Part shown: piece after piece, positions 1-60,616 of the stretch
How positions within the stretch are numbered: position 1 is the stretch's first letter
How the letters are laid out: each line of letters starts with the position of its first letter
From: a virus
Lineage: Duplodnaviria > Caudoviricetes
Length of the DNA stretch: 60,616 nucleotides
IMG/VR virus record: IMGVR_UViG_3300017751_000016
Span: 1-60,616 of that record
Strand: one strand, 5' to 3'
Position numbers and translations under genes: made by a program
The notes under the pieces: model-generated
Told to the model about the DNA's origin: nothing
Databases searched by the model: none
Seen by the model: only the letters and a program-made list of their open reading frames with translations

Positions 1-70
1 AACACTGTCGGTGCTGTTGGGAAGCGCAGATGGACAACACTAGGACGCCGTTCGAATCGGAGCAGTGTTC
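1..70 (+). tRNA. tRNA-like element with an irregular anticodon arm (pseudo-tRNA or processing element)
   Basis: AACACTG (1-7) pairs with CAGTGTT (63-69); T-arm CGCCG-TTCGAAT-CGGAG (46-62, one mismatch); D-stem GTGC/GCGC around a GG-containing loop; no canonical 5-bp/7-nt anticodon arm and no encoded CCA. Confidence 0.5.
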
Positions 71-77
71 TTCTGAT

Positions 78-254
78 GGGGCTATTCATAGATTCGACAG
101 ACAACTGAAAGCATGTGGAGAATCGACTAACGCAGAAGGTCGTTAAACTAGAAGCAAAAATATAATCGCAGCTAATGACGATTACTATGAGGGTCTACGC
201 CTAGCAGCGTAAACTTCATCGGGGTTTGAAGGAGCCTTGTTACCCAAGTCCTTC
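78..254 (+). ncRNA. ssrA: tmRNA coding piece (probably a permuted two-piece tmRNA); tag (A)AANDDYYEGLRLAA at 168-212
   Basis: 5' end GGGGCTATTCATAGATTCGACAG resembles the tmRNA 5' consensus; conserved GCATG at ~111; upstream context ATAATC-GCA before the resume codon; tag ends LAA-stop; pseudoknot 220-254 followed by a T-run; no 3' acceptor strand found downstream. Confidence 0.88.
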
Positions 255-279
255 TTTTTTTAACCAATGGAGAAAAATT

Positions 280-351
280 ATGTGGACTAAGCCAACTTAC
301 GAAAATGTACGACTCGGCTTTGAAATCACCATGTATTTCAAAACTCGTTAA
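280..351 (+). CDS. pqqA: Pyrroloquinoline quinone precursor peptide PqqA (MWTKPTYENVRLGFEITMYFKTR)
   Basis: Hand-translated 23-aa ORF with a GGAG RBS at ~269-272; W-x-K-P...R-x-GFE-x-T-M-Y signature including the ExxxY core; below the ORF track size cutoff. Confidence 0.92.
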   Translation: MWTKPTYENVRLGFEITMYFKTR

Positions 352-360
352 AATGCTAGT

Positions 361-391
361 GGGGTATGGGTTCCACCCTTAAAAACGGACC
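361..391 (+). other. Predicted H-type RNA pseudoknot upstream of the sleB-like gene
   Basis: GGGT(362-365)/ACCC(375-378) plus GGTTC(369-373)/GGACC(387-391); same architecture as the tmRNA pseudoknot at 220-254. Confidence 0.4.
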
Positions 392-410
392 TTAATTAAA
401 GGATACAATC

Positions 411-986
411 ATGTATATATTAGAAGATACGCTTGCTATGTTAGGTGCAGTTTTTGTAGTAACATCAGCAAGTATGTTTGCTTATAATGAAGATGATACG
501 CCTATAGAATTAGAAGTAATAACAACGGTTGAAGAGAATTCTTCATGGTATGATCTTGCACAAAAAAATACCGAGTGTTTAGCAACGAATATTTATTTTG
601 AAGCTCGTGGTGAGTCATACGAAGGCAAGAAGGCAGTAGCTTTTGTTACTCTGAATCGTGTAGAAAGTCCTAATTTTCCTGATACCATATGTGATGTTGT
701 TTATCAAGCTCGACACTCTCGTTGGTGGAAGACAGAAAGAGATCGTCTTGTGCCGATCAAACATCAATGTCAGTTTAGCTGGTACTGTGATGGTAAATCT
801 GATTACATCAGAAACATTCACGAGTACGAAGAGTTATACAAATTAGCGAGTGAGATTATTGTCGGTAAGCATAGCGACAACACAGGCGGCGCTGATTACT
901 ATCACTCAACAAAAGTCAAGCCTGATTGGCGATTAGCATTTACAAGAACGACTAAAATAGATAAACATATATTTTATGCTGAATAA
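411..986 (+). CDS. SleB-like cell wall hydrolase (Hydrolase_2 family)
   Basis: CLATNIYFEARGES, VTLNRV..FPDTICDVVYQ, CQFSWYCDGK, GADYYH, IDKHIFY motifs; hydrophobic N-terminus. Confidence 0.9.
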   Translation: MYILEDTLAMLGAVFVVTSASMFAYNEDDTPIELEVITTVEENSSWYDLAQKNTECLATNIYFEARGESYEGKKAVAFVTLNRVESPNFPDTICDVVYQARHSRWWKTERDRLVPIKHQCQFSWYCDGKSDYIRNIHEYEELYKLASEIIVGKHSDNTGGADYYHSTKVKPDWRLAFTRTTKIDKHIFYAE

Positions 987-1653
987 TAATTTTTTATGTA
1001 ATTGGTGCGAAGGGACTGAATGGAATAATCCTGACAATGTACCAGAAGACAAATGGCCATTGGCTCAATTTGGATTAGTAGACCTGTCTACTATAGAATG
1101 TGCAAGTTGTGGAAGTAAGCCAAGACAGAGATGCTTAAAACAAACACTCGACCAGAATCGAACAACTGAATGGCAACAATACAAAACACTACAACTCAGT
1201 CCTGATTTGTTGCCGATCATCTCTCACTGGTTCAATGAGTTTGAGGTATCTGAATATAACGGTGAAAATAGTATAGATTTAGAAGATGCTAACCGACTTG
1301 ATAACACATATGATCTTATTTCCTGCATACACATATTGGAACATATAAAAAATGATACTGTTGCAATTGAAGAATTAATTCGTATATTAAAGCCGGGCGG
1401 GCAAGTGTATATAATGGTACCACAGCCTGCACTGCCATCGAATGCAATCACTAGAGACTGGGGTTATCCAGATGAAAATGATTACGGGCATTATAGAATT
1501 TACGGAAGAGATTTTAAAGATAAATTGATAAGTATTACTAAAGCTACTGCTAAACTGGATGTGTTTGAAAAAATAGATTCTTTTACATCGAAAAAAGAAT
1601 TAATTTATGTGTTGACTAAAAATGTGTTGACATCGACCTCTGATACTGTATAA
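976..1653 (+). CDS. SAM-dependent methyltransferase with N-terminal CxxC...CxxC
   Basis: YDLISCIHILEHI, ELIRILKPGG, DYGHYRIYGRDF motifs of Methyltransf_11-type enzymes often found in glycan loci. Confidence 0.75.
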   Translation: MLNNNFLCNWCEGTEWNNPDNVPEDKWPLAQFGLVDLSTIECASCGSKPRQRCLKQTLDQNRTTEWQQYKTLQLSPDLLPIISHWFNEFEVSEYNGENSIDLEDANRLDNTYDLISCIHILEHIKNDTVAIEELIRILKPGGQVYIMVPQPALPSNAITRDWGYPDENDYGHYRIYGRDFKDKLISITKATAKLDVFEKIDSFTSKKELIYVLTKNVLTSTSDTV

Positions 1654-1654
1654 T
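1627..1654 (+). promoter_or_regulatory. Sigma70-type promoter for the epimerase-gp33-gp59 genes
   Basis: TTGACA-N16-TATAAT just before ATG 1662. Confidence 0.7.
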
Positions 1655-1661
1655 ATAATAT

Positions 1662-2525
1662 ATGAATGAAGAAAATATAGACGCAAGAATAGTAGTTACA
1701 GGTGGTTGTGGATTCATAGGATCTCACCTAGTGTATCGTCTTGCTGAGATTGGATTTGATGTCACTGTTGTAGATGATATGCGACAAGGAGATTATGTAT
1801 TTGATCTTCCCAATGTCAGATATATCTTTGAAGATGTTGCTTGGTGTGATCTTACTGAACGAATGCCACGACCTCTTGCTATCATACATTTAGCAAACAG
1901 TCCTAGAGTTCGCAGATCACTTGAAGAGCCAAGAGACACTATTGACAATAACATCACCACAACTACGGCTGTGTGTGATTGGGCAAGACACTGGCAGACA
2001 TTCTTGTTCTTTGCGACATCTTCTAGCACACAGTATAAAGAATCGGTTAATCCTTACACATGGAGCAAAGCAGCGTGTGAAGGTATTTTAGATTTGTATG
2101 AAGAACTTTATGATTTAAAGTTTATGAAAATGTTCTTCTACAATGTGTATGGACCAGGAGAAGCAGACTATGGTCCATACAGTACAGTAATAAGAAAGTT
2201 TAAGAAAGACTATTTGGCGGGTGATTCTCTCACTATTTTCGGCAACGGAAGCAAAGAAAGAGACTTCACTCATGTAGATGATGTTGTACAAGGCATACTG
2301 CAACTGTTAGTAGATGAAAGACACCTGAAAGAAGTACACTTCGGTAAAGGTGATCCCAAGACTATAATATCAATTGCTCAAGCATTTAACACTTCAATCG
2401 TTCACAGTTTTGATAAACCAGGTGAAGCGCAGACTACTATCTGTAAAACACCTTACATAGAATGTCCTAATGATGTCCTCAGTTACATAGATAATTGGGT
2501 GAAGGAGAACAAGATTGACAATTAG
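1662..2525 (+). CDS. NAD-dependent nucleotide-sugar epimerase/dehydratase (extended SDR)
   Basis: VTGGCGFIGSHL, YxxxK (YTWSK), FYNVYGPG, RDFTHVDDVV. Confidence 0.9.
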   Translation: MNEENIDARIVVTGGCGFIGSHLVYRLAEIGFDVTVVDDMRQGDYVFDLPNVRYIFEDVAWCDLTERMPRPLAIIHLANSPRVRRSLEEPRDTIDNNITTTTAVCDWARHWQTFLFFATSSSTQYKESVNPYTWSKAACEGILDLYEELYDLKFMKMFFYNVYGPGEADYGPYSTVIRKFKKDYLAGDSLTIFGNGSKERDFTHVDDVVQGILQLLVDERHLKEVHFGKGDPKTIISIAQAFNTSIVHSFDKPGEAQTTICKTPYIECPNDVLSYIDNWVKENKIDN

Positions 2526-2805
2526 AGTAGTAAACGAATTTATGGCAAACTCAGAAAAACTTACAGATGTTTTTATCATCACAAAAAAATTCAATACGGC
2601 CGCTGAATTCTCACAGCACATTGAACGCAAAGCAATTCATACGAAATCGTCCTGTATTGACGTTCTTATTGAATATTGTACAAAAAATGATGTTGAAATC
2701 GAAAGTGCCAATAAGTTAATTAGTACCAGTCTCAAAGAAAAGATACAAGCAGAAGCGCAAGAACTCAATCTTCTTAAGGTAAAATCTAATAAACTACCCT
2801 TTTAA
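2515..2805 (+). CDS. gp33: Late promoter transcription coactivator gp33
   Basis: FSQHIE...IDVLIEYC.KNDVEIE...LKEKIQAEAQELNLLK pattern; position before gp59 and gp32; TTG start with GGAG RBS (ATG alternative at 2542). Confidence 0.85.
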   Translation: MTIRVVNEFMANSEKLTDVFIITKKFNTAAEFSQHIERKAIHTKSSCIDVLIEYCTKNDVEIESANKLISTSLKEKIQAEAQELNLLKVKSNKLPF

Positions 2806-2806
2806 T

Positions 2807-3406
2807 ATGGAACCATTTGAAGTTTTTAGAATATATCTGTCTTTAAAGTTGCATTTTACAACTAAAGAGTATGATATCACGCAAACAAAAGGCGCTGTTA
2901 GAGGCAAGAAGGAAACTTTTTTAAAAAGAAAAGACCTTACCTCTATCCGCAAATTGGCGAGAGACTACACTAAAGAACAAATTATAGACATTCTTGTTGC
3001 CAATTTTTCACAGGGTGATAGATGGGGTGGAATATTTGATTCATCTTGTCTAGAAACTTATAAAAAGTGGTTGACAAACAAGCGCAAAATGTTGTATAAT
3101 TTTAATAATGATCTTGATTTAATTCTTACTAGAATGGAAAAAGAAGAAATCAAATCAGCAATATCAGAAGGCACACATCCTTTAATTTTTAGAATGTATA
3201 TGGGTCGTGAAATAAGTTTGGACAGCATGGTAATGATAGAAAAGCTTAGACCCTTTGTTGAAGAATATTATGATGATTTTGTCTTACAGGATATATGTCT
3301 TTTGATATTAAAGTATAAACCCTTTATCAAATTTGATAAAGATAAAATTAACGCTAAACACATGGAGCAACTAAATTTAGTTTACGGCGATGAGCAAATC
3401 AAATAA
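2807..3406 (+). CDS. gp59: Helicase loader gp59
   Basis: YLSLKLHFT...YD, F.KRKD, VANF, KYKPF motifs; synteny. Confidence 0.88.
   Translation: MEPFEVFRIYLSLKLHFTTKEYDITQTKGAVRGKKETFLKRKDLTSIRKLARDYTKEQIIDILVANFSQGDRWGGIFDSSCLETYKKWLTNKRKMLYNFNNDLDLILTRMEKEEIKSAISEGTHPLIFRMYMGREISLDSMVMIEKLRPFVEEYYDDFVLQDICLLILKYKPFIKFDKDKINAKHMEQLNLVYGDEQIK
3071..3100 (+). promoter_or_regulatory. Sigma70-type promoter inside gp59, facing gp32
   Basis: TTGACA-N18-TATAAT. Confidence 0.55.
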
Positions 3407-3542
3407 GTTTAGACCGCAAGAAAAACGCATCAAGCGTGTAGGGAAAAAGCCTGGCAAGAATATTGACAGGGAATTAAAGAATATAAATAAGATTGATACA
3501 TCAAAGCTGGACGATGTGTTTGAAAATTTATATACGAAGTAA
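3390..3542 (+). CDS. Small basic hypothetical protein (50 aa) between gp59 and gp32
   Basis: Hand-translated MSKSNKFRPQEKRIKRVGKKPGKNIDRELKN...LYTK; fills the gap on the coding strand. Confidence 0.6.
   Translation: MSKSNKFRPQEKRIKRVGKKPGKNIDRELKNINKIDTSKLDDVFENLYTK
3482..3489 (+). promoter_or_regulatory. T4-type late promoter upstream of gp32
   Basis: TATAAATA. Confidence 0.55.
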
Positions 3543-3584
3543 TACAACGCAATATAACGCAATACAATCTATACAACGCATACT
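3541..3584 (+). promoter_or_regulatory. Repetitive unstructured leader, putative gp32 autogenous translational operator
   Basis: About four copies of AATACAACGC-like units directly before the GGAG RBS of gp32. Confidence 0.55.
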
Positions 3585-3596
3585 AGGAGAAAATAT

Positions 3597-4514
3597 ATGT
3601 CGTTTAATTCACTATCCGATCTACGCAAGGCCCGTGGCAACTTCGATTCACTTATGAAAGAAGTTGAAAAACTTGATACACCTCAGCAAAGCAATCGAGG
3701 CGATGATCGAGAATGGAAACCTACGGTAGACCAAGCAGGTAATGGCTATGCTGTTATTCGCTTTCTTCCTGCACCACAAGGCGAAGATATGCCTTGGTCA
3801 CAACTTTGGAATCACGGATTTCAAGGACCATCTGGTAAGTGGTACATCGAAAACTCACTTACTACACTCAAGCAAACTGACCCTGTATCAGAACTCAATT
3901 CAGAGCTTTGGAACAGCGGTGTAGAAGCTAACAAAGAAGTTGCTCGTAAGCAGAAGCGCCGACTATCATATTACGCTAACATTCTTGTAGTAGAGGATTC
4001 TGGCAATCCTGCTAACAACGGCAAAGTGTTCTTGTACAAGTTTGGCAAGAAAATCTTTGACAAAATCAAAGACGCTATGCAGCCCGAGTTTCAAGACGAA
4101 GATCCAATGAATCCTTTTGACTTCTGGGATGGTGCTAACTTCAAGCTGAAGATTCGTCAAGTAGAAGGCTATCGCAACTACGACAAGTCTGAGTTCTCGG
4201 CAGTTAGTCCTGTGTCTGACTCTGATGAAGAGATTGAAGCAATCTGGAACAAGCAGCATTCACTTGCTGAAATCATTGCTCCTTCTAACTTCAAGTCGTA
4301 TGATGAACTGAAGAAGAAGCTTGACTTTGTTCTTGGATCAGCATCACGAGTAGGCACAGCAGAAAGCATTTCAGCTACTACTGGCGACTTGGCAGACGAT
4401 GCGTTTCTAAAGGATGTTACGACAGCGGTTGAAAGCAGACAACAAACTGCGATTGATACAGATGACACCGATGACACCATGTCATACTTTGCTAAACTAG
4501 CACAAGATGACTAG
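3597..4514 (+). CDS. gp32: Single-stranded DNA-binding protein gp32
   Basis: GNGYAVIRFLPAP, HGFQGP.GKWYIENSLTT, FDFWDGANFKLKIR.VEGYRNYDKSEF; acidic tail ending YFAKLAQDD. Confidence 0.97.
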   Translation: MSFNSLSDLRKARGNFDSLMKEVEKLDTPQQSNRGDDREWKPTVDQAGNGYAVIRFLPAPQGEDMPWSQLWNHGFQGPSGKWYIENSLTTLKQTDPVSELNSELWNSGVEANKEVARKQKRRLSYYANILVVEDSGNPANNGKVFLYKFGKKIFDKIKDAMQPEFQDEDPMNPFDFWDGANFKLKIRQVEGYRNYDKSEFSAVSPVSDSDEEIEAIWNKQHSLAEIIAPSNFKSYDELKKKLDFVLGSASRVGTAESISATTGDLADDAFLKDVTTAVESRQQTAIDTDDTDDTMSYFAKLAQDD

Positions 4515-4531
4515 TCAATAGTCTGTAATAG

Positions 4532-4555
4532 AAAAAGGGGCTTTGCCCCTTTTTT
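4532..4555. terminator. Bidirectional intrinsic terminator between convergent gp32 and gp29-like genes
   Basis: AAAAGGGGC-TTT-GCCCCTTTTTT. Confidence 0.85.
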
Positions 4556-4556
4556 G

Positions 4557-6587
4557 TTATCTAGTTCCATTCGATTTGAATTGTGCCAACGAACTGCTGT
4601 TTTCTCTACTTGAAGAAGGATTTACGATTATTGGTTGTTGACTTCCACCACCTCCACCACTCGTATTGTTATTTGTAGTATTGTAAATATTTGTAATATT
4701 ATTTGTAGTAGCATTTCCAGCAGCATCAGTCATATTTGCAACAGCATCCGCAGTTGGTGTAACCGAAACTTGCGCTTCCTGTGAATTTGGCATAATTTCA
4801 GCTGAGGTTTGATTTACAGGAGGCTTTTCTGTGACTCCAAATCTAGATTCATCAGCTTGATTGAAAGCCGAACTTTGTACACTTGGAGCAACAGTAGTAG
4901 AATCTCCACCGCCGTCTAGCTGGCTAAGTCTTTCTAATACTCGGTTAGTATCTTTTTCTGATAGATCATCGTCAGCAAGTATAGCATTTAGTTGAGCCGT
5001 GTCAGAAGTTTCTTTAAGTATATCAGGATTAATTTTACTTTTTCCTACCCAGTTCTTGTTGTACAATCCACTGTCTTCTGCTGCTTCTAGTGCGGCTTCA
5101 CCTGATGTAGTCGTGGCTGCATCACCTATCATTTCTCCAGCTTTATTTCCCATAAAATAACCTGCTACACCACCAATAGCACCACCTACTACTCCGCCGA
5201 TAACTGTGCCAACTCCAGGAACAATTGATCCCAAAGCAGCGCCCATAGTAGCACCGGTAGATCCCATTGCTAAAGAACCAGCAAGCCCACCAGTCGCTGC
5301 CGTCACTGCTTCTACTTTACCCGAAGTTTCATCTTGCTCCGTGAACATCTGACCAGTTTCTTCATTTATTGCACCAGATTCAACCAGCTGATCGGCTGCG
5401 TTGTAATCTTGGTATCCCTCATACACAGAACCTGCTACTGCTAATGGTATTGCTGCCTTACTTGCAATTCTTCCTACACCACCTAGAACTTTACTGGTAG
5501 TACTGGCGCTACGAGCAACATCGTCAGCTACGTTTGTTGCTTGTATAGCAGGAAAGCCTCTAGATGCGTTTATTTTGTTTATTCTAGAGTTCTTCGCTGC
5601 GCCCTGTAATGGCTTGCCGTTTATATCTAGAAGATCGTCAGGCGAAATGGCAGGTGTCTTTCCTGTAATTCTGCTTCTCATTCTCTGAAAAAGATTTGCT
5701 TTTTTTGGACCTCCTGTCATTCCAGGAAGAAAAGATGGTAATCCAAAACCACCACCACTATCTTCTGACATCTTTTTCAATTCTGCTAAAATTTGCTCAA
5801 GAAGTTCTACTTTTTTATTATCTAGGGATTCTCTATCAATACCAGAAACAAACGTGTTGCCCCCTTCTGCATTCTTTTCAATTGCTGATGAAGATGGAGT
5901 ATCGGCTTCTGTTGGTGTAACTCCAAGCTGTTCTACCGAGTTAGCCATTCCACCGATCTGTGCCTTATTCTCCTGTTCAGTTTCTACATCTTCTTTTTGC
6001 CTCTTTATGACAGTATTCGCAGAAGGTTTTAAGCCAAACATTTTTTCCATAGTAAATGCTTGTTTAAAGGAATCTTTGAATCCAAGACCCTCGTCTGTTT
6101 TCATCAATTTTCGCCATGCGGTGCCACCTACACTTCCTCGACCTACATCACTGGCTAAAGTCTTTTGAGCTTTATCTAAACCAAATTTTTCTACTAGTTC
6201 ATCACCTTGATCGCCGGCAGCACTTCTTATTCTTTCTACTTGTTTTATTAAGTCTTTGATGGCAGCTACGCTTGCTTTGCCTGTTTGTTGCTGCGCCGCT
6301 GCCATTTTTTTCATGAGAGACGCCAATTCTTTCTTTGTTTCATCGCCCTGGTTTTCAATTATGTTTTGTATATCTATTGTATTTTTGCCTAAGCTTTTGG
6401 CGATATCAGAAGAGACCTGAGAAATTTTATTTGTTTTTATTCCTGCTGACCTGCCCACATTCATTGCCGATCTAATATTAGTACTAAGTGCCTCTGCACC
6501 ATCACTAGTAAAGCGACCAGTTGTCGTGTCTCTTACTGACCCGCCGTTAAAACTTGGGTCTAGTACATTTTTAGATACTCTAAGCAT
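4557..6587 (-). CDS. Baseplate hub / tail length determinator (gp29-like tape measure)
   Basis: Helical N-half, Gly-zipper GAALGSIVPGVGTVIGGVVGGAIGG, Asn/Thr-rich C-terminus; directly downstream of gp26-gp51. Confidence 0.7.
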   Translation of the reverse strand: MLRVSKNVLDPSFNGGSVRDTTTGRFTSDGAEALSTNIRSAMNVGRSAGIKTNKISQVSSDIAKSLGKNTIDIQNIIENQGDETKKELASLMKKMAAAQQQTGKASVAAIKDLIKQVERIRSAAGDQGDELVEKFGLDKAQKTLASDVGRGSVGGTAWRKLMKTDEGLGFKDSFKQAFTMEKMFGLKPSANTVIKRQKEDVETEQENKAQIGGMANSVEQLGVTPTEADTPSSSAIEKNAEGGNTFVSGIDRESLDNKKVELLEQILAELKKMSEDSGGGFGLPSFLPGMTGGPKKANLFQRMRSRITGKTPAISPDDLLDINGKPLQGAAKNSRINKINASRGFPAIQATNVADDVARSASTTSKVLGGVGRIASKAAIPLAVAGSVYEGYQDYNAADQLVESGAINEETGQMFTEQDETSGKVEAVTAATGGLAGSLAMGSTGATMGAALGSIVPGVGTVIGGVVGGAIGGVAGYFMGNKAGEMIGDAATTTSGEAALEAAEDSGLYNKNWVGKSKINPDILKETSDTAQLNAILADDDLSEKDTNRVLERLSQLDGGGDSTTVAPSVQSSAFNQADESRFGVTEKPPVNQTSAEIMPNSQEAQVSVTPTADAVANMTDAAGNATTNNITNIYNTTNNNTSGGGGGSQQPIIVNPSSSRENSSSLAQFKSNGTR

Positions 6588-6745
6588 TATTGATTACTCT
6601 TTTGTTTGTCCGCTTTTTTCTTTAAATGTGTTATTAGCATGCCAACATAAACTTCTCTTTCCCAAGGCATCATATTTTCTAACTCGGTTAAACTGTAATG
6701 ATGCTCTTGCATTAACAAAAAATTCGTTTTGTAATAATTTTCCAT
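6587..6745 (-). CDS. gp51: Baseplate hub assembly chaperone gp51 (52 aa)
   Basis: Hand-translated MENYYKTNFLLMQEHHYSLTELENMMPWEREVYVGMLITHLKKK...; YSLTELENMMPWER signature; TAATG overlap with the next gene; a different frame from the track ORF 6594..6788. Confidence 0.9.
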   Translation of the reverse strand: MENYYKTNFLLMQEHHYSLTELENMMPWEREVYVGMLITHLKKKADKQKSNQ

Positions 6746-6762
6746 CGAATCTTGAGAAAGAG

Positions 6763-7467
6763 TTAGCCGAAAAAATGTTCGTACCCATTTATCACAGTAC
6801 TATTTTTAGTATCACATTCTGTGCAGGTATAGTCAACCTTATGAATCAACGAAGGAATATTTTGAAAGAATTTGGCAGCTTCCTCGAGTACGCTTACTGG
6901 TAAACTGTCAATAAATTCTATCATTTCTTCTATAGTTTCTTCTTCTGGCTTTATAATTTCTTCGCCTTGATATACATAATCAATGGAATTTAATAATATT
7001 TCTATGTCCGTCAGTTCTTTTTCACTCATTTGAACTTCAGCAGAAGGATACTTTAACATAATTCCCGTATCTTCACTCAACTCTACTTTTTGTTCTGTAA
7101 TGTCTGGATTACCGATCACTTGAAATTCAGTTAGATCCATATCATAGTTTATTTGAGCTTCACATTTACCACAACTCAATATAAAGGATTGATTGTTTCC
7201 TATAGACTTTGACCTCAGCTGCAAAAATATCCATTGTAGCTGATACATTGCAAGACTTTTCGCCTCTATCTTTCCCAGAGAACAATTTTCTACAACTTGA
7301 CAACAAGCAGAATACATATCTGCTGTTTCTTCGGACGCTGTAGCAAGAGTTAATATTTTATTTTCTTTTACAAGAAAAGGTCTAAATTTAATTTTCCCTT
7401 TTATTCCGGGTACATCTAATTCAAAAGTTGGTACATCAATTACAGGTAATGCCATTATATTCTCCAA
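6763..7467 (-). CDS. gp26: Baseplate hub subunit/chaperone gp26 (likely start 7455, MALP)
   Basis: MALP..P.FEL..P, IKFRPFLVKE.KIL, LQLRSKSIG, two CxxC motifs, C-terminal FF. Confidence 0.9.
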   Translation of the reverse strand: MENIMALPVIDVPTFELDVPGIKGKIKFRPFLVKENKILTLATASEETADMYSACCQVVENCSLGKIEAKSLAMYQLQWIFLQLRSKSIGNNQSFILSCGKCEAQINYDMDLTEFQVIGNPDITEQKVELSEDTGIMLKYPSAEVQMSEKELTDIEILLNSIDYVYQGEEIIKPEEETIEEMIEFIDSLPVSVLEEAAKFFQNIPSLIHKVDYTCTECDTKNSTVINGYEHFFG

Positions 7468-7487
7468 TAGTAGTATAATATATTATT

Positions 7488-8072
7488 TTAATTTGGACCG
7501 CCGTCTCCAATAGGATCTATTCCTACGTCATCGTAAATTCTTACCCATTTTTTAGCAGAAAAAGAAATTGTCATTCTCATAAGTCCTTGGTTGCTCCAAG
7601 AAACTGGTGTCAAGTTGATTAGTTTAGGCGTTGCATCAATTAATTTCCATGCAGCTAGAACATCATCTTTGGTGCTTAGTGATTTTATAGTAATATCTGC
7701 TACATAGTCAGTATAATATCTGACTTCTTTACTATTTGGATTTGCAGCAAGTGAGATCCAATCTTCAAATAATTCTCTACCAGAAAACAATTCATCCACC
7801 AAGAAGGTAAACGACATTTCTGTCGTTAAAAATTCTACGTTCTGAGTTCTATATTCTGTCCACGCACCTATCTTTATGGGCAAGTTAGTTGCTGCAATAC
7901 CAGGTATTTGAGCCTCTTCACAATACATGCTTATCGTTCGCATATAATCTGGTGAAGTACCTATCAAAGGCGGAGGTAAATTGAATACAACCTCAAATCT
8001 ATCAGATCGAGGAGTGTGTTGAGTTCTTATCTGCGTTAAGAAATTTTCGTATTTGGTCTGTGACTTAGCCAT
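7488..8072 (-). CDS. gp54: Baseplate tail-tube initiator gp54 (tail-tube fold)
   Basis: RFEV.F..P, CEEAQIPG, FEDWI, Y..DY..DITI motifs; synteny. Confidence 0.75.
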   Translation of the reverse strand: MAKSQTKYENFLTQIRTQHTPRSDRFEVVFNLPPPLIGTSPDYMRTISMYCEEAQIPGIAATNLPIKIGAWTEYRTQNVEFLTTEMSFTFLVDELFSGRELFEDWISLAANPNSKEVRYYTDYVADITIKSLSTKDDVLAAWKLIDATPKLINLTPVSWSNQGLMRMTISFSAKKWVRIYDDVGIDPIGDGGPN

Positions 8073-8640
8073 CTATTATATCTCTACTCTCTCGCCAAAC
8101 TTGTTGGTTCGAGGCTCCTTGGAAGTTTTGTGTTGGCAAAAATATAGATGCTTTCCAATGTTCTGGGTCTACTTTTAAGAATCTACTGTTTACTTGGCTG
8201 TACAGATATTTTTTTATTGTTGGCTGCACACCAGGAAACTTACTGAAAGATTTTAGCATACTCCATTTAACTTCGATCTTGCTCTTATCTGTCAGTTGCT
8301 TGTCGGTATAATTCAACAGTTCGCCCAGAAGTTTTGCTCTAAGCAAAGGTGGAAGATAATGTAAATTGAGTCCTACAAATCCACCAGGTGTATCATCAAA
8401 TGGCAAACACAGTGGGAACTGATCCCAATACGGTAACGTGTCTTTGTGTTTGGGATCATACACATACATGTACAGATTGCCAGGCTCTAAACGATTAGTG
8501 AATTCACCAATGTCTGAGCGAGATGCGTCACCAAAACTTCTGATGTTGCCCGCAACTTTACGGACAGCATCTTGATACCAGCGGAAGGATCGATCATTGC
8601 CGCCAGTGTTTGTTTGTATGTTTTCAAAAGGATTAGCCAT
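8065..8640 (-). CDS. gp2: DNA end protector protein gp2
   Basis: YDPKHKDTLPYWDQFPL, GLNLHYLPP..RA.LL, K.YL..QV.SRF, FLPT.NF. Confidence 0.93.
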   Translation of the reverse strand: MANPFENIQTNTGGNDRSFRWYQDAVRKVAGNIRSFGDASRSDIGEFTNRLEPGNLYMYVYDPKHKDTLPYWDQFPLCLPFDDTPGGFVGLNLHYLPPLLRAKLLGELLNYTDKQLTDKSKIEVKWSMLKSFSKFPGVQPTIKKYLYSQVNSRFLKVDPEHWKASIFLPTQNFQGASNQQVWRESRDIIDG

Positions 8641-8645
8641 AATAC

Positions 8646-8653
8646 TATTTATA
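8646..8653 (-). promoter_or_regulatory. T4-type late promoter for gp2-gp54
   Basis: TATAAATA on the minus strand just upstream of the gp2 start. Confidence 0.8.
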
Positions 8654-8654
8654 A

Positions 8655-9101
8655 CTATATACCGAGTTCTTTCTCAGTAATAATCATGAACTCCCAGTTG
8701 CGATCAAGACAAAATTCTTTTGCGGCTTCCCATTTAGCAAGATTCACTCCCCATTGTTTGACTTCGTTGATGAATCTTTTTGTTTTACGAGAAGGTCTTT
8801 TTGGCTCTTGTGTAAAACGCTTTGGCTTCACCTCAACTAGACACATTCTTACTTTTTCTTTACTTCGAATCTTCACAATAAAGTCTACAAAATACCGATG
8901 AATCTTGTTATCTAGCGGTGAACGATACGGTATTACTATCTCTTCGCTGCCCCATTCTAATACTGAGTCGCTTATATCGCACCAATTCATAAACTTCAAC
9001 TCGTAGCTAGACCTATATGTTATGCTTCTCACATTACCTTTGTATTTTGCTGGATTTCTTGGCTGAAATCTTCCTGAATAAACTTCTTTCGAATATGTCA
9101 T
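8655..9101 (-). CDS. gp4: Head completion nuclease gp4
   Basis: G.F.P.NP.KYKG, YRSSYE.KFM.WCD, WGSEE..IPY.SP.D..IHRYFVDF, EVKP, KW.AA. Confidence 0.95.
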   Translation of the reverse strand: MTYSKEVYSGRFQPRNPAKYKGNVRSITYRSSYELKFMNWCDISDSVLEWGSEEIVIPYRSPLDNKIHRYFVDFIVKIRSKEKVRMCLVEVKPKRFTQEPKRPSRKTKRFINEVKQWGVNLAKWEAAKEFCLDRNWEFMIITEKELGI

Positions 9102-9120
9102 GTACTAAACTTTTGTCCGT

Positions 9121-9128
9121 TATAAATA
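9121..9128 (+). promoter_or_regulatory. T4-type late promoter for repeat-protein module 1
   Basis: TATAAATA in the divergent intergenic region. Confidence 0.8.
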
Positions 9129-9168
9129 AAATAAACTAGAACACTATTTATCTATCAGGAATTGAACA

Positions 9169-9714
9169 ATGGCTACTATTGTAACTAGAGCTGGCAAAGC
9201 ATCTGCACTCACAACGGCAGAAATGGATGCTAATTTTACAAATTTGAACGATGAGCTTGCGGCGGTAGATGTTAGTGGTAAGCTGGATGCCGCTAACGGT
9301 ACTGCTACCGGAACTTTGAACGCAGCTAATATCACTGCTACCGGAGATATTTCAGCGGACAACATCACTGCGGATCTTAAAGGTTACGGCGAAGTAATGC
9401 TGACAACTGCTTCTGCAACTGGTGCTATCAGTCTAGACTTATCTGCTGCTAATATCTTCAGACTAAATCTTACAGGAAACGCTACTGTAACTTTTACTAA
9501 TCCTCCTGCAGCGGGTTCTACTTCGGTTGCTACTATTATTGCAATTCAAGATGGATCTGGTGGTCATACAATTACGTGGACAGACGGTGCTTATGCCGGC
9601 GGTGTTGTTCCTCCTGCTACTACTGGCGCCAATGATGTTGATATTTGGACAGCATTTACATATGACCAAGGCACGTCATATGTTGTTTCTCTATCTATGA
9701 AGGATGTTAGCTAA
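9169..9714 (+). CDS. Virion structural/fibre anchor protein
   Basis: N-terminal MATIVTRAGKASALTTAEMDANFTNLN attachment-type motif; C-terminal QDGSGGHTITW...P..TTGANDVDI beta domain. Confidence 0.65.
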   Translation: MATIVTRAGKASALTTAEMDANFTNLNDELAAVDVSGKLDAANGTATGTLNAANITATGDISADNITADLKGYGEVMLTTASATGAISLDLSAANIFRLNLTGNATVTFTNPPAAGSTSVATIIAIQDGSGGHTITWTDGAYAGGVVPPATTGANDVDIWTAFTYDQGTSYVVSLSMKDVS

Positions 9715-11138
9715 TGCCAATTGGTAAGTTTGGTCTAGAAAAAACCTGGAGAGCTAGTGGTACTGGTACTACTACCGTCACTGCTTCTGGTAATTTTGAT
9801 GTGCCATTCGGAAAACATGATATCACAGTAGAGGGCAAAGGCGGCACAGGTACAGCAGCAGTTCCTTCCAATGTGGCATCATACAATGCAGGTGCGGCGG
9901 GTAATCCTGCAACATACAATGCACCAACACCAGGTAACGTAGCATCATACAATGCAGCTACGCCGGGTAACGTAGCATCATACAATGCAGACTCTGGTGG
10001 CAATATCGCTACTTACAATTCAGAGACTGCGGGTAATCCTGCAACATACAATGCACCAACACCTGGATCTGCGGCATCATACAATGCACCAACACCTGGA
10101 TCTGCGGCAACATACAATTCGCCAATTGCTGGCACTATATCAACATATAATCCTGCAACTGGGGGAAATGTTGCGACATATAATTCTTCATCAGGAGGAA
10201 ATCCTGCAACATACAATCCAGTAACATACAATGCACCAGGAACTACACCCGGTACCGTAGCATCATACAATCCAGTAATATACTCACCTGGTGGAGTTGT
10301 ACCTGGAAATGTTTCAAGTGGCGGTACCGCTGCAACATACAATGCACCATCAGGTTCACCAGGAACTGTTTCAGGTGGCGGTACCGCTGCAACATACAAT
10401 GCACCAGTATAAACAGCAGGAACGGTTGCATCATTTAATCCAGTAACATACAATGCACCAACATTTTCACCAGGAACGGTTGCATCATATAATCCAATAA
10501 TATACAATCCGGATACTTACGTTCCACCATCTTCAAATGGCGGTAATGCTGCAACATATAATGCACCATCATTTTCACCAGGAAATGTTTCTGGTGGTGG
10601 CACCGCAGTGACCTACAATACATTTACACCACCAGGGCCTGCAACATACAATGCACCAACACCTGGATCTGCGGCAACATATAATGCACCAACACCTGGA
10701 TCTGCTGCAACATACAATGCACCAACACCTGGATCTGCTGCAACATACAATGCACCAACACCGGGTACTGTAGCTTCATACAATTCAGGTGCTTCTAGTA
10801 ATCCTGCAACATACAATCCAGAAATATCAGGAAATCCTGCGTCATACAATTCGCCAATATCTGGTAACGTGGCTAGTTATAATGCAGACGTAGCAGGAAA
10901 TATAGCGAGTTATAATTCAGCGGCCGGAGGTAATGTAGCAACATATAACTCTGCTCAGCCAGCAGTCGCTGGTCAACCTGCAACCGCAATGGGAGTGACT
11001 TTACCAGGATCTAATGTTGGCGGAACAGCAGCACCATATACACCTCCACAAAAAGTATCTTACTATGATTATCCAGATTCAGATACTTATCCGGTCACTG
11101 TGACTGATGGCGGTAATGTAGTAATAAAAAGCAATTGA
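9714..11138 (+). CDS. Pro/Tyr-rich repeat virion protein (~474 codons, 11-aa YNAPTPGSAAT-type repeats) interrupted by one in-frame TAA at 10410-10412
   Basis: The frame and repeat pattern continue past the TAA into the track ORF 10608..11138; non-repeat N- and C-terminal caps. Confidence 0.75.
10641..10763 (+). repeat. 33-bp coding tandem repeat (ATYNAPTPGSA, about 3.7 copies)
   Basis: GCAACATA(C/T)AATGCACCAACACCTGGATCTGC(G/T) units; similar copies at ~10041-10115. Confidence 0.85.
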
Positions 11139-11163
11139 CAATCATCTAAATATGATGTAGAAT
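11135..11163 (+). promoter_or_regulatory. Sigma70-type promoter for the oxygenase-glycosyltransferase operon
   Basis: TTGACA-N17-TAGAAT; the spacer holds the inverted repeat ATCAT-N6-ATGAT. Confidence 0.7.
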
Positions 11164-11192
11164 TGTATATATTATTTAAAAAGTGAAAAATT

Positions 11193-11783
11193 ATGACCGG
11201 AATAAACAAGTATTTAGGTACTTTCGAATGCTATGCTCACATGAATCGAGCATTCACGGAAGAAGAAGTTGAAAAGATACGGGAGATAGAAGAACTACAG
11301 AGCTTTCAAAAAGGTACAATTAGCAGTAAGCTCTCAGGCACCGCCTTAAAGAAAGCAAGAGATTCAGATGTATTCTTTATGGACCATGATGAAAATACTG
11401 ATTGGTTGTATCAAAGAATGTCCTACCTAATAGCGCAAGCTAACCACGATCACTTTTTATATAATGTAGATGACTTTGGTCCCATGCAATATACTAAATA
11501 TAAAAAAGATGGTCACTACTGTTGGCATTGGGACGTATTCTTTGGTTGGCAGAAAAATGCTAGGAAAATATCAGTAGTAGTATTTTTGAATGAGCCAGAA
11601 GATTATGAAGGCGGCGAGTTTGAAATAGTTACTAATGGCAATCTAGATGAGATTAAGAAACTAAAACCTTTAAAAGGCGATGCACTGTTTTTTGCGTCTT
11701 GGATGCCACATCGAGTTTTACCGGTAACTTCTGGTGAAAGAAATACACTTGTGACTTGGGTTACTGGTCCTAGAGAATCGTAA
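11193..11783 (+). CDS. 2OG-Fe(II) oxygenase, prolyl-4-hydroxylase/PKHD-like
   Basis: QYTKY, H-x-D (WHWD), RKISVVVFLNEPEDYEGGEF, FASWMPHRVLPVTSGERNTLVTWVTGP. Confidence 0.92.
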   Translation: MTGINKYLGTFECYAHMNRAFTEEEVEKIREIEELQSFQKGTISSKLSGTALKKARDSDVFFMDHDENTDWLYQRMSYLIAQANHDHFLYNVDDFGPMQYTKYKKDGHYCWHWDVFFGWQKNARKISVVVFLNEPEDYEGGEFEIVTNGNLDEIKKLKPLKGDALFFASWMPHRVLPVTSGERNTLVTWVTGPRES

Positions 11784-12511
11784 TGTTTAATTTTTTGAAG
11801 AGAAAAGAAAAGCCTATAATTGAGTTTTATTGTCATCCAAATGTCGAAGGTACTATTCCAGCTCCAAGACCAGCAAACAAACATGTGCCAGATTGGTTTA
11901 AAAGCATACCACCTACAATGACTGGACGTGATGCTAGAAATAGAAAAGGCCTGACTGCAAAAAAATGTATGCCAATGTTAGATGCAATGACACTAGGCTA
12001 TGTCATACCACTCTGCGGCGACCTTGGATTAAAGTCATCTGAGGACTGCGGCACTATTGAAGTTTTTAATCCTGAACCTATGAAATTGGCTGAGTTTCAT
12101 ACTCTAGATCAACTAGGACCAAAAGCTCCGGGTATGCCAGCGCCGCCAGTAAAATTTATTAATCCATGGGTTATAAAAACAGCACCCGGCTGGAGTACTT
12201 TAATAATTCCATTAGTGAACAACAGTCTTGCAAATCCTCACTTCACCTGTTTGGGTGGTCTGGTAGACACAGATACTTATCCTAAAGAGATTAACTTTCC
12301 TGCTGTTTGGCACACTCCAAATTTTGATGGCTTTCTACCGTCGGGCACTCCATTAGTACTAGCTATACCTATAAAGAGGTCTTCTGTTCCTAGAGAATGC
12401 GTGACTAGACCGATGACAGACAAAGAATTCAAAGATATTGATCTTTTACACAGAAGGCAATCCAATAAAATAAACGTCTACACTGATGAGTTGAGAGAGA
12501 AAAGAAAATAA
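11783..12511 (+). CDS. Conserved phage hypothetical protein (KKC.P.LDA...GYVIP family), paralog of the next gene
   Basis: P.PA....PDWFK, KKCMPMLDAMTLGYVIP, KFINPW.IKT.PGWS, G.VDTD.Y, GTPL...IP. Confidence 0.65.
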   Translation: MFNFLKRKEKPIIEFYCHPNVEGTIPAPRPANKHVPDWFKSIPPTMTGRDARNRKGLTAKKCMPMLDAMTLGYVIPLCGDLGLKSSEDCGTIEVFNPEPMKLAEFHTLDQLGPKAPGMPAPPVKFINPWVIKTAPGWSTLIIPLVNNSLANPHFTCLGGLVDTDTYPKEINFPAVWHTPNFDGFLPSGTPLVLAIPIKRSSVPRECVTRPMTDKEFKDIDLLHRRQSNKINVYTDELREKRK

Positions 12512-13233
12512 TGTTTTCAATATTCAAAAAAGAAAAAGACATTGAGTTTGTAGACGTAACTAGAAATGCGTATCTAGATTTTCCTATCATGATGGCGAAA
12601 GATGTGCCTGTACTGGGAAAAGATGAGAGAATAGAGAAGTATGGCGTGAACACGTTTGTACATTGTCCTGGTATGGTAGATTACGCTAAATTAGGATATG
12701 TCATACCTGCTTGGTGTGATATGCGTATTAAGGCAAACAAAGCGGGAGTTGTTGCCACAATTGGAGACAATAAGAGAGGCACTAGAGGATTTCATCTGCC
12801 CAAAAAAATGGATCATACCATCGTTGATGGTATTTTTGAGCCAGAAGATGACGTTCCATTAACAGTTCTGCATATAGGTGCACCTTGGAACATTTTTGTC
12901 AATAAGAATATATCTGCATTAATACTTCCTGCTACTTATCATTCGAAAATTTTCGATGATTTACATGTTTGGCCAGGAGTAGTTGACTACAAAAATTTCA
13001 CTACTGCTAATCTGATTTGTACTCCTAAGCGTAAGTGTGAACTAACCATCAAAGCTGGTGAACCACTTCTACATATTATACCTTTTCTTAATACTCATTT
13101 AGAAGGTGGATATGGACCAGGTACAGATCAACAGGTAGATAAAAGTAGAAATACTATTTTGGGAGGAGACTCTCAATATTACAGAAAATTTCTTTCTGTC
13201 AGAAAAATATTTAGACTGGATAAAAAAGAATGA
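12511..13233 (+). CDS. Conserved phage hypothetical protein, paralog of 11783..12511
   Basis: HCPGMVDYAKLGYVIPAWCD, PW.I, PGVVDY, IKAGEPLLHIIPF align with the upstream paralog. Confidence 0.65.
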   Translation: MFSIFKKEKDIEFVDVTRNAYLDFPIMMAKDVPVLGKDERIEKYGVNTFVHCPGMVDYAKLGYVIPAWCDMRIKANKAGVVATIGDNKRGTRGFHLPKKMDHTIVDGIFEPEDDVPLTVLHIGAPWNIFVNKNISALILPATYHSKIFDDLHVWPGVVDYKNFTTANLICTPKRKCELTIKAGEPLLHIIPFLNTHLEGGYGPGTDQQVDKSRNTILGGDSQYYRKFLSVRKIFRLDKKE

Positions 13234-14180
13234 AAATATTCGTTAGTGTAGTATCATTTAGAGATCCTTTGCTGAAATACACTATTAAAAGCTTACTGGA
13301 AGAACAGTCGGGCGACAATGAAATTATAATTGGGATATTTGAACAAACAAAACTAGAAGATAGTCTGGTTTCTATTGAAAAGAAACTCATAGAAAACCCT
13401 AATATCAGATACAAAAGAATTGAGCCTGAATACGCAGCAGGAGTAGTTTGGGCAAGAAAAATAAATGCAGCTCAGATAGAAGATGAAGATTTTTTATATC
13501 AAGTTGATTCTCATATTGTTTACGACAAAGACTGGGACCGATACTTATTACAAGACTGGGAGCTTGCTAGACAAAAAACAAACAGCTCTAGAGTAGTTCT
13601 AACTGCCGCATGTCATAATTACAGTCTTGATGCTGCTGGTATTCCCCATAAACTGTCAGACAAAAATAATCCTCTTGCTACTTCTGCCAAGTATTTTACT
13701 TTTCAGAAACACAACAGAATGCCAGCAGCACATGGCGAATGGATACCAAAAACTGATGATGTAATGCCAGCTATTCATATTTTTGCAGGCAATTTTTTTG
13801 CTCCTACACGATGGGTTGATGATGTTGGATATGATGCTAGAATATTCTTTGAAGGCGAAGAGCATTATATGGTAATGAAATCTTTCATACAAGGCTGGCA
13901 TCTATATCACCAAAGAGAAATGCATTGCTATCACTATGATGGATCAAATGATCATGTAACAAAACACTGGATTGATCCTGTCACTGATAACTATTCGAAT
14001 ATGATGGTAAAGGGATTAGTGTATTGGAAAAAATTTATTGACAGCATCTCGGAAGAAGACTTAAAAAAATATCATGAATACTCTGGAGTAGATTATATTA
14101 ATTGCATAATTGAAGAAAGAGCGTTTACTCGTCAAATTATAGATCCTCATGCAACTGGCACACCGGACTCAGAAGATTAG
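13230..14180 (+). CDS. Glycosyltransferase of the Skp1-hydroxyproline GlcNAc-transferase (Gnt1/GT60-like) type
   Basis: IFVSVVSFRDP, G.VWAR, EDFLYQVDSH (DxH), WD..L, FAGNFF, YD..IFFEGEE, GW.LY...CYH.Y motifs. Confidence 0.8.
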   Translation: MKIFVSVVSFRDPLLKYTIKSLLEEQSGDNEIIIGIFEQTKLEDSLVSIEKKLIENPNIRYKRIEPEYAAGVVWARKINAAQIEDEDFLYQVDSHIVYDKDWDRYLLQDWELARQKTNSSRVVLTAACHNYSLDAAGIPHKLSDKNNPLATSAKYFTFQKHNRMPAAHGEWIPKTDDVMPAIHIFAGNFFAPTRWVDDVGYDARIFFEGEEHYMVMKSFIQGWHLYHQREMHCYHYDGSNDHVTKHWIDPVTDNYSNMMVKGLVYWKKFIDSISEEDLKKYHEYSGVDYINCIIEERAFTRQIIDPHATGTPDSED

Positions 14181-14199
14181 TAATACATTAAATTCCTGT

Positions 14200-14207
14200 T
14201 ATAAATA
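14200..14207 (+). promoter_or_regulatory. T4-type late promoter for the gp48 operon
   Basis: TATAAATA. Confidence 0.8.
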
Positions 14208-14237
14208 AAGAAAACGATTCTGCATACAGGAATTAAA

Positions 14238-15575
14238 ATGAACGATACCGTAAGAACTCCTACCGGGCAACAGCGAAATAGAACCTCTGCGGCACAGAGG
14301 GCTGCAGACAATGGAAAAATTTCACAAGAACAAGCTAATGAAATGCGTTTCATTCAAGATGCTGCGCCAGCTGAGGAAGATAATTCAGGGACTATATTTG
14401 ACGGAAAAAATAATCATGATACTGAAAATCTGTCTGATATTAGTCAAGAAGATCAAGATAACCTAAAGAAATACGTTTATACTACAGTCAAAGCATTTGA
14501 ATATCCTTTGCGGCTAGGCGAATCTACCAACAACTCAGAACCAGAGCATCTTCATAGTGTTCGATTTACTGCTCTTGCAAGAGAAAATAGTAGAGTGGCG
14601 CTGGCGACAAATTCAGCAATAGACGAAGAAAACAAAAGCTGGTTTGGATCAGACTATGCTGATTATGGCGTTAGTGGTAGTCTAGAAGCGGTCGACAGAA
14701 CAGAACAAAATAGATTAAGTGCAGAACAAGCCGGTGCTTTGGCTTTATTATCAGGCGGCGCCGCCGGTGCTGCGTTAGGAGTAAAACTAGCTGGAAAGAT
14801 CGGCGAAGGTACAAATGCAATTGGAAGTACTCTTGGATTTATTGGTGGTGCAGGCGCCGGCGTTGGTCTTGCAGCAGGCGTGGTAGAAAGAGTAAGAACG
14901 GTAAGAACTCTCGGTTTGATTGATTTATATATTTCTCAACCACCAATAGCTAGATACAGTGCTAACTGGGAAAACAAAGAACTTGGCGCTCTCGCTGGAG
15001 CTGCTGGTGCTGTCACTGATGCAATTCAGAACAGCGATATGAGTCAGTTACTGTCAGCTGGCACAGGAGTTGGTGAGCTTGGAATACGAAGTGCAATTAA
15101 AGCTGCCGCATCTTTACCGTCTTCACTAGGCATCACCGGGGAAATTGGGGCAGGGGTTGATCTCGCATCAGGAAAAACACCAAACCCATATAAAGAACAG
15201 CTATTTACAAGTATGGGATTTCGTCAGTTTGCGTTTAACTACAAATTTGCTCCAAGAAACAACGCAGAGTATGAAAATGTTAAGCGAATTATTGAACTTT
15301 TTAAATATCATATGCATCCTGAAAATGATCCTACTGGACTTTTCTTAGAATATCCTTCCGAGTTTGAAATAGAATATTGTTATAGGGGTGACATTAATCC
15401 CCACTTAAATAAAATATCTTCGTGTGCGCTTACTGATATGAAAATCACGTATGGCAATCAAGACGCTTTTACCACTATATTAAATACCGGTGGTGTGCCC
15501 GCTGAAATTAATGTAGAGTTGGCGTTTACTGAACTCGAAACTCTAACGAACAACAGAATAGCGGATGGTTTCTAA
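14238..15575 (+). CDS. gp48: Baseplate tail-tube cap gp48
   Basis: NPYKEQLF.SM.FRQF.FNYKFAPRN..E, FKYHMHPE, YPSEF.IEY, ELAFTELE. Confidence 0.88.
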   Translation: MNDTVRTPTGQQRNRTSAAQRAADNGKISQEQANEMRFIQDAAPAEEDNSGTIFDGKNNHDTENLSDISQEDQDNLKKYVYTTVKAFEYPLRLGESTNNSEPEHLHSVRFTALARENSRVALATNSAIDEENKSWFGSDYADYGVSGSLEAVDRTEQNRLSAEQAGALALLSGGAAGAALGVKLAGKIGEGTNAIGSTLGFIGGAGAGVGLAAGVVERVRTVRTLGLIDLYISQPPIARYSANWENKELGALAGAAGAVTDAIQNSDMSQLLSAGTGVGELGIRSAIKAAASLPSSLGITGEIGAGVDLASGKTPNPYKEQLFTSMGFRQFAFNYKFAPRNNAEYENVKRIIELFKYHMHPENDPTGLFLEYPSEFEIEYCYRGDINPHLNKISSCALTDMKITYGNQDAFTTILNTGGVPAEINVELAFTELETLTNNRIADGF

Positions 15576-16081
15576 TGTTTTTTAAAGCAATGCCCAAAAT
15601 ATCGTATAAGACTGGCGATAAAACAATACTAACTAAAGACATTTTTAGAAGAGTCGGGTTAGATAGAAAGAAGAACAATAAACTAGCAGTAAATGCGTAC
15701 TACATAAAAGATGGAGAAACGCCAGACATGTTGGCGAATAATTTTTATGGTAGTTCAAAGTACCATTGGATACTTCTCATCGTTAATGATATTGTAAGTG
15801 TGAATGAAGAGTGGCCAAAAAATCAAGAATTGATGTTCACATATACTGAGTCTAAGTATGGAATAGGAAATGCATCACTAGATCATCACTATAGGCTTAC
15901 GTCAGATATTTCAATAATAGTAGATCACGATGCAGATGCCATAACCGATGGCACAATAGAAGCAGTTTCAAATTTAGATTATGAACTTCAATTGAATGAA
16001 GAAAAAAGACAAATCTTTGTATTGAAACCTGAATTTCTAGCAGAGTTTATTGTTTCTTATAAATCATTGATGGCGCAATAA
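15575..16081 (+). CDS. gp53: Baseplate wedge subunit gp53
   Basis: MFF..MP.I.Y, Y.IKDGETPD.LA..FYG...YHW.IL.VN, NEEKRQI.VLKPE. Confidence 0.9.
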   Translation: MFFKAMPKISYKTGDKTILTKDIFRRVGLDRKKNNKLAVNAYYIKDGETPDMLANNFYGSSKYHWILLIVNDIVSVNEEWPKNQELMFTYTESKYGIGNASLDHHYRLTSDISIIVDHDADAITDGTIEAVSNLDYELQLNEEKRQIFVLKPEFLAEFIVSYKSLMAQ

Positions 16082-16082
16082 C

Positions 16083-17453
16083 ATGGAAGATGAAGTTCTC
16101 ATACATGCTGGTGATTATAAGATAGAAAAGCTTATTATTACCAGTCTCAGTACAGAAAGTAGTGCTGATATTACAGAATTTATGATAGAGATAAATCTGT
16201 ATGAAGACTTGTTTTCGCCTTGCATGACTGGAAACTTGATTCTTGCCGATGCTGCAAACTTGATATCAAATTTACCTATTCTTGGTAACGAATATATCAC
16301 AATGAAGATACGGACTGTTAGCTTGGAAGATACGCCAGACAATGTAATTGAAAAAACATTTCAAGTGTATGCAATATACGATAGAATTCTGAATGATGAT
16401 CGTTCGCAGTTTTACAATATTTCTTTTATGTCTATCGAAGGATATGAACAACAAACAGCCACGATAACAAAATCTTATAATGATACTACTGATAATATAG
16501 TTTCAAGTATATACGAAGAATACATGAAATATGATAGACAGCTGGTTATAATGGATACTCCACATACAAGAAAAGTAAAATACACATCGAATTATTGGTC
16601 ACCAGTAAAAAATATAAATTATGTATCAAAGAAAGTAAAAGGTAATTCTTTATTAGGTTCTGATTACCTCTTCTTTGAATCAAATAAAGCGTTTTATTTT
16701 GCAAGTGTCGAAAGTTTAATATACTCACAAAGAACCGGCGGCGTGTTTGACGAATATGTTCTAGAAAGAAACGGCGCAGAGATGCCAAGAAGAATAACTG
16801 ACTTAGACTTTGTTGGAAATAGAATGCCAGATTCTATGACTAAAATTGAAAACTTGAAAATGTTGACTACAGTAGATGTGATCGATGGAAATAATAAAGG
16901 AGCATTTGCTTCTAGTGTGGACGGTTACGATTTATATACTAAAAAAATAATTCAACAAAATTTTGACTTTGTGAAAGATATGGGGAAATTTACAAAGACT
17001 GGTCCCACTAACATTTTACCACAAAACATAAAGCGCAATCCAGCAACAAAGAAAGATTTTTATTCTTTCAATTCTGGATTGTACAACGATTATGGACTGT
17101 CTGATGAAGAAGATTTGCCAGATGGTTCAACCGCAAGCTATGTCGCTGATAGAATTCTTTTCAGACAAAACTATTTGAATTCGTTTGACAATTATAAATT
17201 TGAAATGACAATACCAGGAAGAACTGACATACAAGTAGGGCATGTAATAAGTCTATTACATCCTTCAGCAGAGCCACCATCTGATGATTTGACTACTGTA
17301 TTGGATCCTTTATTATCTGGACTATATATTATTTCAGCAATACATCATAAAATTAATGCAGATAGACATGTTATGCAAACAGAACTAATTAAAAATGGTC
17401 TTTCTTCTTCGCCCGAAAACGTAGAGTCAAACGGAGAAGAAGATGTATCCTAA
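16083..17453 (+). CDS. Baseplate hub protein (gp27-like)
   Basis: INLYEDLFSPCMTG, N.PI.GNE, YLFFE, IPGRTD..VG..I, SGLY.I.AIHH; located between gp53 and gp5. Confidence 0.7.
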   Translation: MEDEVLIHAGDYKIEKLIITSLSTESSADITEFMIEINLYEDLFSPCMTGNLILADAANLISNLPILGNEYITMKIRTVSLEDTPDNVIEKTFQVYAIYDRILNDDRSQFYNISFMSIEGYEQQTATITKSYNDTTDNIVSSIYEEYMKYDRQLVIMDTPHTRKVKYTSNYWSPVKNINYVSKKVKGNSLLGSDYLFFESNKAFYFASVESLIYSQRTGGVFDEYVLERNGAEMPRRITDLDFVGNRMPDSMTKIENLKMLTTVDVIDGNNKGAFASSVDGYDLYTKKIIQQNFDFVKDMGKFTKTGPTNILPQNIKRNPATKKDFYSFNSGLYNDYGLSDEEDLPDGSTASYVADRILFRQNYLNSFDNYKFEMTIPGRTDIQVGHVISLLHPSAEPPSDDLTTVLDPLLSGLYIISAIHHKINADRHVMQTELIKNGLSSSPENVESNGEEDVS

Positions 17454-18930
17454 TTTTAAGTGGTGGATAGGTGTAGTCGAAGATAGAGTCGACCCTGCTC
17501 AATTAGGAAGATGTAGAGTACGCATCATTGGATATCATACTGAAAACTTAGCTGATTTGCCCACTACAGATTTGCCGTGGGCAGTTCCTATTATGCCTAT
17601 GACTTCGGCTAGTATTTCTGGTGTAGGTGAAACACCTTCGTTTGTAGAGGGTAGCACTGTAGTTGGTTTTTTCAGCGATGGAGAAGATGAACAAGTTCCT
17701 GTAATATTTGGCACGTTGCCAGGTAAACCAAGAAATAAAAGAAGTAGCGATAAAGGATTTGCTGACCCTAATGAAGTTTATCCGAGAGAAGGCGAAAGTG
17801 GCCTCAACGGACTACAAGAGCCCGATCTATCAAGACTTGCAAGAAATGCTGTGGCAGAAGGACACTTAACTCTTACAAACAAAAGAGCAACAAGACAAGA
17901 GGCAATTCCTAGAGCATCAGCTCCTCATATTGATTCTATTCAATCAGACAAAGCGGGTGCGGTGTACGACAGAGAGATTTGGGAAGAACCGCATGCTAGA
18001 TTTGGCGAAGACGGTTGGATGTATAATGCAGCAAATCAAGAACCAAATTATGACAACAAAACATCTGCGTATCCATATAACAAAGTAACTGAAACTGAAA
18101 CTGGTCATGTGTTTGAAGTAGACGATACGCCAAACAATGGCAGAATACACGAGTATCATAATGCGGGCACTTTCTATGAAATCCAAGCAGATGGCTCAAA
18201 GATAACAAAGGTTGTTGGTGACGAATACGAAATCACCCTGAAAGATAAAAAAGTATACATCAAAGGATCGTGTGATGTTACCATAGGAGGCGATGCGAAA
18301 TTGCTCGTCACGGGTGACATGTATCAAGAGATCGGTGGAAATCTTTTCACTTCTGTGGGTGGTGATAGGATAACAAAGGTTGTCGGTAATGATATGACAG
18401 AAGTGCTGTCTGGTCAAAGCACAAATGTCTCTCGTAGTAGCTCGTTTAGAACTGGCGGTAATCATACAGATACTATTATTGGAGATAGAACTGAAACTGT
18501 TGCTGGTAATAAATTTGGTACAGTTGGGGGAAATCTTTCATCTATAACTGTTGGGTCTGCAAATCACACTTCTATATTGGGCTGCAAGATAATGAGTGCG
18601 ACAGGAAATTTAAAACTACTAGCACCAATCGGCACTTTCAAAGCTGCTAGTTTAAATATGTCGCTCAAGGCTACGTTAAATCAAACTATGACTGGTTCTG
18701 TACAATTAGTAGAAGCAAAATCTTTGCAGACTTTTTCATCGTTAGGAGCGCAAGTATTGCTATCAACAGCACAGCAGACTATCGCACCTGCTAGAAGTAT
18801 TATTGGTAATACTACACACACAGGCAACTATACAGTGATTGGTGTTGCAAGCGGAACAATCGTGAGACAAGGCGCAATTGTATTAGGAACCCATAAACAT
18901 CCGGCTAATATGACACCGCCGGTACCTTAG
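17443..18930 (+). CDS. gp5: Baseplate central spike gp5 (OB fold plus beta-helix, no lysozyme domain)
   Basis: WWIGVVEDR.DP..LGR.RVR, LPWA, YPYN.V.ETE.GH..E.DDTP, VxGx beta-helix repeats, C-terminal HKH. Confidence 0.9.
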   Translation: MYPNFKWWIGVVEDRVDPAQLGRCRVRIIGYHTENLADLPTTDLPWAVPIMPMTSASISGVGETPSFVEGSTVVGFFSDGEDEQVPVIFGTLPGKPRNKRSSDKGFADPNEVYPREGESGLNGLQEPDLSRLARNAVAEGHLTLTNKRATRQEAIPRASAPHIDSIQSDKAGAVYDREIWEEPHARFGEDGWMYNAANQEPNYDNKTSAYPYNKVTETETGHVFEVDDTPNNGRIHEYHNAGTFYEIQADGSKITKVVGDEYEITLKDKKVYIKGSCDVTIGGDAKLLVTGDMYQEIGGNLFTSVGGDRITKVVGNDMTEVLSGQSTNVSRSSSFRTGGNHTDTIIGDRTETVAGNKFGTVGGNLSSITVGSANHTSILGCKIMSATGNLKLLAPIGTFKAASLNMSLKATLNQTMTGSVQLVEAKSLQTFSSLGAQVLLSTAQQTIAPARSIIGNTTHTGNYTVIGVASGTIVRQGAIVLGTHKHPANMTPPVP

Positions 18931-18939
18931 GAGTAATAT

Positions 18940-19569
18940 ATGAGTTTATGTGGAGCTACTGAAAAACTAGTAGAGCTTACTGACAGTATTTTAACAAAAG
19001 ATGAGTTGATAGACAAAGCTATCGATAAGCTACCTATAACTCCAGCTCAAGGCCAGTCTATTCAAGACGCAATTGAAATTGCTCTTATTGCAACAGACGC
19101 TGCTGCTTTGCAGTCTATAGTTATTTCTAAGCTAAAAGAATATGTACCTGAGATTGAATTACCAGAAGAAATAAAAGGATTGCAAGCTGATATAGAATCT
19201 TTTGCGTCCGACATCTTAACAGCAAAACTGGCGGCAGATGACTTAAAAAATGAAGTGTCAAATCTAAAAACAAAATACAGCGGGTTAGATTTGGGCGATG
19301 TGGCAATCGATGATATTCCAAATTTGTTAAAGACTGGTGCATTAGACTTAAACAATCTGTGCCAGAAGATACCAAATTTTGAAGAAGACGGCGCCGGATT
19401 CATTTTAAAAGGTACTCCAATCACTACTCCAAAAAAGAGTGCTATTGCTGATTTATTAGGCATACAGATACCAGAAGTAAAAGATTTTGTATATAGAATT
19501 GATGCAGTCAAACAAGCAAAGGGCAAATCTTTTATTAATGTTAATATACCAGATTCTATAGGGTTATAA
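18940..19569 (+). CDS. Hypothetical protein (baseplate region)
   Basis: 209-aa ORF with GGAG RBS, helical character. Confidence 0.6.
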   Translation: MSLCGATEKLVELTDSILTKDELIDKAIDKLPITPAQGQSIQDAIEIALIATDAAALQSIVISKLKEYVPEIELPEEIKGLQADIESFASDILTAKLAADDLKNEVSNLKTKYSGLDLGDVAIDDIPNLLKTGALDLNNLCQKIPNFEEDGAGFILKGTPITTPKKSAIADLLGIQIPEVKDFVYRIDAVKQAKGKSFINVNIPDSIGL

Positions 19570-19578
19570 CAAAACTGT

Positions 19579-19586
19579 TATAAATA
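19579..19586 (+). promoter_or_regulatory. T4-type late promoter for gp25-gp6
   Basis: TATAAATA. Confidence 0.8.
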
Positions 19587-19591
19587 CGATT

Positions 19592-19996
19592 ATGGCAAAC
19601 GAATCATTAAAAAAATCAAGACTCTATAAAGACTTGGATTTAAGCTTTACTGCTAATCCTGCTACGGGCGATGTCGCAAAAAAAATAGATGTGAATGCGG
19701 TAAAGCAATCTTTAAGAATATTAATGCTTACTAACTTCTACGAGAGGCCGTTTGATCCTAAAAAAGGAGCAAATTTGAGAGGGCTTTTGTTCGAACCCAT
19801 GAGCAAACTGTCTGCAAATCTTATTTCGAAAACTTTGCAGAATTTAATACAGAGCTATGAGCCAAGAGTTAGAATAGAAACTATGACAGTTTTTCCTAGT
19901 GTGGATGAAAATTCATATATGGTTAACCTCACATTTTTTGTTGTGGGTATTGCTCGCCCTCAAACACTTACAGCAAATTTAAAAAGATTAAGGTAA
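19592..19996 (+). CDS. gp25: Baseplate wedge subunit gp25
   Basis: YKDLDLSF..NP.TGD, AVKQS...L..TN.YERPF.P..G, YEPRV, L.RLR. Confidence 0.95.
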   Translation: MANESLKKSRLYKDLDLSFTANPATGDVAKKIDVNAVKQSLRILMLTNFYERPFDPKKGANLRGLLFEPMSKLSANLISKTLQNLIQSYEPRVRIETMTVFPSVDENSYMVNLTFFVVGIARPQTLTANLKRLR

Positions 19997-20000
19997 AAAA

Positions 20001-21914
20001 ATGGCACAACTTAATGTATCAGAATTAGACTTCGATAATATCAAGCAGTCGTTAAAATCGTTTTTGATAGAATCAGGCGAGTTTAGTGACTACGATTTTG
20101 AAGGTTCTGCCCTTTCTGTATTGTTAGATACCCTATCATATAATACTCACTACAATGCAGTTCTTGCTCATATGTTGGCAAATGAATCCTTTTTAGATTC
20201 AGCAATTAAGCGAAGTTCTGTTGTGTCTATAGCAAAAAGTTTGGGCTACACTCCAAGATCGAGAAGATCGGCCACTGCATATGTTGATCTGTCTATTACT
20301 CCATCGGCATCAAATACTGCTATAAACTTTACCCTGTTAAGAAATATTCCATTTACTTCTACTCTCGACGGGACTAGTTTTACTTTTTATCCAAGTACCG
20401 ATACTTCTACTACTCTACAAACTGTAGATGGAGTAGATAAGTTTGTTTTCAATGATCTAGCCATTAAAGAAGGCACTCGTGTTACAAATCGATTTATCAT
20501 CGACACAAATAATCTTTCTGGTCCATTGACAATTCCAAATATGAATGTAGACACCACTACATTGCGGGTTCGTGTTCAAAAATCTGGTACTGATGCGACT
20601 ATTGAATCTTATAAATTAAGCACTGGCGTATTGGATTTGAAGAGTACTACTGCTGCATACTTTATAGAGGAAGGTGTTGATGGTAAATATGTTATTCGAT
20701 TTGGAGATGACGTATTTGGTAAAAAATTAAGCACTGACAACATTGTATTAATTGATTATCTCGTTACATCTGGATCGGCTGCAAATAAAGCAAAAACATT
20801 TACAATAGCTGCCACATTGACGGGTGGAGTTGATGAGATAAAATCTTTTGATAGTGCAAATACCATTATCGCTTCTGGTGGCGCTGAAAAGGAAAGCATA
20901 GACAGTATCAGAAAAACAGCACCAATATTCAACCAAACAAGAGAAAGGGCAGTATCTGCTACAGACTATCGCAGTCTCATATTGGCATCAAATCCTAACA
21001 TACAATCTTGTTCAGTATGGGGAGGAGAAAACAATGATCCACCTATTTATGGTAAAGTGTTTATTTCTCTGGATCCGGTTGAAGGCCAAATCATAACTGA
21101 TGACATTAAAAATACAATTGAAACTAGTATAATTCAGCCCAGAGCCCCTGTTGCAGTTTTACCAGAATTTGTTGATCCTGAGTACACCTATATAGGACTA
21201 AAAGTTGGCATAGCATATGATCCATCTACTACGAGCTTATCTTCAGGTGAACTGACAGCAGCAGCCAACTCAGCTATCATAAATTATTTTTCTACTGACT
21301 TGAATCAGTTAAATAAGAATTTTTACTATTCTCGTATACATAATGCAGTTAAAGCAGTGTCTCCTTCTATATTGTCGGTGAATGTAGTTCCAAGTTTACA
21401 GAAAAGACTTCTTACTGAGCTAGGAATATTTGCAAACTATAGTTTTACTTTTAATAGTAAGATTCAGCCAAGAGAACTTCACAGTACATGGTTTACATTA
21501 GACGTAGCCGGCAGCAATTATCAAGTTAAACTGCAGGATTTTCCTAACGCTGGCGTAGTATCTCCCGCTTACAGTGGACTTGGAATTGTGAATGCGGTAG
21601 ATGCGAATAGCAAAAAAATACAGAGTGTAGGAACAATAGACTACGATACTGGAAAACTTACGTTAAATGCAATGAAAATTGTTTCATTGTTTGGCACTGA
21701 TACTACGCTTAAAATTAAAACTAGTCCACATGCTGATGTTAAAGATATTTCTACTAGTACTTTAACTAGACAGTCTGATGTTTCTACTGGAGCAGTTGTT
21801 GCAAAACCAGCAAAAAATACTATACTAACTTTGAATCGAAGTTCTCTTAATAGTATTACAGGTGAAAGAAAAGGAATTGAAATAATAGCAACAACCGAAG
21901 TCGCAGGTTATTAA
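20001..21914 (+). CDS. gp6: Baseplate wedge subunit gp6
   Basis: ELDFD.IK.SL, F.DYDFEGS.LS.LLD.L.YNTHYN, NE.FLDSA..RSSVVS.AK.LGYTP.S, WGGE.N.PP.YGKV. Confidence 0.95.
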
Positions 21915-24358
21915 TGTCTAATCAAATTCCAGATTTTCTCAAGTATGTAGCAAGCATAAAAATTATTAATGGCGGCTCTGGTTTCTCAACCCCGGTCACT
22001 ATAACTATTTCAGGTGGCGGTGGAACTGGTGCAACTGCTACTGCTGATGTATTAGATGGAGTAATCCATGCAATACACTTAACACACATAGGTGAGAATT
22101 ATACTTCTGCGCCTACAGTAACAGCTACTGACGGAATTGGATCTGGTGCTGTATTTGAAGCAACTCTGGGTTTCGCAACTGGAAATCCTACTATATATGA
22201 TGAGAAAACTTCCTCTAGTATTAAGTACACGTTACCAGAATTTATCAGAGATGACTATCCAAAATTTATACAATTCATTGAAAAATATTATGAATACATG
22301 GATTCTGCTGGCAACCCTATAAATTTACTGCTCAATAAAAAATATTCAGATATTGATGATTTAGAAACCGCAGAACTCAATAAAAGATTTCTTGAACTTG
22401 CCAGTGACTATCCTCAACTTCTTCAGGCAGATAGAAAAACTGTATTAAAAAACATAAAGAACATATACGAGTCAAAAGGATCGGAACGGTCCATTAAGGC
22501 CTACTTCAAGCTACTATACAACGAAGAAGTTGACGTATATTATCCTAGTAGAGATATACTCAGAGCATCTGATGGAGTTTGGACAGAAGAAACTTCTGTC
22601 AGGGCATCTGCGGGATATGATAACTATGAGGTGTCAAACTTAAACGGCACCTTAGCTGATATAATATATTATGAGACTATTGGATCTGTAACTTTTCCAA
22701 GAACTATTCCAATAACAATACCCAGAGTGTCAAAAATAGCTCATACTTCACCTCAAGTTTATGAAGTAGCTATAAAATTACCAGAGAGTATAACAGAAAT
22801 TCCAGGTCCAGGAGCAGATGCTACTGCTGAAGTTGTAGTTAGTGCTGGTGTAATTACATCGATAACTGTTACTAACGGAGGGTTGGGGTATATTGCAGCT
22901 CCCGTTATTGAAATTTCTGGCGGCACAGGCGCTGAATGTAGAGCGGTTGTCACTAATGGAGTAATAACTTCGATAGTTGTTAATAACGGAGGTACTGGGT
23001 ATACTGGAAGTTCTGTTGTTACATTCAATACCGATTCTGTTAGAACATTTATTGTAGAACGTGGTGGATCTTCCGCAGAGTCAAATGTAAAAGCATATAT
23101 TGACAGAGTAGTTGTGTCCGTGACTACTGGAACTTATTCAGGATCAAATGCTGGTTTTATTGCTGGCCAAATTTATGCAAATTTGAATGAAAGTGGACAA
23201 ACTTCACAAAATGCAATAATAAGAATTGAAGCGTTGGACGCAAAAAATTCTCCTTCTGCTTGGGCTATAATTAATCCAGGTAAACGATACACCAAATCTC
23301 GATTTAACATAACTATAGGATCTAGAATAAGAGAGACTGTAGTAATAACTTTAAATACAGGTTATCTATTTAGAGAACAAGGAAAATTTAAAGACGATAG
23401 AGGTAAGTTGTCTAATGTTAATAGAATACAAGATAACTACAGATATCAAAGTTATTCTTATATAATAAAAACAGGTTTAGCTGAAACTGAATGGAAAAAA
23501 AGATATAAAGATTTGATGCATCCTGCGGGCCTAGAAGTTTTTGGTGATTTAATTATCTCCAACAATATAGCACTGGGTGGATTCTTTGACATATTATCAG
23601 AAGGTCTTCATATTCATGCTTTCGAGTTGCAAGATTATGTAACTGGAACAGAAGTATTCACACGAGTAGTTCAATGGTACAGAGATTTTAATGATGTTAC
23701 CACTCACAGTGACAGCGAATTCTTTACCATAGGTAAAAATATTGTAGACGTTTCTGTTATAAGTGACGATTACATACAAGATTATGTATTAGAGAGTGAC
23801 TACTTACCATTAAACTATACCGGCTCAGGTATAAGTAAGTTTGTAGAAAAAGTTTTAATTGACACTGCTACGCCAATAGATACTTTCGCTCCTGTATTGG
23901 AATACAACAGATCGCATGCAGACACGACACTTGCAAGTGAAATTTTCTCTGCAGGAATTTCTAGATTAGAATCAGACGCTGTGTCAACTATAGATGTATT
24001 GACGTACCTGATGGACTTGGGCTTACCTATATCTGATACAGTTTCAATTTCTGATGATTATGATCAAGAGTATGTAGAAGCTGGATACGTACCATTATAC
24101 TATATTGGTTCTGGTATGAGCAAAGTAGTAGGAAAGTCAATTGATGAATCAATAAGTACTACAGAAGTGTTTGAACGTGTTATAAATACATCTACAGATA
24201 TACTAGAAACCCTTGTGGTAAGTCAACAAGTTGTAAAAACTTTATCACTAACTAAAACTGAGTCTGTTAGCGCATCAGCTTCTGGTGTACTATCAATATC
24301 AGACTATGCTCCTACGTACTTCGGCGAAGACTACGTTGGTGAGCATCGCAATCTTTAA
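21914..24358 (+). CDS. Baseplate wedge initiator gp7-like with GGxGY beta repeats
   Basis: [38 protein letters not shown] motifs; position between gp6 and gp8. Confidence 0.75.
24181..24188 (+). promoter_or_regulatory. Possible internal late promoter for 24377 and gp8
   Basis: TATAAATA about 190 bp upstream of ATG 24377. Confidence 0.45.
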
Positions 24359-24376
24359 AAAATACGGAGAAATAAA

Positions 24377-24829
24377 ATGATCAAGAAAGACAGCACAAAA
24401 GCGACTGGTAAAGTCAATGTTGTAGTAAGCGATGCAAATGGAAAAGTCAAACAAGACTTTACTGTTTCTAATTTAGTTGTCGATGCTGGCTTAGCTCACA
24501 TTGCCAAAGCTCTAGAAGCAAATCCAGCACCCACTGCTATGTCACACATGGCAGTAGGAACAGGTACTACCGCAGCCGCAGCCGCAGATACTACGCTAGA
24601 AACAGAAGCGGCAGGTGGTCGTGTTGCTTTAACTTCAACTACTGCTACTGATAACAGTGTTGCTTATGTTGCATCTTACGCTGCAGGCGTTGCAGCAACA
24701 GCTCTAACAGAGGCTGCTATTTTTAATGCTTCATCAGCTGGTACTATGTTATGCCGTACAGTGTTTCCCGTGATCAATAAGGGTCTAGCAGATACTATGA
24801 CAGTTACGTGGACCGTTACAATCTCTTAA
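24377..24829 (+). CDS. Virion structural protein (baseplate/fibre-associated)
   Basis: NLVV..G, MSHMAVGTG.TAA...DT.L..E, TEAAIFNASSAGTMLCRTVF.VINK...D.MTVTWT.T. Confidence 0.7.
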   Translation: MIKKDSTKATGKVNVVVSDANGKVKQDFTVSNLVVDAGLAHIAKALEANPAPTAMSHMAVGTGTTAAAAADTTLETEAAGGRVALTSTTATDNSVAYVASYAAGVAATALTEAAIFNASSAGTMLCRTVFPVINKGLADTMTVTWTVTIS

Positions 24830-24841
24830 TAGGTAAAACTA

Positions 24842-26548
24842 GTGGCAACAATATTACTTTCTAAGCTGGCTAGGGTCGAATTAGCAAGATCCTTTCTCAG
24901 AGAAATAAAAAATGTAGTAGACGATGACAATAATAAGTTATTCGACTACTACCATTTTGCCTTTGGCAGGACAACTGCATGGGCAGATGAAGAGACTCCA
25001 GAAGATCCATATGACTCTGAAAAATATCTGAAACAATTTAGAAATAATATATTATTTACTCAACCAATCACAGTTGCGGATTCTTGTAATTTGATACCAA
25101 GGAGAGATTGGGATAGTACAGGAGAAACAGTATACGATTCGTATGATGATGATTATTCTCCAACGAATCTTGCTGCATCTGGCGCTACTACATTAGCAGA
25201 CGCTAAATTTTATGTAATGACAGATGATTTTAGAGTGTACAAATGCATAGACAATAATGGCGGTGTTTTCAGTACTGATAAACCTATTCACACCACGACT
25301 GACATATATGAAAGTTCTATTGACGGATACAAATGGAAATTTATGTTTCAAGTGTCTTCTTCTGACCAGAACAAATTTTTAGATGCTTCGTATATTCCTG
25401 TCAGAAAAATAACTATAGACAATCCATATTATGGTGACATAAACGGAGAAGTAGATTCCATTAATATTACCGACGGCGGCACTGGATATTCATCTACTCC
25501 CACTGTGGTAATACAGGGAGATGGAGTCGGAGCAGAAGGAACTGCTGTAATGTCAGGCGATGGGCTATCGGTTGCAAGCGTGACTCTTACTAGTGCAGGT
25601 TCTGGATATTCTTATGCATTTGTTGAGTTTATTGCTGCTGGACATCCAGATGCAGATAGAGCTGAAGGCACTGTTTCTCTTGGAGACACAGACAACGAAA
25701 TTGTCTTACAGGCGACAATAGAAGATGCTGCAATTGAAGGAACGATTGAAAGAATAGTCATTGCTTCTGCTGGAAGAGATTATGTAGTTGGAGATACCTT
25801 CGTAAGTGTAGTTGGTGATGGCCAGATAGAAGCAACAGCAACAGCGACTGTAGCTGCTGGTACTGGATTAATTACAGCAATCACCATGTCTAATGTTGGG
25901 TCTGGTTACACTTTTGCAGATGTTAAATTTGTAAACTCAGCTGGCGTAGAATATTTTACTGAAGAGGAAGATTCTGCCAACAAAGCATCTGCTAGAGCTA
26001 TAATATCGCCACTAAAAGGTCATGGAAACAATCCTGTTAAAGAATTTTTTAGTACGACAATAGCTGTAGTTGTATCTCTTTCTGACAACGATAATCGTGA
26101 TCTTATATTAGACAATGACTTTAGACAAATAGGGCTAGTAAAAAATATATATAATTACGAAGAGACTGCGATATACAGAACATCTGATGGCCCAGTAACA
26201 GGTACTGCCTCTTTCATAGTGAATGTTGATGATTCTTCAGATTATAATTTAGATGATATTATCACTACTGATGGTGGTGGTGAATTTAGAGTAATACAAA
26301 AAGTAACTACAACAGATTCGCCAGCAACATATAACATATATTTGCAACCTATAATTCACACAATAACTGCTTCTAGTACATTATATAATAAAACAGTAGC
26401 GGCAGCCGATGCTTTGCCTGCTATAAATAGTGTTACTGATCCAGAAATAAGTACTGCATTTGGCGAAGTAATTTACATAGAAAATAGAACTAGTATCGCT
26501 AGATCAGAAGATCAAGTCGAAACAATAAAAGCATTGATAAATTTTTAG
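24842..26548 (+). CDS. gp8: Baseplate wedge subunit gp8
   Basis: IPRRDW, FYVMTDDFRVYKCIDNN, DGYKWKFM, DFRQIGLVKN, GEVIYIENR..I.RS.DQ.E.IK..I.F; GTG start. Confidence 0.88.
   Translation: MATILLSKLARVELARSFLREIKNVVDDDNNKLFDYYHFAFGRTTAWADEETPEDPYDSEKYLKQFRNNILFTQPITVADSCNLIPRRDWDSTGETVYDSYDDDYSPTNLAASGATTLADAKFYVMTDDFRVYKCIDNNGGVFSTDKPIHTTTDIYESSIDGYKWKFMFQVSSSDQNKFLDASYIPVRKITIDNPYYGDINGEVDSINITDGGTGYSSTPTVVIQGDGVGAEGTAVMSGDGLSVASVTLTSAGSGYSYAFVEFIAAGHPDADRAEGTVSLGDTDNEIVLQATIEDAAIEGTIERIVIASAGRDYVVGDTFVSVVGDGQIEATATATVAAGTGLITAITMSNVGSGYTFADVKFVNSAGVEYFTEEEDSANKASARAIISPLKGHGNNPVKEFFSTTIAVVVSLSDNDNRDLILDNDFRQIGLVKNIYNYEETAIYRTSDGPVTGTASFIVNVDDSSDYNLDDIITTDGGGEFRVIQKVTTTDSPATYNIYLQPIIHTITASSTLYNKTVAAADALPAINSVTDPEISTAFGEVIYIENRTSIARSEDQVETIKALINF
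26422..26429 (+). promoter_or_regulatory. Possible internal late promoter for the 2401-aa gene
   Basis: TATAAATA about 130 bp upstream of ATG 26558. Confidence 0.5.
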
Positions 26549-26557
26549 GAAAAAGTA

Positions 26558-29500
26558 ATGGCTCTCAATTTAAATTCTTCCCCCTATTATGACGATTTTG
26601 ACGGTAACAAAAACTATTCTAGGATTTTGTTTAAGCCAGGAGTTGCGGTGCAAGCGAGAGAGCTTACTCAACTTCAGACTTTGTTGTCCGATCAATTATC
26701 TCAACTATCCAGCTTTACACTAAAAGATGGTGCAATAATCAGTGGGTGTGAGGAGAGAGTCTCATCTATTAGATATATTAAGATTAAAGACACTGATTTA
26801 GGTGGCACTGTAGTCAACAATAGTGACCTTTCAAATTATGTTGGCGCCGAAGTAATCGGTGGTACTACTGGAATAAAGGCACAGATAATTGCAGTCAGAC
26901 AAGGGGCCGAAGAAACTCCAGCTACCGCAAATGTAAAAACTCTATATCTCAACTACAACGACAGAGCAGGAACAGCCAGAAAAGTTTTTGCTATCGGCGA
27001 AACTCTTACTGTAGTTTCTCTCAATAATACGATCAGCGGCGATACTTTTGTCACATATGATTCTGGTGCAGAACCTACTGGCTCAAGATTGAGATATGAA
27101 GGATCAGCACCCAAAATAGAACTGAGTCCTGGTATAATTTATGCTCGTGGGTCTTTTATCAGAACTACCTCGCTCGCAGCTTTCATCGATCCTTTCGTTA
27201 TCGCTTCGGATAAAAATATTGGTTTCTATATTTCAGAAGCGGTAGTCGGATCATCGAATACAGGCTACAGCGATCTTTTAGATCCTGCTAGGGGTTCTTT
27301 TAACCACAATGCACCTGGAGCAGATCGTCTCCAGTTGGTTGCATCTCTTAGATCATACGATTATCAAACTGCTGCGCTGCCAGAAAATTTCTATCAGTAC
27401 GCAACTTGGCGCAACGGCGGAATGATAAGAAGTAAAATCAAGACAAATCCGTTAGCTGGCGTAGGCGATGCTATAGCTAAATCTGCTTTTGATGCAAATG
27501 GCAGCTATACTATAACTGGATTGCAAACTGTTATTCACGAACATCTTGCCCTCGATGGTAACGGAGGCCGCTTTAGTGCTGCACAAGGTGGCAGTGCCGA
27601 TAAGTTTGTATTTGCAATTACACCTGGTAAAGCAAATGTTGGCGGGTATCCAATTGAAAATAAAAATAAAGATTGGAAAATAACTATAGATAAACCTACC
27701 GACACCAAAATTGAAACCAGTATAGCACAATCAACTGCTTACGGAAACTATACATTAATTGATGAGACTTCTGGTGCGTGGGATGTTGACGGTGGAGAAA
27801 CTGTATCCCTATATGATACTGCACAGAACTCAGTGACTTCTGCAACTTTTTCTTCTACTTCTATCACTGGAAATCAAATAGGATCGGCAAAAATTAGATA
27901 TATTTCTCTCGATTCTGGTGATGCTGGAACTGCCGCAGCGCAATATAGATTATACATGTACGATATTAAAATGTCGAGTGGCACATTTAAAGACGTTGAA
28001 AGCATAGCGTATACTAATGATACTGCGAATGCAGTTGCTGATACTGTATTAGTAAGCGGCGAAGCTGTAATTCAAGAAGGCAACTATAATAGGCTAGTAT
28101 GGGAATTACCTTACGCAAGTCTAAAAACATTAAAAGCAAACAGTAGCGCATATAATTTTGATTTTAAATTTATTGACGAATTTGATGTCGAAGTAAACGG
28201 CAGCACTGGTGTAGTCGCATTATCTCCATCAGATCCTAGTAGTCAATCATTTTTCTTTGCAACTGGAACGCTTTCAGATTCTGTTATAACAAGCAACATT
28301 CATCTAGTTGCTGTTGACTCGTTTACTATTGGCTCAAAAACATATGCGGCAGGTGAATATGTAGATTTAACAGATGCTAGTGTGACGGTAACTTGTGCTG
28401 GAACAAGCTCAGTGTCAATAACATTTTCATCTCCTCCTACTGGTGGCAATGCTGATCTTAAAGCGTATGTTAATATGCAACAAAACAGCAACAAGAATCC
28501 TATTAGTAAAACATACACAAAAGACAAGATAGTTAAGATTGATACACAAGATGCTGGCGCACAGTCATTGGCTAGCAACTTATATTGCTTGGGTGTTTCT
28601 GATCTAATTAAAATTAAATCAATTACTGCAACTGATAATGCAGATTATGTTACCAATAGAGTCAATGTTACAAATGAATTCATAGTTGATAATGGACAAA
28701 GAGATAGTTACTATGGTCTTGCTAAATTAAAACAAAAAGCTACTAGTGCGTATGACTTGGCAACAAAAAGATATATTCTAGTAACATTAGATTATATGAT
28801 TTCTGCCGACGGTTCTACTGGACCAACATTTGCATGTGTAGATTCCTATTCTGCTGCAATTGCTGGCGGAGACATGACGTTACAAGAAATTCCTTTGTAT
28901 TATCCATCTTCAGGTAGAATAATTGATTTAAGAAATTGCATAGACTTTAGACCTTATGTAATTGATACCGCTGAATTGATAGACAAGGCAGCATTCGATG
29001 CTGCGGATGCAGCTGGTAAAACAGTACTATTGAATGCGGTAGCTGCAAATCCTAGTACAAATGAAGTGATCAATAGACCAACTAATGGATTAACAAATCC
29101 AGTACCAAGTGCAACTTTTAATACAAATCTAGAATACTATTTGGCACAAGCATTTAAGGTAGTAGTAACAGCAGAGGGCGAATTTAAAGTATTGACCTCA
29201 GATTCTGCTGAATTTCCAAAAATTCCACCAGTGCCGGATAATGCACTGACGATTTCTGAAGGTATATTTGCTCCGTATCCTTGTTTGTCGCCAAAGGCTG
29301 CTAATTATTATAAAAGAGCAGACTTAAAGGCTTACATCGAACAGGTAAGAACTAAGCGTTATACGATGAAAGATATTGGTGGACTAGAAAAAAGAATTGC
29401 CAATCTTGAATACTATACTGCTTTAAGTTTATTAGAAAAAGAATCCAAGTCATTAGAAATCCTTGATGCATCTGGTGTAGATAGATTTAAAAATGGATTA

Positions 29501-32500
29501 ATGATAGACGCATTCAATACATATGGTGTCATGGCAGTTGGTCATGATGACAATAAATGTTCTTTGGATCTAAAGAGACAGCAGTTAAGAGCCGCATTTG
29601 ATTCTAGTATCATTGCATTTAAACCAATTGCTACAAGTACAACAGTGGGACAAACTGGCGACATGTTCCATGTTCCATATGTTGAAGCCGTATATACAAA
29701 ACAACTGCAAGCTAGTAAAACAAAAAATCTAATCAGTGAATTGTTATTTGCTGATCCAGAGCCCTTGCCGGTTGTTCCTGATCCAATACCGGATCCAGCA
29801 CCTGCGCCGGTCATTCCTCAGCCACCTGTCACGCCTGTAACACCTCCGGTACCACCGAAAGCTGACGAACCTTATTATAACTTGATTCGTTCTTCTACTA
29901 CGATCAACGAAGGTCAGTCGGTTACTATATCGTTAGAGGTGTTAAATCTACCAAATCCACTTGGCACTACAGTAGGTTATTCAGTATCTGGTGTGGACTC
30001 AGCAGATATAAGTGGAGCATCTCTTACTGGTAGTTTCACGTTAGATGCTTCTGGAGACGCATCAGTAACTTTTAATACTGTCGCAGATGCTGATGCAGTG
30101 GATGAAACACTTACATTAACGCTAACAGGGTTGGCTGGAACTACTAAAGGAACTCTAAGTACTAGTGTTACAATATCTGATACTACGGTTATTATACCGC
30201 CGCCGCCACCTGTACTTGGACCATATGCTGGTTCGCTGAGTCTTTCTCCATCTCAAGATGCTTGGTTTGATGATAGCTACGCTGAACCTGCCTATCAGAA
30301 CAAAGAAGGTTCGTGGGATAACTTAGAAATAAAAGGCGACTGGAAAGAAACTTGGGGATCTTGGGAGTTAATATCAGAAGATATAGTCAATGCGACATCA
30401 ACTATAACTGAAGGCGAAATAGGAATTCCACCCAAGGGTTACGGTGGCAATTCGAGACCCACTTCAGTTGATATTGTAACTAAAGAAGAAGCAAATGGAT
30501 ACTGGGAAACAGAAGTAAAGACATATACTGGTCGCAGACAACTTTACGATATAACTACAACCATTGCTGGCAAAAATACGCAAACATGGGAAAGAACTGG
30601 CTCTCGTATATTCTACGGAACTATTCCAGACGAAGTTACTGAATCTACTGGCGACTCAGTTATCAATACTGAAGTTGCTGCATGGGTTCGACCTATTAGT
30701 ATAAGTGGTACTGTTGATGGTCTGATGCCAAATGCAGCTCATGCGATTGCTATGGGCGGCATAAGTAAGGGCAGCGTAACTTCTAATTCAAACGGTAGAG
30801 CTACTTTCTCTATCAGCGTAAATCAAGGCGAATTCAAATGTGGAAACATTACGGTTGAAGTTACTGATTCTAATGTAGCATCAGGAATTGATTCTTATGC
30901 GTCAGCAATATTTAGTGCGAATGGAAGTAAAAGAACTTTACAAACTACTTATGTTACTACCAGATGGCCAGAACCACCAGTAGGCGCAATTCCTCTTCAA
31001 GAAACAAAAACTGAAATACTTCCAGTTGGCGAAGATGGAAGAACACTGACGAAAAAAGGTGATATTATCATCACCACTGTACAGGAAGAAGGCGTTCCAA
31101 ATTGGATACCAGTAGACGATGTATTTGTAACTAGTTCTTGTGCCCTTGGTGTTGGTGACGGCACAATTGGAAATTCAATAAGCACCTACCAGAGATATGA
31201 TGGAACGACATACAATGTAGAAGAGCCGAGTGCTGCATGTACTCCTGCCGCACCAACAGAAGTGCTTACTTTAACTGCAATTGATACGAGTATTACTACT
31301 CTTACGCCAACCACTATTACTACAAAAGTAGTAGAAGAAGTTGATACAACTACTGGTACAGTTGCTCTAGTCCAAGCAGTTGATGATGTTATTGTAACTG
31401 AGGTTTCTCTTTTTGATACTGCTACAAATACTAACAGCGGAGGCGATGCATCTGGAGTAGTCACCGTGACACTATCGAATGATGCAATTTTGGTAGCCGA
31501 CGGACTTGACGAATCAGACTTTGTTGCCGGAGTAACTACTACTGAAGGTAGATATGCTGTTGCAACCGAAAACTTAATTCGTAGTGGTGGAGCTACTGTT
31601 GATTTAATCACAACTCCATTCTCCTCTACGATTAATGATGCTACAGTAAGTCCTGCTAACAATACTATAGTCGCAACGGCAGCTGCTGCATTTGATCATG
31701 CACCTATCTTTAAAATTCCAACATTCCAGCAAATTTCTGATAGCATTTGTATATTTGATCCATTGGCACAAACTTTCTATGTTACTGGAATGCCTGGAGG
31801 AATGTTCGTTCCTTCGATTGACGTATTCTTTAAGACTATATCAAGCGAAGCAAACAACAATGGTGTCACTCTTGAAATCAGAGAAGTTGTTAATGGAAAT
31901 CCTACTGCAAAAGTTGTACCTAACGGCAGAGTGTTCCTAAGAAGATCAGATGTTGACGCATCTGGAATAAATGCTGACGGCAGTGTTGATTTCAGATCAA
32001 CCAAATTTAGATTCAATCATCTTGTACATCTAAACAATGATACAGAGTATTGTATTGTTCTCAGACCAGAAGCCAATGATCCAGGATACGAAGCTTGGGT
32101 GGCAGAACTGGGCGAATTGCAAATTAATTCAACAAATAGAATTACAAAGCAAGCGCATGGCGGTGTATTGTTTACTTCTGCTAATGACAGAAGTTGGTCT
32201 GCACATCAATCAGAAGATTTGATGTTTATGGTCAACAGATGTAACTTTAAAACCAACACAGATTATGTACTTAACACAGCTAACAAAAATATTGATTGGA
32301 TTAAAGTAGACAATAATACATGGGACGATACAGTAGTTGATGGCAAAGTAAAAGCTCCTAAGTTTGATTTAGATTCTTTTGTCCACGGTTTCAAACTCAC
32401 ATTAGCAACTGCTGGTGACTATGCAACTGATGGCACATATGCTCTAACATTCACCGGCGGCGGCGGCTCAAACGCAGCGGGAACATACGTTGTATCAGGT

Positions 32501-33763
32501 GGACTTGTGACCACCGTCACACTAACTAATCCAGGAAATGGATACACTTCTGCTCCCACAATTACATTACCGCTTGGTACTCCTACGACACAAGCAACAG
32601 TCAGTGTTGAATTGAATAGGGGCCAAGTAACATATTTCGATTCTTTTTACAAAACGTGGGAAATACTAGTTACTGATGGAAAATTCACATCGGCTGATCT
32701 TATATCTGACGGTATTAATTTTGTCAATATTGATAGTATTAACGACAGAGTTGTTGACGCACATGTATTGAAAGCTTCGGTGATTAACCCAAATGAAAAA
32801 TGTTTTATAACTAAAAGTATCGCTCTAACGAAAACTGCGGCGGCTTCTGCTAACACTACACATACTTCGTTGGAGACAAATGCAACAGTTGAATTGGAAG
32901 AAGAGAAGACAATTTACAGCTATTCCAATGAGCAAAGAAATTATGCAGGAAATAAAACTGCTCTTGTTAAATTTACATTGAATACTCCTTTAAACAATCT
33001 TAGCCCGATAGTTGATCTTGCTGGAATGTCTATGGGTATGTACAAAAATAAAATAAACAATCCAAGTCCAGTGTCTGAAAGTGTCAGATTTGGTGGCAAC
33101 GCAGATGCCAAATATATTTCTCGTCAAGTAGTTCTTGCAGACAAACAAGATGCTGAAGATATGAGAGTATTCCTAGACAACAAAATACCCGCAGGTGCTG
33201 ACGTAGAAGTTTACGGTAAGTTTAGAAATGCAGAAGACGATGCTGAATTTGTAAATGATATTTTCTGGCACAAACTAGAAATTGAAACTTCTCCTAAAGT
33301 TAGAAGTGAAAATTTTGCACAGTATGTTTATAAGATTCCTGCAAAAGGTTCGAACTCATACGGAACAGATAGTGGTACTGGCGTATATGAGTATGAGGTT
33401 TATAGAATCAGCAACATTGCAGTCAGTGCTGGTGGTACTGGATATACTCAAGGCAGCGCACCAACAGTAACATTGACTCACTCGGCAGGAACTGGATACG
33501 GTGCAACAGCGGCAGCAATTGTTGAAAGTGGAGTTGTAACTGGTATTAAAATTACAAATCCTGGTCGTGGATACGATACTGGTACTGTAACTGCTACCCT
33601 CTCTGGCGGAGATGGAACTGGAGCGACTGCTGGTACTGTAACTGTTTCGCCAATTACATTCAAGGGATATAAAGATTTTGCAATAAAGATTGTTCACCTC
33701 AGTGACAATACTGCAAAAATACCTAAGTCTTCTGGACTTAGAGCATACGCATTACAGGTTTAA
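26558..33763 (+). CDS. Large virion structural protein, VrlC/DUF4815-like (2401 aa)
   Basis: NLN.SPYYDDF, ILFKPG.AVQARELTQLQ, APGADRL, RYTMKDIG.LEKRI.NLEYYT.LSLLE, DRFKNG, DPLAQTF motifs. Confidence 0.85.
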   Translation: MALNLNSSPYYDDFDGNKNYSRILFKPGVAVQARELTQLQTLLSDQLSQLSSFTLKDGAIISGCEERVSSIRYIKIKDTDLGGTVVNNSDLSNYVGAEVIGGTTGIKAQIIAVRQGAEETPATANVKTLYLNYNDRAGTARKVFAIGETLTVVSLNNTISGDTFVTYDSGAEPTGSRLRYEGSAPKIELSPGIIYARGSFIRTTSLAAFIDPFVIASDKNIGFYISEAVVGSSNTGYSDLLDPARGSFNHNAPGADRLQLVASLRSYDYQTAALPENFYQYATWRNGGMIRSKIKTNPLAGVGDAIAKSAFDANGSYTITGLQTVIHEHLALDGNGGRFSAAQGGSADKFVFAITPGKANVGGYPIENKNKDWKITIDKPTDTKIETSIAQSTAYGNYTLIDETSGAWDVDGGETVSLYDTAQNSVTSATFSSTSITGNQIGSAKIRYISLDSGDAGTAAAQYRLYMYDIKMSSGTFKDVESIAYTNDTANAVADTVLVSGEAVIQEGNYNRLVWELPYASLKTLKANSSAYNFDFKFIDEFDVEVNGSTGVVALSPSDPSSQSFFFATGTLSDSVITSNIHLVAVDSFTIGSKTYAAGEYVDLTDASVTVTCAGTSSVSITFSSPPTGGNADLKAYVNMQQNSNKNPISKTYTKDKIVKIDTQDAGAQSLASNLYCLGVSDLIKIKSITATDNADYVTNRVNVTNEFIVDNGQRDSYYGLAKLKQKATSAYDLATKRYILVTLDYMISADGSTGPTFACVDSYSAAIAGGDMTLQEIPLYYPSSGRIIDLRNCIDFRPYVIDTAELIDKAAFDAADAAGKTVLLNAVAANPSTNEVINRPTNGLTNPVPSATFNTNLEYYLAQAFKVVVTAEGEFKVLTSDSAEFPKIPPVPDNALTISEGIFAPYPCLSPKAANYYKRADLKAYIEQVRTKRYTMKDIGGLEKRIANLEYYTALSLLEKESKSLEILDASGVDRFKNGLMIDAFNTYGVMAVGHDDNKCSLDLKRQQLRAAFDSSIIAFKPIATSTTVGQTGDMFHVPYVEAVYTKQLQASKTKNLISELLFADPEPLPVVPDPIPDPAPAPVIPQPPVTPVTPPVPPKADEPYYNLIRSSTTINEGQSVTISLEVLNLPNPLGTTVGYSVSGVDSADISGASLTGSFTLDASGDASVTFNTVADADAVDETLTLTLTGLAGTTKGTLSTSVTISDTTVIIPPPPPVLGPYAGSLSLSPSQDAWFDDSYAEPAYQNKEGSWDNLEIKGDWKETWGSWELISEDIVNATSTITEGEIGIPPKGYGGNSRPTSVDIVTKEEANGYWETEVKTYTGRRQLYDITTTIAGKNTQTWERTGSRIFYGTIPDEVTESTGDSVINTEVAAWVRPISISGTVDGLMPNAAHAIAMGGISKGSVTSNSNGRATFSISVNQGEFKCGNITVEVTDSNVASGIDSYASAIFSANGSKRTLQTTYVTTRWPEPPVGAIPLQETKTEILPVGEDGRTLTKKGDIIITTVQEEGVPNWIPVDDVFVTSSCALGVGDGTIGNSISTYQRYDGTTYNVEEPSAACTPAAPTEVLTLTAIDTSITTLTPTTITTKVVEEVDTTTGTVALVQAVDDVIVTEVSLFDTATNTNSGGDASGVVTVTLSNDAILVADGLDESDFVAGVTTTEGRYAVATENLIRSGGATVDLITTPFSSTINDATVSPANNTIVATAAAAFDHAPIFKIPTFQQISDSICIFDPLAQTFYVTGMPGGMFVPSIDVFFKTISSEANNNGVTLEIREVVNGNPTAKVVPNGRVFLRRSDVDASGINADGSVDFRSTKFRFNHLVHLNNDTEYCIVLRPEANDPGYEAWVAELGELQINSTNRITKQAHGGVLFTSANDRSWSAHQSEDLMFMVNRCNFKTNTDYVLNTANKNIDWIKVDNNTWDDTVVDGKVKAPKFDLDSFVHGFKLTLATAGDYATDGTYALTFTGGGGSNAAGTYVVSGGLVTTVTLTNPGNGYTSAPTITLPLGTPTTQATVSVELNRGQVTYFDSFYKTWEILVTDGKFTSADLISDGINFVNIDSINDRVVDAHVLKASVINPNEKCFITKSIALTKTAAASANTTHTSLETNATVELEEEKTIYSYSNEQRNYAGNKTALVKFTLNTPLNNLSPIVDLAGMSMGMYKNKINNPSPVSESVRFGGNADAKYISRQVVLADKQDAEDMRVFLDNKIPAGADVEVYGKFRNAEDDAEFVNDIFWHKLEIETSPKVRSENFAQYVYKIPAKGSNSYGTDSGTGVYEYEVYRISNIAVSAGGTGYTQGSAPTVTLTHSAGTGYGATAAAIVESGVVTGIKITNPGRGYDTGTVTATLSGGDGTGATAGTVTVSPITFKGYKDFAIKIVHLSDNTAKIPKSSGLRAYALQV

Positions 33764-33764
33764 T

Positions 33765-34010
33765 ATGAGCATAAATAAGTTTGTCCAGATAAAAGATTCA
33801 CCAAACTTTTATAGAGATGTACATTCTAAAGGTTTGGTGAATACTGATCATAGAGCATTGGAAGAATATAAAAATGCCAGACGACAAAGACAAAAGTCTA
33901 GTGAGTCAATTGTTCAATATGAAAATGATATAAATACATTGAAAGACGAAGTAACATTTTTAAAAGAATCGTTGAAGTTAATTTTAGATAAAATGAATTC
34001 TCAGGAATAA
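33765..34010 (+). CDS. Small conserved hypothetical protein (coiled-coil C-terminus)
   Basis: RD..SKGLVNTD...LEEYK..R, DINTLK.EV..LK; ATG 33765 directly after the previous stop. Confidence 0.7.
   Translation: MSINKFVQIKDSPNFYRDVHSKGLVNTDHRALEEYKNARRQRQKSSESIVQYENDINTLKDEVTFLKESLKLILDKMNSQE
33929..33936 (+). promoter_or_regulatory. T4-type late promoter for repeat-protein module 2
   Basis: TATAAATA about 80 bp before ATG 34015. Confidence 0.65.
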
Positions 34011-34014
34011 GTAG

Positions 34015-34497
34015 ATGGCAACATTAACATTAAGGTCAGTTAAAGGTACTCCTTTGACAAATACTGAAGTTGATAATAACTTTGGTAATTTGAATACTGA
34101 TAAATATGAGTCTGGCGATTCAGTTAGTGTTGATGATCTGGTAGTTTCTGGAGAGACAACTGTTAGTACATCCGCCGCTGTAAGTGCTGCTGGTACTGTA
34201 CAGGGTGATGCTACTGCATTGACAAAAACATACAATCTAGTTACGACAGCAACAGCGGATCAAGGTGTCAAACTTCCTTCTGCTGCTACTGGTAAATCGT
34301 GTACTGTATTAAATGCTACTTCAGTCAACATTAAGATTTATCCTGCTACATCTGATCAAATAGATAGCCTGTCAGTCAATGTTGCAAAAGACTTGGCACC
34401 AGGTGCATCTTATAATTTAGTCTGTTCTTCTAGTAGTACATGGAAGACATTGCAGCCAACTCTAATTTTCGACTCATCGGGCGCTCGCCTGAATTAA
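34015..34497 (+). CDS. Virion structural/fibre anchor protein
   Basis: MATLTLRSVKGTPLTNTEVDNNFGNLN N-terminus, same motif as 9169..9714; V.LPSAATG beta domain. Confidence 0.65.
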   Translation: MATLTLRSVKGTPLTNTEVDNNFGNLNTDKYESGDSVSVDDLVVSGETTVSTSAAVSAAGTVQGDATALTKTYNLVTTATADQGVKLPSAATGKSCTVLNATSVNIKIYPATSDQIDSLSVNVAKDLAPGASYNLVCSSSSTWKTLQPTLIFDSSGARLN

Positions 34498-34510
34498 GGA
34501 ATAATAAAAA

Positions 34511-35899
34511 ATGCTTCCAATACGAATCAAAGCTTCCAGCAGTCCAGTGTCTTCTGCAAACTTCCAAGGTTTACAGCAAATGTCAGATGCTGAAATTAAT
34601 CAATACCTGTCTGCTGTAATTACACAAAAGTTTGCAGATGATACAAATGGAACAGGCACTGCCGAACTCAATGTAGACACTGCGAATGCTTTAACTGGTA
34701 CCTCTATTGGTACATGGACTAACCAAATCAGGAATGATGCGATCGGCACTCATCCAACTAGTGGCGCAACCACTAATACTACTCACTACTTCAAGCAAGT
34801 CACTGCTGCTGCATCTGAGAGCATTACTAATCGCCCTGTAGGATATGACTCTGCAATTAAAGAATTTACGGATGCGGGCCTCGATACTGACATTTTAGAT
34901 AAAGTAATTGAAGACATGGTTACTAGCACTGGCTATACGGTAGGCCAGTATGTTTTAGCTGCGTCTGCTCCTTCTGGTGGCACATGGACTTCACGGTATA
35001 CGCTCACCGATACAAATCAAGGTGGTAGCACCTCACTATATCTTTGGCAAAAAACTGCACCATCTACTGCTGCAAATGGCGATTTAGCTCCACTCAAGCT
35101 AGATGGTACTAATGTTAAAATGATGTCTGATGCTGAAATTGAACAAGTTGTTCCTAATTTTAGAAATAGAATTATTGACTCTGGTATAGGCACATATAAA
35201 ATACAATCTTCCACTCCAGGTACTGGTACTTGGACTCAAATGGGAGACACATTAAACGACACACGCCAAGTAGTATCTTCGGAAAACTACGCAGGCAACT
35301 ATGTAGGAAACTTTAGCGGAACATATGCGGGTAACTATGTAGGCGGCTATGTGGGCTCTAAAACATATTCTGGTACATATGCTGGTGGTTATGCAGGCAA
35401 CTATGTAGGAAGCTATGTGGGCGCTAAAACATATTCGGGTTCTTATACTGGATCTTTCTCTGGAACTTATGCAGGCAACTATGTAGGCACTAGTGCATAT
35501 GCTGGAGCTTATGCGGGTGATTATGCAAGAGCTGAAGGTTACACTTTGTTTTATTCAGGATATGCAGGCGGCACAAACTATTATACAGGATATTACACCG
35601 GCTTTTATACCGGATACTATACCGGTGCAAAGACTTATACTGGTAATTATACTGGCGCATACAACAGAAACTTTACTGGTAACTATGTAGGCACTTCTGC
35701 GTATTCTGGAACTTATTCTGGTACATACACTGGCTACTACACTGGTAACTATGTTGGTACTTCTACCTATTCTGGTTCATATACTGGCAACTATAGCGGA
35801 AGCTATAGCAATACTTTTTCTGGAACTTATGCTGGAGACACTGTACAAGCGTCAACAGAAGTTGTTTCTAATGTAAAACTTTGGCTGAGAACTGCGTAA
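34511..35899 (+). CDS. Virion protein with duplicated N-terminal domain and long Y-x-G-x tetrapeptide repeat tract
   Basis: Two MSDAEI..GTWT units; YAGN/YVGN/YSGT/YTGY repeats at ~35285-35835; ends KLWLRTA. Confidence 0.75.
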   Translation: MLPIRIKASSSPVSSANFQGLQQMSDAEINQYLSAVITQKFADDTNGTGTAELNVDTANALTGTSIGTWTNQIRNDAIGTHPTSGATTNTTHYFKQVTAAASESITNRPVGYDSAIKEFTDAGLDTDILDKVIEDMVTSTGYTVGQYVLAASAPSGGTWTSRYTLTDTNQGGSTSLYLWQKTAPSTAANGDLAPLKLDGTNVKMMSDAEIEQVVPNFRNRIIDSGIGTYKIQSSTPGTGTWTQMGDTLNDTRQVVSSENYAGNYVGNFSGTYAGNYVGGYVGSKTYSGTYAGGYAGNYVGSYVGAKTYSGSYTGSFSGTYAGNYVGTSAYAGAYAGDYARAEGYTLFYSGYAGGTNYYTGYYTGFYTGYYTGAKTYTGNYTGAYNRNFTGNYVGTSAYSGTYSGTYTGYYTGNYVGTSTYSGSYTGNYSGSYSNTFSGTYAGDTVQASTEVVSNVKLWLRTA

Positions 35900-35914
35900 A
35901 AACTATTTTATATA

Positions 35915-37210
35915 ATGGATTTTGAACTTGAACGGCTGAAAAGATTTCGCAAATTAATTAGATATGCGAATCAGAATTCTCCCTACTATGCTAGAATTAT
36001 TAGAGAGAATAGGATAGACATTGAATCCTCGGTTCCCGAGGATTTTCCTATTCTCACTAAAACTATGGCGATGGAAAACTTTGATGACATTGTTACAGAC
36101 AGAAAGATAACCAAAGAAAAAATTGAAGAGTTTATCACTACTTCTTCAGATCCAAGAGAGTTATACTTAAACAAATACACTGCTCTAGTCACTTCAGGTT
36201 CTTCTGGAGAAGAGGGGTACTTTGTTTCTCATGCCAAAGACACTTTTCGTGGATTAAAATCTCTCATACCTACCAAAACTTCTCTTAAATTTTCTATCAT
36301 ACTAAAGTTCATTTCTTTCTTTATCAAGAAGAAAAAAAGAATAGGGTTTGCATTTTACGGAAACACTGGTGGTCATTATGCTGGATATGATTCGGCAACT
36401 AAATGGCCTAAGATGCTATTTAATGTAAAAGGATTTGAGATTAATGATTCTGTAAATGTTGTGCTGAGTGAACTAAATGAGTTTCAACCAGAAGTCGTAT
36501 GCGGCTACACTACGATGCTTAAAATTTTAGCAGAAGAACAAGCGTCTGGGAGACTAAAAATAAAACCGATGTTTGTAATTTCTTCAGCAGAGACTGTAAC
36601 TAAAGAAGATATTGACTTTTTGTCTGAATCTTTTCCTGGCTCATACGTTATTAGTCTTTATGCTAGTAGTGAGCATGGTAACATGGGAAGGTCAAATCGT
36701 GATAAAGAAACAATGTCGCTGTATGATGACAAACTTATATTTGAATTTTTTGAAGATCATGTGCTAGTGACTAACTTATGCAACTATACCATGCCTTTAA
36801 TTAGATATAAAATGGCTGATGTGCTTACAGTTGTGAGTGAAAAACACACATATCCAACTGTAGTAAAAAATCTAGTCAGCAGGGCAGAAACTAAAGTCAA
36901 TTTTATAAATGCTACCGGAGAATTAGAAAGTTTTACTTCTTTCATCACTCGCAGATTTTATGTGAAAGGGGTGAGTAAATTTCAGATGCAAGTGAATAGT
37001 ACTACTTCTTTTATGTTTCCTATATGCCTCGAAAACCATCTCACAGAAAGTGAAAGAACAGATGCAGTATCAAAAGTAAAAGCTCGTCTCAAAGAAATAT
37101 TACACAGAAAAAATTTAGATAATGTGTCTTTCGAAATTAAAATAGTCAAAGACATACCAGTAAATAAAAAAACTAGAAAATTTCAATTGATTGTAGATGA
37201 GACGATTTAA
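35915..37210 (+). CDS. Adenylate-forming enzyme, phenylacetate-CoA ligase/CapK-like
   Basis: SPYY, FPILTK..AMENFD.IVTD, TSGSSG P-loop, YASSE.G, VTNL.NYTMPLIRY.M.D. Confidence 0.82.
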   Translation: MDFELERLKRFRKLIRYANQNSPYYARIIRENRIDIESSVPEDFPILTKTMAMENFDDIVTDRKITKEKIEEFITTSSDPRELYLNKYTALVTSGSSGEEGYFVSHAKDTFRGLKSLIPTKTSLKFSIILKFISFFIKKKKRIGFAFYGNTGGHYAGYDSATKWPKMLFNVKGFEINDSVNVVLSELNEFQPEVVCGYTTMLKILAEEQASGRLKIKPMFVISSAETVTKEDIDFLSESFPGSYVISLYASSEHGNMGRSNRDKETMSLYDDKLIFEFFEDHVLVTNLCNYTMPLIRYKMADVLTVVSEKHTYPTVVKNLVSRAETKVNFINATGELESFTSFITRRFYVKGVSKFQMQVNSTTSFMFPICLENHLTESERTDAVSKVKARLKEILHRKNLDNVSFEIKIVKDIPVNKKTRKFQLIVDETI

Positions 37211-37258
37211 AATCTTGTCTATATAGTAATGAAGTTTTATTAATATGGAGTTTATATC

Positions 37259-37747
37259 ATGACTGAACTAGCCGTTTCTTCGGAAACCTCTGTCAAACAA
37301 GTATCCGCAGACACACCTAAAAAGAAATATCTTTTCCCTTATTGGTCTAATAAGGAAAACAGACACCTTATCGTCACGATAGAAAATACTAATGGTCAGA
37401 GCAACATGGCTTCCATTATGGATCCTGACGGCACTAATCCTGACATGAAGTTGGTTCTAGAGCAGTATACCGAAGACGAAATTGATAAAAACACACAAGA
37501 TGGTCTAGACAGACGCAACGAAAATATCAAGCGTCAAATGGAAAGGCGTGAATCTCAGATGGTTCGTGGTAAACAAGAATCATTATTTAACTGCAAGCTA
37601 GAAGCTTTCGAAGTAGATGCCATTAAAAATTCTAAAAATACTGAGATGAAACGAAAAATTCGTAAGTCTAAGTCTATCATGGAAGTTCAGGCATACGCAA
37701 CTATTCTATTGATGAAGGAACTAGAGAATGACGAAGCAACAGACTAA
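37259..37747 (+). CDS. Hypothetical protein
   Basis: 162-aa ORF with GGAG RBS; LF..KLEAFE...IKNSKN...K.KIRKSKS. Confidence 0.65.
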   Translation: MTELAVSSETSVKQVSADTPKKKYLFPYWSNKENRHLIVTIENTNGQSNMASIMDPDGTNPDMKLVLEQYTEDEIDKNTQDGLDRRNENIKRQMERRESQMVRGKQESLFNCKLEAFEVDAIKNSKNTEMKRKIRKSKSIMEVQAYATILLMKELENDEATD

Positions 37748-38432
37748 AGGGTTTGTAATTGTTGCGTCTGTCAGAAAAGGGTTTTATCGTTACGCTAAAG
37801 TATTAGCAGAATCAGTTAGAGACTTTTATCCAGAAGCAAACATAACATTTTTCACACACGAAGAATGGGTTGAGCCTGAAGACTATACACTGTTTGATAA
37901 CATTGTAACTGAAGGCATTCCTCGTCACATTCGTGCTAAGTTGTGGGCATTAGAAAAAACTCCATACGATATTACCTGTTATCTAGACGCTGACATGATG
38001 TGTGAGCATGAAGATATTCAGAATGTGTGGGACGAGTTGCCTGATGATTTAGATATTGTCTTCACTAAGAATCGTCCTTACAACGCCAAACTGACTAAAC
38101 TGGCTGAAGGCGAAGAGATGACTTGTCACTGTGGATTCTTTATCTATAGAAAGAATGAAGCAACTATGGATCTTATGGGGGCATGGTACACTGAGTATCT
38201 AGCACAGTGGGAACCAGACTACGACATGCTTCACTACCCCAAAGAGGCTAGAAAGTGGGACACATTTACTATGTGGCGGCTGCTCACATACGGAGATAAA
38301 GGTGTTAAGTGGGGATACATCAAAGAGCCAGATGCTCGTTGGAACTTTGTGAACGGATATCATTTCGAAGAATTACAAGGCACTGATATTGTTTTGTATC
38401 ATCACACAATTCCACCAGATAAGTTAGACTAG
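37728..38432 (+). CDS. GT-A fold glycosyltransferase (nucleotide-diphospho-sugar transferase)
   Basis: RAKLWAL.KTPYD.T.YLDAD (DxD), CG.F.Y, RWNF, C-terminal H. Confidence 0.75.
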   Translation: MTKQQTKGFVIVASVRKGFYRYAKVLAESVRDFYPEANITFFTHEEWVEPEDYTLFDNIVTEGIPRHIRAKLWALEKTPYDITCYLDADMMCEHEDIQNVWDELPDDLDIVFTKNRPYNAKLTKLAEGEEMTCHCGFFIYRKNEATMDLMGAWYTEYLAQWEPDYDMLHYPKEARKWDTFTMWRLLTYGDKGVKWGYIKEPDARWNFVNGYHFEELQGTDIVLYHHTIPPDKLD

Positions 38433-38443
38433 GAGTTTAAATA

Positions 38444-39100
38444 ATGAAATGGATTGATATTAATAATACTGAAATATCAGAAATTTTAAACTCGTATAGT
38501 GATTGGTTCTTTGACCAAGACTTAACTGAGCTAGATAAAATTGCAAATCATGAAGGCAGACATCAAGGCTACACTTTGTCAAAAGCGTGTGGTCTTGAAC
38601 ACCTAAAGGAAATTGTCACTAAAGATGGCGAACATATAGGTTATCCTGAGAAAACAATTTCAGTAGACATTGCTTCAGAAGATCGAGTATCGTCAGAGCA
38701 TAAGAAAAGATGTAGAGACATGGCGACTACATTGTGTTCTTATCTAGGTGCTAGAAATCAAGCTGTCAATGTGTATTATCCAGCAGCAGGTTTTATGAGT
38801 TGGCACAACAACTGGAATGCAGCAGGATATAATATTCTTCTGTCATACTCAAAAGAAGGAAATGGATTCTTTCGTTACAGAGATCCTATCACACACGAAG
38901 TAGTGAACATGCCAGACAAGCCTGGTTGGACATGTAAAGTAGGATACTTTGGAAAAGGTAGAGAACCAGACAAAGTGTTTTATCACTGTGCTGGCTCTCA
39001 TGAACAAAGACTGTCTTTAGGCTTTGTCGTACCTCACTTAGAAATGTGGCAAGACATGATTGAAGACATTTCAGGTGAAGACGCTACTTCGTTCCAATAG
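38444..39100 (+). CDS. Cupin/2OG-Fe(II)-like putative oxygenase
   Basis: YYP..GFMSWHNN, G.F.Y, GW..K.G.F, FYHCAGS...R.S.GF jelly-roll pattern. Confidence 0.55.
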   Translation: MKWIDINNTEISEILNSYSDWFFDQDLTELDKIANHEGRHQGYTLSKACGLEHLKEIVTKDGEHIGYPEKTISVDIASEDRVSSEHKKRCRDMATTLCSYLGARNQAVNVYYPAAGFMSWHNNWNAAGYNILLSYSKEGNGFFRYRDPITHEVVNMPDKPGWTCKVGYFGKGREPDKVFYHCAGSHEQRLSLGFVVPHLEMWQDMIEDISGEDATSFQ

Positions 39101-39740
39101 CCATAAAACGATCAAACTCATTTAGACCGTCAAACGTCCAGTATTTTTGTTTAATAGAACCTTGATACTGGACATTTTTTATGCCTGTGTTTTCTATATG
39201 ATTTTCAATTGAGTCTACACAATTAATACCATACATTTCTTTGATTAAGTTTGAATTCTGAACAGCAAATATACAATCAGGGTTTGATGTGGTTAGCTCT
39301 TTCAAAGGATACATAGTTTCTGCACACATTGATATAAGAACATCGCTATGTAAAGCATTAATATCATGAAACGCAAACGGAACATCCCAATTGATATGAT
39401 TTAAATCGATGCCTTGTTCTCTATAGTAACGATTGAATACTTGCGATAGTTCTAATGCGTCTTTATCAATATCAATCAAGTTTATTTTTCCAACATTAAA
39501 GTTTTCACAGAGTAAAGGAACTAGTGGAAATCCTAACCAAGAATTTAAGACAGTTATAGTTAATTTTTTATTTGTATCTAACACAGTGTCTAGTTCTTCA
39601 CACAACCAAATAGCAGCTTCCATTGAATTTGGATTTAAAGACTTTCTAAAGTCTTCTTGCTTGTAAGGCATTTCATGATTAATCTTATCTAGACCATCAC
39701 CCCAATTTTTGTAGTTGTTCAAAAAATTATAATTTAACAT
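39084..39740 (-). CDS. Methyltransferase-like Rossmann-fold protein
   Basis: WLCE, VLNSWLG, IDID..A, QNSN..E..GINCV.S, RFMAIG; ATG 39740 preferred over the track start 39764. Confidence 0.55.
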   Translation of the reverse strand: MLNYNFLNNYKNWGDGLDKINHEMPYKQEDFRKSLNPNSMEAAIWLCEELDTVLDTNKKLTITVLNSWLGFPLVPLLCENFNVGKINLIDIDKDALELSQVFNRYYREQGIDLNHINWDVPFAFHDINALHSDVLISMCAETMYPLKELTTSNPDCIFAVQNSNLIKEMYGINCVDSIENHIENTGIKNVQYQGSIKQKYWTFDGLNEFDRFMAIGTK

Positions 39741-39747
39741 CTTCCGG

Positions 39748-40416
39748 TCACTCCATAGAATCATATAAACACACTAGTAGATTGTCTCGTACTACATGCT
39801 TCTCAATATCAGTAGGCCATATATAGCCATTGTTGTAACTGTAAACCCATCCATCTGGGAAGTGATCTATTTTTAATAATCTTTCACGTTGATGAGCAAA
39901 TAGATTATCTAGGCCACGATAGTAGAAAAACATTTGTGATGGATAGTCACGAACAAATTTTGTGATCTTGTCAATATTTAGTCTGTCGTTCCAACGCAAT
40001 ACTGATGAGTTCAATTCAGTGTACGCCCACGGAATATCTACAACATCTCGTTTCATTTTTTTAAGATTGTGCCAACAAGTTCTAATGAATGTCAAGTTAT
40101 CTTCAGGATCGTAGTTCACAATACAATCTATATTTTGTTGTATCTCAACATCTAAGTCTAGAAAAAGCTTTTCGCCTTTTTGAGTGACAACAGTGCGATC
40201 AAACAGATATAATTTGTTCCACCATTTTTCATAGTAGTTGTCTTCAGGTAAATCAATCACTAAGATATCAGGATTCAATCCCCAAGGAGCTTCTGTTAAA
40301 CAATAGAAGTCAAACTCCTCAGTAATATGTTCTTTACACATTTCGTGTATTTTATTTACATGTTCGTGTGAGTATTTTTCTCCCCACTTCACGGTATAAA
40401 TGCTAATCATTTCCAA
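39748..40416 (-). CDS. Glycosyltransferase-like protein, KWGxKY family (paralog 4)
   Basis: VKWGEKY, F.CLT, WWNKL.LF, LFLDLDV, NSSVL.W. Confidence 0.75.
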   Translation of the reverse strand: MEMISIYTVKWGEKYSHEHVNKIHEMCKEHITEEFDFYCLTEAPWGLNPDILVIDLPEDNYYEKWWNKLYLFDRTVVTQKGEKLFLDLDVEIQQNIDCIVNYDPEDNLTFIRTCWHNLKKMKRDVVDIPWAYTELNSSVLRWNDRLNIDKITKFVRDYPSQMFFYYRGLDNLFAHQRERLLKIDHFPDGWVYSYNNGYIWPTDIEKHVVRDNLLVCLYDSME

Positions 40417-41234
40417 TGCTCCAATAAATTTGGATCTGCTAAATCATCTTGTTTAGTGCTGCCTCTGCTTTTATCTTCAAATGGTAGCAAGTCAATATTA
40501 AACACACATAAGATAGCATCTTCTCTGTATGTATCTACTGCTAAATCTCCTTCATCCCAGTCTCTTCCTCTGTTGTAAGAATAAGCCATCCAACTAGGAA
40601 AATGTCCCCATAGTGGAGTATTGCTAAAGTCTCCCCAACGCCAACTGTGGTAGTTATCAGTGCCGTCTGTAAACGTGAACCAGATTCTTTCTTGGTGTTC
40701 TAGTACATCTTCCCAAATCACTTCGCACTGATCGTCACTCCATACTTGACAGCTACCATTTGTGTATGCGCCATGGGCGAGCTTGAAGTTTCTGCTGTTC
40801 ATCGGACGAGGATCTTGCCACCAACTACGAAGTTTAGTAGGACGATCTAAATCGTATGTAATGATAGGGCCCATATCATTCTGTATAATAACATCGAGAT
40901 CCAAGAAAACGAAACGACCAGTGGGTGTATCGTCAGCAAAATTATGAGTGTTGAAGACAAAAGTCTTAGGACGATCCCAACAGCGAGCCATATTGTATTT
41001 AAAATCATCAGTACCAAACCAATACTTAGGATGAATGCTGTCAATGTCAGGGAAGTCAATTACTTTAATCTCCTCGTCTAGTCCTTCAGGATGTTCTGTG
41101 TAGCAATAGAAGTGAAAATCAAACTTCTCTGGATCAGTGTGGCGTTTTGCCATGTTTTTTAGTTTGTTGACAAAGTGAGGGCCGTACTTAGTACCCCACT
41201 TACAGCAAACATAATTAACTCTCATCTTACTCAT
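40407..41234 (-). CDS. Glycosyltransferase-like protein, KWGxKY family (paralog 3)
   Basis: CCKWGTKY, FYCYT, WDRPK, FLDLDV.IQ, NGS, GTD, YSYNRG. Confidence 0.75.
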   Translation of the reverse strand: MSKMRVNYVCCKWGTKYGPHFVNKLKNMAKRHTDPEKFDFHFYCYTEHPEGLDEEIKVIDFPDIDSIHPKYWFGTDDFKYNMARCWDRPKTFVFNTHNFADDTPTGRFVFLDLDVIIQNDMGPIITYDLDRPTKLRSWWQDPRPMNSRNFKLAHGAYTNGSCQVWSDDQCEVIWEDVLEHQERIWFTFTDGTDNYHSWRWGDFSNTPLWGHFPSWMAYSYNRGRDWDEGDLAVDTYREDAILCVFNIDLLPFEDKSRGSTKQDDLADPNLLEHWK

Positions 41235-41992
41235 ACTGAGTCCCAAAGTAATAATAGGTTAGGCTCATCTAATTGTTCAAGTTTTATCTGCTTTTTCGCA
41301 GCAGGATCTGGAGTCAAGTCTGTATTGAATATACAAACTTTCGGATCAGGTCTAAATACTTTAGATTCAAGATCGTCAGGATATTTCATGCCTCTGTTAT
41401 AAGAATACACCCAATCGTGTGGTATATTTTTCCAGAAATCTCTTTGGCGCCAATAATGATAGTTATCTGATCCTTTAAAAAATGTAGTAAATACTATGTC
41501 TTCGTTTATCAGAACGTCATGGTAGATATGTTTACATTGCTCGCCTTTCCAGCACATCATGCTAGAGTTATAAAATGTTCCTCTAATTTCTATAAACAGT
41601 CTTTCATGAATTTGCTTTGGATCTTGCCAGTTAGAATGTACAATTCTAGGCTTCTCTGCTAATTCTTCTAGCTCGTCTATGTTGTTCTGAATGATTACAT
41701 CTAAATCAAAATAACACCACTTTCCTTCGTAGCCTAGCCATTCTTGAGAATTGAATACGAGAAACTTAGCACGATCCCAACAATAGTTTTCTTTACCGAA
41801 CCAATGACCTGGATGCAAAACACCGTCATCTGGAATAGGGTGTGTGTCACACTCCAGCCCTTCGCTGTCATCTGTGTAACAGGTAAATGTGAAAGGCTTC
41901 GTGTAGTTCTTTTCAACCATGCGATAAAGGTTATTCACATAGTCAGGAGAGTACTTATCACCCCATTTTATGCATACAAAATTCATGCTCAT
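41231..41992 (-). CDS. Glycosyltransferase-like protein, KWGxKY family (paralog 2)
   Basis: CIKWGDKY..DYVN.LY.MV, FTCYTD, YFDLDV.IQ, NSSMM.W, GSD, YSYNRG. Confidence 0.78.
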   Translation of the reverse strand: MSMNFVCIKWGDKYSPDYVNNLYRMVEKNYTKPFTFTCYTDDSEGLECDTHPIPDDGVLHPGHWFGKENYCWDRAKFLVFNSQEWLGYEGKWCYFDLDVIIQNNIDELEELAEKPRIVHSNWQDPKQIHERLFIEIRGTFYNSSMMCWKGEQCKHIYHDVLINEDIVFTTFFKGSDNYHYWRQRDFWKNIPHDWVYSYNRGMKYPDDLESKVFRPDPKVCIFNTDLTPDPAAKKQIKLEQLDEPNLLLLWDSV

Positions 41993-42608
41993 ATTCTTTC
42001 TCAATATCGGGAAAGTCTGCTTGCCCGTTTAGTAATGCTATTGTTTTGTCTGGCTGATATTTGTTGCCAGAGAATTTAAATGAGTATATCTCGTCTTCTG
42101 GAAAATGCTCGAAAGTAAAGTTTTCATGGTACAAGAATCTATCGTCACCTGCGTATTTAACCATGTAGTAATCTTTGTTTTCTTCCCAGTAATTATATAT
42201 ATGTCTTGCATCTTCCCACAACATTACACTAGAGTTGAAGTTGCTTAGATAATTAAACGACCATCTAGCGTCTTTATGATAAGGAAAGTTTTTATCTTTC
42301 CAATAAGTATAGCAAATGACAGGGGCATTGTCAAGTAAATCAAACAAATGATCTATATCATGTTGTATTCTTACATCTAGGTCTAGATACAGTATCTTGC
42401 CGTAAGTATGTAGGTTGAATAATTTTACCTTTTCCCAGTGACCTTCTACTTCTTTGTCTATCGGTATTGTATAAATATCTTCATACAATTCTGTATTATC
42501 ATCTGTTACGCACACATAATTGTACTTCCCATCAGTCGCATCATATATGCGATTGACATCACCGGCAGTGTATTTACTGCCATATTTTAGTGTCAAAATT
42601 GTTTTCAT
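41958..42608 (-). CDS. Glycosyltransferase-like protein, KWGxKY family (paralog 1)
   Basis: LKYGSKY..DVN, VCVTD, WEKV.LF, LYLDLDV, NSSVMLW, GDD.F. Confidence 0.75.
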   Translation of the reverse strand: MKTILTLKYGSKYTAGDVNRIYDATDGKYNYVCVTDDNTELYEDIYTIPIDKEVEGHWEKVKLFNLHTYGKILYLDLDVRIQHDIDHLFDLLDNAPVICYTYWKDKNFPYHKDARWSFNYLSNFNSSVMLWEDARHIYNYWEENKDYYMVKYAGDDRFLYHENFTFEHFPEDEIYSFKFSGNKYQPDKTIALLNGQADFPDIEKEYEHEFCMHKMG

Positions 42609-42625
42609 ATTGAATATCAATTTGT

Positions 42626-42633
42626 TATAAATA
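42626..42633 (+). promoter_or_regulatory. T4-type late promoter for the fibre/neck operon
   Basis: TATAAATA. Confidence 0.8.
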
Positions 42634-42660
42634 AAAAGAGTGAACTAACAGGATAATCAT

Positions 42661-42987
42661 ATGGCAGGTATAACAAACATAGTTATAGATCAAGGGACTA
42701 CTTTTGATCTCACTATTAATGTAACCGCAGACGATGGGTCTCCCACCGATCTTACTGATTATACTATTTCGTCTCAAATTCGTAAAAGTTATTACACGAA
42801 TACTTATACAGAACTCACCACGAGTAAAGTAAATTTAACAGGCGAGATTACGCTTTCGTTGACTCCTACACAAACTTCAGCATTGAAAGCTGGTAGATAT
42901 GTGTATGATGTTGAAATGGCATCGTCTGAGGAAACTGTAAGAGTAGTTGAAGGTATTGTAACTGTAACCCCAGAGGTAACACGATAA
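42661..42987 (+). CDS. Virion structural protein (Ig-like adaptor)
   Basis: NI.IDQG.TF, DLT.Y...SQIRKSY, L.LT..QT.ALK.GRYVYDVE, R.VEG.VTVTP.VTR. Confidence 0.75.
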   Translation: MAGITNIVIDQGTTFDLTINVTADDGSPTDLTDYTISSQIRKSYYTNTYTELTTSKVNLTGEITLSLTPTQTSALKAGRYVYDVEMASSEETVRVVEGIVTVTPEVTR

Positions 42988-43250
42988 TGGCAATTAAAGT
43001 TTCTGCTCCCTCTAGCAGTGGTAGAAAAGTTAAAGTTTCTGTTCCTTCTAGCGACAGTAGATTAGTTTCTACGATTGCTACGGGATCAAAAAGAGTAACT
43101 GGCGCTAAAGTCGAGCAATTAACTAATGTTGATGCTACTGGTTTAGAAGACGGCTACACACTAGTATACGATGAATCAACTGGCAAGTGGGTAGCAAAAC
43201 AATTAACTGCTGAGATCAATCTTTCTAGTTTAGATGGCGGCACTTACTAA
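42987..43250 (+). CDS. Small fibre-associated protein ending LDGGTY
   Basis: L.NVD...L.DG..LVYD...GKW motif; C-terminal DGGTY. Confidence 0.65.
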   Translation: MAIKVSAPSSSGRKVKVSVPSSDSRLVSTIATGSKRVTGAKVEQLTNVDATGLEDGYTLVYDESTGKWVAKQLTAEINLSSLDGGTY

Positions 43251-43322
43251 AAATTATACTATGGAAACATGTTTTTATAATAAGTAAAAAGTATTTTTTT
43301 TTAATAAAAGGAGAATTGCCAC

Positions 43323-45095
43323 ATGGCAACAGTAATTCAGATTAAACGATCTACCGCAGCAACTGCACCAACCGCATCTCAGTTAGCGGCGTCAGAAATG
43401 GCATATGCACAAGATAAGGCTAGTGACGGTGCCGGTGCGATTCTATATATTGAGTCCGTCAATAATGACAACACAGCAGCGATTCACAAAGTTGGTGGTA
43501 AATACTACACTGACCTAGTAGACGCTGCAACTTCAGCTAAAACTAATAACGCTATTGTTAAGCGTGATGGTTCTGGTGCTATCTCTGCTGACGTAACTGG
43601 TGATGTCACAGGTGATGTCACTGGTAACGCTGACACAGCAAGCGCATGGGCAACTGCTCGTACTATTACACTTGGTGGCGACCTTTCTGGTTCCGTATCA
43701 ATTGACGGTTCTGGCGATGTTACTCTTACTGGTACAGTATCTGGTGCAGATGCAACTACACTGACTGGATCTGGTCTTGCTTCAGACGGTACTGAGGTAC
43801 TCAATACTGGTACTGACGGCACTGACGCTACTTTCACTGGTGATGTAACTGGTGATTTAACTGGTAACGCTGACACAGCAACTGCACTCGAAACTGCTCG
43901 CACTATCGGTGGTGTTTCATTCGACGGTTCTGCAAACATCGACCTCGCTGGTGTAAACACTGCGGGTAACCAAGATACTTCAGGCAATGCTGCAAGTGCA
44001 ACTGCACTCGAAACTGCTCGAACTATTGGCGGCGTATCATTTGACGGTTCTGCTAACATTGATCTTCCAGGCGTAAACACTGCTGGTAATCAAGACACTT
44101 CAGGCAACGCTGCTACTGCAACTACGCTTGCAACTGCTCGTGCAATCAGCACTTCAGGTGACGCAACTGGTACTGTAAACTTTAACGGTTCTGCCGATGC
44201 AGACATCGCTCTTACACTTGCTAACTCAGGCGTTACTGCTGGTACTACCGGTTCTGCTACTGCTGTTCCTGTTATCACTGTTGATGCTAAAGGTCGTGTA
44301 ACTGCTGTTTCATCACAAGCAATTGCTACTTCATTCGACATCTCTGACGGCTCAAACACTGATACTGTTGCTGGTGGCGAAACTCTTACTTTCGAAGGCA
44401 CAACTAACGAAACTGATGTTACTGTTTCTGCTAACAAAGTAACTGTTGGTCTCGTAGCCAACCCAACTATCGGTGGTAACCTCACTGTATCTGGTAACTT
44501 GACTGTTTCTGGTACAACTACTCAGGTTAATACTACTAACATGGCTGTTGAAGATTCACTCGTAGCTTACGCTACTGGCAACTCTTCAGACGCAGTTGAT
44601 ATTGGTTTCTTCGGTAAGTTCAACGACGGTGCTGCTAAAACTACTGGTTTATTCCGTGACGCAAACGATGGTGATTTCCATCTCTTTGAATCACAAGAAG
44701 ACATCACTGGCAACACTGTTGACAAGACTGCAACTGGCTATGCTGTTGCTACTTTAGTTGCTAACATCACTGGCGATGTAACTGGCGATCTTACTGGTAA
44801 TGTCACAGGTAATGTTACAGGTAATATTACTGGCGATGTAACTGGTAATGTAACTGGTAACCTTACTGGCGATGTAACTGGTTCATTGACTGGCGGCACT
44901 GTTTCTGGTCTATCTGCTGCAATCGCTGTTGCAGACGGTGGTACTGGTGCAGGCACATTCACTAGCAAAGGTATCATTTATGGTAACGGAACTGGTGCAA
45001 TGCAAATAACTGCTGCAGGTACAGAAGGCAAAGTACTAGTTGCTGGTTCAGGCGGAACTCCTGAGTTTGCAGACCTCGATGGTGGTACATACTAA
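43323..45095 (+). CDS. Tail/neck fibre protein (590 aa) with G-D/N-V/L-T repeats
   Basis: MATVIQIKRS N-terminus; GNADTA..L.TARTI repeats; VDAKGRVT; GGTGA; C-terminal LDGGTY. Confidence 0.8.
   Translation: MATVIQIKRSTAATAPTASQLAASEMAYAQDKASDGAGAILYIESVNNDNTAAIHKVGGKYYTDLVDAATSAKTNNAIVKRDGSGAISADVTGDVTGDVTGNADTASAWATARTITLGGDLSGSVSIDGSGDVTLTGTVSGADATTLTGSGLASDGTEVLNTGTDGTDATFTGDVTGDLTGNADTATALETARTIGGVSFDGSANIDLAGVNTAGNQDTSGNAASATALETARTIGGVSFDGSANIDLPGVNTAGNQDTSGNAATATTLATARAISTSGDATGTVNFNGSADADIALTLANSGVTAGTTGSATAVPVITVDAKGRVTAVSSQAIATSFDISDGSNTDTVAGGETLTFEGTTNETDVTVSANKVTVGLVANPTIGGNLTVSGNLTVSGTTTQVNTTNMAVEDSLVAYATGNSSDAVDIGFFGKFNDGAAKTTGLFRDANDGDFHLFESQEDITGNTVDKTATGYAVATLVANITGDVTGDLTGNVTGNVTGNITGDVTGNVTGNLTGDVTGSLTGGTVSGLSAAIAVADGGTGAGTFTSKGIIYGNGTGAMQITAAGTEGKVLVAGSGGTPEFADLDGGTY
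43878..44117 (+). repeat. 120-bp (40-aa) direct duplication within the fibre gene
   Basis: ATALETARTIGGVSFDGSANIDL.GVNTAGNQDTSGNAA occurs twice, starting at 43878 and 43998. Confidence 0.85.
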
Positions 45096-45106
45096 ATAGT
45101 AATGAC

Positions 45107-45132
45107 AGAGAGGGGAGTTGCTCCCCTCTTTT
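45107..45132 (+). terminator. Intrinsic terminator after the fibre gene
   Basis: AGAGGGGAG-TTG-CTCCCCTCT followed by T-run. Confidence 0.75.
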
Positions 45133-45156
45133 ACTTAACACAAAGGTGATAATATA

Positions 45157-45732
45157 ATGGAAAACGAAAACTTAGTCAATGCATACATTGCAAATCTTGC
45201 AAAGAGTGTAAATGATTTAACACTGGAAAACCTTCTATTGAAGGCCAAACAACAGAATGCTGCTGCTGACACAAATGCAACACAGGAGCAATTAACAAAT
45301 CAAGCTGAAGAAATACAAGAGCTAAAAGATACTGAAGAAAAATTGCGAAATGAAAGCTTTGATCTTCAAAGAAAAGCTAAAGATGACACCGACTTTATTG
45401 AAAGATTAGAAGGTGGACTTGAGCAAGCAAACGCTATCATAGCGCAGTTTGAAGAAGAAAAGAATGGGGCGCTGGCTAAAGTTGCGAAGCTTGAGAAGGA
45501 AGCTAAACAACGAGTAGTACAAGCACCTACTGATACTAAAAAATTAAAAGAAGAAAAAAATACATTATTTAATCAGAATGTTAAGTTGTTAAAAGATTTA
45601 GATTATGCCGAAAATAAAATAAAAGAGCTGAAAGTTAAGCTCAGAAATAATACCCAAGAGGAATCGGTAAATGGCAACAATAATCAAGCCAAAACGGTCG
45701 GAAACGGCGGACTCGATACCGAGTTCAGATGA
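45157..45732 (+). CDS. Coiled-coil protein (possible fibre chaperone)
   Basis: Heptad-rich 191 aa; LVNAYI..L...V.DLTLENL.LKAK N-terminus. Confidence 0.65.
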   Translation: MENENLVNAYIANLAKSVNDLTLENLLLKAKQQNAAADTNATQEQLTNQAEEIQELKDTEEKLRNESFDLQRKAKDDTDFIERLEGGLEQANAIIAQFEEEKNGALAKVAKLEKEAKQRVVQAPTDTKKLKEEKNTLFNQNVKLLKDLDYAENKIKELKVKLRNNTQEESVNGNNNQAKTVGNGGLDTEFR

Positions 45733-46024
45733 TCTCGCTGTAGGCGAAATTGCATTAAACCCTACTGACAAAAAGATTTATACGAAGAAAGCAGACGGTA
45801 CAGTAGTAGACATGAATCCTGGCATCACTGCTTCGGATACAGATGTTACTAATACTATTTCAAAGTTTACATTTGCAGACACAGAAACTGGCAATATGTT
45901 TGTAGATTTTGATACGGAATCTGGTACAGCAATTGTTAAAGTAGCAATCAATGCAGACCAAGACTACGGACTCATCACTCAAGATGTTGGCGACTTCAAC
46001 GCAATTGACTACGGGAGTCTCTAA
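45671..46024 (+). CDS. Small fibre-associated protein (IKPKRS..L.VGEIA.N..D N-domain; D.G repeats at C-terminus)
   Basis: MATIIKPKRSE...PS..DL.VGEIALN; ends IDYGSL. Confidence 0.7.
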   Translation: MATIIKPKRSETADSIPSSDDLAVGEIALNPTDKKIYTKKADGTVVDMNPGITASDTDVTNTISKFTFADTETGNMFVDFDTESGTAIVKVAINADQDYGLITQDVGDFNAIDYGSL

Positions 46025-46026
46025 TC

Positions 46027-46251
46027 ATGGCGAGTAGAATTAAGTTTAGAAGAGGTAGTACTACCGAACATGCTAGTTTTACTGGTGCAGAAGGTGAGAT
46101 TACTGTAAACACAACCAAGGATACTCTTGTAGTACATGACGGAGCCACCGCTGGCGGCTTTGAAATGATGAGATCAGACCTTGATAACATAGGAAGTACT
46201 GTAATCCCAGCGGCGAATATCACTGATATCGATTGCGGCACTTACTCATAA
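46027..46251 (+). CDS. Small protein consisting of an Mtd N-terminal-like domain
   Basis: RRGSTTEHASFTGAEGEITV.TTKDTLVVHDG.TAGGF. Confidence 0.75.
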   Translation: MASRIKFRRGSTTEHASFTGAEGEITVNTTKDTLVVHDGATAGGFEMMRSDLDNIGSTVIPAANITDIDCGTYS

Positions 46252-46263
46252 CGGAGACTGGAA

Positions 46264-46914
46264 ATGCCAACTATATTACAATTAAGACGAGGTACGACCA
46301 CTGAGCATGCCAGTTTCACTGGAGCAGAGGGCGAAATTACTGTCGATACTACCAAGGATACTCTAGTAGTACATGACGGCTCAACTGCTGGTGGTTTTGA
46401 ACTTGCTCTAGCAGACGGAACAAATGTATCTGTTTCTACTGAACAGGTACAAGACATTGCGGCTGGTATGATTACATCAGCATCACATACTAATATCACT
46501 GCAACATACGATGATGGAGCTGGCACTCTTGCTCTCGCCGCAGCAGCTTCTTCTTCTTATGGTGACTCTGATGTTGGAACATATCTAAGTAGCAACGGGT
46601 TTGCAACACAAAGCACTATTGTTGCTGCAATCACTGATTCTGCTCCTGCTACTCTAGATACTTTGAACGAACTTGCTGCTGCGTTAGGTGATGATGCCAA
46701 CTTTGCAACAACAACAACAAACAGTTTAGCAGCAAAAGCCCCGCTCGCAGCACCTACTTTTACTGGTACTGTCACATTGCCATCGTCTACTTCTATTGGA
46801 GATGTTTCTTCAACAGAGATTGGTTATGTCAATGGTGTTACATCTGCTATACAGACTCAAATAGATTCAAATAGAATTGACATCTATAATGCTGCTGGTA
46901 CTCTGCTAAACTAA
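46264..46914 (+). CDS. Fibre protein with Mtd_N-like domain
   Basis: Same N-domain as the previous gene; SAPATLDTLNELAAALGDDANFATT fibre motif; APLAAPTFTG; GVTSAIQTQI. Confidence 0.75.
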   Translation: MPTILQLRRGTTTEHASFTGAEGEITVDTTKDTLVVHDGSTAGGFELALADGTNVSVSTEQVQDIAAGMITSASHTNITATYDDGAGTLALAAAASSSYGDSDVGTYLSSNGFATQSTIVAAITDSAPATLDTLNELAAALGDDANFATTTTNSLAAKAPLAAPTFTGTVTLPSSTSIGDVSSTEIGYVNGVTSAIQTQIDSNRIDIYNAAGTLLN

Positions 46915-46925
46915 GGTAATAAATT

Positions 46926-47165
46926 ATGGGTATAGTAATCAAACCAAAAAGAAGTGAAGTGACCGGTGCGCCTACCTCTGAGGATTTGGAGGTAGGCGAG
47001 ATCGCCGTAAATTTGGCCGATGGTACGTTATTCTCTAAAAATAGTAGCGGCACCGTTGTACAATTAAAAAGTTATGATGCTGATTTGTTTTCAATACCTA
47101 ATTCTGTTGATTTGGGGAATCTTTCAACAGGTACAGTATCTAGGGATTTAGGAACACTCGCCTAA
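46926..47165 (+). CDS. Small fibre-associated protein, paralog of 45671..46024
   Basis: IKPKRSE...P...DLEVGEIAVN.ADG.LFSK; ends DLGTLA. Confidence 0.7.
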   Translation: MGIVIKPKRSEVTGAPTSEDLEVGEIAVNLADGTLFSKNSSGTVVQLKSYDADLFSIPNSVDLGNLSTGTVSRDLGTLA

Positions 47166-48130
47166 TGGCATTATCATCTAGACAAGAACTCATTGATTAC
47201 TGTTTACGCAGGTTAGGTTTTCCTGTAATAGAAATTAATGTTGATGAAGATCAGGTCAATGATCGTATTGATGATGCTTTACAGTTGTGGCAAGAGTATC
47301 ACTTCGATGGTACTGAGCGCACCTATGTTCAACACAGAATTACAGGTTCAACTCTAAATCTTACTACATCAGTTGGCGGAAACTTCATTAACAATGACAG
47401 AGTAGTTGGATCTACATCTGGCGCCAGTGCTTTAGTTAAGGGCGGAAGTGGAACAACTCTTACAATTGAAGATACTGCTGGAGCATTTGCTGCCGGAGAG
47501 ACTGTTACAGGTTCTATCTCTGGTACTACTGCAACACTAGATGCAATTCCTTATGTCGCTGGCGACATGGATAACAAATATATTCCTATCAGTAGTGGCA
47601 TCACAGGCATTGTTAGACTGTTCAACTTCGGTGGAGCGGCTACAGCGAACACTCGTGACGGCAATCTGTTTGATCTTCAGTATCAATTCAGACAGAATGA
47701 TTTATATAATCTGATGGGTGCTGATATGATTTACTATTCTATGGTACAATCACATCTACAAACACTAGAAGAACTTCTTATTAGTGACCGACAAATCAGA
47801 TGGAACAGAAAGACAGACAGACTGTATATCGACACTGACTGGGACAAGACATTCAATCCTGGTGACTATGTGATTGCAGAAGCGTATGCTATTCTCGATC
47901 CAGCAGATTACGCAGAAGTTTACAACGACATGTTCCTAAAGAAATACGCTACTGCTCTTATCAAGAGACAGTGGGGCGAGAACATGAAGAAGTTCGGTGG
48001 AATTCAAATGCCTGGCGGTGTTACACTCAACGGTGACAAGATTTTTGAAGAAGCTATCACAGAAATTAATACTATAGAAGACGAGATGCAATCTCGGTAC
48101 TCATTACCTCCCTCGTTCTATGTAGGATAA
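47165..48130 (+). CDS. gp13: Neck protein gp13
   Basis: SRQELIDYCLRRLG.PVIEINVD.DQ..DRID.ALQ...YHFDG, FLKKYATALIKRQWG.NM.KF.G.Q.PGG.TLNG. Confidence 0.95.
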   Translation: MALSSRQELIDYCLRRLGFPVIEINVDEDQVNDRIDDALQLWQEYHFDGTERTYVQHRITGSTLNLTTSVGGNFINNDRVVGSTSGASALVKGGSGTTLTIEDTAGAFAAGETVTGSISGTTATLDAIPYVAGDMDNKYIPISSGITGIVRLFNFGGAATANTRDGNLFDLQYQFRQNDLYNLMGADMIYYSMVQSHLQTLEELLISDRQIRWNRKTDRLYIDTDWDKTFNPGDYVIAEAYAILDPADYAEVYNDMFLKKYATALIKRQWGENMKKFGGIQMPGGVTLNGDKIFEEAITEINTIEDEMQSRYSLPPSFYVG

Positions 48131-48133
48131 CCC

Positions 48134-48880
48134 ATGCCTACTAACTTTTATTTTCAAAGTGGACTGACAAGCGGGACTACCAATGAACAGCGTCTTGTAG
48201 AAGACCTCATTATTGAAAGTCTGAAAATCTATGGTCAGGACATTTACTATCTCCCTAGAACGCTAGTGAATACAGACAATATCTTTGATGAAGATACTTT
48301 GTCTCAGTTTACTCAAGCGTATCCTCTAGAGATGTACATACAGAATGTAGATGGCTTTGAGGGTCAAGGCGATCTATTCACTAAGTTTGGTATTGAAATT
48401 AGAGACCAAGCATCGTTTGTTCTATCTAAAAGAAGATGGGAACATATGGTGCAAATTTCAGGTGGAATATTTTCACTAGAAGCTAGACCGTCTGAAGGAG
48501 ATTTGTTATTCTTACCTATTACTGGTTCTTTATTTGAAATCAAACTAGTTGAGTTTCAGAATCCTTTTTATCAGCTAAGTAAAATTAATACATTTACTAT
48601 GCAGTGTGAGTTGTTTGAATACTCATCAGAAGTTATTGCTACTGGCATTTCAGCAATTGACGATATATATCAAAGTCAAAATATTGATATGTTCTTATAT
48701 CAATTCTTACTTGAAGACGGAACACTGCTGCTACAGGAACAGGGCGAGTCGTTAATTCTTGAAGACTATGCGCTGACCAAAGCAACCGAAAGAACTGACA
48801 ACGCAGATTTCTTTAGTGAAAATGAAGCAGATGATATTATAGATTTCTCTGAAATTAATCCGTTTGGAGAAATAGTCTAA
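48134..48880 (+). CDS. gp14: Neck protein gp14
   Basis: EQ.L.EDLIIESLKIYG.D..YLPR, KFG.EIRD, RP.EGDL, CELFEYS.E, DFSE.NPFG. Confidence 0.95.
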   Translation: MPTNFYFQSGLTSGTTNEQRLVEDLIIESLKIYGQDIYYLPRTLVNTDNIFDEDTLSQFTQAYPLEMYIQNVDGFEGQGDLFTKFGIEIRDQASFVLSKRRWEHMVQISGGIFSLEARPSEGDLLFLPITGSLFEIKLVEFQNPFYQLSKINTFTMQCELFEYSSEVIATGISAIDDIYQSQNIDMFLYQFLLEDGTLLLQEQGESLILEDYALTKATERTDNADFFSENEADDIIDFSEINPFGEIV

Positions 48881-49677
48881 TGTTTAAAAATGTACAATTC
48901 TACCATGAGCATATCAGAAAAGCCATCATTGCTTTTGGTATGATATTTAATAATATTAGAATTTCACGAGATAACAGTGACGGTGACCTTGTTCAAACAA
49001 TGCGTGTGCCGTTGGCTTATTCTACAAAACAGAAGTTCTTGTCTCGTATTGCATTGATTCCTGATGCAGAATCTCGTGGCGAAGTTGCTATTGTATTACC
49101 TCGCATGGGGTTTGAGATACAGCAGTTGACATACGACCCTTCTCGTAAAGTTTCTCCTATACAAAGAAATAAGGCAGTGGGTACAGGAGATGATACGAAT
49201 ACTGTCAGAACTTCTTATGTCGCTACTCCGTATAATATGTCTCTTTCTTTATATGTGTTTGCAAAAAACCAAGAAGACGGACTCAGAATTATAGAACAAG
49301 TACTACCATTTTTTAACCCGGATTTTAATATCACTGTCAATGAGTTACCTGCTCTGGGAATAAAAAGAGATATTAAAATTACAATGGACAGTATTGATTA
49401 TGATGATACATACGAAGGTGACTTAGCAGAGAGACAGAGTATTATCTGGACACTTAATTTTACAATGCGATTAAACTTTTATGGTCCTGTAGATAATCAA
49501 GCTGTTATTAAAGAGGCTATCGCTAAATTGTATGAAAAAGATGACTTCTTAAATGTCAGAATAAAGAGTACTGCAACTATAGGTGTTTCTGGTGTAATTG
49601 ATAAGACGCTTACACCGGCAGATGAATATGAATATATAACTAGTATACTTGAAAGTTTTGGTGATGAAATTGAATAA
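48880..49677 (+). CDS. gp15: Tail sheath stabilizer/completion protein gp15
   Basis: FYH..IRK.I.AFG..FN, VPLAY...QKFL.R, LPRMGFE, IIEQ.LPFF.P, WTL.F. Confidence 0.95.
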   Translation: MFKNVQFYHEHIRKAIIAFGMIFNNIRISRDNSDGDLVQTMRVPLAYSTKQKFLSRIALIPDAESRGEVAIVLPRMGFEIQQLTYDPSRKVSPIQRNKAVGTGDDTNTVRTSYVATPYNMSLSLYVFAKNQEDGLRIIEQVLPFFNPDFNITVNELPALGIKRDIKITMDSIDYDDTYEGDLAERQSIIWTLNFTMRLNFYGPVDNQAVIKEAIAKLYEKDDFLNVRIKSTATIGVSGVIDKTLTPADEYEYITSILESFGDEIE

Positions 49678-50116
49678 TCCATTTGATAGTTTAGACGATG
49701 CGTTTGACACAAAAGACAAGACTAAAGCACTACAGTCAAACCTAAAACAAGTCAGGAAAGATAATAATCTTCCTGTGCCTCCTGCTGATGCTGAAAAGGA
49801 TCTTGAGGAAGATTTTCAAGAAGCTCGTGATATACTGAGGCGAACAGCCGAGTATAGCGAAGAAGCAATCAAAGGCATGTTGCACATTGCGAAGAACAGC
49901 GATCAACCAAGAGCATATGAAGTCGCAGGTCAATTGATCAAGGCACTTCAAGACAATGCTGGTGCTATGATGGATGTCCAAGACAAAGCAAAAAAAGTTA
50001 AAGGTGAAGAAGTCAAGTCTAAGAATAATGCTGTAACAAATAATAATTTATTTGTAGGAAGTACTAAAGACTTGCTCAGAGCCTTAAAGGACGAGCAGGT
50101 CATAGATCATGAGTGA
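49664..50116 (+). CDS. gp16: Terminase small subunit gp16
   Basis: PRAYEVAGQLIK, TNNNLFVGST.DL. Confidence 0.93.
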   Translation: MKLNNPFDSLDDAFDTKDKTKALQSNLKQVRKDNNLPVPPADAEKDLEEDFQEARDILRRTAEYSEEAIKGMLHIAKNSDQPRAYEVAGQLIKALQDNAGAMMDVQDKAKKVKGEEVKSKNNAVTNNNLFVGSTKDLLRALKDEQVIDHE

Positions 50117-51764
50117 AGAAACTTCCTATCACGGTAATCCTAATCTAAAATCTATTGGCTACAAACACGACTTTACTCAAGAGCAAATCAAAGAGTATTT
50201 GAAGTGCCAAGACGATCCTATCTATTTTATTGAAAATTATTGTATGATTGTAACTCTTGATACTGGCTTACAGTTGTTCAAGTTATATGATTGTCAAAAG
50301 ACAAAAGTAGATATTATCATGAATAATCGTAAGGTTATTCTAATGGAAGGTAGACAACAAGGTAAAACTGTTACTGCCGCTGCATGTATTCTACATTACA
50401 CTATCTTCAATGCTGATAAAACTGTTGCTATCATGGCAAACAAAACAGCATCAGCAAGAGAAGTGCTTCTGCGTTATCAAACTATGTACGAAAACTTGCC
50501 TATATGGATGCAACAAGGGGTAAAGACATGGAACAAAGGTGATGTTGACTTAGAAAATAACTGTCGTGTATTCACAGCAGCGACAACAACATCTGGTATT
50601 CGTGGTAAATCTGTAAACTGGCTGTATATTGACGAAGCAGCAATCATTCCAAATAATGTTGCTGATGAATTCTTTGCGTCAGTGTATCCTACAATTTCTG
50701 CGGGTGAAACAACAAAGATTTTGCTGACATCTACTCCACTTGGATACAATCACTTCTGGAAATTTTGGAATGAAGCAGAAAAGGGCGCAAATGGATTTAC
50801 AAATCACTTCATTCATTACACACAAATACCTGGCAGAGATGAGAAATGGGCTGAAGAGCAACTCAAGCTTCTAGGCGAACTAAAGTTTACACAAGAAGTA
50901 TTGTGTGAGTTTCTTGGATCGTCAAACACACTTATCAATGCAAGAACTATTGGAGCTTTGAGTTCAAAAGAAGTATTGTATGAAAATTCTGAAGGAAACG
51001 CAGTTGACATATACGAAGATCCAATAAAGAATCATTATTATTGTATTACAGTAGACACTGCCAGAGGTATTGGTGGTGACTATTCAGCGTTTGTTGTTGT
51101 TGATATTACTGAGATGCCTTATAAAGTGGTAGCTAAGTATCGTAATAACAAAATTGCACCAATGCTGTACCCAAATGTTATAGCAAAAGTAGGAGAAGAT
51201 TATAATAACGCCTTTGTTTTAATTGAGAACAATGACATTGGCGGTCAAGTAGTAGAAATATTACATGAAGAAATAGAATATGACAATATTTTTAGTACAG
51301 TGACAGAAAAATCTAGACAGTATGTATCGCCTGGTTTTGGTAAATCTACTAGACTAGGTGTCAATACATCGAAACAAGTAAAGAGACAAGGTTGTTTCAA
51401 CTTTAAGTCTCTCATGGAAGAAAAAAAGCTTTTAGTATTCGATGCCGATATCATTAGTGAGATATCAACATTTGTTGAAAAGGGCAATACTTATCAAGCA
51501 GACGAAGGATACAATGATGACTGCGTGATGTGCATGGTTCTCTTTGGTTGGCTATCTACTATGCCATTCTTTAAAGAATTGGTAGATGTAAATACCAGAG
51601 AGGGACTATACAATCAACAAATGAAAAGTATTACACAAAATTTAACACCATTTATAGTCAAAAAAGGTAATGAAGGCCCTGACCCATGGGTAGCTGGCGG
51701 TGATTATTGGTTAGTTGATGAAGAATACAGTAAAAGACTTTCTGAGTCAAAGTTCAAATACTAA
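50109..51764 (+). CDS. gp17: Terminase large subunit gp17
   Basis: YHGNPNLK, DPIYFIENY, RQQGKT (Walker A), IDEAA (Walker B), STP.GYNHF, D.ARG.GGDYSAF, DDCVM. Confidence 0.98.
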   Translation: MSEETSYHGNPNLKSIGYKHDFTQEQIKEYLKCQDDPIYFIENYCMIVTLDTGLQLFKLYDCQKTKVDIIMNNRKVILMEGRQQGKTVTAAACILHYTIFNADKTVAIMANKTASAREVLLRYQTMYENLPIWMQQGVKTWNKGDVDLENNCRVFTAATTTSGIRGKSVNWLYIDEAAIIPNNVADEFFASVYPTISAGETTKILLTSTPLGYNHFWKFWNEAEKGANGFTNHFIHYTQIPGRDEKWAEEQLKLLGELKFTQEVLCEFLGSSNTLINARTIGALSSKEVLYENSEGNAVDIYEDPIKNHYYCITVDTARGIGGDYSAFVVVDITEMPYKVVAKYRNNKIAPMLYPNVIAKVGEDYNNAFVLIENNDIGGQVVEILHEEIEYDNIFSTVTEKSRQYVSPGFGKSTRLGVNTSKQVKRQGCFNFKSLMEEKKLLVFDADIISEISTFVEKGNTYQADEGYNDDCVMCMVLFGWLSTMPFFKELVDVNTREGLYNQQMKSITQNLTPFIVKKGNEGPDPWVAGGDYWLVDEEYSKRLSESKFKY

Positions 51765-51769
51765 AAACT

Positions 51770-51777
51770 TATAAATA
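51770..51777 (+). promoter_or_regulatory. T4-type late promoter for gp18
   Basis: TATAAATA. Confidence 0.8.
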
Positions 51778-51832
51778 ATTAAACGAATAACAACATAAAT
51801 AATGTTTGATTTTTTTAACGAGGAGAATAAAT

Positions 51833-53518
51833 ATGGCTTTTCAGCTATCACCTGGAGTCCAGGTAACAGAGAGAGACCTCACTTCCGTAGTTCCAGCAGT
51901 AGGCAGTTCTATCGGTGGTACCGCAGGCCAGTTTGCTTGGGGCCCATGTGAGCAAGTAACTACAATTAGCTCAGAAAATGAGCTTGCAACACGCTTTGGC
52001 AAGCCAGGCGCAACAAATAACAGAGCTTTTTTTGCTGCTGCTTCTTTTCTTGCGTACACTAGTACTCTTAAAGTTGCAAGAGCAATCAACTCTGCTTCTT
52101 TGAATGCTACTTCTGGCGTTGCTGCGGCAGACGGAACTGGTGTTTTAATCAAGAATGATGACGTATATGAGACTACTTTCGCAACTGGCTCTGGCGGCAA
52201 CGGAATGTTCGCTGCTAAGTATCCAGGCGCTATCGGTAGTTCACTAAAAGTTTCATTCGCAGACGCATCTGACTATGCTACATGGGCATACAAAGCTCAA
52301 TTTGACTATGCACCTTCTGCTACTGCACACGCTACGGCAGCAGGCGGTTCTGTCGATGAGATGCACATCATTGTAATTGACGAAGACGGACTATTTACTG
52401 GCACTTCTGGTACAGTACTCGAAAAGTTTGCCGGTGTTTCTAAAGCATCTGATGCTAAAGATTCTGTAGGTCGCTCAAACTTCTATAAGAATGTTATCAA
52501 TCAAAGATCACTTTACATTTGGTGGACAGCTCATCCAGCTGCTACTAATAACTGGGGATCACTTGCTAACGCACTAACTTTTGACAGCAACCATGTAGCT
52601 GCCGAGTCAACTACATCACTAACAGCAGGCGCCGATGGTACTATTTCAGACGGCGACAAGCAAGCTGCATTCATTTTGTTTGCAAATGATGAGCTAGTAG
52701 ACGTTAATCTTATCTTTGTAGGTGATGCTTCTGCCACTGTTGGAGATTATGTTATCGACAATGTTGCCGAAGTTCGCAAAGATTGTATGGTATTTGTTTC
52801 GCCACAATATGCGTCTGTTGTTGACAACGTAGGTTCAGAGTCTACTGATATCATAACAGAAATTGCGGCATACACTCGTAGTTCATACGCAGTATTTGAT
52901 TCTGGCTACAAATACATGTATGATCGTTATAACGATGCGTATGTATATGTTCCTTGTAACGGCGATACTGCTGGTGTTTGTGCTAATACTGATACTGTTG
53001 CTGATCCTTGGTTCTCTCCTGCAGGCCTTAATCGTGGTGCAATCAAGAATGCTGTTAGACTTTCTTACTCACCAAACAAATCTGACCGTGATGCTTTATA
53101 CAAAGCAGGCGTTAATCCAATTGTTGGATTTCCTGGTTCAGGTATCGTATTGTTCGGTGACAAAACACTCCTTGAAAAGCCAAGTGCATTTGATCGTATC
53201 AATGTTCGAAGACTGTTTATTGTTCTTGAAAAAGCAATTGCAACCGCAGCTAAGTTTCAACTCTTTGAGTTTAACGATGCGTTTACAAGAGCGCAGTTTA
53301 AGAACTTGGTCGAGCCATTCTTACGAGACGTCCAAGGACGAAGAGGCATCTATGATTTCCGTGTAGTATGTGACGGAACAAATAATGGAACTCAGGTCGT
53401 TGATGCAAATAATTTTGTAGCTGATATCTTTATTCAGCCAGCAAAGTCAATCAACTTCATTCAACTTAATTTCATCGCTACTAGAACAGGAATTGCGTTC
53501 GAAGAAGTTGGTGCTTAG
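51833..53518 (+). CDS. gp18: Tail sheath protein gp18
   Basis: MAFQLSPGV...E.DLT, F.WGP, PWFSPAG.NRG, FDRINVRRLF, FEFNDAFTR, SINFI.LNF.ATRTG..FEE; GGAG RBS before 51833. Confidence 0.98.
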   Translation: MAFQLSPGVQVTERDLTSVVPAVGSSIGGTAGQFAWGPCEQVTTISSENELATRFGKPGATNNRAFFAAASFLAYTSTLKVARAINSASLNATSGVAAADGTGVLIKNDDVYETTFATGSGGNGMFAAKYPGAIGSSLKVSFADASDYATWAYKAQFDYAPSATAHATAAGGSVDEMHIIVIDEDGLFTGTSGTVLEKFAGVSKASDAKDSVGRSNFYKNVINQRSLYIWWTAHPAATNNWGSLANALTFDSNHVAAESTTSLTAGADGTISDGDKQAAFILFANDELVDVNLIFVGDASATVGDYVIDNVAEVRKDCMVFVSPQYASVVDNVGSESTDIITEIAAYTRSSYAVFDSGYKYMYDRYNDAYVYVPCNGDTAGVCANTDTVADPWFSPAGLNRGAIKNAVRLSYSPNKSDRDALYKAGVNPIVGFPGSGIVLFGDKTLLEKPSAFDRINVRRLFIVLEKAIATAAKFQLFEFNDAFTRAQFKNLVEPFLRDVQGRRGIYDFRVVCDGTNNGTQVVDANNFVADIFIQPAKSINFIQLNFIATRTGIAFEEVGA

Positions 53519-53521
53519 GCT

Positions 53522-53529
53522 TATAAATA
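53522..53529 (+). promoter_or_regulatory. T4-type late promoter for gp19
   Basis: TATAAATA. Confidence 0.8.
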
Positions 53530-53549
53530 AAAGTAAATAGGAGATATAA

Positions 53550-54065
53550 ATGAATATTACAGAGTTTAAGGCTCGCCTAGGTGCCGGGGGAGCAAGACCC
53601 AATCAATTTAGGGTCTTGCTAGGTTTTCCAAGTTACGTCACAGGCGTTGATACTTCATACAGTCTGTTAGTGTCTGGAGCAGCAGTTCCAGCATCAACAG
53701 TTAATCCAGCGATTATTCAATACAGAGGCCGTGAAGTTAAACTAGCGGGTGAGCGTATTTTTGATCCATGGACAATTACAGTGGTCAATGACAGCAATCA
53801 GTCACTCCGTCGTCCGTTTGAAGACTGGATGGCTGGCATGAACGATACTTCTACTAATACGGGTATTTTGACACCAGCTGACTATCAAGCAGACGTTACT
53901 GTTCAACACTTAGATAGAAACGATGACGTATTGCGTGGTGGTACTTATGTACTTCGCAATGCATTTCCAATTCAGATGTCTGAGATTGCATTACAATACG
54001 CACAAAACGATATAATTGAAGAATTTACAGTGACATTCCAATATCAGAACTACGATAACTTCTAG
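53550..54065 (+). CDS. gp19: Tail tube protein gp19
   Basis: GGARPNQF.V, RGR.VKLAGER.F.PWTITV.ND, Q.LDRN, IEEFTVTF.Y. Confidence 0.96.
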   Translation: MNITEFKARLGAGGARPNQFRVLLGFPSYVTGVDTSYSLLVSGAAVPASTVNPAIIQYRGREVKLAGERIFDPWTITVVNDSNQSLRRPFEDWMAGMNDTSTNTGILTPADYQADVTVQHLDRNDDVLRGGTYVLRNAFPIQMSEIALQYAQNDIIEEFTVTFQYQNYDNF

Positions 54066-54093
54066 GTTCTGATGCTTAAGGATATATTATAAT

Positions 54094-55656
54094 ATGAATA
54101 TTTTTGGTTTTAACATTTCTCGTGAAGGGCCACCTAAGTCTGAAAAGTCTTTTGTGGCTCCTTCTGACGAGGGTGGAATTGAATCCATACGAGCCGGTGG
54201 GTACTACGGTACCTACATGGATCTTGAGGGCGTAGCAAATAACGAAGCAGAATTAATTAAGCGTTATAGAGATATCTCTTTAATGGCTGATGTTGATACT
54301 GCGATTCAAGACATTATCGATGATGCTATTGCTAATCTCGATGATGAAGATCCTGTAACACTCGACACAGATAAGTTGAATGTTTCTGAATCTGTTAAAA
54401 AACAAATACAAGATGAATTTGAAAACATTGTAGAGCTGCTAGATTTTAAAAGCAGGTCACACGATTACTTTAGACGTTGGTATGTTGACGGTCGTTTATA
54501 CTTTCATAAAGTTATCGACACTGAAAATCCTAGAAAGGGTATCAGAGATATTAGATACATTGACCCACGTAAAATTACAAAGGTCAAAGAAGTACACAAA
54601 GAAAAAAATGAACAAGGTATACAGTTCATTAAAGATGTTGAAGAGTTTTATATCTTTAACGACAAAGGACTATCAGCTAAGCCAGGACAATATAAAGCTC
54701 CAGGTAATGACAGTGCCTTAAAGATTACGAAAGATGCAATAACTTATTGTCCTTCTGGTCTAGTAGATCAAGACAAGAACACTGCACTTTCATATTTGCA
54801 TAAAGCCATTCGCCCTGCAAATCAACTTAGAATGATGGAGAATGCCGTAGTTATCTACAGAATTACGAGAGCTCCTGAACGAAGAATATTTTATGTTGAT
54901 GTTGGTAACCTACCAACTAATAAAGCAGAACAATATTTAAAAGACATTATGGACCGCTATCGCAATAAGTTAGTGTATGACGCTAACACCGGCGAGGTTC
55001 GTGATGATAAAAAGTTTATGTCAATGCTTGAAGACTTTTGGTTGCCACGAAGAGAAGGCAGCAGCGGTACTTCAATTGATACATTACCAGCAGGACAGAA
55101 TCTAGGACAGATTGAAGATGTAGAATACTTCCAGAAGAAGTTATATCAGTCTTTGAATGTTCCTGTTTCAAGACTTGAGCAGCAAGCGGGTCTTAACTTC
55201 GGTCGTTCTGCTGAGATCAATAGAGACGAACTGAAGTTCTCTAAGTTTGTTGCTAGACTTAGAAAGAAGTTTGGAGTGATGTTTGATGACTTGCTCAAGA
55301 CACAGCTTATTCTAAAGAATATTATTACAGAAGAAGATTGGAGAAGCATTAAAGATGATTTGATGTATAAGTTTGCACAAGATGCTTACTATACTGAGTC
55401 AAAGAATCAAGAAATTTTGCGTAGTAGAGTTGAAGTTCTTAATGGTATGTCTAGTTATATAGGTACATTGTTTAGCAAATCATATATTCAAAGAAATGTA
55501 TTGATGCTAAGTGATGAAGAGATAGAACAGATTGACATGGATCTAAAACTTGAACAACCTTTTGTAACACAAGAGCAGCAATTCCAAATGGATACTCAGC
55601 AGCAACAAGCAGAAGCTGAGAGTGAAGTACAACAACAAGATACTGGAGAAGAATAA
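54094..55656 (+). CDS. gp20: Portal vertex protein gp20
   Basis: FRRWYVDGR, SYLHKAI.P.NQLRM.E, IYRI.RAPERRIFYVDVGNLP..KAEQY, MLEDFWLPRREG. Confidence 0.98.
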   Translation: MNIFGFNISREGPPKSEKSFVAPSDEGGIESIRAGGYYGTYMDLEGVANNEAELIKRYRDISLMADVDTAIQDIIDDAIANLDDEDPVTLDTDKLNVSESVKKQIQDEFENIVELLDFKSRSHDYFRRWYVDGRLYFHKVIDTENPRKGIRDIRYIDPRKITKVKEVHKEKNEQGIQFIKDVEEFYIFNDKGLSAKPGQYKAPGNDSALKITKDAITYCPSGLVDQDKNTALSYLHKAIRPANQLRMMENAVVIYRITRAPERRIFYVDVGNLPTNKAEQYLKDIMDRYRNKLVYDANTGEVRDDKKFMSMLEDFWLPRREGSSGTSIDTLPAGQNLGQIEDVEYFQKKLYQSLNVPVSRLEQQAGLNFGRSAEINRDELKFSKFVARLRKKFGVMFDDLLKTQLILKNIITEEDWRSIKDDLMYKFAQDAYYTESKNQEILRSRVEVLNGMSSYIGTLFSKSYIQRNVLMLSDEEIEQIDMDLKLEQPFVTQEQQFQMDTQQQQAEAESEVQQQDTGEE

Positions 55657-55919
55657 TGGATCAACAACAAGCTATTAGAGATATGATGGACAGCATTGCA
55701 CAAGGCAAATCTGCTGAGGTTCAAACTAAATTTGACTCATTGATGTTTAATAGAGCAAGTGATGCTGTCAATGATTATAAGCAAGAACTAGCTAGAAGTG
55801 TTTTTAAGAATTCAGATTTACAGGCAATGGGACTAGCTGATGGCGAAGAGCACATCACAGAAGTAGATCCTGCTGCTGGACCAGAAGACTACGAGGATAA
55901 TTCCGATGAAGACATTTAA
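55656..55919 (+). CDS. Prohead core protein (gp67-like position)
   Basis: Short acidic protein immediately after gp20. Confidence 0.55.
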   Translation: MDQQQAIRDMMDSIAQGKSAEVQTKFDSLMFNRASDAVNDYKQELARSVFKNSDLQAMGLADGEEHITEVDPAAGPEDYEDNSDEDI

Positions 55920-56283
55920 ATCTTTCAGAGAACAAATAGAACTACAAGAAGCTAAAAAGTGTAGCGACTGTGGTTGCGATCCGATGAATCCTAAAGAAGG
56001 ATGCGACTGCGATCACAAAGATATGAGCGAAGCATCTATGGACGGCGTTGCTGCTGGCTCACTTGAAGGCGACAAGCACATGTGTGCGACTAAAATCTTC
56101 AAAGAAGGTTTCGGTGAGGGCGTTCCGATTAAAGGCGAGCATGCTGATCCAGACGAGTTTGGTAATATCTCTTGGTACACTACTATGTTTGATCACGGCA
56201 TTGAAACAGTAGAAGTACAAGAAGAAAGCGTTAAGATTCTTGAACAAGAAGCACATATGAATCATAAGAAGAAAGCATACTAA
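55906..56283 (+). CDS. Putative prohead core/internal protein with Cys-rich segment
   Basis: MKTFKSFRE..LQE N-terminus typical of T4-like head-packaged proteins; CSDCGC...CDCDH. Confidence 0.55.
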   Translation: MKTFKSFREQIELQEAKKCSDCGCDPMNPKEGCDCDHKDMSEASMDGVAAGSLEGDKHMCATKIFKEGFGEGVPIKGEHADPDEFGNISWYTTMFDHGIETVEVQEESVKILEQEAHMNHKKKAY

Positions 56284-56298
56284 TAACGGAGAAGATAA

Positions 56299-56688
56299 AT
56301 GGCAGCAGTAACTACTGTTCTAAAGCTTACACAAGTTCAGGGTGTTGTAAAAGTACACGGCGAGAACAGCGACTCTGCCACTATCGCTTTAGCAACTACT
56401 TTAAAAAAGAACACCGAAACACAGTCATCACCTGAAGTAAATATTAAAAGAATTTACTGGTCTTGTGATAAAAATTCAGACATTACTATCACAAGAAACA
56501 GTGTAATACTATATCACTTTCATGATGCAGGCGAGCTTGATTTTAATGGCTTTTCTGACATTCAAGAAAATGGATCTGATATGGTAATAAATTTTAATAA
56601 TGGTTATGGTACCATTATTATTGATGTTGCTAAAGTAGCTGGCTACGGTCCACAACAGCATCAAGGCGCTGACGGAGACTTAGGATAA
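56299..56688 (+). CDS. Hypothetical head-associated protein
   Basis: 129-aa beta-rich ORF with GGAG RBS, coupled to gp21. Confidence 0.6.
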   Translation: MAAVTTVLKLTQVQGVVKVHGENSDSATIALATTLKKNTETQSSPEVNIKRIYWSCDKNSDITITRNSVILYHFHDAGELDFNGFSDIQENGSDMVINFNNGYGTIIIDVAKVAGYGPQQHQGADGDLG

Positions 56689-57347
56689 TGAAACTAATTA
56701 AAGAAGTAACAGAAGAGATTAGATATATCTCTGAGTTAAACGAAGAGACTGGTAAGAAGTCACACTTTATCGAAGGTGTATTTCTACAGTCTAATCTTAA
56801 AAATCGTAACGGCCGGATGTATCACAAAGAAGTGATGCAGAAAGAAGTTGCTCGTTACACTGCGGAATCTATTGACAAGAAAAGAGCATACGGCGAGCTA
56901 GGACATCCAGATGGTCCTACAGTAAACCTTGATCGTGTCTCTCATATGATTGTTGGTCTTAAAGAAGATGGTGACAACTATATCGGTAGAGCAAAGATTC
57001 TAGATACACCTATGGGTCGTATTGTTAAAGAACTTATTGGCGAGGGTGCAAGCTTAGGTGTAAGCTCTCGTGGATTGGTTTCACTCAAAGAAAGAAACGG
57101 TGTCAATGAAGTGCAAGAAGATTTCATGTTAGCTACTGCTGCTGATATTGTTGCCGACCCTTCTGCTCCCGATGCGTATGTACAAGGCATTATGGAGAAC
57201 AAAGAGTGGACATGCGTGAACGGAATTTGGCAAGAGAAAGAACTTGATGAAGCAAAGAGTATGATTCGTGCTGCCTCTTCGAAAGAACTAGAAGCAGTTA
57301 AGCTACAAGTTTTTGAAAACTTTCTTTCAAAACTGTCTAAAATTTAA
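56688..57347 (+). CDS. gp21: Prohead protease gp21
   Basis: IEG.FLQ...KNRNGR.Y, GELGHP.GPTVNLDRVSH, ILDTPMG, GVSSRG, DIVADPSAPDA.V.GIME. Confidence 0.97.
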   Translation: MKLIKEVTEEIRYISELNEETGKKSHFIEGVFLQSNLKNRNGRMYHKEVMQKEVARYTAESIDKKRAYGELGHPDGPTVNLDRVSHMIVGLKEDGDNYIGRAKILDTPMGRIVKELIGEGASLGVSSRGLVSLKERNGVNEVQEDFMLATAADIVADPSAPDAYVQGIMENKEWTCVNGIWQEKELDEAKSMIRAASSKELEAVKLQVFENFLSKLSKI

Positions 57348-57351
57348 CTTT

Positions 57352-57359
57352 TATAAATA
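57352..57359 (+). promoter_or_regulatory. T4-type late promoter for gp22
   Basis: TATAAATA. Confidence 0.8.
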
Positions 57360-57398
57360 TACATTAGCACATAGTAAAAACCGAATAGGAGAAACAAC

Positions 57399-58559
57399 AT
57401 GGGTGTAGAAAACAAGATCCGAGAGCTTATGGAGGGCGCAGCAAATCGTCCTAAAGATAAGCAACAAGGTGATGCTTCTAATCCTACACAAGGCGATTCA
57501 AACGCAAATCCTGAAATGCAAGACCTTAGTGGTACTGGCAATGCAGAAGGCGGATTGACTTCACCTGTGGGTAAAGCGGCATCAGCAAAAGAAGGTAAAG
57601 ATACTACTTTACCTAAAGGCGCAGGAGCAGGTAAAGCACCTAACTTTGACGCCAAAGAAGATCCAAGATCCGTAGTTATGCAAAAATCATCTGCTGGTGT
57701 TCGTGAAGACGTTGACACTGACGAAGATGAAGTTATTGCTGAAGACGAAGTTGTAACTGACGAAGTTATTGCTGAAGACGAAGTTGTTGCTGAAGACGCA
57801 GAAGAGATTGCTGAGGAAGAAGTATCAGTAGAAGAGAATGCTTTGTTCGAAGCCGATCTTAAAGCTCTATTTGCAGACGAAGAGCATCTCACAGAAGAAT
57901 TTAAAGTAAGAGCAGCCGAAGTATTCGAAGCTGTTGTTACGTCTAGAGTTAGTGCTGAAATTGCAAGCATTGAAGAAGAACTTACTGAGGCAGCAAATGT
58001 TGAATTTGAGTCACAGTTAGAGCAAATGGTGGAAAATGTTGACAAGTATCTTTCTTATGTCACTGAAAACTGGATGGCGCAGAACGAAATTGCTATCGAG
58101 AACGGTGTTCGTACTGAGGTTACTGAGTCTTTCATCAAGGGACTACAGCAAGTATTCTCTGAGCATTACATCGAAGTACCAGAAGAGAAGTATGATGTAA
58201 TGGCTGAGATGCAAACAAAAATTGATAGCCTAACTGCTACACTTGACGAAGAGATTCAGTCTAAGATGGCGATTCAGGAAGAGTCAATCACTTTGAAGAA
58301 GCAAGCTGTATTCACTAAACTCTCAGAAGGCCTAGCGTCAACTGAAGCAGAAAAATTTGCGACATTAGTCGAAGACATTACTTACACAGGTATGGATTCA
58401 TATGAGCAAAAACTTCAGGTAGTCAAAGAAAACTATTTCCCATCTGAGAAAGTAGTTTCTGAGTCTGTACTTGAGGACACATTTGAAGGTAGTGATGAGA
58501 TAACCAACAATGTTATGTCTAAGTACACTCAAGCAATTTCAAAATCAACTAAGTTCTAA
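57399..58559 (+). CDS. gp22: Prohead core scaffold protein gp22
   Basis: L.EEFK..A..VFEA.V, VD.YL.YV.E.W...NE.A.E.G.R.E..ESF..GL..VF.EHYI.VPEEK.DV; acidic EDEV.A repeats at ~57720-57800. Confidence 0.95.
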   Translation: MGVENKIRELMEGAANRPKDKQQGDASNPTQGDSNANPEMQDLSGTGNAEGGLTSPVGKAASAKEGKDTTLPKGAGAGKAPNFDAKEDPRSVVMQKSSAGVREDVDTDEDEVIAEDEVVTDEVIAEDEVVAEDAEEIAEEEVSVEENALFEADLKALFADEEHLTEEFKVRAAEVFEAVVTSRVSAEIASIEEELTEAANVEFESQLEQMVENVDKYLSYVTENWMAQNEIAIENGVRTEVTESFIKGLQQVFSEHYIEVPEEKYDVMAEMQTKIDSLTATLDEEIQSKMAIQEESITLKKQAVFTKLSEGLASTEAEKFATLVEDITYTGMDSYEQKLQVVKENYFPSEKVVSESVLEDTFEGSDEITNNVMSKYTQAISKSTKF

Positions 58560-58571
58560 AATTAATTTTTT

Positions 58572-58579
58572 TATAAATA
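58572..58579 (+). promoter_or_regulatory. T4-type late promoter for gp23
   Basis: TATAAATA. Confidence 0.85.
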
Positions 58580-58620
58580 GTACTGTTAATAAAACAAAAC
58601 TGAAAACCAAGGAGACTTAA

Positions 58621-59883
58621 ATGTATCTTTCAGAGCAAATTGAAAGCAAGTGGGCACCAGTCCTCGAACATGCTGATCTGACACCTATCGCAGATCCGTA
58701 TAAGAAGGCTGTAACTGCTGTTATTCTAGAAAACCAAGAAAAAGCCCTTCGTGAAGAGAAGGGTATCATGGAAGCAACTCATACTAACGCCACTGGCGCT
58801 AGTGTTGACAACTATGACCCAATCCTAATCAGCCTTGTTAGACGAGCTTTGCCTAACTTGATGGCTTATGACGTTGCTGGTGTTCAGCCAATGACTGGTC
58901 CTACTGGTTTGATCTTCGCTATGAAGTCACACTACACTAGCCAGACTGGTACTGAAGCACTCTTCAACGAAGCTGACACTGACTTCTCTGGTGCTGGTAC
59001 TCACGCAGGTTCTAACCCTGTTGACGGTTCTTACACTACTGGTAACGGTGTATCTACTTCTACTGCTGAAGGCTTCGGCGATTCAACTACTTTGAACGAG
59101 ATGGCTTTCTCAATCGAGAAGACTACTGTTACAGCTAAGTCTCGTGCATTGAAAGCTGAGTACACTGTAGAACTCGCACAAGACCTCAAAGCAATCCACG
59201 GTCTTGACGCTGAGTCAGAGCTTTCTAACATTCTTTCACAAGAAATTCTTGCTGAAATTAACCGTGAAGTTATCCGTACTATCTACAAGGTAGCTAAGCC
59301 GGGTTCTGCTTCAACTGCTACTCCTGGTACTTTCGACCTTGACGTTGACTCAAACGGTCGTTGGTCAGTAGAGCGTTTCAAAGGTCTCTTGTTCAACATC
59401 GAGCGTGATGCTAACGTGATTGCACAAGATACTCGTAGAGGCAAAGGTAACTTCATCATCTGTTCATCAGACGTTGCAAGTGCCCTCGCAATGGCTGGCG
59501 TACTTGATTACACGCCTGCTCTTTCTACTAACTTGAATGTTGACGATACTGGTAACACTTTCGCTGGTGTTCTTAACGGTCGTTACAAAGTTTACATCGA
59601 TCCATACAGTGCTAACACTGGTGCTGCATCGCAGTTCTACGTTGCTGGCTACAAAGGTACTTCACCTTATGACGCTGGTCTCTTCTACTGCCCATACGTT
59701 CCATTACAAATGGTTCGTGCGATTGACCCTAACACCTTCCAGCCTAAAATCGGCTTTAAGACTCGTTACGGCATGGTTGCTAACCCATACGTTACACAAG
59801 CTGATGGTACTACTGACGCAGATACATTTACTGCTGATCGTAACCAGTACTACCGTGCTGTTAAGGTTTCAAACCTTATGTAA
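58621..59883 (+). CDS. gp23: Major capsid protein gp23
   Basis: KW.PVL.H, DPILISLVRRA.PNL.AYD..GVQPMTGPTGLIFAM, AEYT.ELAQDLKAIHGLDAE.EL.NIL, YCPYVPLQMVRA, FQPKIGFKTRYG. Confidence 0.99.
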   Translation: MYLSEQIESKWAPVLEHADLTPIADPYKKAVTAVILENQEKALREEKGIMEATHTNATGASVDNYDPILISLVRRALPNLMAYDVAGVQPMTGPTGLIFAMKSHYTSQTGTEALFNEADTDFSGAGTHAGSNPVDGSYTTGNGVSTSTAEGFGDSTTLNEMAFSIEKTTVTAKSRALKAEYTVELAQDLKAIHGLDAESELSNILSQEILAEINREVIRTIYKVAKPGSASTATPGTFDLDVDSNGRWSVERFKGLLFNIERDANVIAQDTRRGKGNFIICSSDVASALAMAGVLDYTPALSTNLNVDDTGNTFAGVLNGRYKVYIDPYSANTGAASQFYVAGYKGTSPYDAGLFYCPYVPLQMVRAIDPNTFQPKIGFKTRYGMVANPYVTQADGTTDADTFTADRNQYYRAVKVSNLM

Positions 59884-59915
59884 GATAAAAAGAATTGCGT
59901 TAAGCAATCATTTTG

Positions 59916-59943
59916 AAAGGGCTCTTCGGAGCCCTTTTTTTTT
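59916..59943 (+). terminator. Intrinsic terminator after gp23 with cUUCGg tetraloop
   Basis: AAAGGGCTC-TTCG-GAGCCCTTTTTTTTT. Confidence 0.92.
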
Positions 59944-59988
59944 GTCTGTAATTTTATATTACAATCTAGCAATGTGTTTTTTTCTTAT

Positions 59989-59996
59989 TATAAATA
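59989..59996 (+). promoter_or_regulatory. T4-type late promoter upstream of the cytochrome-c gene
   Basis: TATAAATA about 40 bp before ATG 60033. Confidence 0.7.
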
Positions 59997-60032
59997 GTCA
60001 TGAAACACATTATATTTAAATAGAGGTGTATT

Positions 60033-60616
60033 ATGAAATCAATTATCGGAACAGTACTAGTAGCACCAGCACTATTGCTTATGCTTTCTACTACAGCATC
60101 ACGGCCAGTAATGGCACAAACATATACAGAAAAAGTTGCTGACATTATCAACAACAATTGCGTAGTCTGTCACAGAGAAGGTGGCATTGGGCCAATGAGC
60201 TTTGAGACTTACGAGCAAGTCAGACCATGGGCACCACTTATCTCGCTCAAAGTAGCAACACGAGAAATGCCTCCATACGCATACGATCATGGCATCGGCA
60301 TTCAAAGTTTACAAGGCGATTGGCGTCTATCGCAAAACGATATTGATACCGTAGTCGCTTGGGTAAACGGTGGTTCACTATACGGCGATCCAGATACGAT
60401 GGTGCAAGCACCACCTCTTAGAGATCCAGAAGCATGGAATTTCGAAGCCGACTTTGGCGCACCTGATGCAATCATTCCTTCAGTAGCAATTGATATTCCT
60501 GCGAACGGTAATGATTTGTGGCACAAACATTTAGTACCTACAGGTCTTACTGAAGATCGTTGTATTAAAGCAGTACAAGTTAAGCCTCGTGGCAATGCAA
60601 AGGCAGTAGTGCATCA
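60033..60616 (+). CDS. Secreted c-type cytochrome domain protein, likely fused to a copper type II monooxygenase-like domain (3' truncated by window)
   Basis: Hand-translated MKSIIGTVLVAPALLLMLSTTASRPVMAQTYTEKVADIINNNCVVCHREGGIGPMSF..Y..VRPWA..I...V..REMPP...DWRLS..DI.TVVAWV..G...AVVH; GAGG RBS, signal peptide, CxxCH; absent from the track because no stop lies inside the window. Confidence 0.82.
   Translation, partial: MKSIIGTVLVAPALLLMLSTTASRPVMAQTYTEKVADIINNNCVVCHREGGIGPMSFETYEQVRPWAPLISLKVATREMPPYAYDHGIGIQSLQGDWRLSQNDIDTVVAWVNGGSLYGDPDTMVQAPPLRDPEAWNFEADFGAPDAIIPSVAIDIPANGNDLWHKHLVPTGLTEDRCIKAVQVKPRGNAKAVVH

Follow-up and report, generated by a model that had tools for sequence, protein, structure and literature searches.

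Does a marine phage carry a gene for PqqA, the precursor peptide of the cofactor PQQ, and what would such a gene do where it stands alone? The window, by which we mean the whole stretch of DNA that was analysed, is an entire IMG/VR record, linear, 60,616 bases long and with a CheckV completeness of 38%. A sequence-only reading had proposed that a 23-residue ORF near its left end, with a good ribosome-binding site and invisible to the ORF track, encodes a phage-borne PqqA much like that of gammaproteobacteria, and that no pqqB-E genes are present in the window.

Identity and phage location of the 23-codon ORF

The ORF and its ribosome-binding site were located as follows:

280-351, + strand: pqqA, 23 codons plus stop, ATG at 280, TAA at 349-351, product MWTKPTYENVRLGFEITMYFKTR
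269-272, + strand: Shine-Dalgarno motif GGAG, 7 nt upstream of the pqqA ATG

The frame is intact, and its absence from the ORF track is explained by the default listing threshold of 60 aa, under which 23 codons fall. In profile searches the peptide belonged to the PqqA family, with 39.5 bits against Pfam PF08042 (cut-off 21.1, E 5.3e-10) and 44.2 bits against the NCBIfam equivalog TIGR02107 (cut-off 20, E 1.1e-11), and a six-frame search of the full record returned a single PqqA match (E 3.4e-10). Its 23 residues fit the range of about 20-30 residues of PqqA, and Glu15 and Tyr19 form the E-x-x-x-Y motif; the cross-linking role of these two residues is taken from papers cited within the accessible text of PMC7678222 and PMC9851590. 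The closest bacterial peptides, with 20-21 of 23 residues identical, were indeed gammaproteobacterial and came from Pseudohongiella-like and Pseudomonadales MAGs carrying pqqA-pqqB(CDE). All these claims of the sequence-only reading were thus borne out.

PqqA is usually encoded in an operon with pqqB-E, and the window gene stands alone. The operon is no strict criterion for the family, since Methylophilaceae have orphan copies (PMC4109929, accessible part). In the window, the PqqD, TENA/PqqC, Radical_SAM, PQQ and PQQ_2 families gave no match each, and the best E-value of a tblastn with the PqqB-E of a bacterial contig was 0.98, in line with the absence of pqqB-E claimed before; no PQQ dehydrogenase was found. 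For this phage the result covers about 38% of the genome. The same tblastn matched none of 264 viral loci and, as a positive control, 22 of 27 bacterial loci with the PqqA subtype of the window. In addition, PqqD and PQQ_2 were each matched in none of five pqqA-bearing phage sequences, namely the complete genomes of Melnitz and Venkman, two jumbo viral contigs (340 kb, 91% complete, and 356 kb, 96% complete) and one 56-kb contig.

The following genes characterise the carrier and served for comparison with its relatives:

411-986, + strand: cell-wall hydrolase (Pfam Hydrolase_2, 91 bits), directly 3' of pqqA, used as synteny anchor
3597-4514: gp32-type ssDNA-binding protein (PHROGs)
50109-51764: large terminase (PHROGs)
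54094-55656: portal (PHROGs)
58621-59883: major head protein (PHROGs)

Baseplate and tail proteins were also identified with PHROGs, and the structural region holds an ORF of 2401 residues (26558-33763). The portal is 54.5% identical to that of Methylophilales phage Melnitz, 54.1% to that of Pelagibacter phage Mosig and about 53% to those of cyanomyophages. Together with the phage backbone, these identities place the carrier as a distant member of the marine T4-like myophages; it is a lytic-type phage of this kind. A blastn of window positions 1-1000 against INPHARED gave no match.

With the hydrolase as anchor, 40 related viral loci were found. The order tmRNA-pqqA-hydrolase lies internally in four other viral contigs (L126/L172, L127/L204, L128/L216 and L129/L254), which have viral genes on both sides of pqqA. 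Downstream are the hydrolase and gp32; the 3-6 kb upstream of the tmRNA hold phage-type genes for a PhoH-like protein, a PD-(D/E)XK nuclease, a glycine-zipper protein, a carbamoyltransferase, a glycosyltransferase and tRNAs, which is a typical accessory region of marine myophages. These contigs answer the concern, raised in the sequence-only reading itself, that the contig end might be a host chimera. Such an assembly chimera, with the first 400 bases being host DNA joined to a phage contig, is extremely improbable: pqqA does start 279 nt from the contig end beside a tmRNA, a classic integration site, and the window itself has phage genes only downstream of it, but four independent viral contigs share the order, the neighbouring tmRNA has the two-piece form described for Melnitz-like phages (PMC9004378, accessible part), the closest bacterial pqqA is just 61/72 nt identical and the stretch is present in several seawater DNA runs. 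Over the 16 bacterial copies compared, 56-61 of 72 nt were identical to the window although 20-21 of 23 residues were, and the gene is therefore not freshly assembled host DNA. Part of the stretch was contained in 20 of the 24 listed runs, which are seawater, marine, aquatic or viral metagenomes. We conclude that ORF 280-351 is almost certainly a real, phage-borne pqqA.

A pqqA cassette in the tail of a two-piece tmRNA gene

The sequence around pqqA was assigned to the following elements:

1-77, + strand: intervening segment of a permuted (two-piece) tmRNA, 5'-truncated match to RF04321 (21.7 bits, cut-off 47)
78-212, + strand: tmRNA coding piece, 5' GGGGCUAUUCAUAGAUUCGAC, tag frame AANDDYYEGLRLAA at 168-209, stop at 210-212
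213-261, + strand: post-tag hairpin GAAGGAG...CUCCUUC followed by U7, terminator-like; may be part of a pseudoknot
352-410, + strand: element GCUAGUGGGGUAUGGGUUCCACCC..., which directly follows the tmRNA tag stop in the pqqA-less relatives L125 and L130

A two-piece tmRNA gene, whose tag of 14 residues is unusual, is represented in window positions 1-262 by its 3' part. Both ARAGORN and the Rfam search at gathering level were silent on the window because the acceptor piece is lost beyond the contig end, and the truncated gene was seen at E-value level. Complete tmRNA genes in L126, L127, L128 and L130 scored 77.5-107.1 bits on RF04321 and were called 'tmRNA*' by ARAGORN, and the two strands of the acceptor stem vary together in the alignment of the relatives. 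The ARAGORN tag was the same as that of the window in L126 and L128 and ended in ...LTA in L129. Beyond the window, the variant tag occurred only in the same four contigs that carry pqqA in this position.

Two look-alike elements flank pqqA, at 213-261 and 352-390. The first matches positions 249-304 of the beta_tmRNA model with 18.8 bits, which is below the cut-off, and folds with -11.8 kcal/mol, not better than shuffled sequences. The energies of folds of 213-270, 345-410 and 262-360 were likewise no better than those of shuffles. The post-tag hairpin was not listed in a terminator scan, and a promoter scan was negative for the interval from the tmRNA tag to pqqA. Among the five pqqA-bearing contigs (the window and the four relatives) the element at 352-410 has two variable columns in 60.

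The nearest relatives by backbone, L125 and L130 (about 90% nt identity over 1643-4763), both lack pqqA, which is therefore dispensable. Their tmRNA tag, ANDEAFALAA, is canonical-looking, and they also lack the methyltransferase gene at 976-1653. Among the five pqqA-bearing contigs, segment 124-410 is 97-100% identical, as against about 74% for the backbones and 53% for the tmRNA intervening segment. This difference suggests that a small tmRNA-tail cassette of about 290 nt with pqqA moves between related phages by recent recombinational spread. Both tmRNA variants, with and without pqqA, were present in one seawater DNA run. The pqqA gene itself is nucleotide-identical in the five contigs (none of 72 columns variable), which fits recent spread as well as constraint.

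A tentative and rather unlikely extension is that the module of about 290 nt is part of the phage tmRNA transcription unit. The module would then comprise the variant tag, the post-tag pseudoknot or hairpin, the Shine-Dalgarno motif and pqqA, would have been spliced into the 3' tail of the two-piece tmRNA between two look-alike pseudoknot elements, and would move as a unit between diverged phages. The tiny pqqA mRNA would borrow the strong early promoter of the tmRNA as well as its processing. If true, tmRNA and mRNA would be combined in one gene, and a phage would have a novel means of expressing so small a metabolic gene. The hairpin and U7 between the tag and pqqA could stop transcription ahead of pqqA. 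We also looked at metatranscriptomes, using the assembled contigs of three seawater RNA runs and one DNA run. At low depth, the assembled RNA contigs lay over parts of 1-200 and of 301-3000, and none covered 201-300 or pqqA; those at 77-123 continue into the pqqA-less tmRNA variant. In assembled contigs such a gap speaks neither for nor against transcription of pqqA.

Adjacency to a tRNA or tmRNA was also considered as a general rule for viral pqqA and was rejected: such a gene was found within 300 nt in 7 of 228 viral pqqA loci, six of which belong to the group of the window.

Recurrence, selection and host lineage of viral pqqA

Lone pqqA genes recur in many unrelated phage genomes. When PqqA was searched by tblastn against 50,697 GenBank phage records (INPHARED), 12 records were returned, ten of which are Methylophilales phages or an uncultured podovirus (four Melnitz strains, Venkman, MEP401, MEP402, MEP301, P19250A and one uncultured podovirus). 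Every cultured Methylophilales phage returned by the search has the gene. In the phage records that were opened it is intact, has a Shine-Dalgarno motif and is either unannotated or lies under an opposite-strand 'hypothetical protein'. All ten phage peptides tested passed TIGR02107 with 34-48 bits. The other two records are named 'Acinetobacter phage MD-2021a'; one of them (L003, CAKLQF020000010.1) holds fur, ppk, a 5'-nucleotidase gene and pqqBCDE and looks bacterial-chromosomal rather than phage.

Scans of IMG/VR with degenerate patterns found at least 120 contigs of subtype A (...ATEMRFGFEVTMYV...) and 107 of subtype B (...TYENVRLGFEITMYF...), to which the window peptide belongs. Lone pqqA thus occurs in at least 227 IMG/VR contigs and in 44 sequence contexts. 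The stored loci contain 228 instances, with some contigs represented twice, and among them are 187 different local contexts and 167 different ORF sequences. A length of 23 codons was found in 209 of the 226 instances having a start codon (228 found in all), and a Shine-Dalgarno-like motif precedes 226 of the 227 ORFs with enough upstream sequence. In two loci (L189, 1333-1479, - strand; L241, 3256-3402, - strand) a PqqA core (...QWTKPEYENIRFGFEVTMYIFNR) has no ATG ahead of the Trp and is joined in frame to upstream sequence rich in Lys and Arg; translation may begin at another start, or the peptide may be an N-terminally extended variant.

Clustering of the viral pqqA flanks gave 44 groups, of which 14 have a single member. 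The largest, with 48 loci (for instance L017, L024, L041 and L084), contains both subtypes (A, 15 loci; B, 33 loci), as if among related phages the subtype followed the host. In three unrelated phage groups pqqA lies directly 3' of the major head gene (L024, 5137-6271; L222, 1554-2668; L171, 2903-4264). With these three head proteins as queries, a head gene on the same strand and at most 600 nt upstream of pqqA was found in 36 of 228 loci, and 22 further loci have it farther upstream. Placement after the head gene would suit a product required in quantity, but not all viral pqqA genes have it, and that of the window does not.

The sequence-only reading had also proposed to look at conservation, dN/dS and the ExxxY motif in related phages. 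Because the search patterns fixed most codons, only the dN/dS of codons free of the pattern counts; by the Nei-Gojobori method it was 0.24 for 53 subtype-B sequences and 0.17 for 96 subtype-A sequences, with synonymous differences near saturation (pS 0.61-0.68). At this level of codon comparison, viral pqqA in general is shown to be under purifying selection. When the Glu and Tyr codons were left free in the scan, at least 120 contigs were found among the matches listed, and all 213 stored loci that fit the relaxed pattern, 10 new contigs included, have both residues. The reactive residues are therefore kept without being demanded by the pattern, and they are present in every viral copy seen.

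For the origin of the subtype, we scanned 185,579 species genomes for subtype B and obtained 27 contigs. In 22 of them pqqB, and mostly pqqC-E too, lies beside pqqA, and these are labelled Pseudohongiella, Pseudohongiellaceae, Pseudomonadales or unnamed gammaproteobacterial MAGs. In another, an 829-kb gammaproteobacterial contig (L269), pqqA is at the edge of the locus and pqqB could lie outside it. The remaining four (L273, L275, L281 and L287) have a lone subtype-B pqqA without pqqB and bear labels ill-suited to a PQQ maker, namely Neomarinimicrobiota (L273, 335 kb), Methanobacteriota and Verrucomicrobiales (4.6-7.4 kb). All four may be viral DNA, and the three short ones (4.6-7.4 kb) are probably viral contigs that were mis-binned.

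Five bacterial genomes with subtype-B PqqA (G001-G005, 2.1-3.8 Mb) have one pqqA each. Their matches to the PQQ alcohol dehydrogenase family number 32-52 per genome, which is an unusually large quinoprotein set; 20 of these matches in all exceed the 480-bit cut-off, and in some cases two matches are parts of a single gene. A membrane PQQ dehydrogenase scored above the cut-off in two of the five. From these comparisons we predict that the likely donor or host of the window pqqA belongs to the Pseudohongiella-like gammaproteobacteria and has a single pqqA beside numerous PQQ dehydrogenases. For cultured phages the principle of matching peptide to host holds: the peptide of Venkman agrees at every residue with an NCBI entry 'PqqA [Methylophilaceae bacterium]'.

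Proposed role and relation to known systems

Each molecule of PQQ uses up one molecule of PqqA, whereas the other parts of the pathway are enzymes that work repeatedly. If a phage silences host transcription or outcompetes it, pqqA is therefore the one gene that it has to replace to sustain PQQ synthesis. We consider it fairly likely that, as the sequence-only reading proposed, phage PqqA is a substrate for host PQQ synthesis, feeding dehydrogenases. The peptide would be made during infection and converted into PQQ by the host PqqD, PqqE, PqqB and PqqC, and this PQQ would keep the periplasmic PQQ-dependent dehydrogenases of the host loaded, their electrons feeding respiration. The logic would be that of other phage genes replacing a fast-consumed host component. 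Against this reading, PQQ is a stable cofactor, which may lessen the need for new synthesis within one infection, L125 and L130 do without the gene, and a terminator-like hairpin stands ahead of it. By analogy, a precedent for amplifying the substrate gene alone may be seen in Methylophilaceae, which have 3-12 copies of pqqA and a single pqqBCDEFG (PMC4109929) and whose orphan copies are highly expressed when PQQ is made (PMC9851590; both papers in their accessible parts).

It is unlikely that pqqA is a neutral or nearly neutral passenger, which arrived with the mobile tmRNA-tail cassette and is unused by the phage. The absence of the gene from the closest backbone relatives (L125 and L130), the near-identity of the cassette at 124-410 on diverged backbones, which points to recent transfer, the terminator-like hairpin ahead of pqqA and the lack of an assembled RNA contig over the gene in the three RNA runs would all suit a passenger. 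However, ORF, start, stop and Shine-Dalgarno motif are intact in all five contigs, viral pqqA as a class is under purifying selection across 44 contexts, and a functionless gene of 72 nt would decay fast in a streamlined phage genome. If the peptide is used, PQQ made from it might serve another end, for instance as an antioxidant or as a secreted or shared cofactor. We regard this as quite unlikely; nothing specific speaks for it, although the evidence for the peptide as a true substrate applies here in full, and the dozens of PQQ-dependent dehydrogenase homologues of the candidate hosts are the simplest sink. Moreover, the cultured cases are phages of methylotrophs, in which methanol oxidation needs PQQ (PMC7678222, accessible text).

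Very unlikely, finally, is the second option of the sequence-only reading, a decoy or inhibitor that titrates PqqD or PqqE and so lowers host PQQ synthesis. An excess of leader peptide could in principle compete for PqqD, but the phage peptide is nearly identical to bacterial PqqA encoded beside pqqB, and Glu and Tyr are kept also where the scan left them free, and it should therefore be processed and not block. Methylophilaceae themselves multiply pqqA, according to the accessible part of PMC4109929.

If the supply of substrate is indeed what the phage gene provides, the availability of PqqA would limit PQQ synthesis in infected cells, and PQQ-linked periplasmic oxidation would matter for phage production in several abundant marine groups. 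With 72 nt, pqqA ranks among the smallest metabolic helper genes available to a phage, and it escapes standard gene callers.

The supply idea had been put forward before. For methylotroph viruses of Lake Baikal, PqqA was suggested to be an auxiliary metabolic gene (population VP_266; Coutinho et al. 2020, Microbiome, PMC7678222), and pqqA is listed among virus-encoded genes and AMGs in reservoir sediments (2026, PMC13188868). As far as the accessible texts go, our literature searches for phage pqqA found viral pqqA reported only in these two papers (the first also as a bioRxiv preprint). No paper found names pqqA in cultured OM43/LD28 phages, and the Melnitz, MEP and Baikal supplements may list small ORFs; the Melnitz paper mentions PQQ only as a medium component, at 1 nM.

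As in the window, the PqqA precursor gene of VP_266 lies on a viral contig, and it was proposed to support PQQ-dependent methanol oxidation (PMC7678222). According to the accessible text of that paper, the Baikal virus also has a methanol dehydrogenase and a freshwater Methylophilaceae host, whereas the window has no dehydrogenase, is from a marine T4-like myophage, encodes peptide subtype B and has its pqqA linked to a tmRNA. Melnitz, Venkman, MEP301, MEP401/402 and P19250A resemble the window in having a lone pqqA of 23-24 codons with a Shine-Dalgarno motif and no other pqq gene, and Melnitz shares the broad T4-like group and the two-piece tmRNA. The peptides of these cultured Methylophilales phages are, unlike that of the window, of the Methylophilaceae subtype (subtype A), and the Melnitz pqqA precedes a tRNA-Leu and does not lie at the tmRNA.

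The bacterial PqqA of Pseudohongiella-like and other Pseudomonadales (L286, L289, L291, L292, L294 and others) has the same length and motif as the window peptide. The bacterial gene is followed by pqqB(CDE) in 22 of 27 loci, whereas the window gene is alone and diverged at the DNA level. The orphan pqqA copies of Methylophilaceae (PMC4109929 and PMC9851590, accessible parts) are, like the viral ones, multiplied without the enzymes, but they are chromosomal. The candidate hosts of the window's subtype differ from Methylophilaceae in their single pqqA (5 of 5 genomes, against the 3-12 copies given in PMC4109929). The two-piece tmRNA of Melnitz-like phages and pelagimyophages is, like that of the window, a permuted tmRNA in a marine T4-like phage; in the accessible text of PMC9004378 a glutamine riboswitch is placed in the tmRNA 3' domain, whereas no riboswitch was matched in the window and pqqA occupies the 3' tail.

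Lone viral pqqA has thus been known since 2020, and the window is a further example and not a new kind. It adds to the record a marine T4-like carrier, a second peptide subtype, which in place of methylotrophs indicates Pseudohongiella-like gammaproteobacteria with their many PQQ enzymes, and the placement in a phage tmRNA tail; this tmRNA-tail pqqA cassette is the one feature that we have not seen described.

What the first reader, a model, noticed from the sequence alone, without database searches (positions are those of the whole stretch)
9121..14180. Candidate phage hydroxyproline O-glycosylation system: Pro-rich repeat virion protein, prolyl hydroxylase-like oxygenase, two paralogs and a Skp1/Gnt1-type GlcNAc-transferase
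Seen: inserted between gp4 and gp48 are an anchor protein, a ~474-aa protein with dozens of Y-N-A-P-T-P-G-type units, a 2OG-Fe(II) oxygenase (HxD...H...R), two paralogous unknowns and a GT with IFVS..S.RD / DSH / F.GEE motifs. Established: in Dictyostelium and Toxoplasma, PhyA hydroxylates a Skp1 proline and Gnt1 (GT60) adds GlcNAc to the hydroxyproline. Inference: the phage encodes both substrate and enzymes for an extensin- or mucin-like glycosylated virion appendage, which could serve adhesion, protease or grazer resistance, or receptor mimicry. This is the best candidate for an undescribed system in the window.
Basis: partly seen in the sequence, partly recalled or inferred. Interest (0 to 1): 0.9.

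Follow-up and report, generated by a model that had tools for sequence, protein, structure and literature searches.

The report
Phage fibre-protein tailoring gene cassette
An uncultured marine T4-like phage carries, next to a tail-fibre-type gene, a highly repetitive protein followed by a hydroxylase-type enzyme, two unknown enzyme-like proteins and a protein sugar-transferase, a gene set that recurs in many uncultured phages and probably decorates that repeat protein chemically, although which amino acid is modified is still open.

Summary
Between gp4 and gp48 lie a fibre-knob protein, a 474-codon repeat protein, a PF13640 2OG oxygenase (H112-x-D114, H173, R183), two paralogs and a PF11397 (GT60-type) transferase with DSH and GEE motifs. 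The window's repeat gene has an in-frame TAA at 10410. Contigs of 4 of 4 seawater or viral metagenome runs read TAT there, so the gene is intact in the population.

The cassette is real and conserved. Of 69 viral loci with enough upstream DNA, 64 keep oxygenase-par1-par2-GT contiguous and the other 5 keep all four genes.

The hydroxyproline-GlcNAc reading is only partly supported:
- The one invariant of the repeats is aromatic-Asn ([Y/F]-N), not Pro. One relative has 4% Pro.
- GT60 also holds Ser/Thr-directed enzymes (PMC8724618).
- The oxygenase's nearest solved relatives are PiuC/YbiX proteins, for which I found no stated substrate.
- A 64-kb phage record rated 100% complete keeps the repeat protein, oxygenase and paralogs with a sulfotransferase and no GT.

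The paralogs are dUTPase-fold, DUF6065-related proteins, and a model supports their pairing. This scan found the same cassette earlier on other DNA (e1-5967883, e1-5967885).

The parts
9121..9128 (+). T4-type late-promoter motif TATAAATA, 41 nt before the start of the fibre-knob gene
   Evidence: 15 copies in the window against 5.5 expected; 1 of 100 shuffles reaches 15. Another copy lies at 14200, before gp48. Searches give the position. This is a motif match only; no transcript data.
9169..9714 (+). Small fibre protein ('anchor'): an N-terminal attachment-type segment plus a C-terminal knob domain. In relatives the same knob ends fibre proteins of 265-1494 aa.
   Evidence: PHROG tail-fibre families, 1.4e-7 to 1.5e-5. 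Relatives carry the knob on larger proteins. One of these has collagen repeats, PF01391 6.8e-117. Its stop overlaps the next start by 1 nt.
9714..11138 (+). [Y/F]-N repeat protein of 474 codons, the presumed substrate. Conserved N-terminal (~50 aa) and C-terminal (~60 aa) beta segments flank two arrays of 11-residue units such as ATYNAPTPGNV.
   Evidence: An AF2 model of the 83% relative gives pLDDT 87-97 for both ends and 30-50 for the repeats. The two ends align together as one beta-sandwich, best Z 5.8. Pfam, PHROGs and NCBIfam give no match.
10410..10412 (+). In-frame TAA in the window sequence. It reads TAT (Tyr) in public metagenome contigs, so it is most likely an error or a rare variant.
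   Evidence: Searches show the stop. In one search, A>T at 10412 accounts for all the depth in 4 of 4 runs (X1, X3, X4, X5), one contig each.
11135..11163 (+). Sigma-70-like promoter match TTGACA-N17-TAGAAT in the 54-nt gap before the enzyme genes
   Evidence: 11 of 12 matches. The region's total count of such sites (15) is not above chance (17.7 expected), so this is a lead only.
11193..11783 (+). 2OG/Fe(II) oxygenase of the P4H superfamily (PF13640), closest to PiuC/YbiX-type hydroxylases
   Evidence: 1.5e-19. (PiuC 1.7e-7; chains named prolyl 4-hydroxylase 7.2e-5). (PRK05467-type, 1.5e-18, below the cut-off). (H112, D114, H173, R183 conserved).
11783..12511 (+). par1: dUTPase-fold, DUF6065-related protein of unknown activity
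   Evidence: AF2 pLDDT 83, pTM 0.77. VIA-align Z 10.6, rmsd 3.2 over 121 residues, to a dUTPase. Rows 1-22 of the VIA list, down to Z 6.4, are dUTPases, dCTP deaminases or dUTPase-fold viral proteins; the next row scores 5.0. Of 32 family members, 17 hit PF19541. 49 residues are invariant in 19 orthologs.
12511..13233 (+). par2: a paralog of par1 (~23% identity), modelled to pair with it
   Evidence: complex prediction ipSAE 0.75 against a best control of 0.00.
13230..14180 (+). PF11397 (CAZy GT60-type) glycosyltransferase with no evident N-terminal membrane anchor and a conserved DSH motif
   Evidence: All 120 listed homologs of 273 carry PF11397.

Best explanation
This is a conserved, horizontally mobile phage cassette that tailors a virion-fibre accessory protein after translation.

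A late-expressed fibre-knob protein and a hypervariable [Y/F]-N repeat protein are followed by a tightly coupled enzyme operon. The repeat protein appears to have two ends that fold into one small beta-sandwich, with the ~400-residue repeats forming a long loop or hairpin.

The core of the enzyme set is a P4H-superfamily 2OG/Fe(II) oxygenase plus a heteromer of two dUTPase-fold, DUF6065-related proteins. A cytoplasmic GT60-type glycosyltransferase is the usual last step. In some lineages a sulfotransferase accompanies or replaces it.

Most likely the oxygenase hydroxylates side chains in the repeat loop, and the transferase then puts a sugar on a hydroxyl group there. In GT60 enzymes that have been studied the sugar is GlcNAc.

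Shown here: gene content, catalytic motifs, synteny, folds.

Inferred: that the repeat protein is the substrate; that hydroxylation comes before glycosylation; the donor sugar; and the acceptor. My split for the acceptor is hydroxyproline about 0.3, Ser/Thr directly about 0.25, and another hydroxylated residue, such as the invariant Asn or the aromatic residue, about 0.1.
For: - **Family assignments and motifs.** PF13640 at 71 bits with HxD, H and R conserved. PF11397 at 97 bits with DSH and GEE conserved.
- **Operon structure.** Oxygenase, par1, par2 and GT overlap by 1, 1 and 4 nt.
- **Synteny from the GT side.** The scan found 113 relatives and kept 80 loci, which form 37 clusters at 95% identity or more. 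Of 69 loci with at least 2.3 kb upstream, 64 keep oxygenase-par1-par2-GT contiguous (29 of 33 clusters). In the other 5 the GT sits directly before a repeat gene that is followed by oxygenase-par1-par2.
- **Repeat gene position.** A repeat-protein C-terminus ends less than 300 nt before the oxygenase in 52 of 67 loci. I inspected 8 of the 15 exceptions. Six have a second repeat-protein gene there, and two (L011, L049) have one or two inserted genes.
- **Synteny from the substrate side.** 23 of 28 loci hold all four enzymes.
- **Conservation across divergence.** The set stays together down to 40% GT identity and occurs in both T4-like contigs and a 64-kb genome.
- **Variable tailoring genes at the same spot.** These point to a shared protein substrate: Sulfotransfer_2 in 9 contigs, and GT-methyltransferase fusions in 4 of the 120 listed homologs.
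- **Late expression.** A late-promoter motif lies before the fibre and repeat genes.
- **par1 and par2.** dUTPase fold. The pair is modelled to bind, ipSAE 0.75 against a best control of 0.00. That mark was reached by 58 of 80 solved complexes and 2 of 110 mismatched pairs. Runs agree in at least 62% of contacts and partner pLDDT is at least 72. Invariant residues lie in the interface.
Against: - There is no direct evidence of any modification, of virion incorporation or of expression timing.
- The repeats have no conserved Pro. Only [Y/F]-N is invariant, and that could be purely structural.
- The oxygenase's nearest solved relatives, PiuC/YbiX, have no stated substrate in what I read, and its NCBIfam matches are below their cut-offs.
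- 2OG oxygenases are very common in marine phages: 363 phage records match this one.
- Three or four related contigs have no GT. These include a record rated 100% complete and searched whole.
- L099 has a repeat protein with window-like ATYNAPTPG units and none of the four enzymes within 6 kb downstream. That record is only 16% complete.
- par1 homologs in haloarchaeal viruses stand alone, without an oxygenase or GT.
- The par1-par2 pass may partly reflect likeness to solved dUTPase oligomers.
- The repeat region is modelled with low confidence (pLDDT 30-50), which cannot separate disorder from an obligate oligomeric fibre.
Confidence: 0.6

Rival explanations
1. The oxygenase is a prolyl 4-hydroxylase that converts many repeat prolines (AP, TP) to hydroxyproline, and the GT adds GlcNAc to hydroxyproline, as PhyA and Gnt1 do on Skp1. 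The result would be an extensin-like glycosylated appendage.
For: - PF13640 and PF11397 are the Pfam families into which I place PhyA-type and Gnt1-type enzymes (PMC8724618 section 16).
- In the window 88% of inter-motif units contain Pro, and the protein is 12% Pro.
- Chains named prolyl 4-hydroxylase are among the PDB sequence matches (7.2e-5 and 6.4e-4).
- In lineages without a GT, a sulfotransferase sits in the operon immediately after the oxygenase gene, which fits a hydroxyl handle being made first.
Against: - Pro is not conserved in the repeat family. L011 has 4% Pro and Pro in 28% of its units, yet keeps all the enzymes.
- Pro contexts differ widely between lineages: AP/TP, YP/QP/RP, NP, GP.
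- GT60 also contains Ser/Thr-directed enzymes.
- The best solved relatives are PiuC/YbiX, not prolyl hydroxylases.
Confidence: 0.3
2. Mucin-type direct O-glycosylation. The GT glycosylates Thr/Ser of the repeats without prior hydroxylation, as the Golgi GT60 pp-alpha-GlcNAc transferases of protists do. The oxygenase and the DUF6065 pair carry out a separate modification of the same protein.
For: - GT60 includes Ser/Thr-directed initiators of mucin-type glycans (passage of section 10 of PMC8724618).
- In most of the 65 repeat proteins, 75-100% of units hold Thr or Ser; two fall lower, at 50% and 58%.
- The GT and the oxygenase-par core can be uncoupled. GT-less lineages exist, and in 5 loci the GT is displaced.
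Against: - In 64 of 69 loci the GT is translationally adjacent to the oxygenase-par genes.
- Nothing here tests acceptor specificity.
Confidence: 0.2
3. The enzymes do not act on the repeat protein. They would be auxiliary genes kept beside a hypervariable fibre locus only by shared late or island organisation: an oxygenase of the common marine-phage kind, dUTPase-fold nucleotide enzymes, and a GT acting on host envelope, DNA or a small molecule.
For: - 2OG oxygenases are widespread in cyanophages and pelagiphages.
- par-like genes occur without this context in haloviruses and cyanophages.
- The dUTPase fold suggests nucleotide chemistry.
- L099 has the repeat protein without the enzymes nearby.
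Against: - The order repeat gene, oxygenase, par1, par2, GT persists across 29 of 33 clusters down to 40% identity and across different phage backbones. When the GT moves, it moves to another repeat-gene border.
- Characterised PF11397 enzymes are protein glycosyltransferases.
- This GT subfamily was found in only one 4.4-kb contig among the genomes of 185,579 species, and that contig carries the same cassette.
Confidence: 0.12
4. The [Y/F]-N repeats are a purely structural fibre motif, for example Asn ladders with aromatic stacking in an oligomeric stalk. The downstream proteins would then serve mainly as assembly factors or chaperones rather than as tailoring enzymes.
For: - Repeat periods are regular within each protein (modes 8, 10, 11), and many relatives show two arrays around a central Cys-containing segment.
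- The two ends fold together, so a hairpin stalk is geometrically possible.
- Fibre genes are often followed by chaperones (general knowledge, recalled).
Against: - The catalytic residues of the oxygenase and the GT are conserved in at least 97% of 51 sequences each.
- Sulfotransferase and methyltransferase add-ons make a purely chaperone role unlikely.
Confidence: 0.08

Closest known systems
Skp1 hydroxyproline glycosylation pathway of Dictyostelium and Toxoplasma (PhyA prolyl 4-hydroxylase, then the Gnt1 GT60 GlcNAc-transferase)
   Same: A P4H-superfamily 2OG oxygenase and a soluble GT60/PF11397-type transferase acting in the cytoplasm. The GT has a conserved DxH-type motif.
   Different: - The target is not Skp1 but a hypervariable repeat protein.
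- Many sites are possible, rather than one.
- The genes form one operon together with two dUTPase-fold proteins that have no counterpart in the Skp1 pathway.
- The oxygenase is nearer to PiuC/YbiX than to the chains named prolyl 4-hydroxylase.
- The GT is optional in some lineages.
Protist Golgi pp-alpha-GlcNAc transferases (GT60) that start mucin-type O-glycans on Ser/Thr
   Same: The same CAZy/Pfam family. The acceptors are repetitive and rich in Thr, Ser and Pro.
   Different: Those enzymes are membrane-anchored Golgi proteins and need no hydroxylase. The phage enzyme shows no N-terminal anchor (by inspection) and is linked to an oxygenase.
Giant-virus hydroxylation systems: the chlorovirus PBCV-1 prolyl 4-hydroxylase acting on Pro-rich repeats, and the mimivirus bifunctional collagen lysyl hydroxylase/glucosyltransferase
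   Same: The virus encodes both a repetitive structural substrate and the hydroxylase, and in mimivirus also the sugar transferase, that modifies it.
   Different: Those are viruses of eukaryotes with collagen-like or PAPK-type repeats. Here the virus is a tailed phage with [Y/F]-N repeats, almost no Lys (0-2%), a GT60-type GT and additional dUTPase-fold proteins.
Virion O-glycosylation by phage-encoded glycosyltransferases in mycobacteriophages
   Same: Phage-encoded GTs decorate the phage's own structural proteins.
   Different: As I recall, that system involves no hydroxylase, no dedicated repeat substrate gene and different GT families.
Trimeric dUTPases and dCTP deaminases (for par1/par2)
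   Same: The same fold: Z 10.6, rmsd 3.2 over 121 of 129 residues. An invariant Asp in a G-x-V-D-x-D-x-Y segment resembles dUTPase motif 3 (motif recalled; residues).
   Different: - No sequence match to dUTPase families in Pfam or PDB.
- About 100 extra residues.
- Two diverged paralogs that model as a heteromer.
- They belong with the uncharacterised DUF6065 family.

Membership tests
PF11397 'GlcNAc' / CAZy GT60 | Sequence match to the family model above its curated cut-off | tested here: met
   97.3 bits against a cut-off of 21, E 1.6e-27. A six-frame search of the record gave 73.7 and 23.9 bits. No other GT family matched at E <= 0.1.
PF11397 'GlcNAc' / CAZy GT60 | DxH-type metal-binding motif of the GT-A fold (motif definition recalled) | tested here: met
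   D93-S94-H95 is invariant in 19 diverse homologs and conserved in at least 97% of 51.
PF11397 'GlcNAc' / CAZy GT60 | UDP-GlcNAc donor, alpha-retaining transfer to a protein | not testable with these tools
   Needs an enzyme assay.
Gnt1-type (hydroxyproline-directed) subgroup of GT60 | The acceptor is 4-hydroxyproline | not testable with these tools
   The family also holds Ser/Thr-directed enzymes (PMC8724618). No solved GT60 chain was found by sequence.
P4H superfamily, PF13640 2OG-FeII_Oxy_3 | Family match plus the HxD...H iron triad and a basic 2OG-binding residue | tested here: met
   71.1 bits against a cut-off of 27. H112, D114, H173 and R183 are conserved in at least 97% of 51 sequences.
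Prolyl 4-hydroxylase (enzyme activity) | Hydroxylates peptidyl proline | not testable with these tools
   The best solved relatives are PiuC/YbiX PKHD-type hydroxylases (1.7e-7). Chains named prolyl 4-hydroxylase are weaker (7.2e-5 and 6.4e-4). NCBIfam PRK05467-type matches are all below their cut-offs.
Trimeric dUTPase / dCTP deaminase | dUTPase-like beta-barrel fold | tested here: met
   par1 model pLDDT 83. Z 10.6, rmsd 3.2 over 121 residues. Rows 1-22, down to Z 6.4, are dUTPases, dCTP deaminases or dUTPase-fold viral proteins; the next row scores 5.0. Foldseek 1.8e-4.
Trimeric dUTPase / dCTP deaminase | Sequence membership (Pfam dUTPase/DCD models, five dUTPase motifs) | tested here: not met
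   No dUTPase or DCD Pfam match for par1, par2 or 32 relatives at E <= 10. The family profile found no PDB sequence at E <= 10. I therefore do not file them as dUTPases.
DUF6065 (PF19541) | Sequence match above the curated cut-off of 26.6 bits | tested here: inconclusive
   The window's own par1 and par2 give no match. 17 of 32 family members match, best 1.1e-12. Orthologs in two other records reach 30.9 and 27.9 bits. The ESM Atlas's nearest cluster is 'DUF6065 family protein', score 0.98.
Extensin- or mucin-like Pro/Ser/Thr-rich glycoprotein domain | Conserved Pro (or Ser/Thr) positions in the repeat unit | tested here: inconclusive
   In the window, Pro is in 88% of units and Thr/Ser in 96%. 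Across 65 repeat proteins only [Y/F]-N is invariant, and Pro content runs from 4 to 19%.

The most novel reading that the evidence does not exclude
The constant core of the cassette is not hydroxylase plus GT. It is a 2OG oxygenase plus a heteromeric dUTPase-fold (DUF6065) enzyme acting on the invariant aromatic-Asn units of a loop-forming fibre protein.

This core would install a protein modification not yet described. One possibility is hydroxylation of, or next to, the Asn or aromatic residue. Another is transfer of a nucleotide-derived group by the dUTPase-fold pair. Glycosylation, sulfation and methylation would then be lineage-specific second steps.

That would make this a phage-borne, RiPP-like combinatorial tailoring system for host-recognition proteins, and it would give DUF6065 its first function.
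Probability: 0.12. Interest if true: 0.9.

Novelty: new variant of a known kind. Interest (0 to 1): 0.68.

Why it matters
Post-translational chemistry on phage host-recognition structures is barely explored. A mobile cassette that pairs a hypervariable repeat protein with its own hydroxylase, transferase and two unknown enzymes would add a second layer of diversification to phage-host recognition in abundant marine and freshwater phages, on top of sequence variation in the fibres.

It would also provide:
- a prokaryotic-virus counterpart of eukaryotic hydroxylation-glycosylation pathways (Skp1, extensins, collagen);
- a tractable substrate for GT60-type enzymes from a bacterial virus;
- a first functional context for DUF6065, a dUTPase-fold family for which my full-text search found no paper.

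All the parts can be expressed in E. coli, so the question can be tested directly by mass spectrometry.

Tried and rejected
**Searches and models that gave nothing**
- Megablast of the region against cultured phages: no match.
- tblastn of the GT: only Xanthomonas phage XacN1, at 23% identity.
- tblastn of the repeat protein's N-terminal (55 aa) and C-terminal (74 aa) domains against 50,697 phage records: no match.
- phmmer and profile searches of the GT and the par family against PDB sequences: nothing meaningful.
- Fold search of the repeat-protein model: only generic beta-sandwich matches, best Z 5.8, no family assigned.

**Readings I considered and dropped**
- Programmed readthrough or a split gene at the TAA. 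Rejected because 4 of 4 runs read TAT.
- A cupin or oxygenase fold for par1/par2. Rejected because cupin rows score Z 4.2 or less against 10.6 for dUTPases.
- A conserved partnership between DUF6065 and an oxygenase in bacteria. DUF6065 was found in 2 of 301 Bacteroidota genomes searched, and the one bacterial neighbourhood I read was uninformative; my ORF choices in that GC-rich contig may also be wrong. In phages the link rests on three observations: the cassette itself, a second oxygenase-par pair in L081/L082, and cyanophage P-TIM40, where a par-like gene lies beside two tryptophan halogenases and five 2OG/JmjC oxygenases.
- The sigma-70-like promoter at 11135. It is a good single match, but the region's count is not above chance.

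**Literature**
None of these full-text searches found a description of this cassette:
- 'GT60' + 'bacteriophage': 3 papers, none relevant by title or abstract start.
- 'prolyl 4-hydroxylase' + phage + glycosyltransferase + hydroxyproline: 7 papers, none on phage systems by title or abstract start.
- 'DUF6065': 0 papers.
- 'PiuC' + hydroxylase + 2-oxoglutarate: 0 papers.
- Gnt1 + Skp1 + hydroxyproline + prokaryot: 1 paper.
- Phage-encoded glycosyltransferase, virion, glycosylated, tail fiber: 60 papers, 15 listed, none describing this.
- YbiX + oxygenase: the listing shows only an iron-homeostasis context.

Supplementary files were not opened. Subscription journals are not covered.

**Limits of the run data**
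Nothing is therefore known about expression.

Full report
**What is in the window**

The window is an IMG/VR viral contig of 60.6 kb, rated about 38% complete. It comes from a marine T4-like myovirus with no close cultured relative. Megablast finds nothing, and gp48 is 34% identical to that of Pelagibacter phage HTVC008M over half its length.

Six + strand genes lie between a gp4-type head-closure gene (8655-9101, minus strand) and a gp48-type tail-tube cap gene (14238-15575):
- 9169-9714: a 181-aa protein with a tail-fibre-type C-terminal domain.
- 9714-11138: a 474-codon repeat gene.
- 11193-11783: a PF13640 2OG/Fe(II) oxygenase.
- 11783-12511 and 12511-13233: two paralogs of phrog_7084.
- 13230-14180: a PF11397 'GlcNAc' glycosyltransferase.

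In 51 sequences each, the oxygenase keeps H112-x-D114, H173 and R183, and the GT keeps I3-F4-V5, S9, D12, D93-S94-H95, F207, E210 and E211. R11 and G209 are invariant in the 19-sequence alignment. The four enzyme genes overlap by 1, 1 and 4 nt, so they form one operon.

A T4-type late-promoter motif, TATAAATA, lies 41 nt before the fibre gene, and another lies before gp48. The window has 15 copies against 5.5 expected. A sigma-70-like match sits in the 54-nt gap before the oxygenase, but the number of such matches in the region is not above chance.

**The stop codon**

In the window the repeat ORF is interrupted by TAA at 10410-10412, and the repeats continue in frame after it. Contigs of four public runs from four studies all read T at 10412. 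In each run this is one contig, which accounts for all the depth at that place and ends 36-38 letters further on. That gives TAT, Tyr. A 95% relative reads Tyr at the corresponding place, and the 83% relative has an intact 521-aa ORF.

So the gene is intact in the population. The stop is an assembly error or a rare variant, not a recoding signal. The same call shows joints inside the repeats, which fit either repeat-number variation or assembly ambiguity.

**The cassette is conserved and mobile**

A profile of 19 GT homologs found 113 relatives in viral contigs, of which 80 loci were kept. They form 37 clusters at 95% GT identity or more.
- Of 69 loci with at least 2.3 kb upstream of the GT, 64 have oxygenase-par1-par2-GT contiguous (29 of 33 clusters).
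- In the other 5 the GT lies directly before a repeat-protein gene that is followed by oxygenase-par1-par2.
- A repeat-protein C-terminus ends less than 300 nt before the oxygenase in 52 of 67 loci. I inspected 8 of the 15 exceptions. Six have a second repeat-protein paralog at that position, and two (L011, L049) have one or two inserted genes.

The 'anchor' domain is the C-terminal knob of fibre proteins of 265-1494 aa in relatives. One of these is collagen-like.

Among one genome for each of 185,579 prokaryote species, this GT subfamily was found once. The hit is a 4.4-kb contig of a Chitinophagaceae MAG that carries the same cassette, so it is probably phage DNA.

No cultured phage in the collection has the repeat protein's end domains. 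Only XacN1 has a distant GT relative.

**The repeat protein**

I compared 65 distinct family members, of 171-866 aa; the shortest are cut off by contig ends.
- **Shared ends.** They share an N-terminal segment of about 50 aa and a C-terminal segment of about 60 aa.
- **Variable repeats.** Between these ends lie repeats that differ greatly between lineages in unit length (modes 4, 8, 10, 11) and in composition. Many members also have a central Cys-containing segment without repeats.
- **The one constant.** The only constant in the repeats is an aromatic residue followed by Asn. Of 2293 such motifs the aromatic residue is Y in 74%, F in 25% and W in 1%.
- **Proline.** Pro content ranges from 4 to 19%. 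In L011, which has QNVASYNA-type units, only 28% of units hold a Pro, yet the full enzyme set is present. In the window 88% of units hold Pro and 96% hold Thr or Ser.

An AF2 model of the 83% relative is confident only for the two ends (pLDDT 87-97). The ends align together as one small beta-sandwich with generic matches, best Z 5.8. The repeats are modelled without structure, at pLDDT 30-50. This suggests a base domain from which the repeats leave and return, as a loop or a hairpin. It cannot tell disorder from an obligate oligomer.

**The enzymes**

- **Oxygenase.** It is a P4H-superfamily member. Its nearest solved relatives are PiuC/YbiX 'PKHD-type hydroxylases' (1.7e-7), ahead of chains named prolyl 4-hydroxylase (7.2e-5). 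Its NCBIfam matches are of the same type but below their cut-offs. In the listing I saw, YbiX/PiuC appears only in an iron-homeostasis context, with no substrate named.
- **GT.** It is a clear PF11397 member. A review by West and colleagues (PMC8724618; one passage of section 10 and all of section 16 read) states that GT60 comprises the pp-alpha-GlcNAc transferases that start mucin-type glycans on Ser/Thr in protists. It also states that the enzyme initiating Skp1 glycosylation is a related soluble pp-alpha-GlcNAcT. Family membership therefore does not fix the acceptor.
- **par1.** The model (pLDDT 83) has a dUTPase/dCTP-deaminase fold. The best match has Z 10.6 and rmsd 3.2 over 121 residues. 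Rows 1-22, down to Z 6.4, are dUTPases, dCTP deaminases or dUTPase-fold viral proteins, and the next row scores 5.0. There is no sequence match to dUTPase families.
- **DUF6065.** 17 of 32 members of the par family, and two orthologs in other records, match PF19541. The ESM Atlas's nearest cluster is named 'DUF6065 family protein'. No paper in the library contains that name.
- **par1 with par2.** They are modelled to bind: ipSAE 0.75 in three runs (0.74, 0.77, 0.75), with the best of 3 controls at 0.00. That mark was reached by 58 of 80 solved complexes and 2 of 110 mismatched pairs. The runs agree in at least 62% of contacts, and partner pLDDT is at least 72. The interface contains family-invariant residues. 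The pass may owe something to likeness with solved dUTPase oligomers.

**Variation that bears on mechanism**

Searching from the substrate side, with a C-terminal-domain profile, gave 28 loci. Of these, 23 hold all four enzymes and one is cut off after the oxygenase.

Three loci (L091, L093, L094) have this order: fibre knob, a short F/Y-N repeat protein, oxygenase, a Sulfotransfer_2 protein, par1, par2. The sulfotransferase scores 24.6 bits against a cut-off of 22. They have no GT. A whole-record search found no PF11397 in any of the five records searched, which include L091's 63.9-kb record, rated 100% complete. The same search on the window's own record was positive.

L099 is a T4-like contig rated 16% complete. 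It has a 530-aa repeat protein with ATYNAPTPG-type units, followed only by an unknown gene and a sulfotransferase-like gene.

Sulfotransferase-like genes occur in 9 distinct contigs, among them the low-Pro L010-L013 group, which also keeps the full enzyme set. Four of the 120 listed GT homologs are fused to methyltransferase domains.

So the fibre gene plus the repeat protein is the constant. Oxygenase plus the par pair is the usual core. GT, sulfotransferase and methyltransferase are interchangeable additions. This pattern is what a tailoring cluster for one protein substrate would look like. A sulfotransferase sitting in the operon immediately after the oxygenase gene fits, but does not prove, the idea that the oxygenase makes a hydroxyl handle.

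**Verdict**

The general idea, that the phage encodes a substrate and the enzymes that decorate it, is well supported by synteny. No modification has been shown.

The specific hydroxyproline-O-GlcNAc chemistry is one candidate among several. I put it at about 0.3, for four reasons:
- Pro is not the conserved element of the repeats.
- GT60 acceptors include Ser/Thr.
- The oxygenase's closest relatives have no stated substrate in what I read.
- The GT is optional.

Compared with what is known, this is a new variant of the hydroxylation-glycosylation theme seen in Skp1, extensins and giant-virus collagen. It has a new substrate family and two unexplained dUTPase-fold components. I found no description of it in print.

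This scan had already flagged the same cassette on two other genomes (e1-5967883, e1-5967885).
- the corrected stop codon;
- the [Y/F]-N invariant;
- the joined-ends model of the repeat protein;
- the DUF6065 link;
- the modelled par1-par2 pairing;
- the lineages with a sulfotransferase and no GT.

Noticed in passing
window 10410-10412: The window sequence has an in-frame TAA inside the repeat gene. Contigs of four public metagenome runs read TAT there, so the deposited contig probably carries an error or a minor variant.
   Followed up: yes
L091 6830-7450; L011 5153-5842; L099 6814-7518: Sulfotransferase-family genes (PF03567 at 24.6 and 27.8 bits; the L099 copy is recognised only by BLAST similarity) sit inside the cassette in 9 distinct contigs. 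In the L091 lineage they occur with no GT60-type gene in a record rated 100% complete.
   Followed up: partly
L025 6238-10719: The same C-terminal fibre knob ends a 1494-aa protein with 13 stretches of collagen triple-helix repeats (PF01391, 6.8e-117). It is another possible target for a P4H-type oxygenase in that lineage.
   Followed up: no
proteins P0060, P0063, P0068, P0072: Some GT homologs of about 520 aa are fused to SAM-methyltransferase domains, which suggests a methylated glycan or peptide in those phages.
   Followed up: no
L081 7614-8150 (-); L082 6436-7736 (-): A second oxygenase (33% identity) lies on the opposite strand in both loci. In L082 it is directly adjacent to a par1-like gene (39% identity). 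An oxygenase next to a DUF6065-like gene may therefore be a recurring unit.
   Followed up: no
L085 (Cyanophage P-TIM40, record 36079-44582): A par-like gene (PTIM40_48) lies in an island with two annotated tryptophan halogenases and five 2OG/JmjC-type oxygenases.
   Followed up: partly
L083 (Halorubrum phage HF2, HrrHF2_475) and about 48 other haloarchaeal virus records: Haloarchaeal tailed viruses encode a par1 homolog at about 34% identity over 95% of its length. In HF2 it stands alone between a ribonucleotide reductase gene and the tail module.
   Followed up: partly
window, 15 sites including 9121 and 14200: The T4 late-promoter motif TATAAATA occurs 15 times against 5.5 expected, mostly on the + strand. 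This phage therefore probably uses T4-type late transcription.
   Followed up: partly
L086 (4.4-kb contig of a Chitinophagaceae MAG): This is the only prokaryote-genome hit for this GT subfamily. It is a short contig carrying the whole cassette, so it is probably phage DNA binned with the MAG. At best it is a weak hint at a Bacteroidota host.
   Followed up: partly
window 34015-42620: An earlier first-reader note (e1-6293852) describes a second island with a YxG-repeat protein and several glycosyltransferases. If that is right, this phage invests in more than one virion-decoration system. I did not examine it.
   Followed up: no
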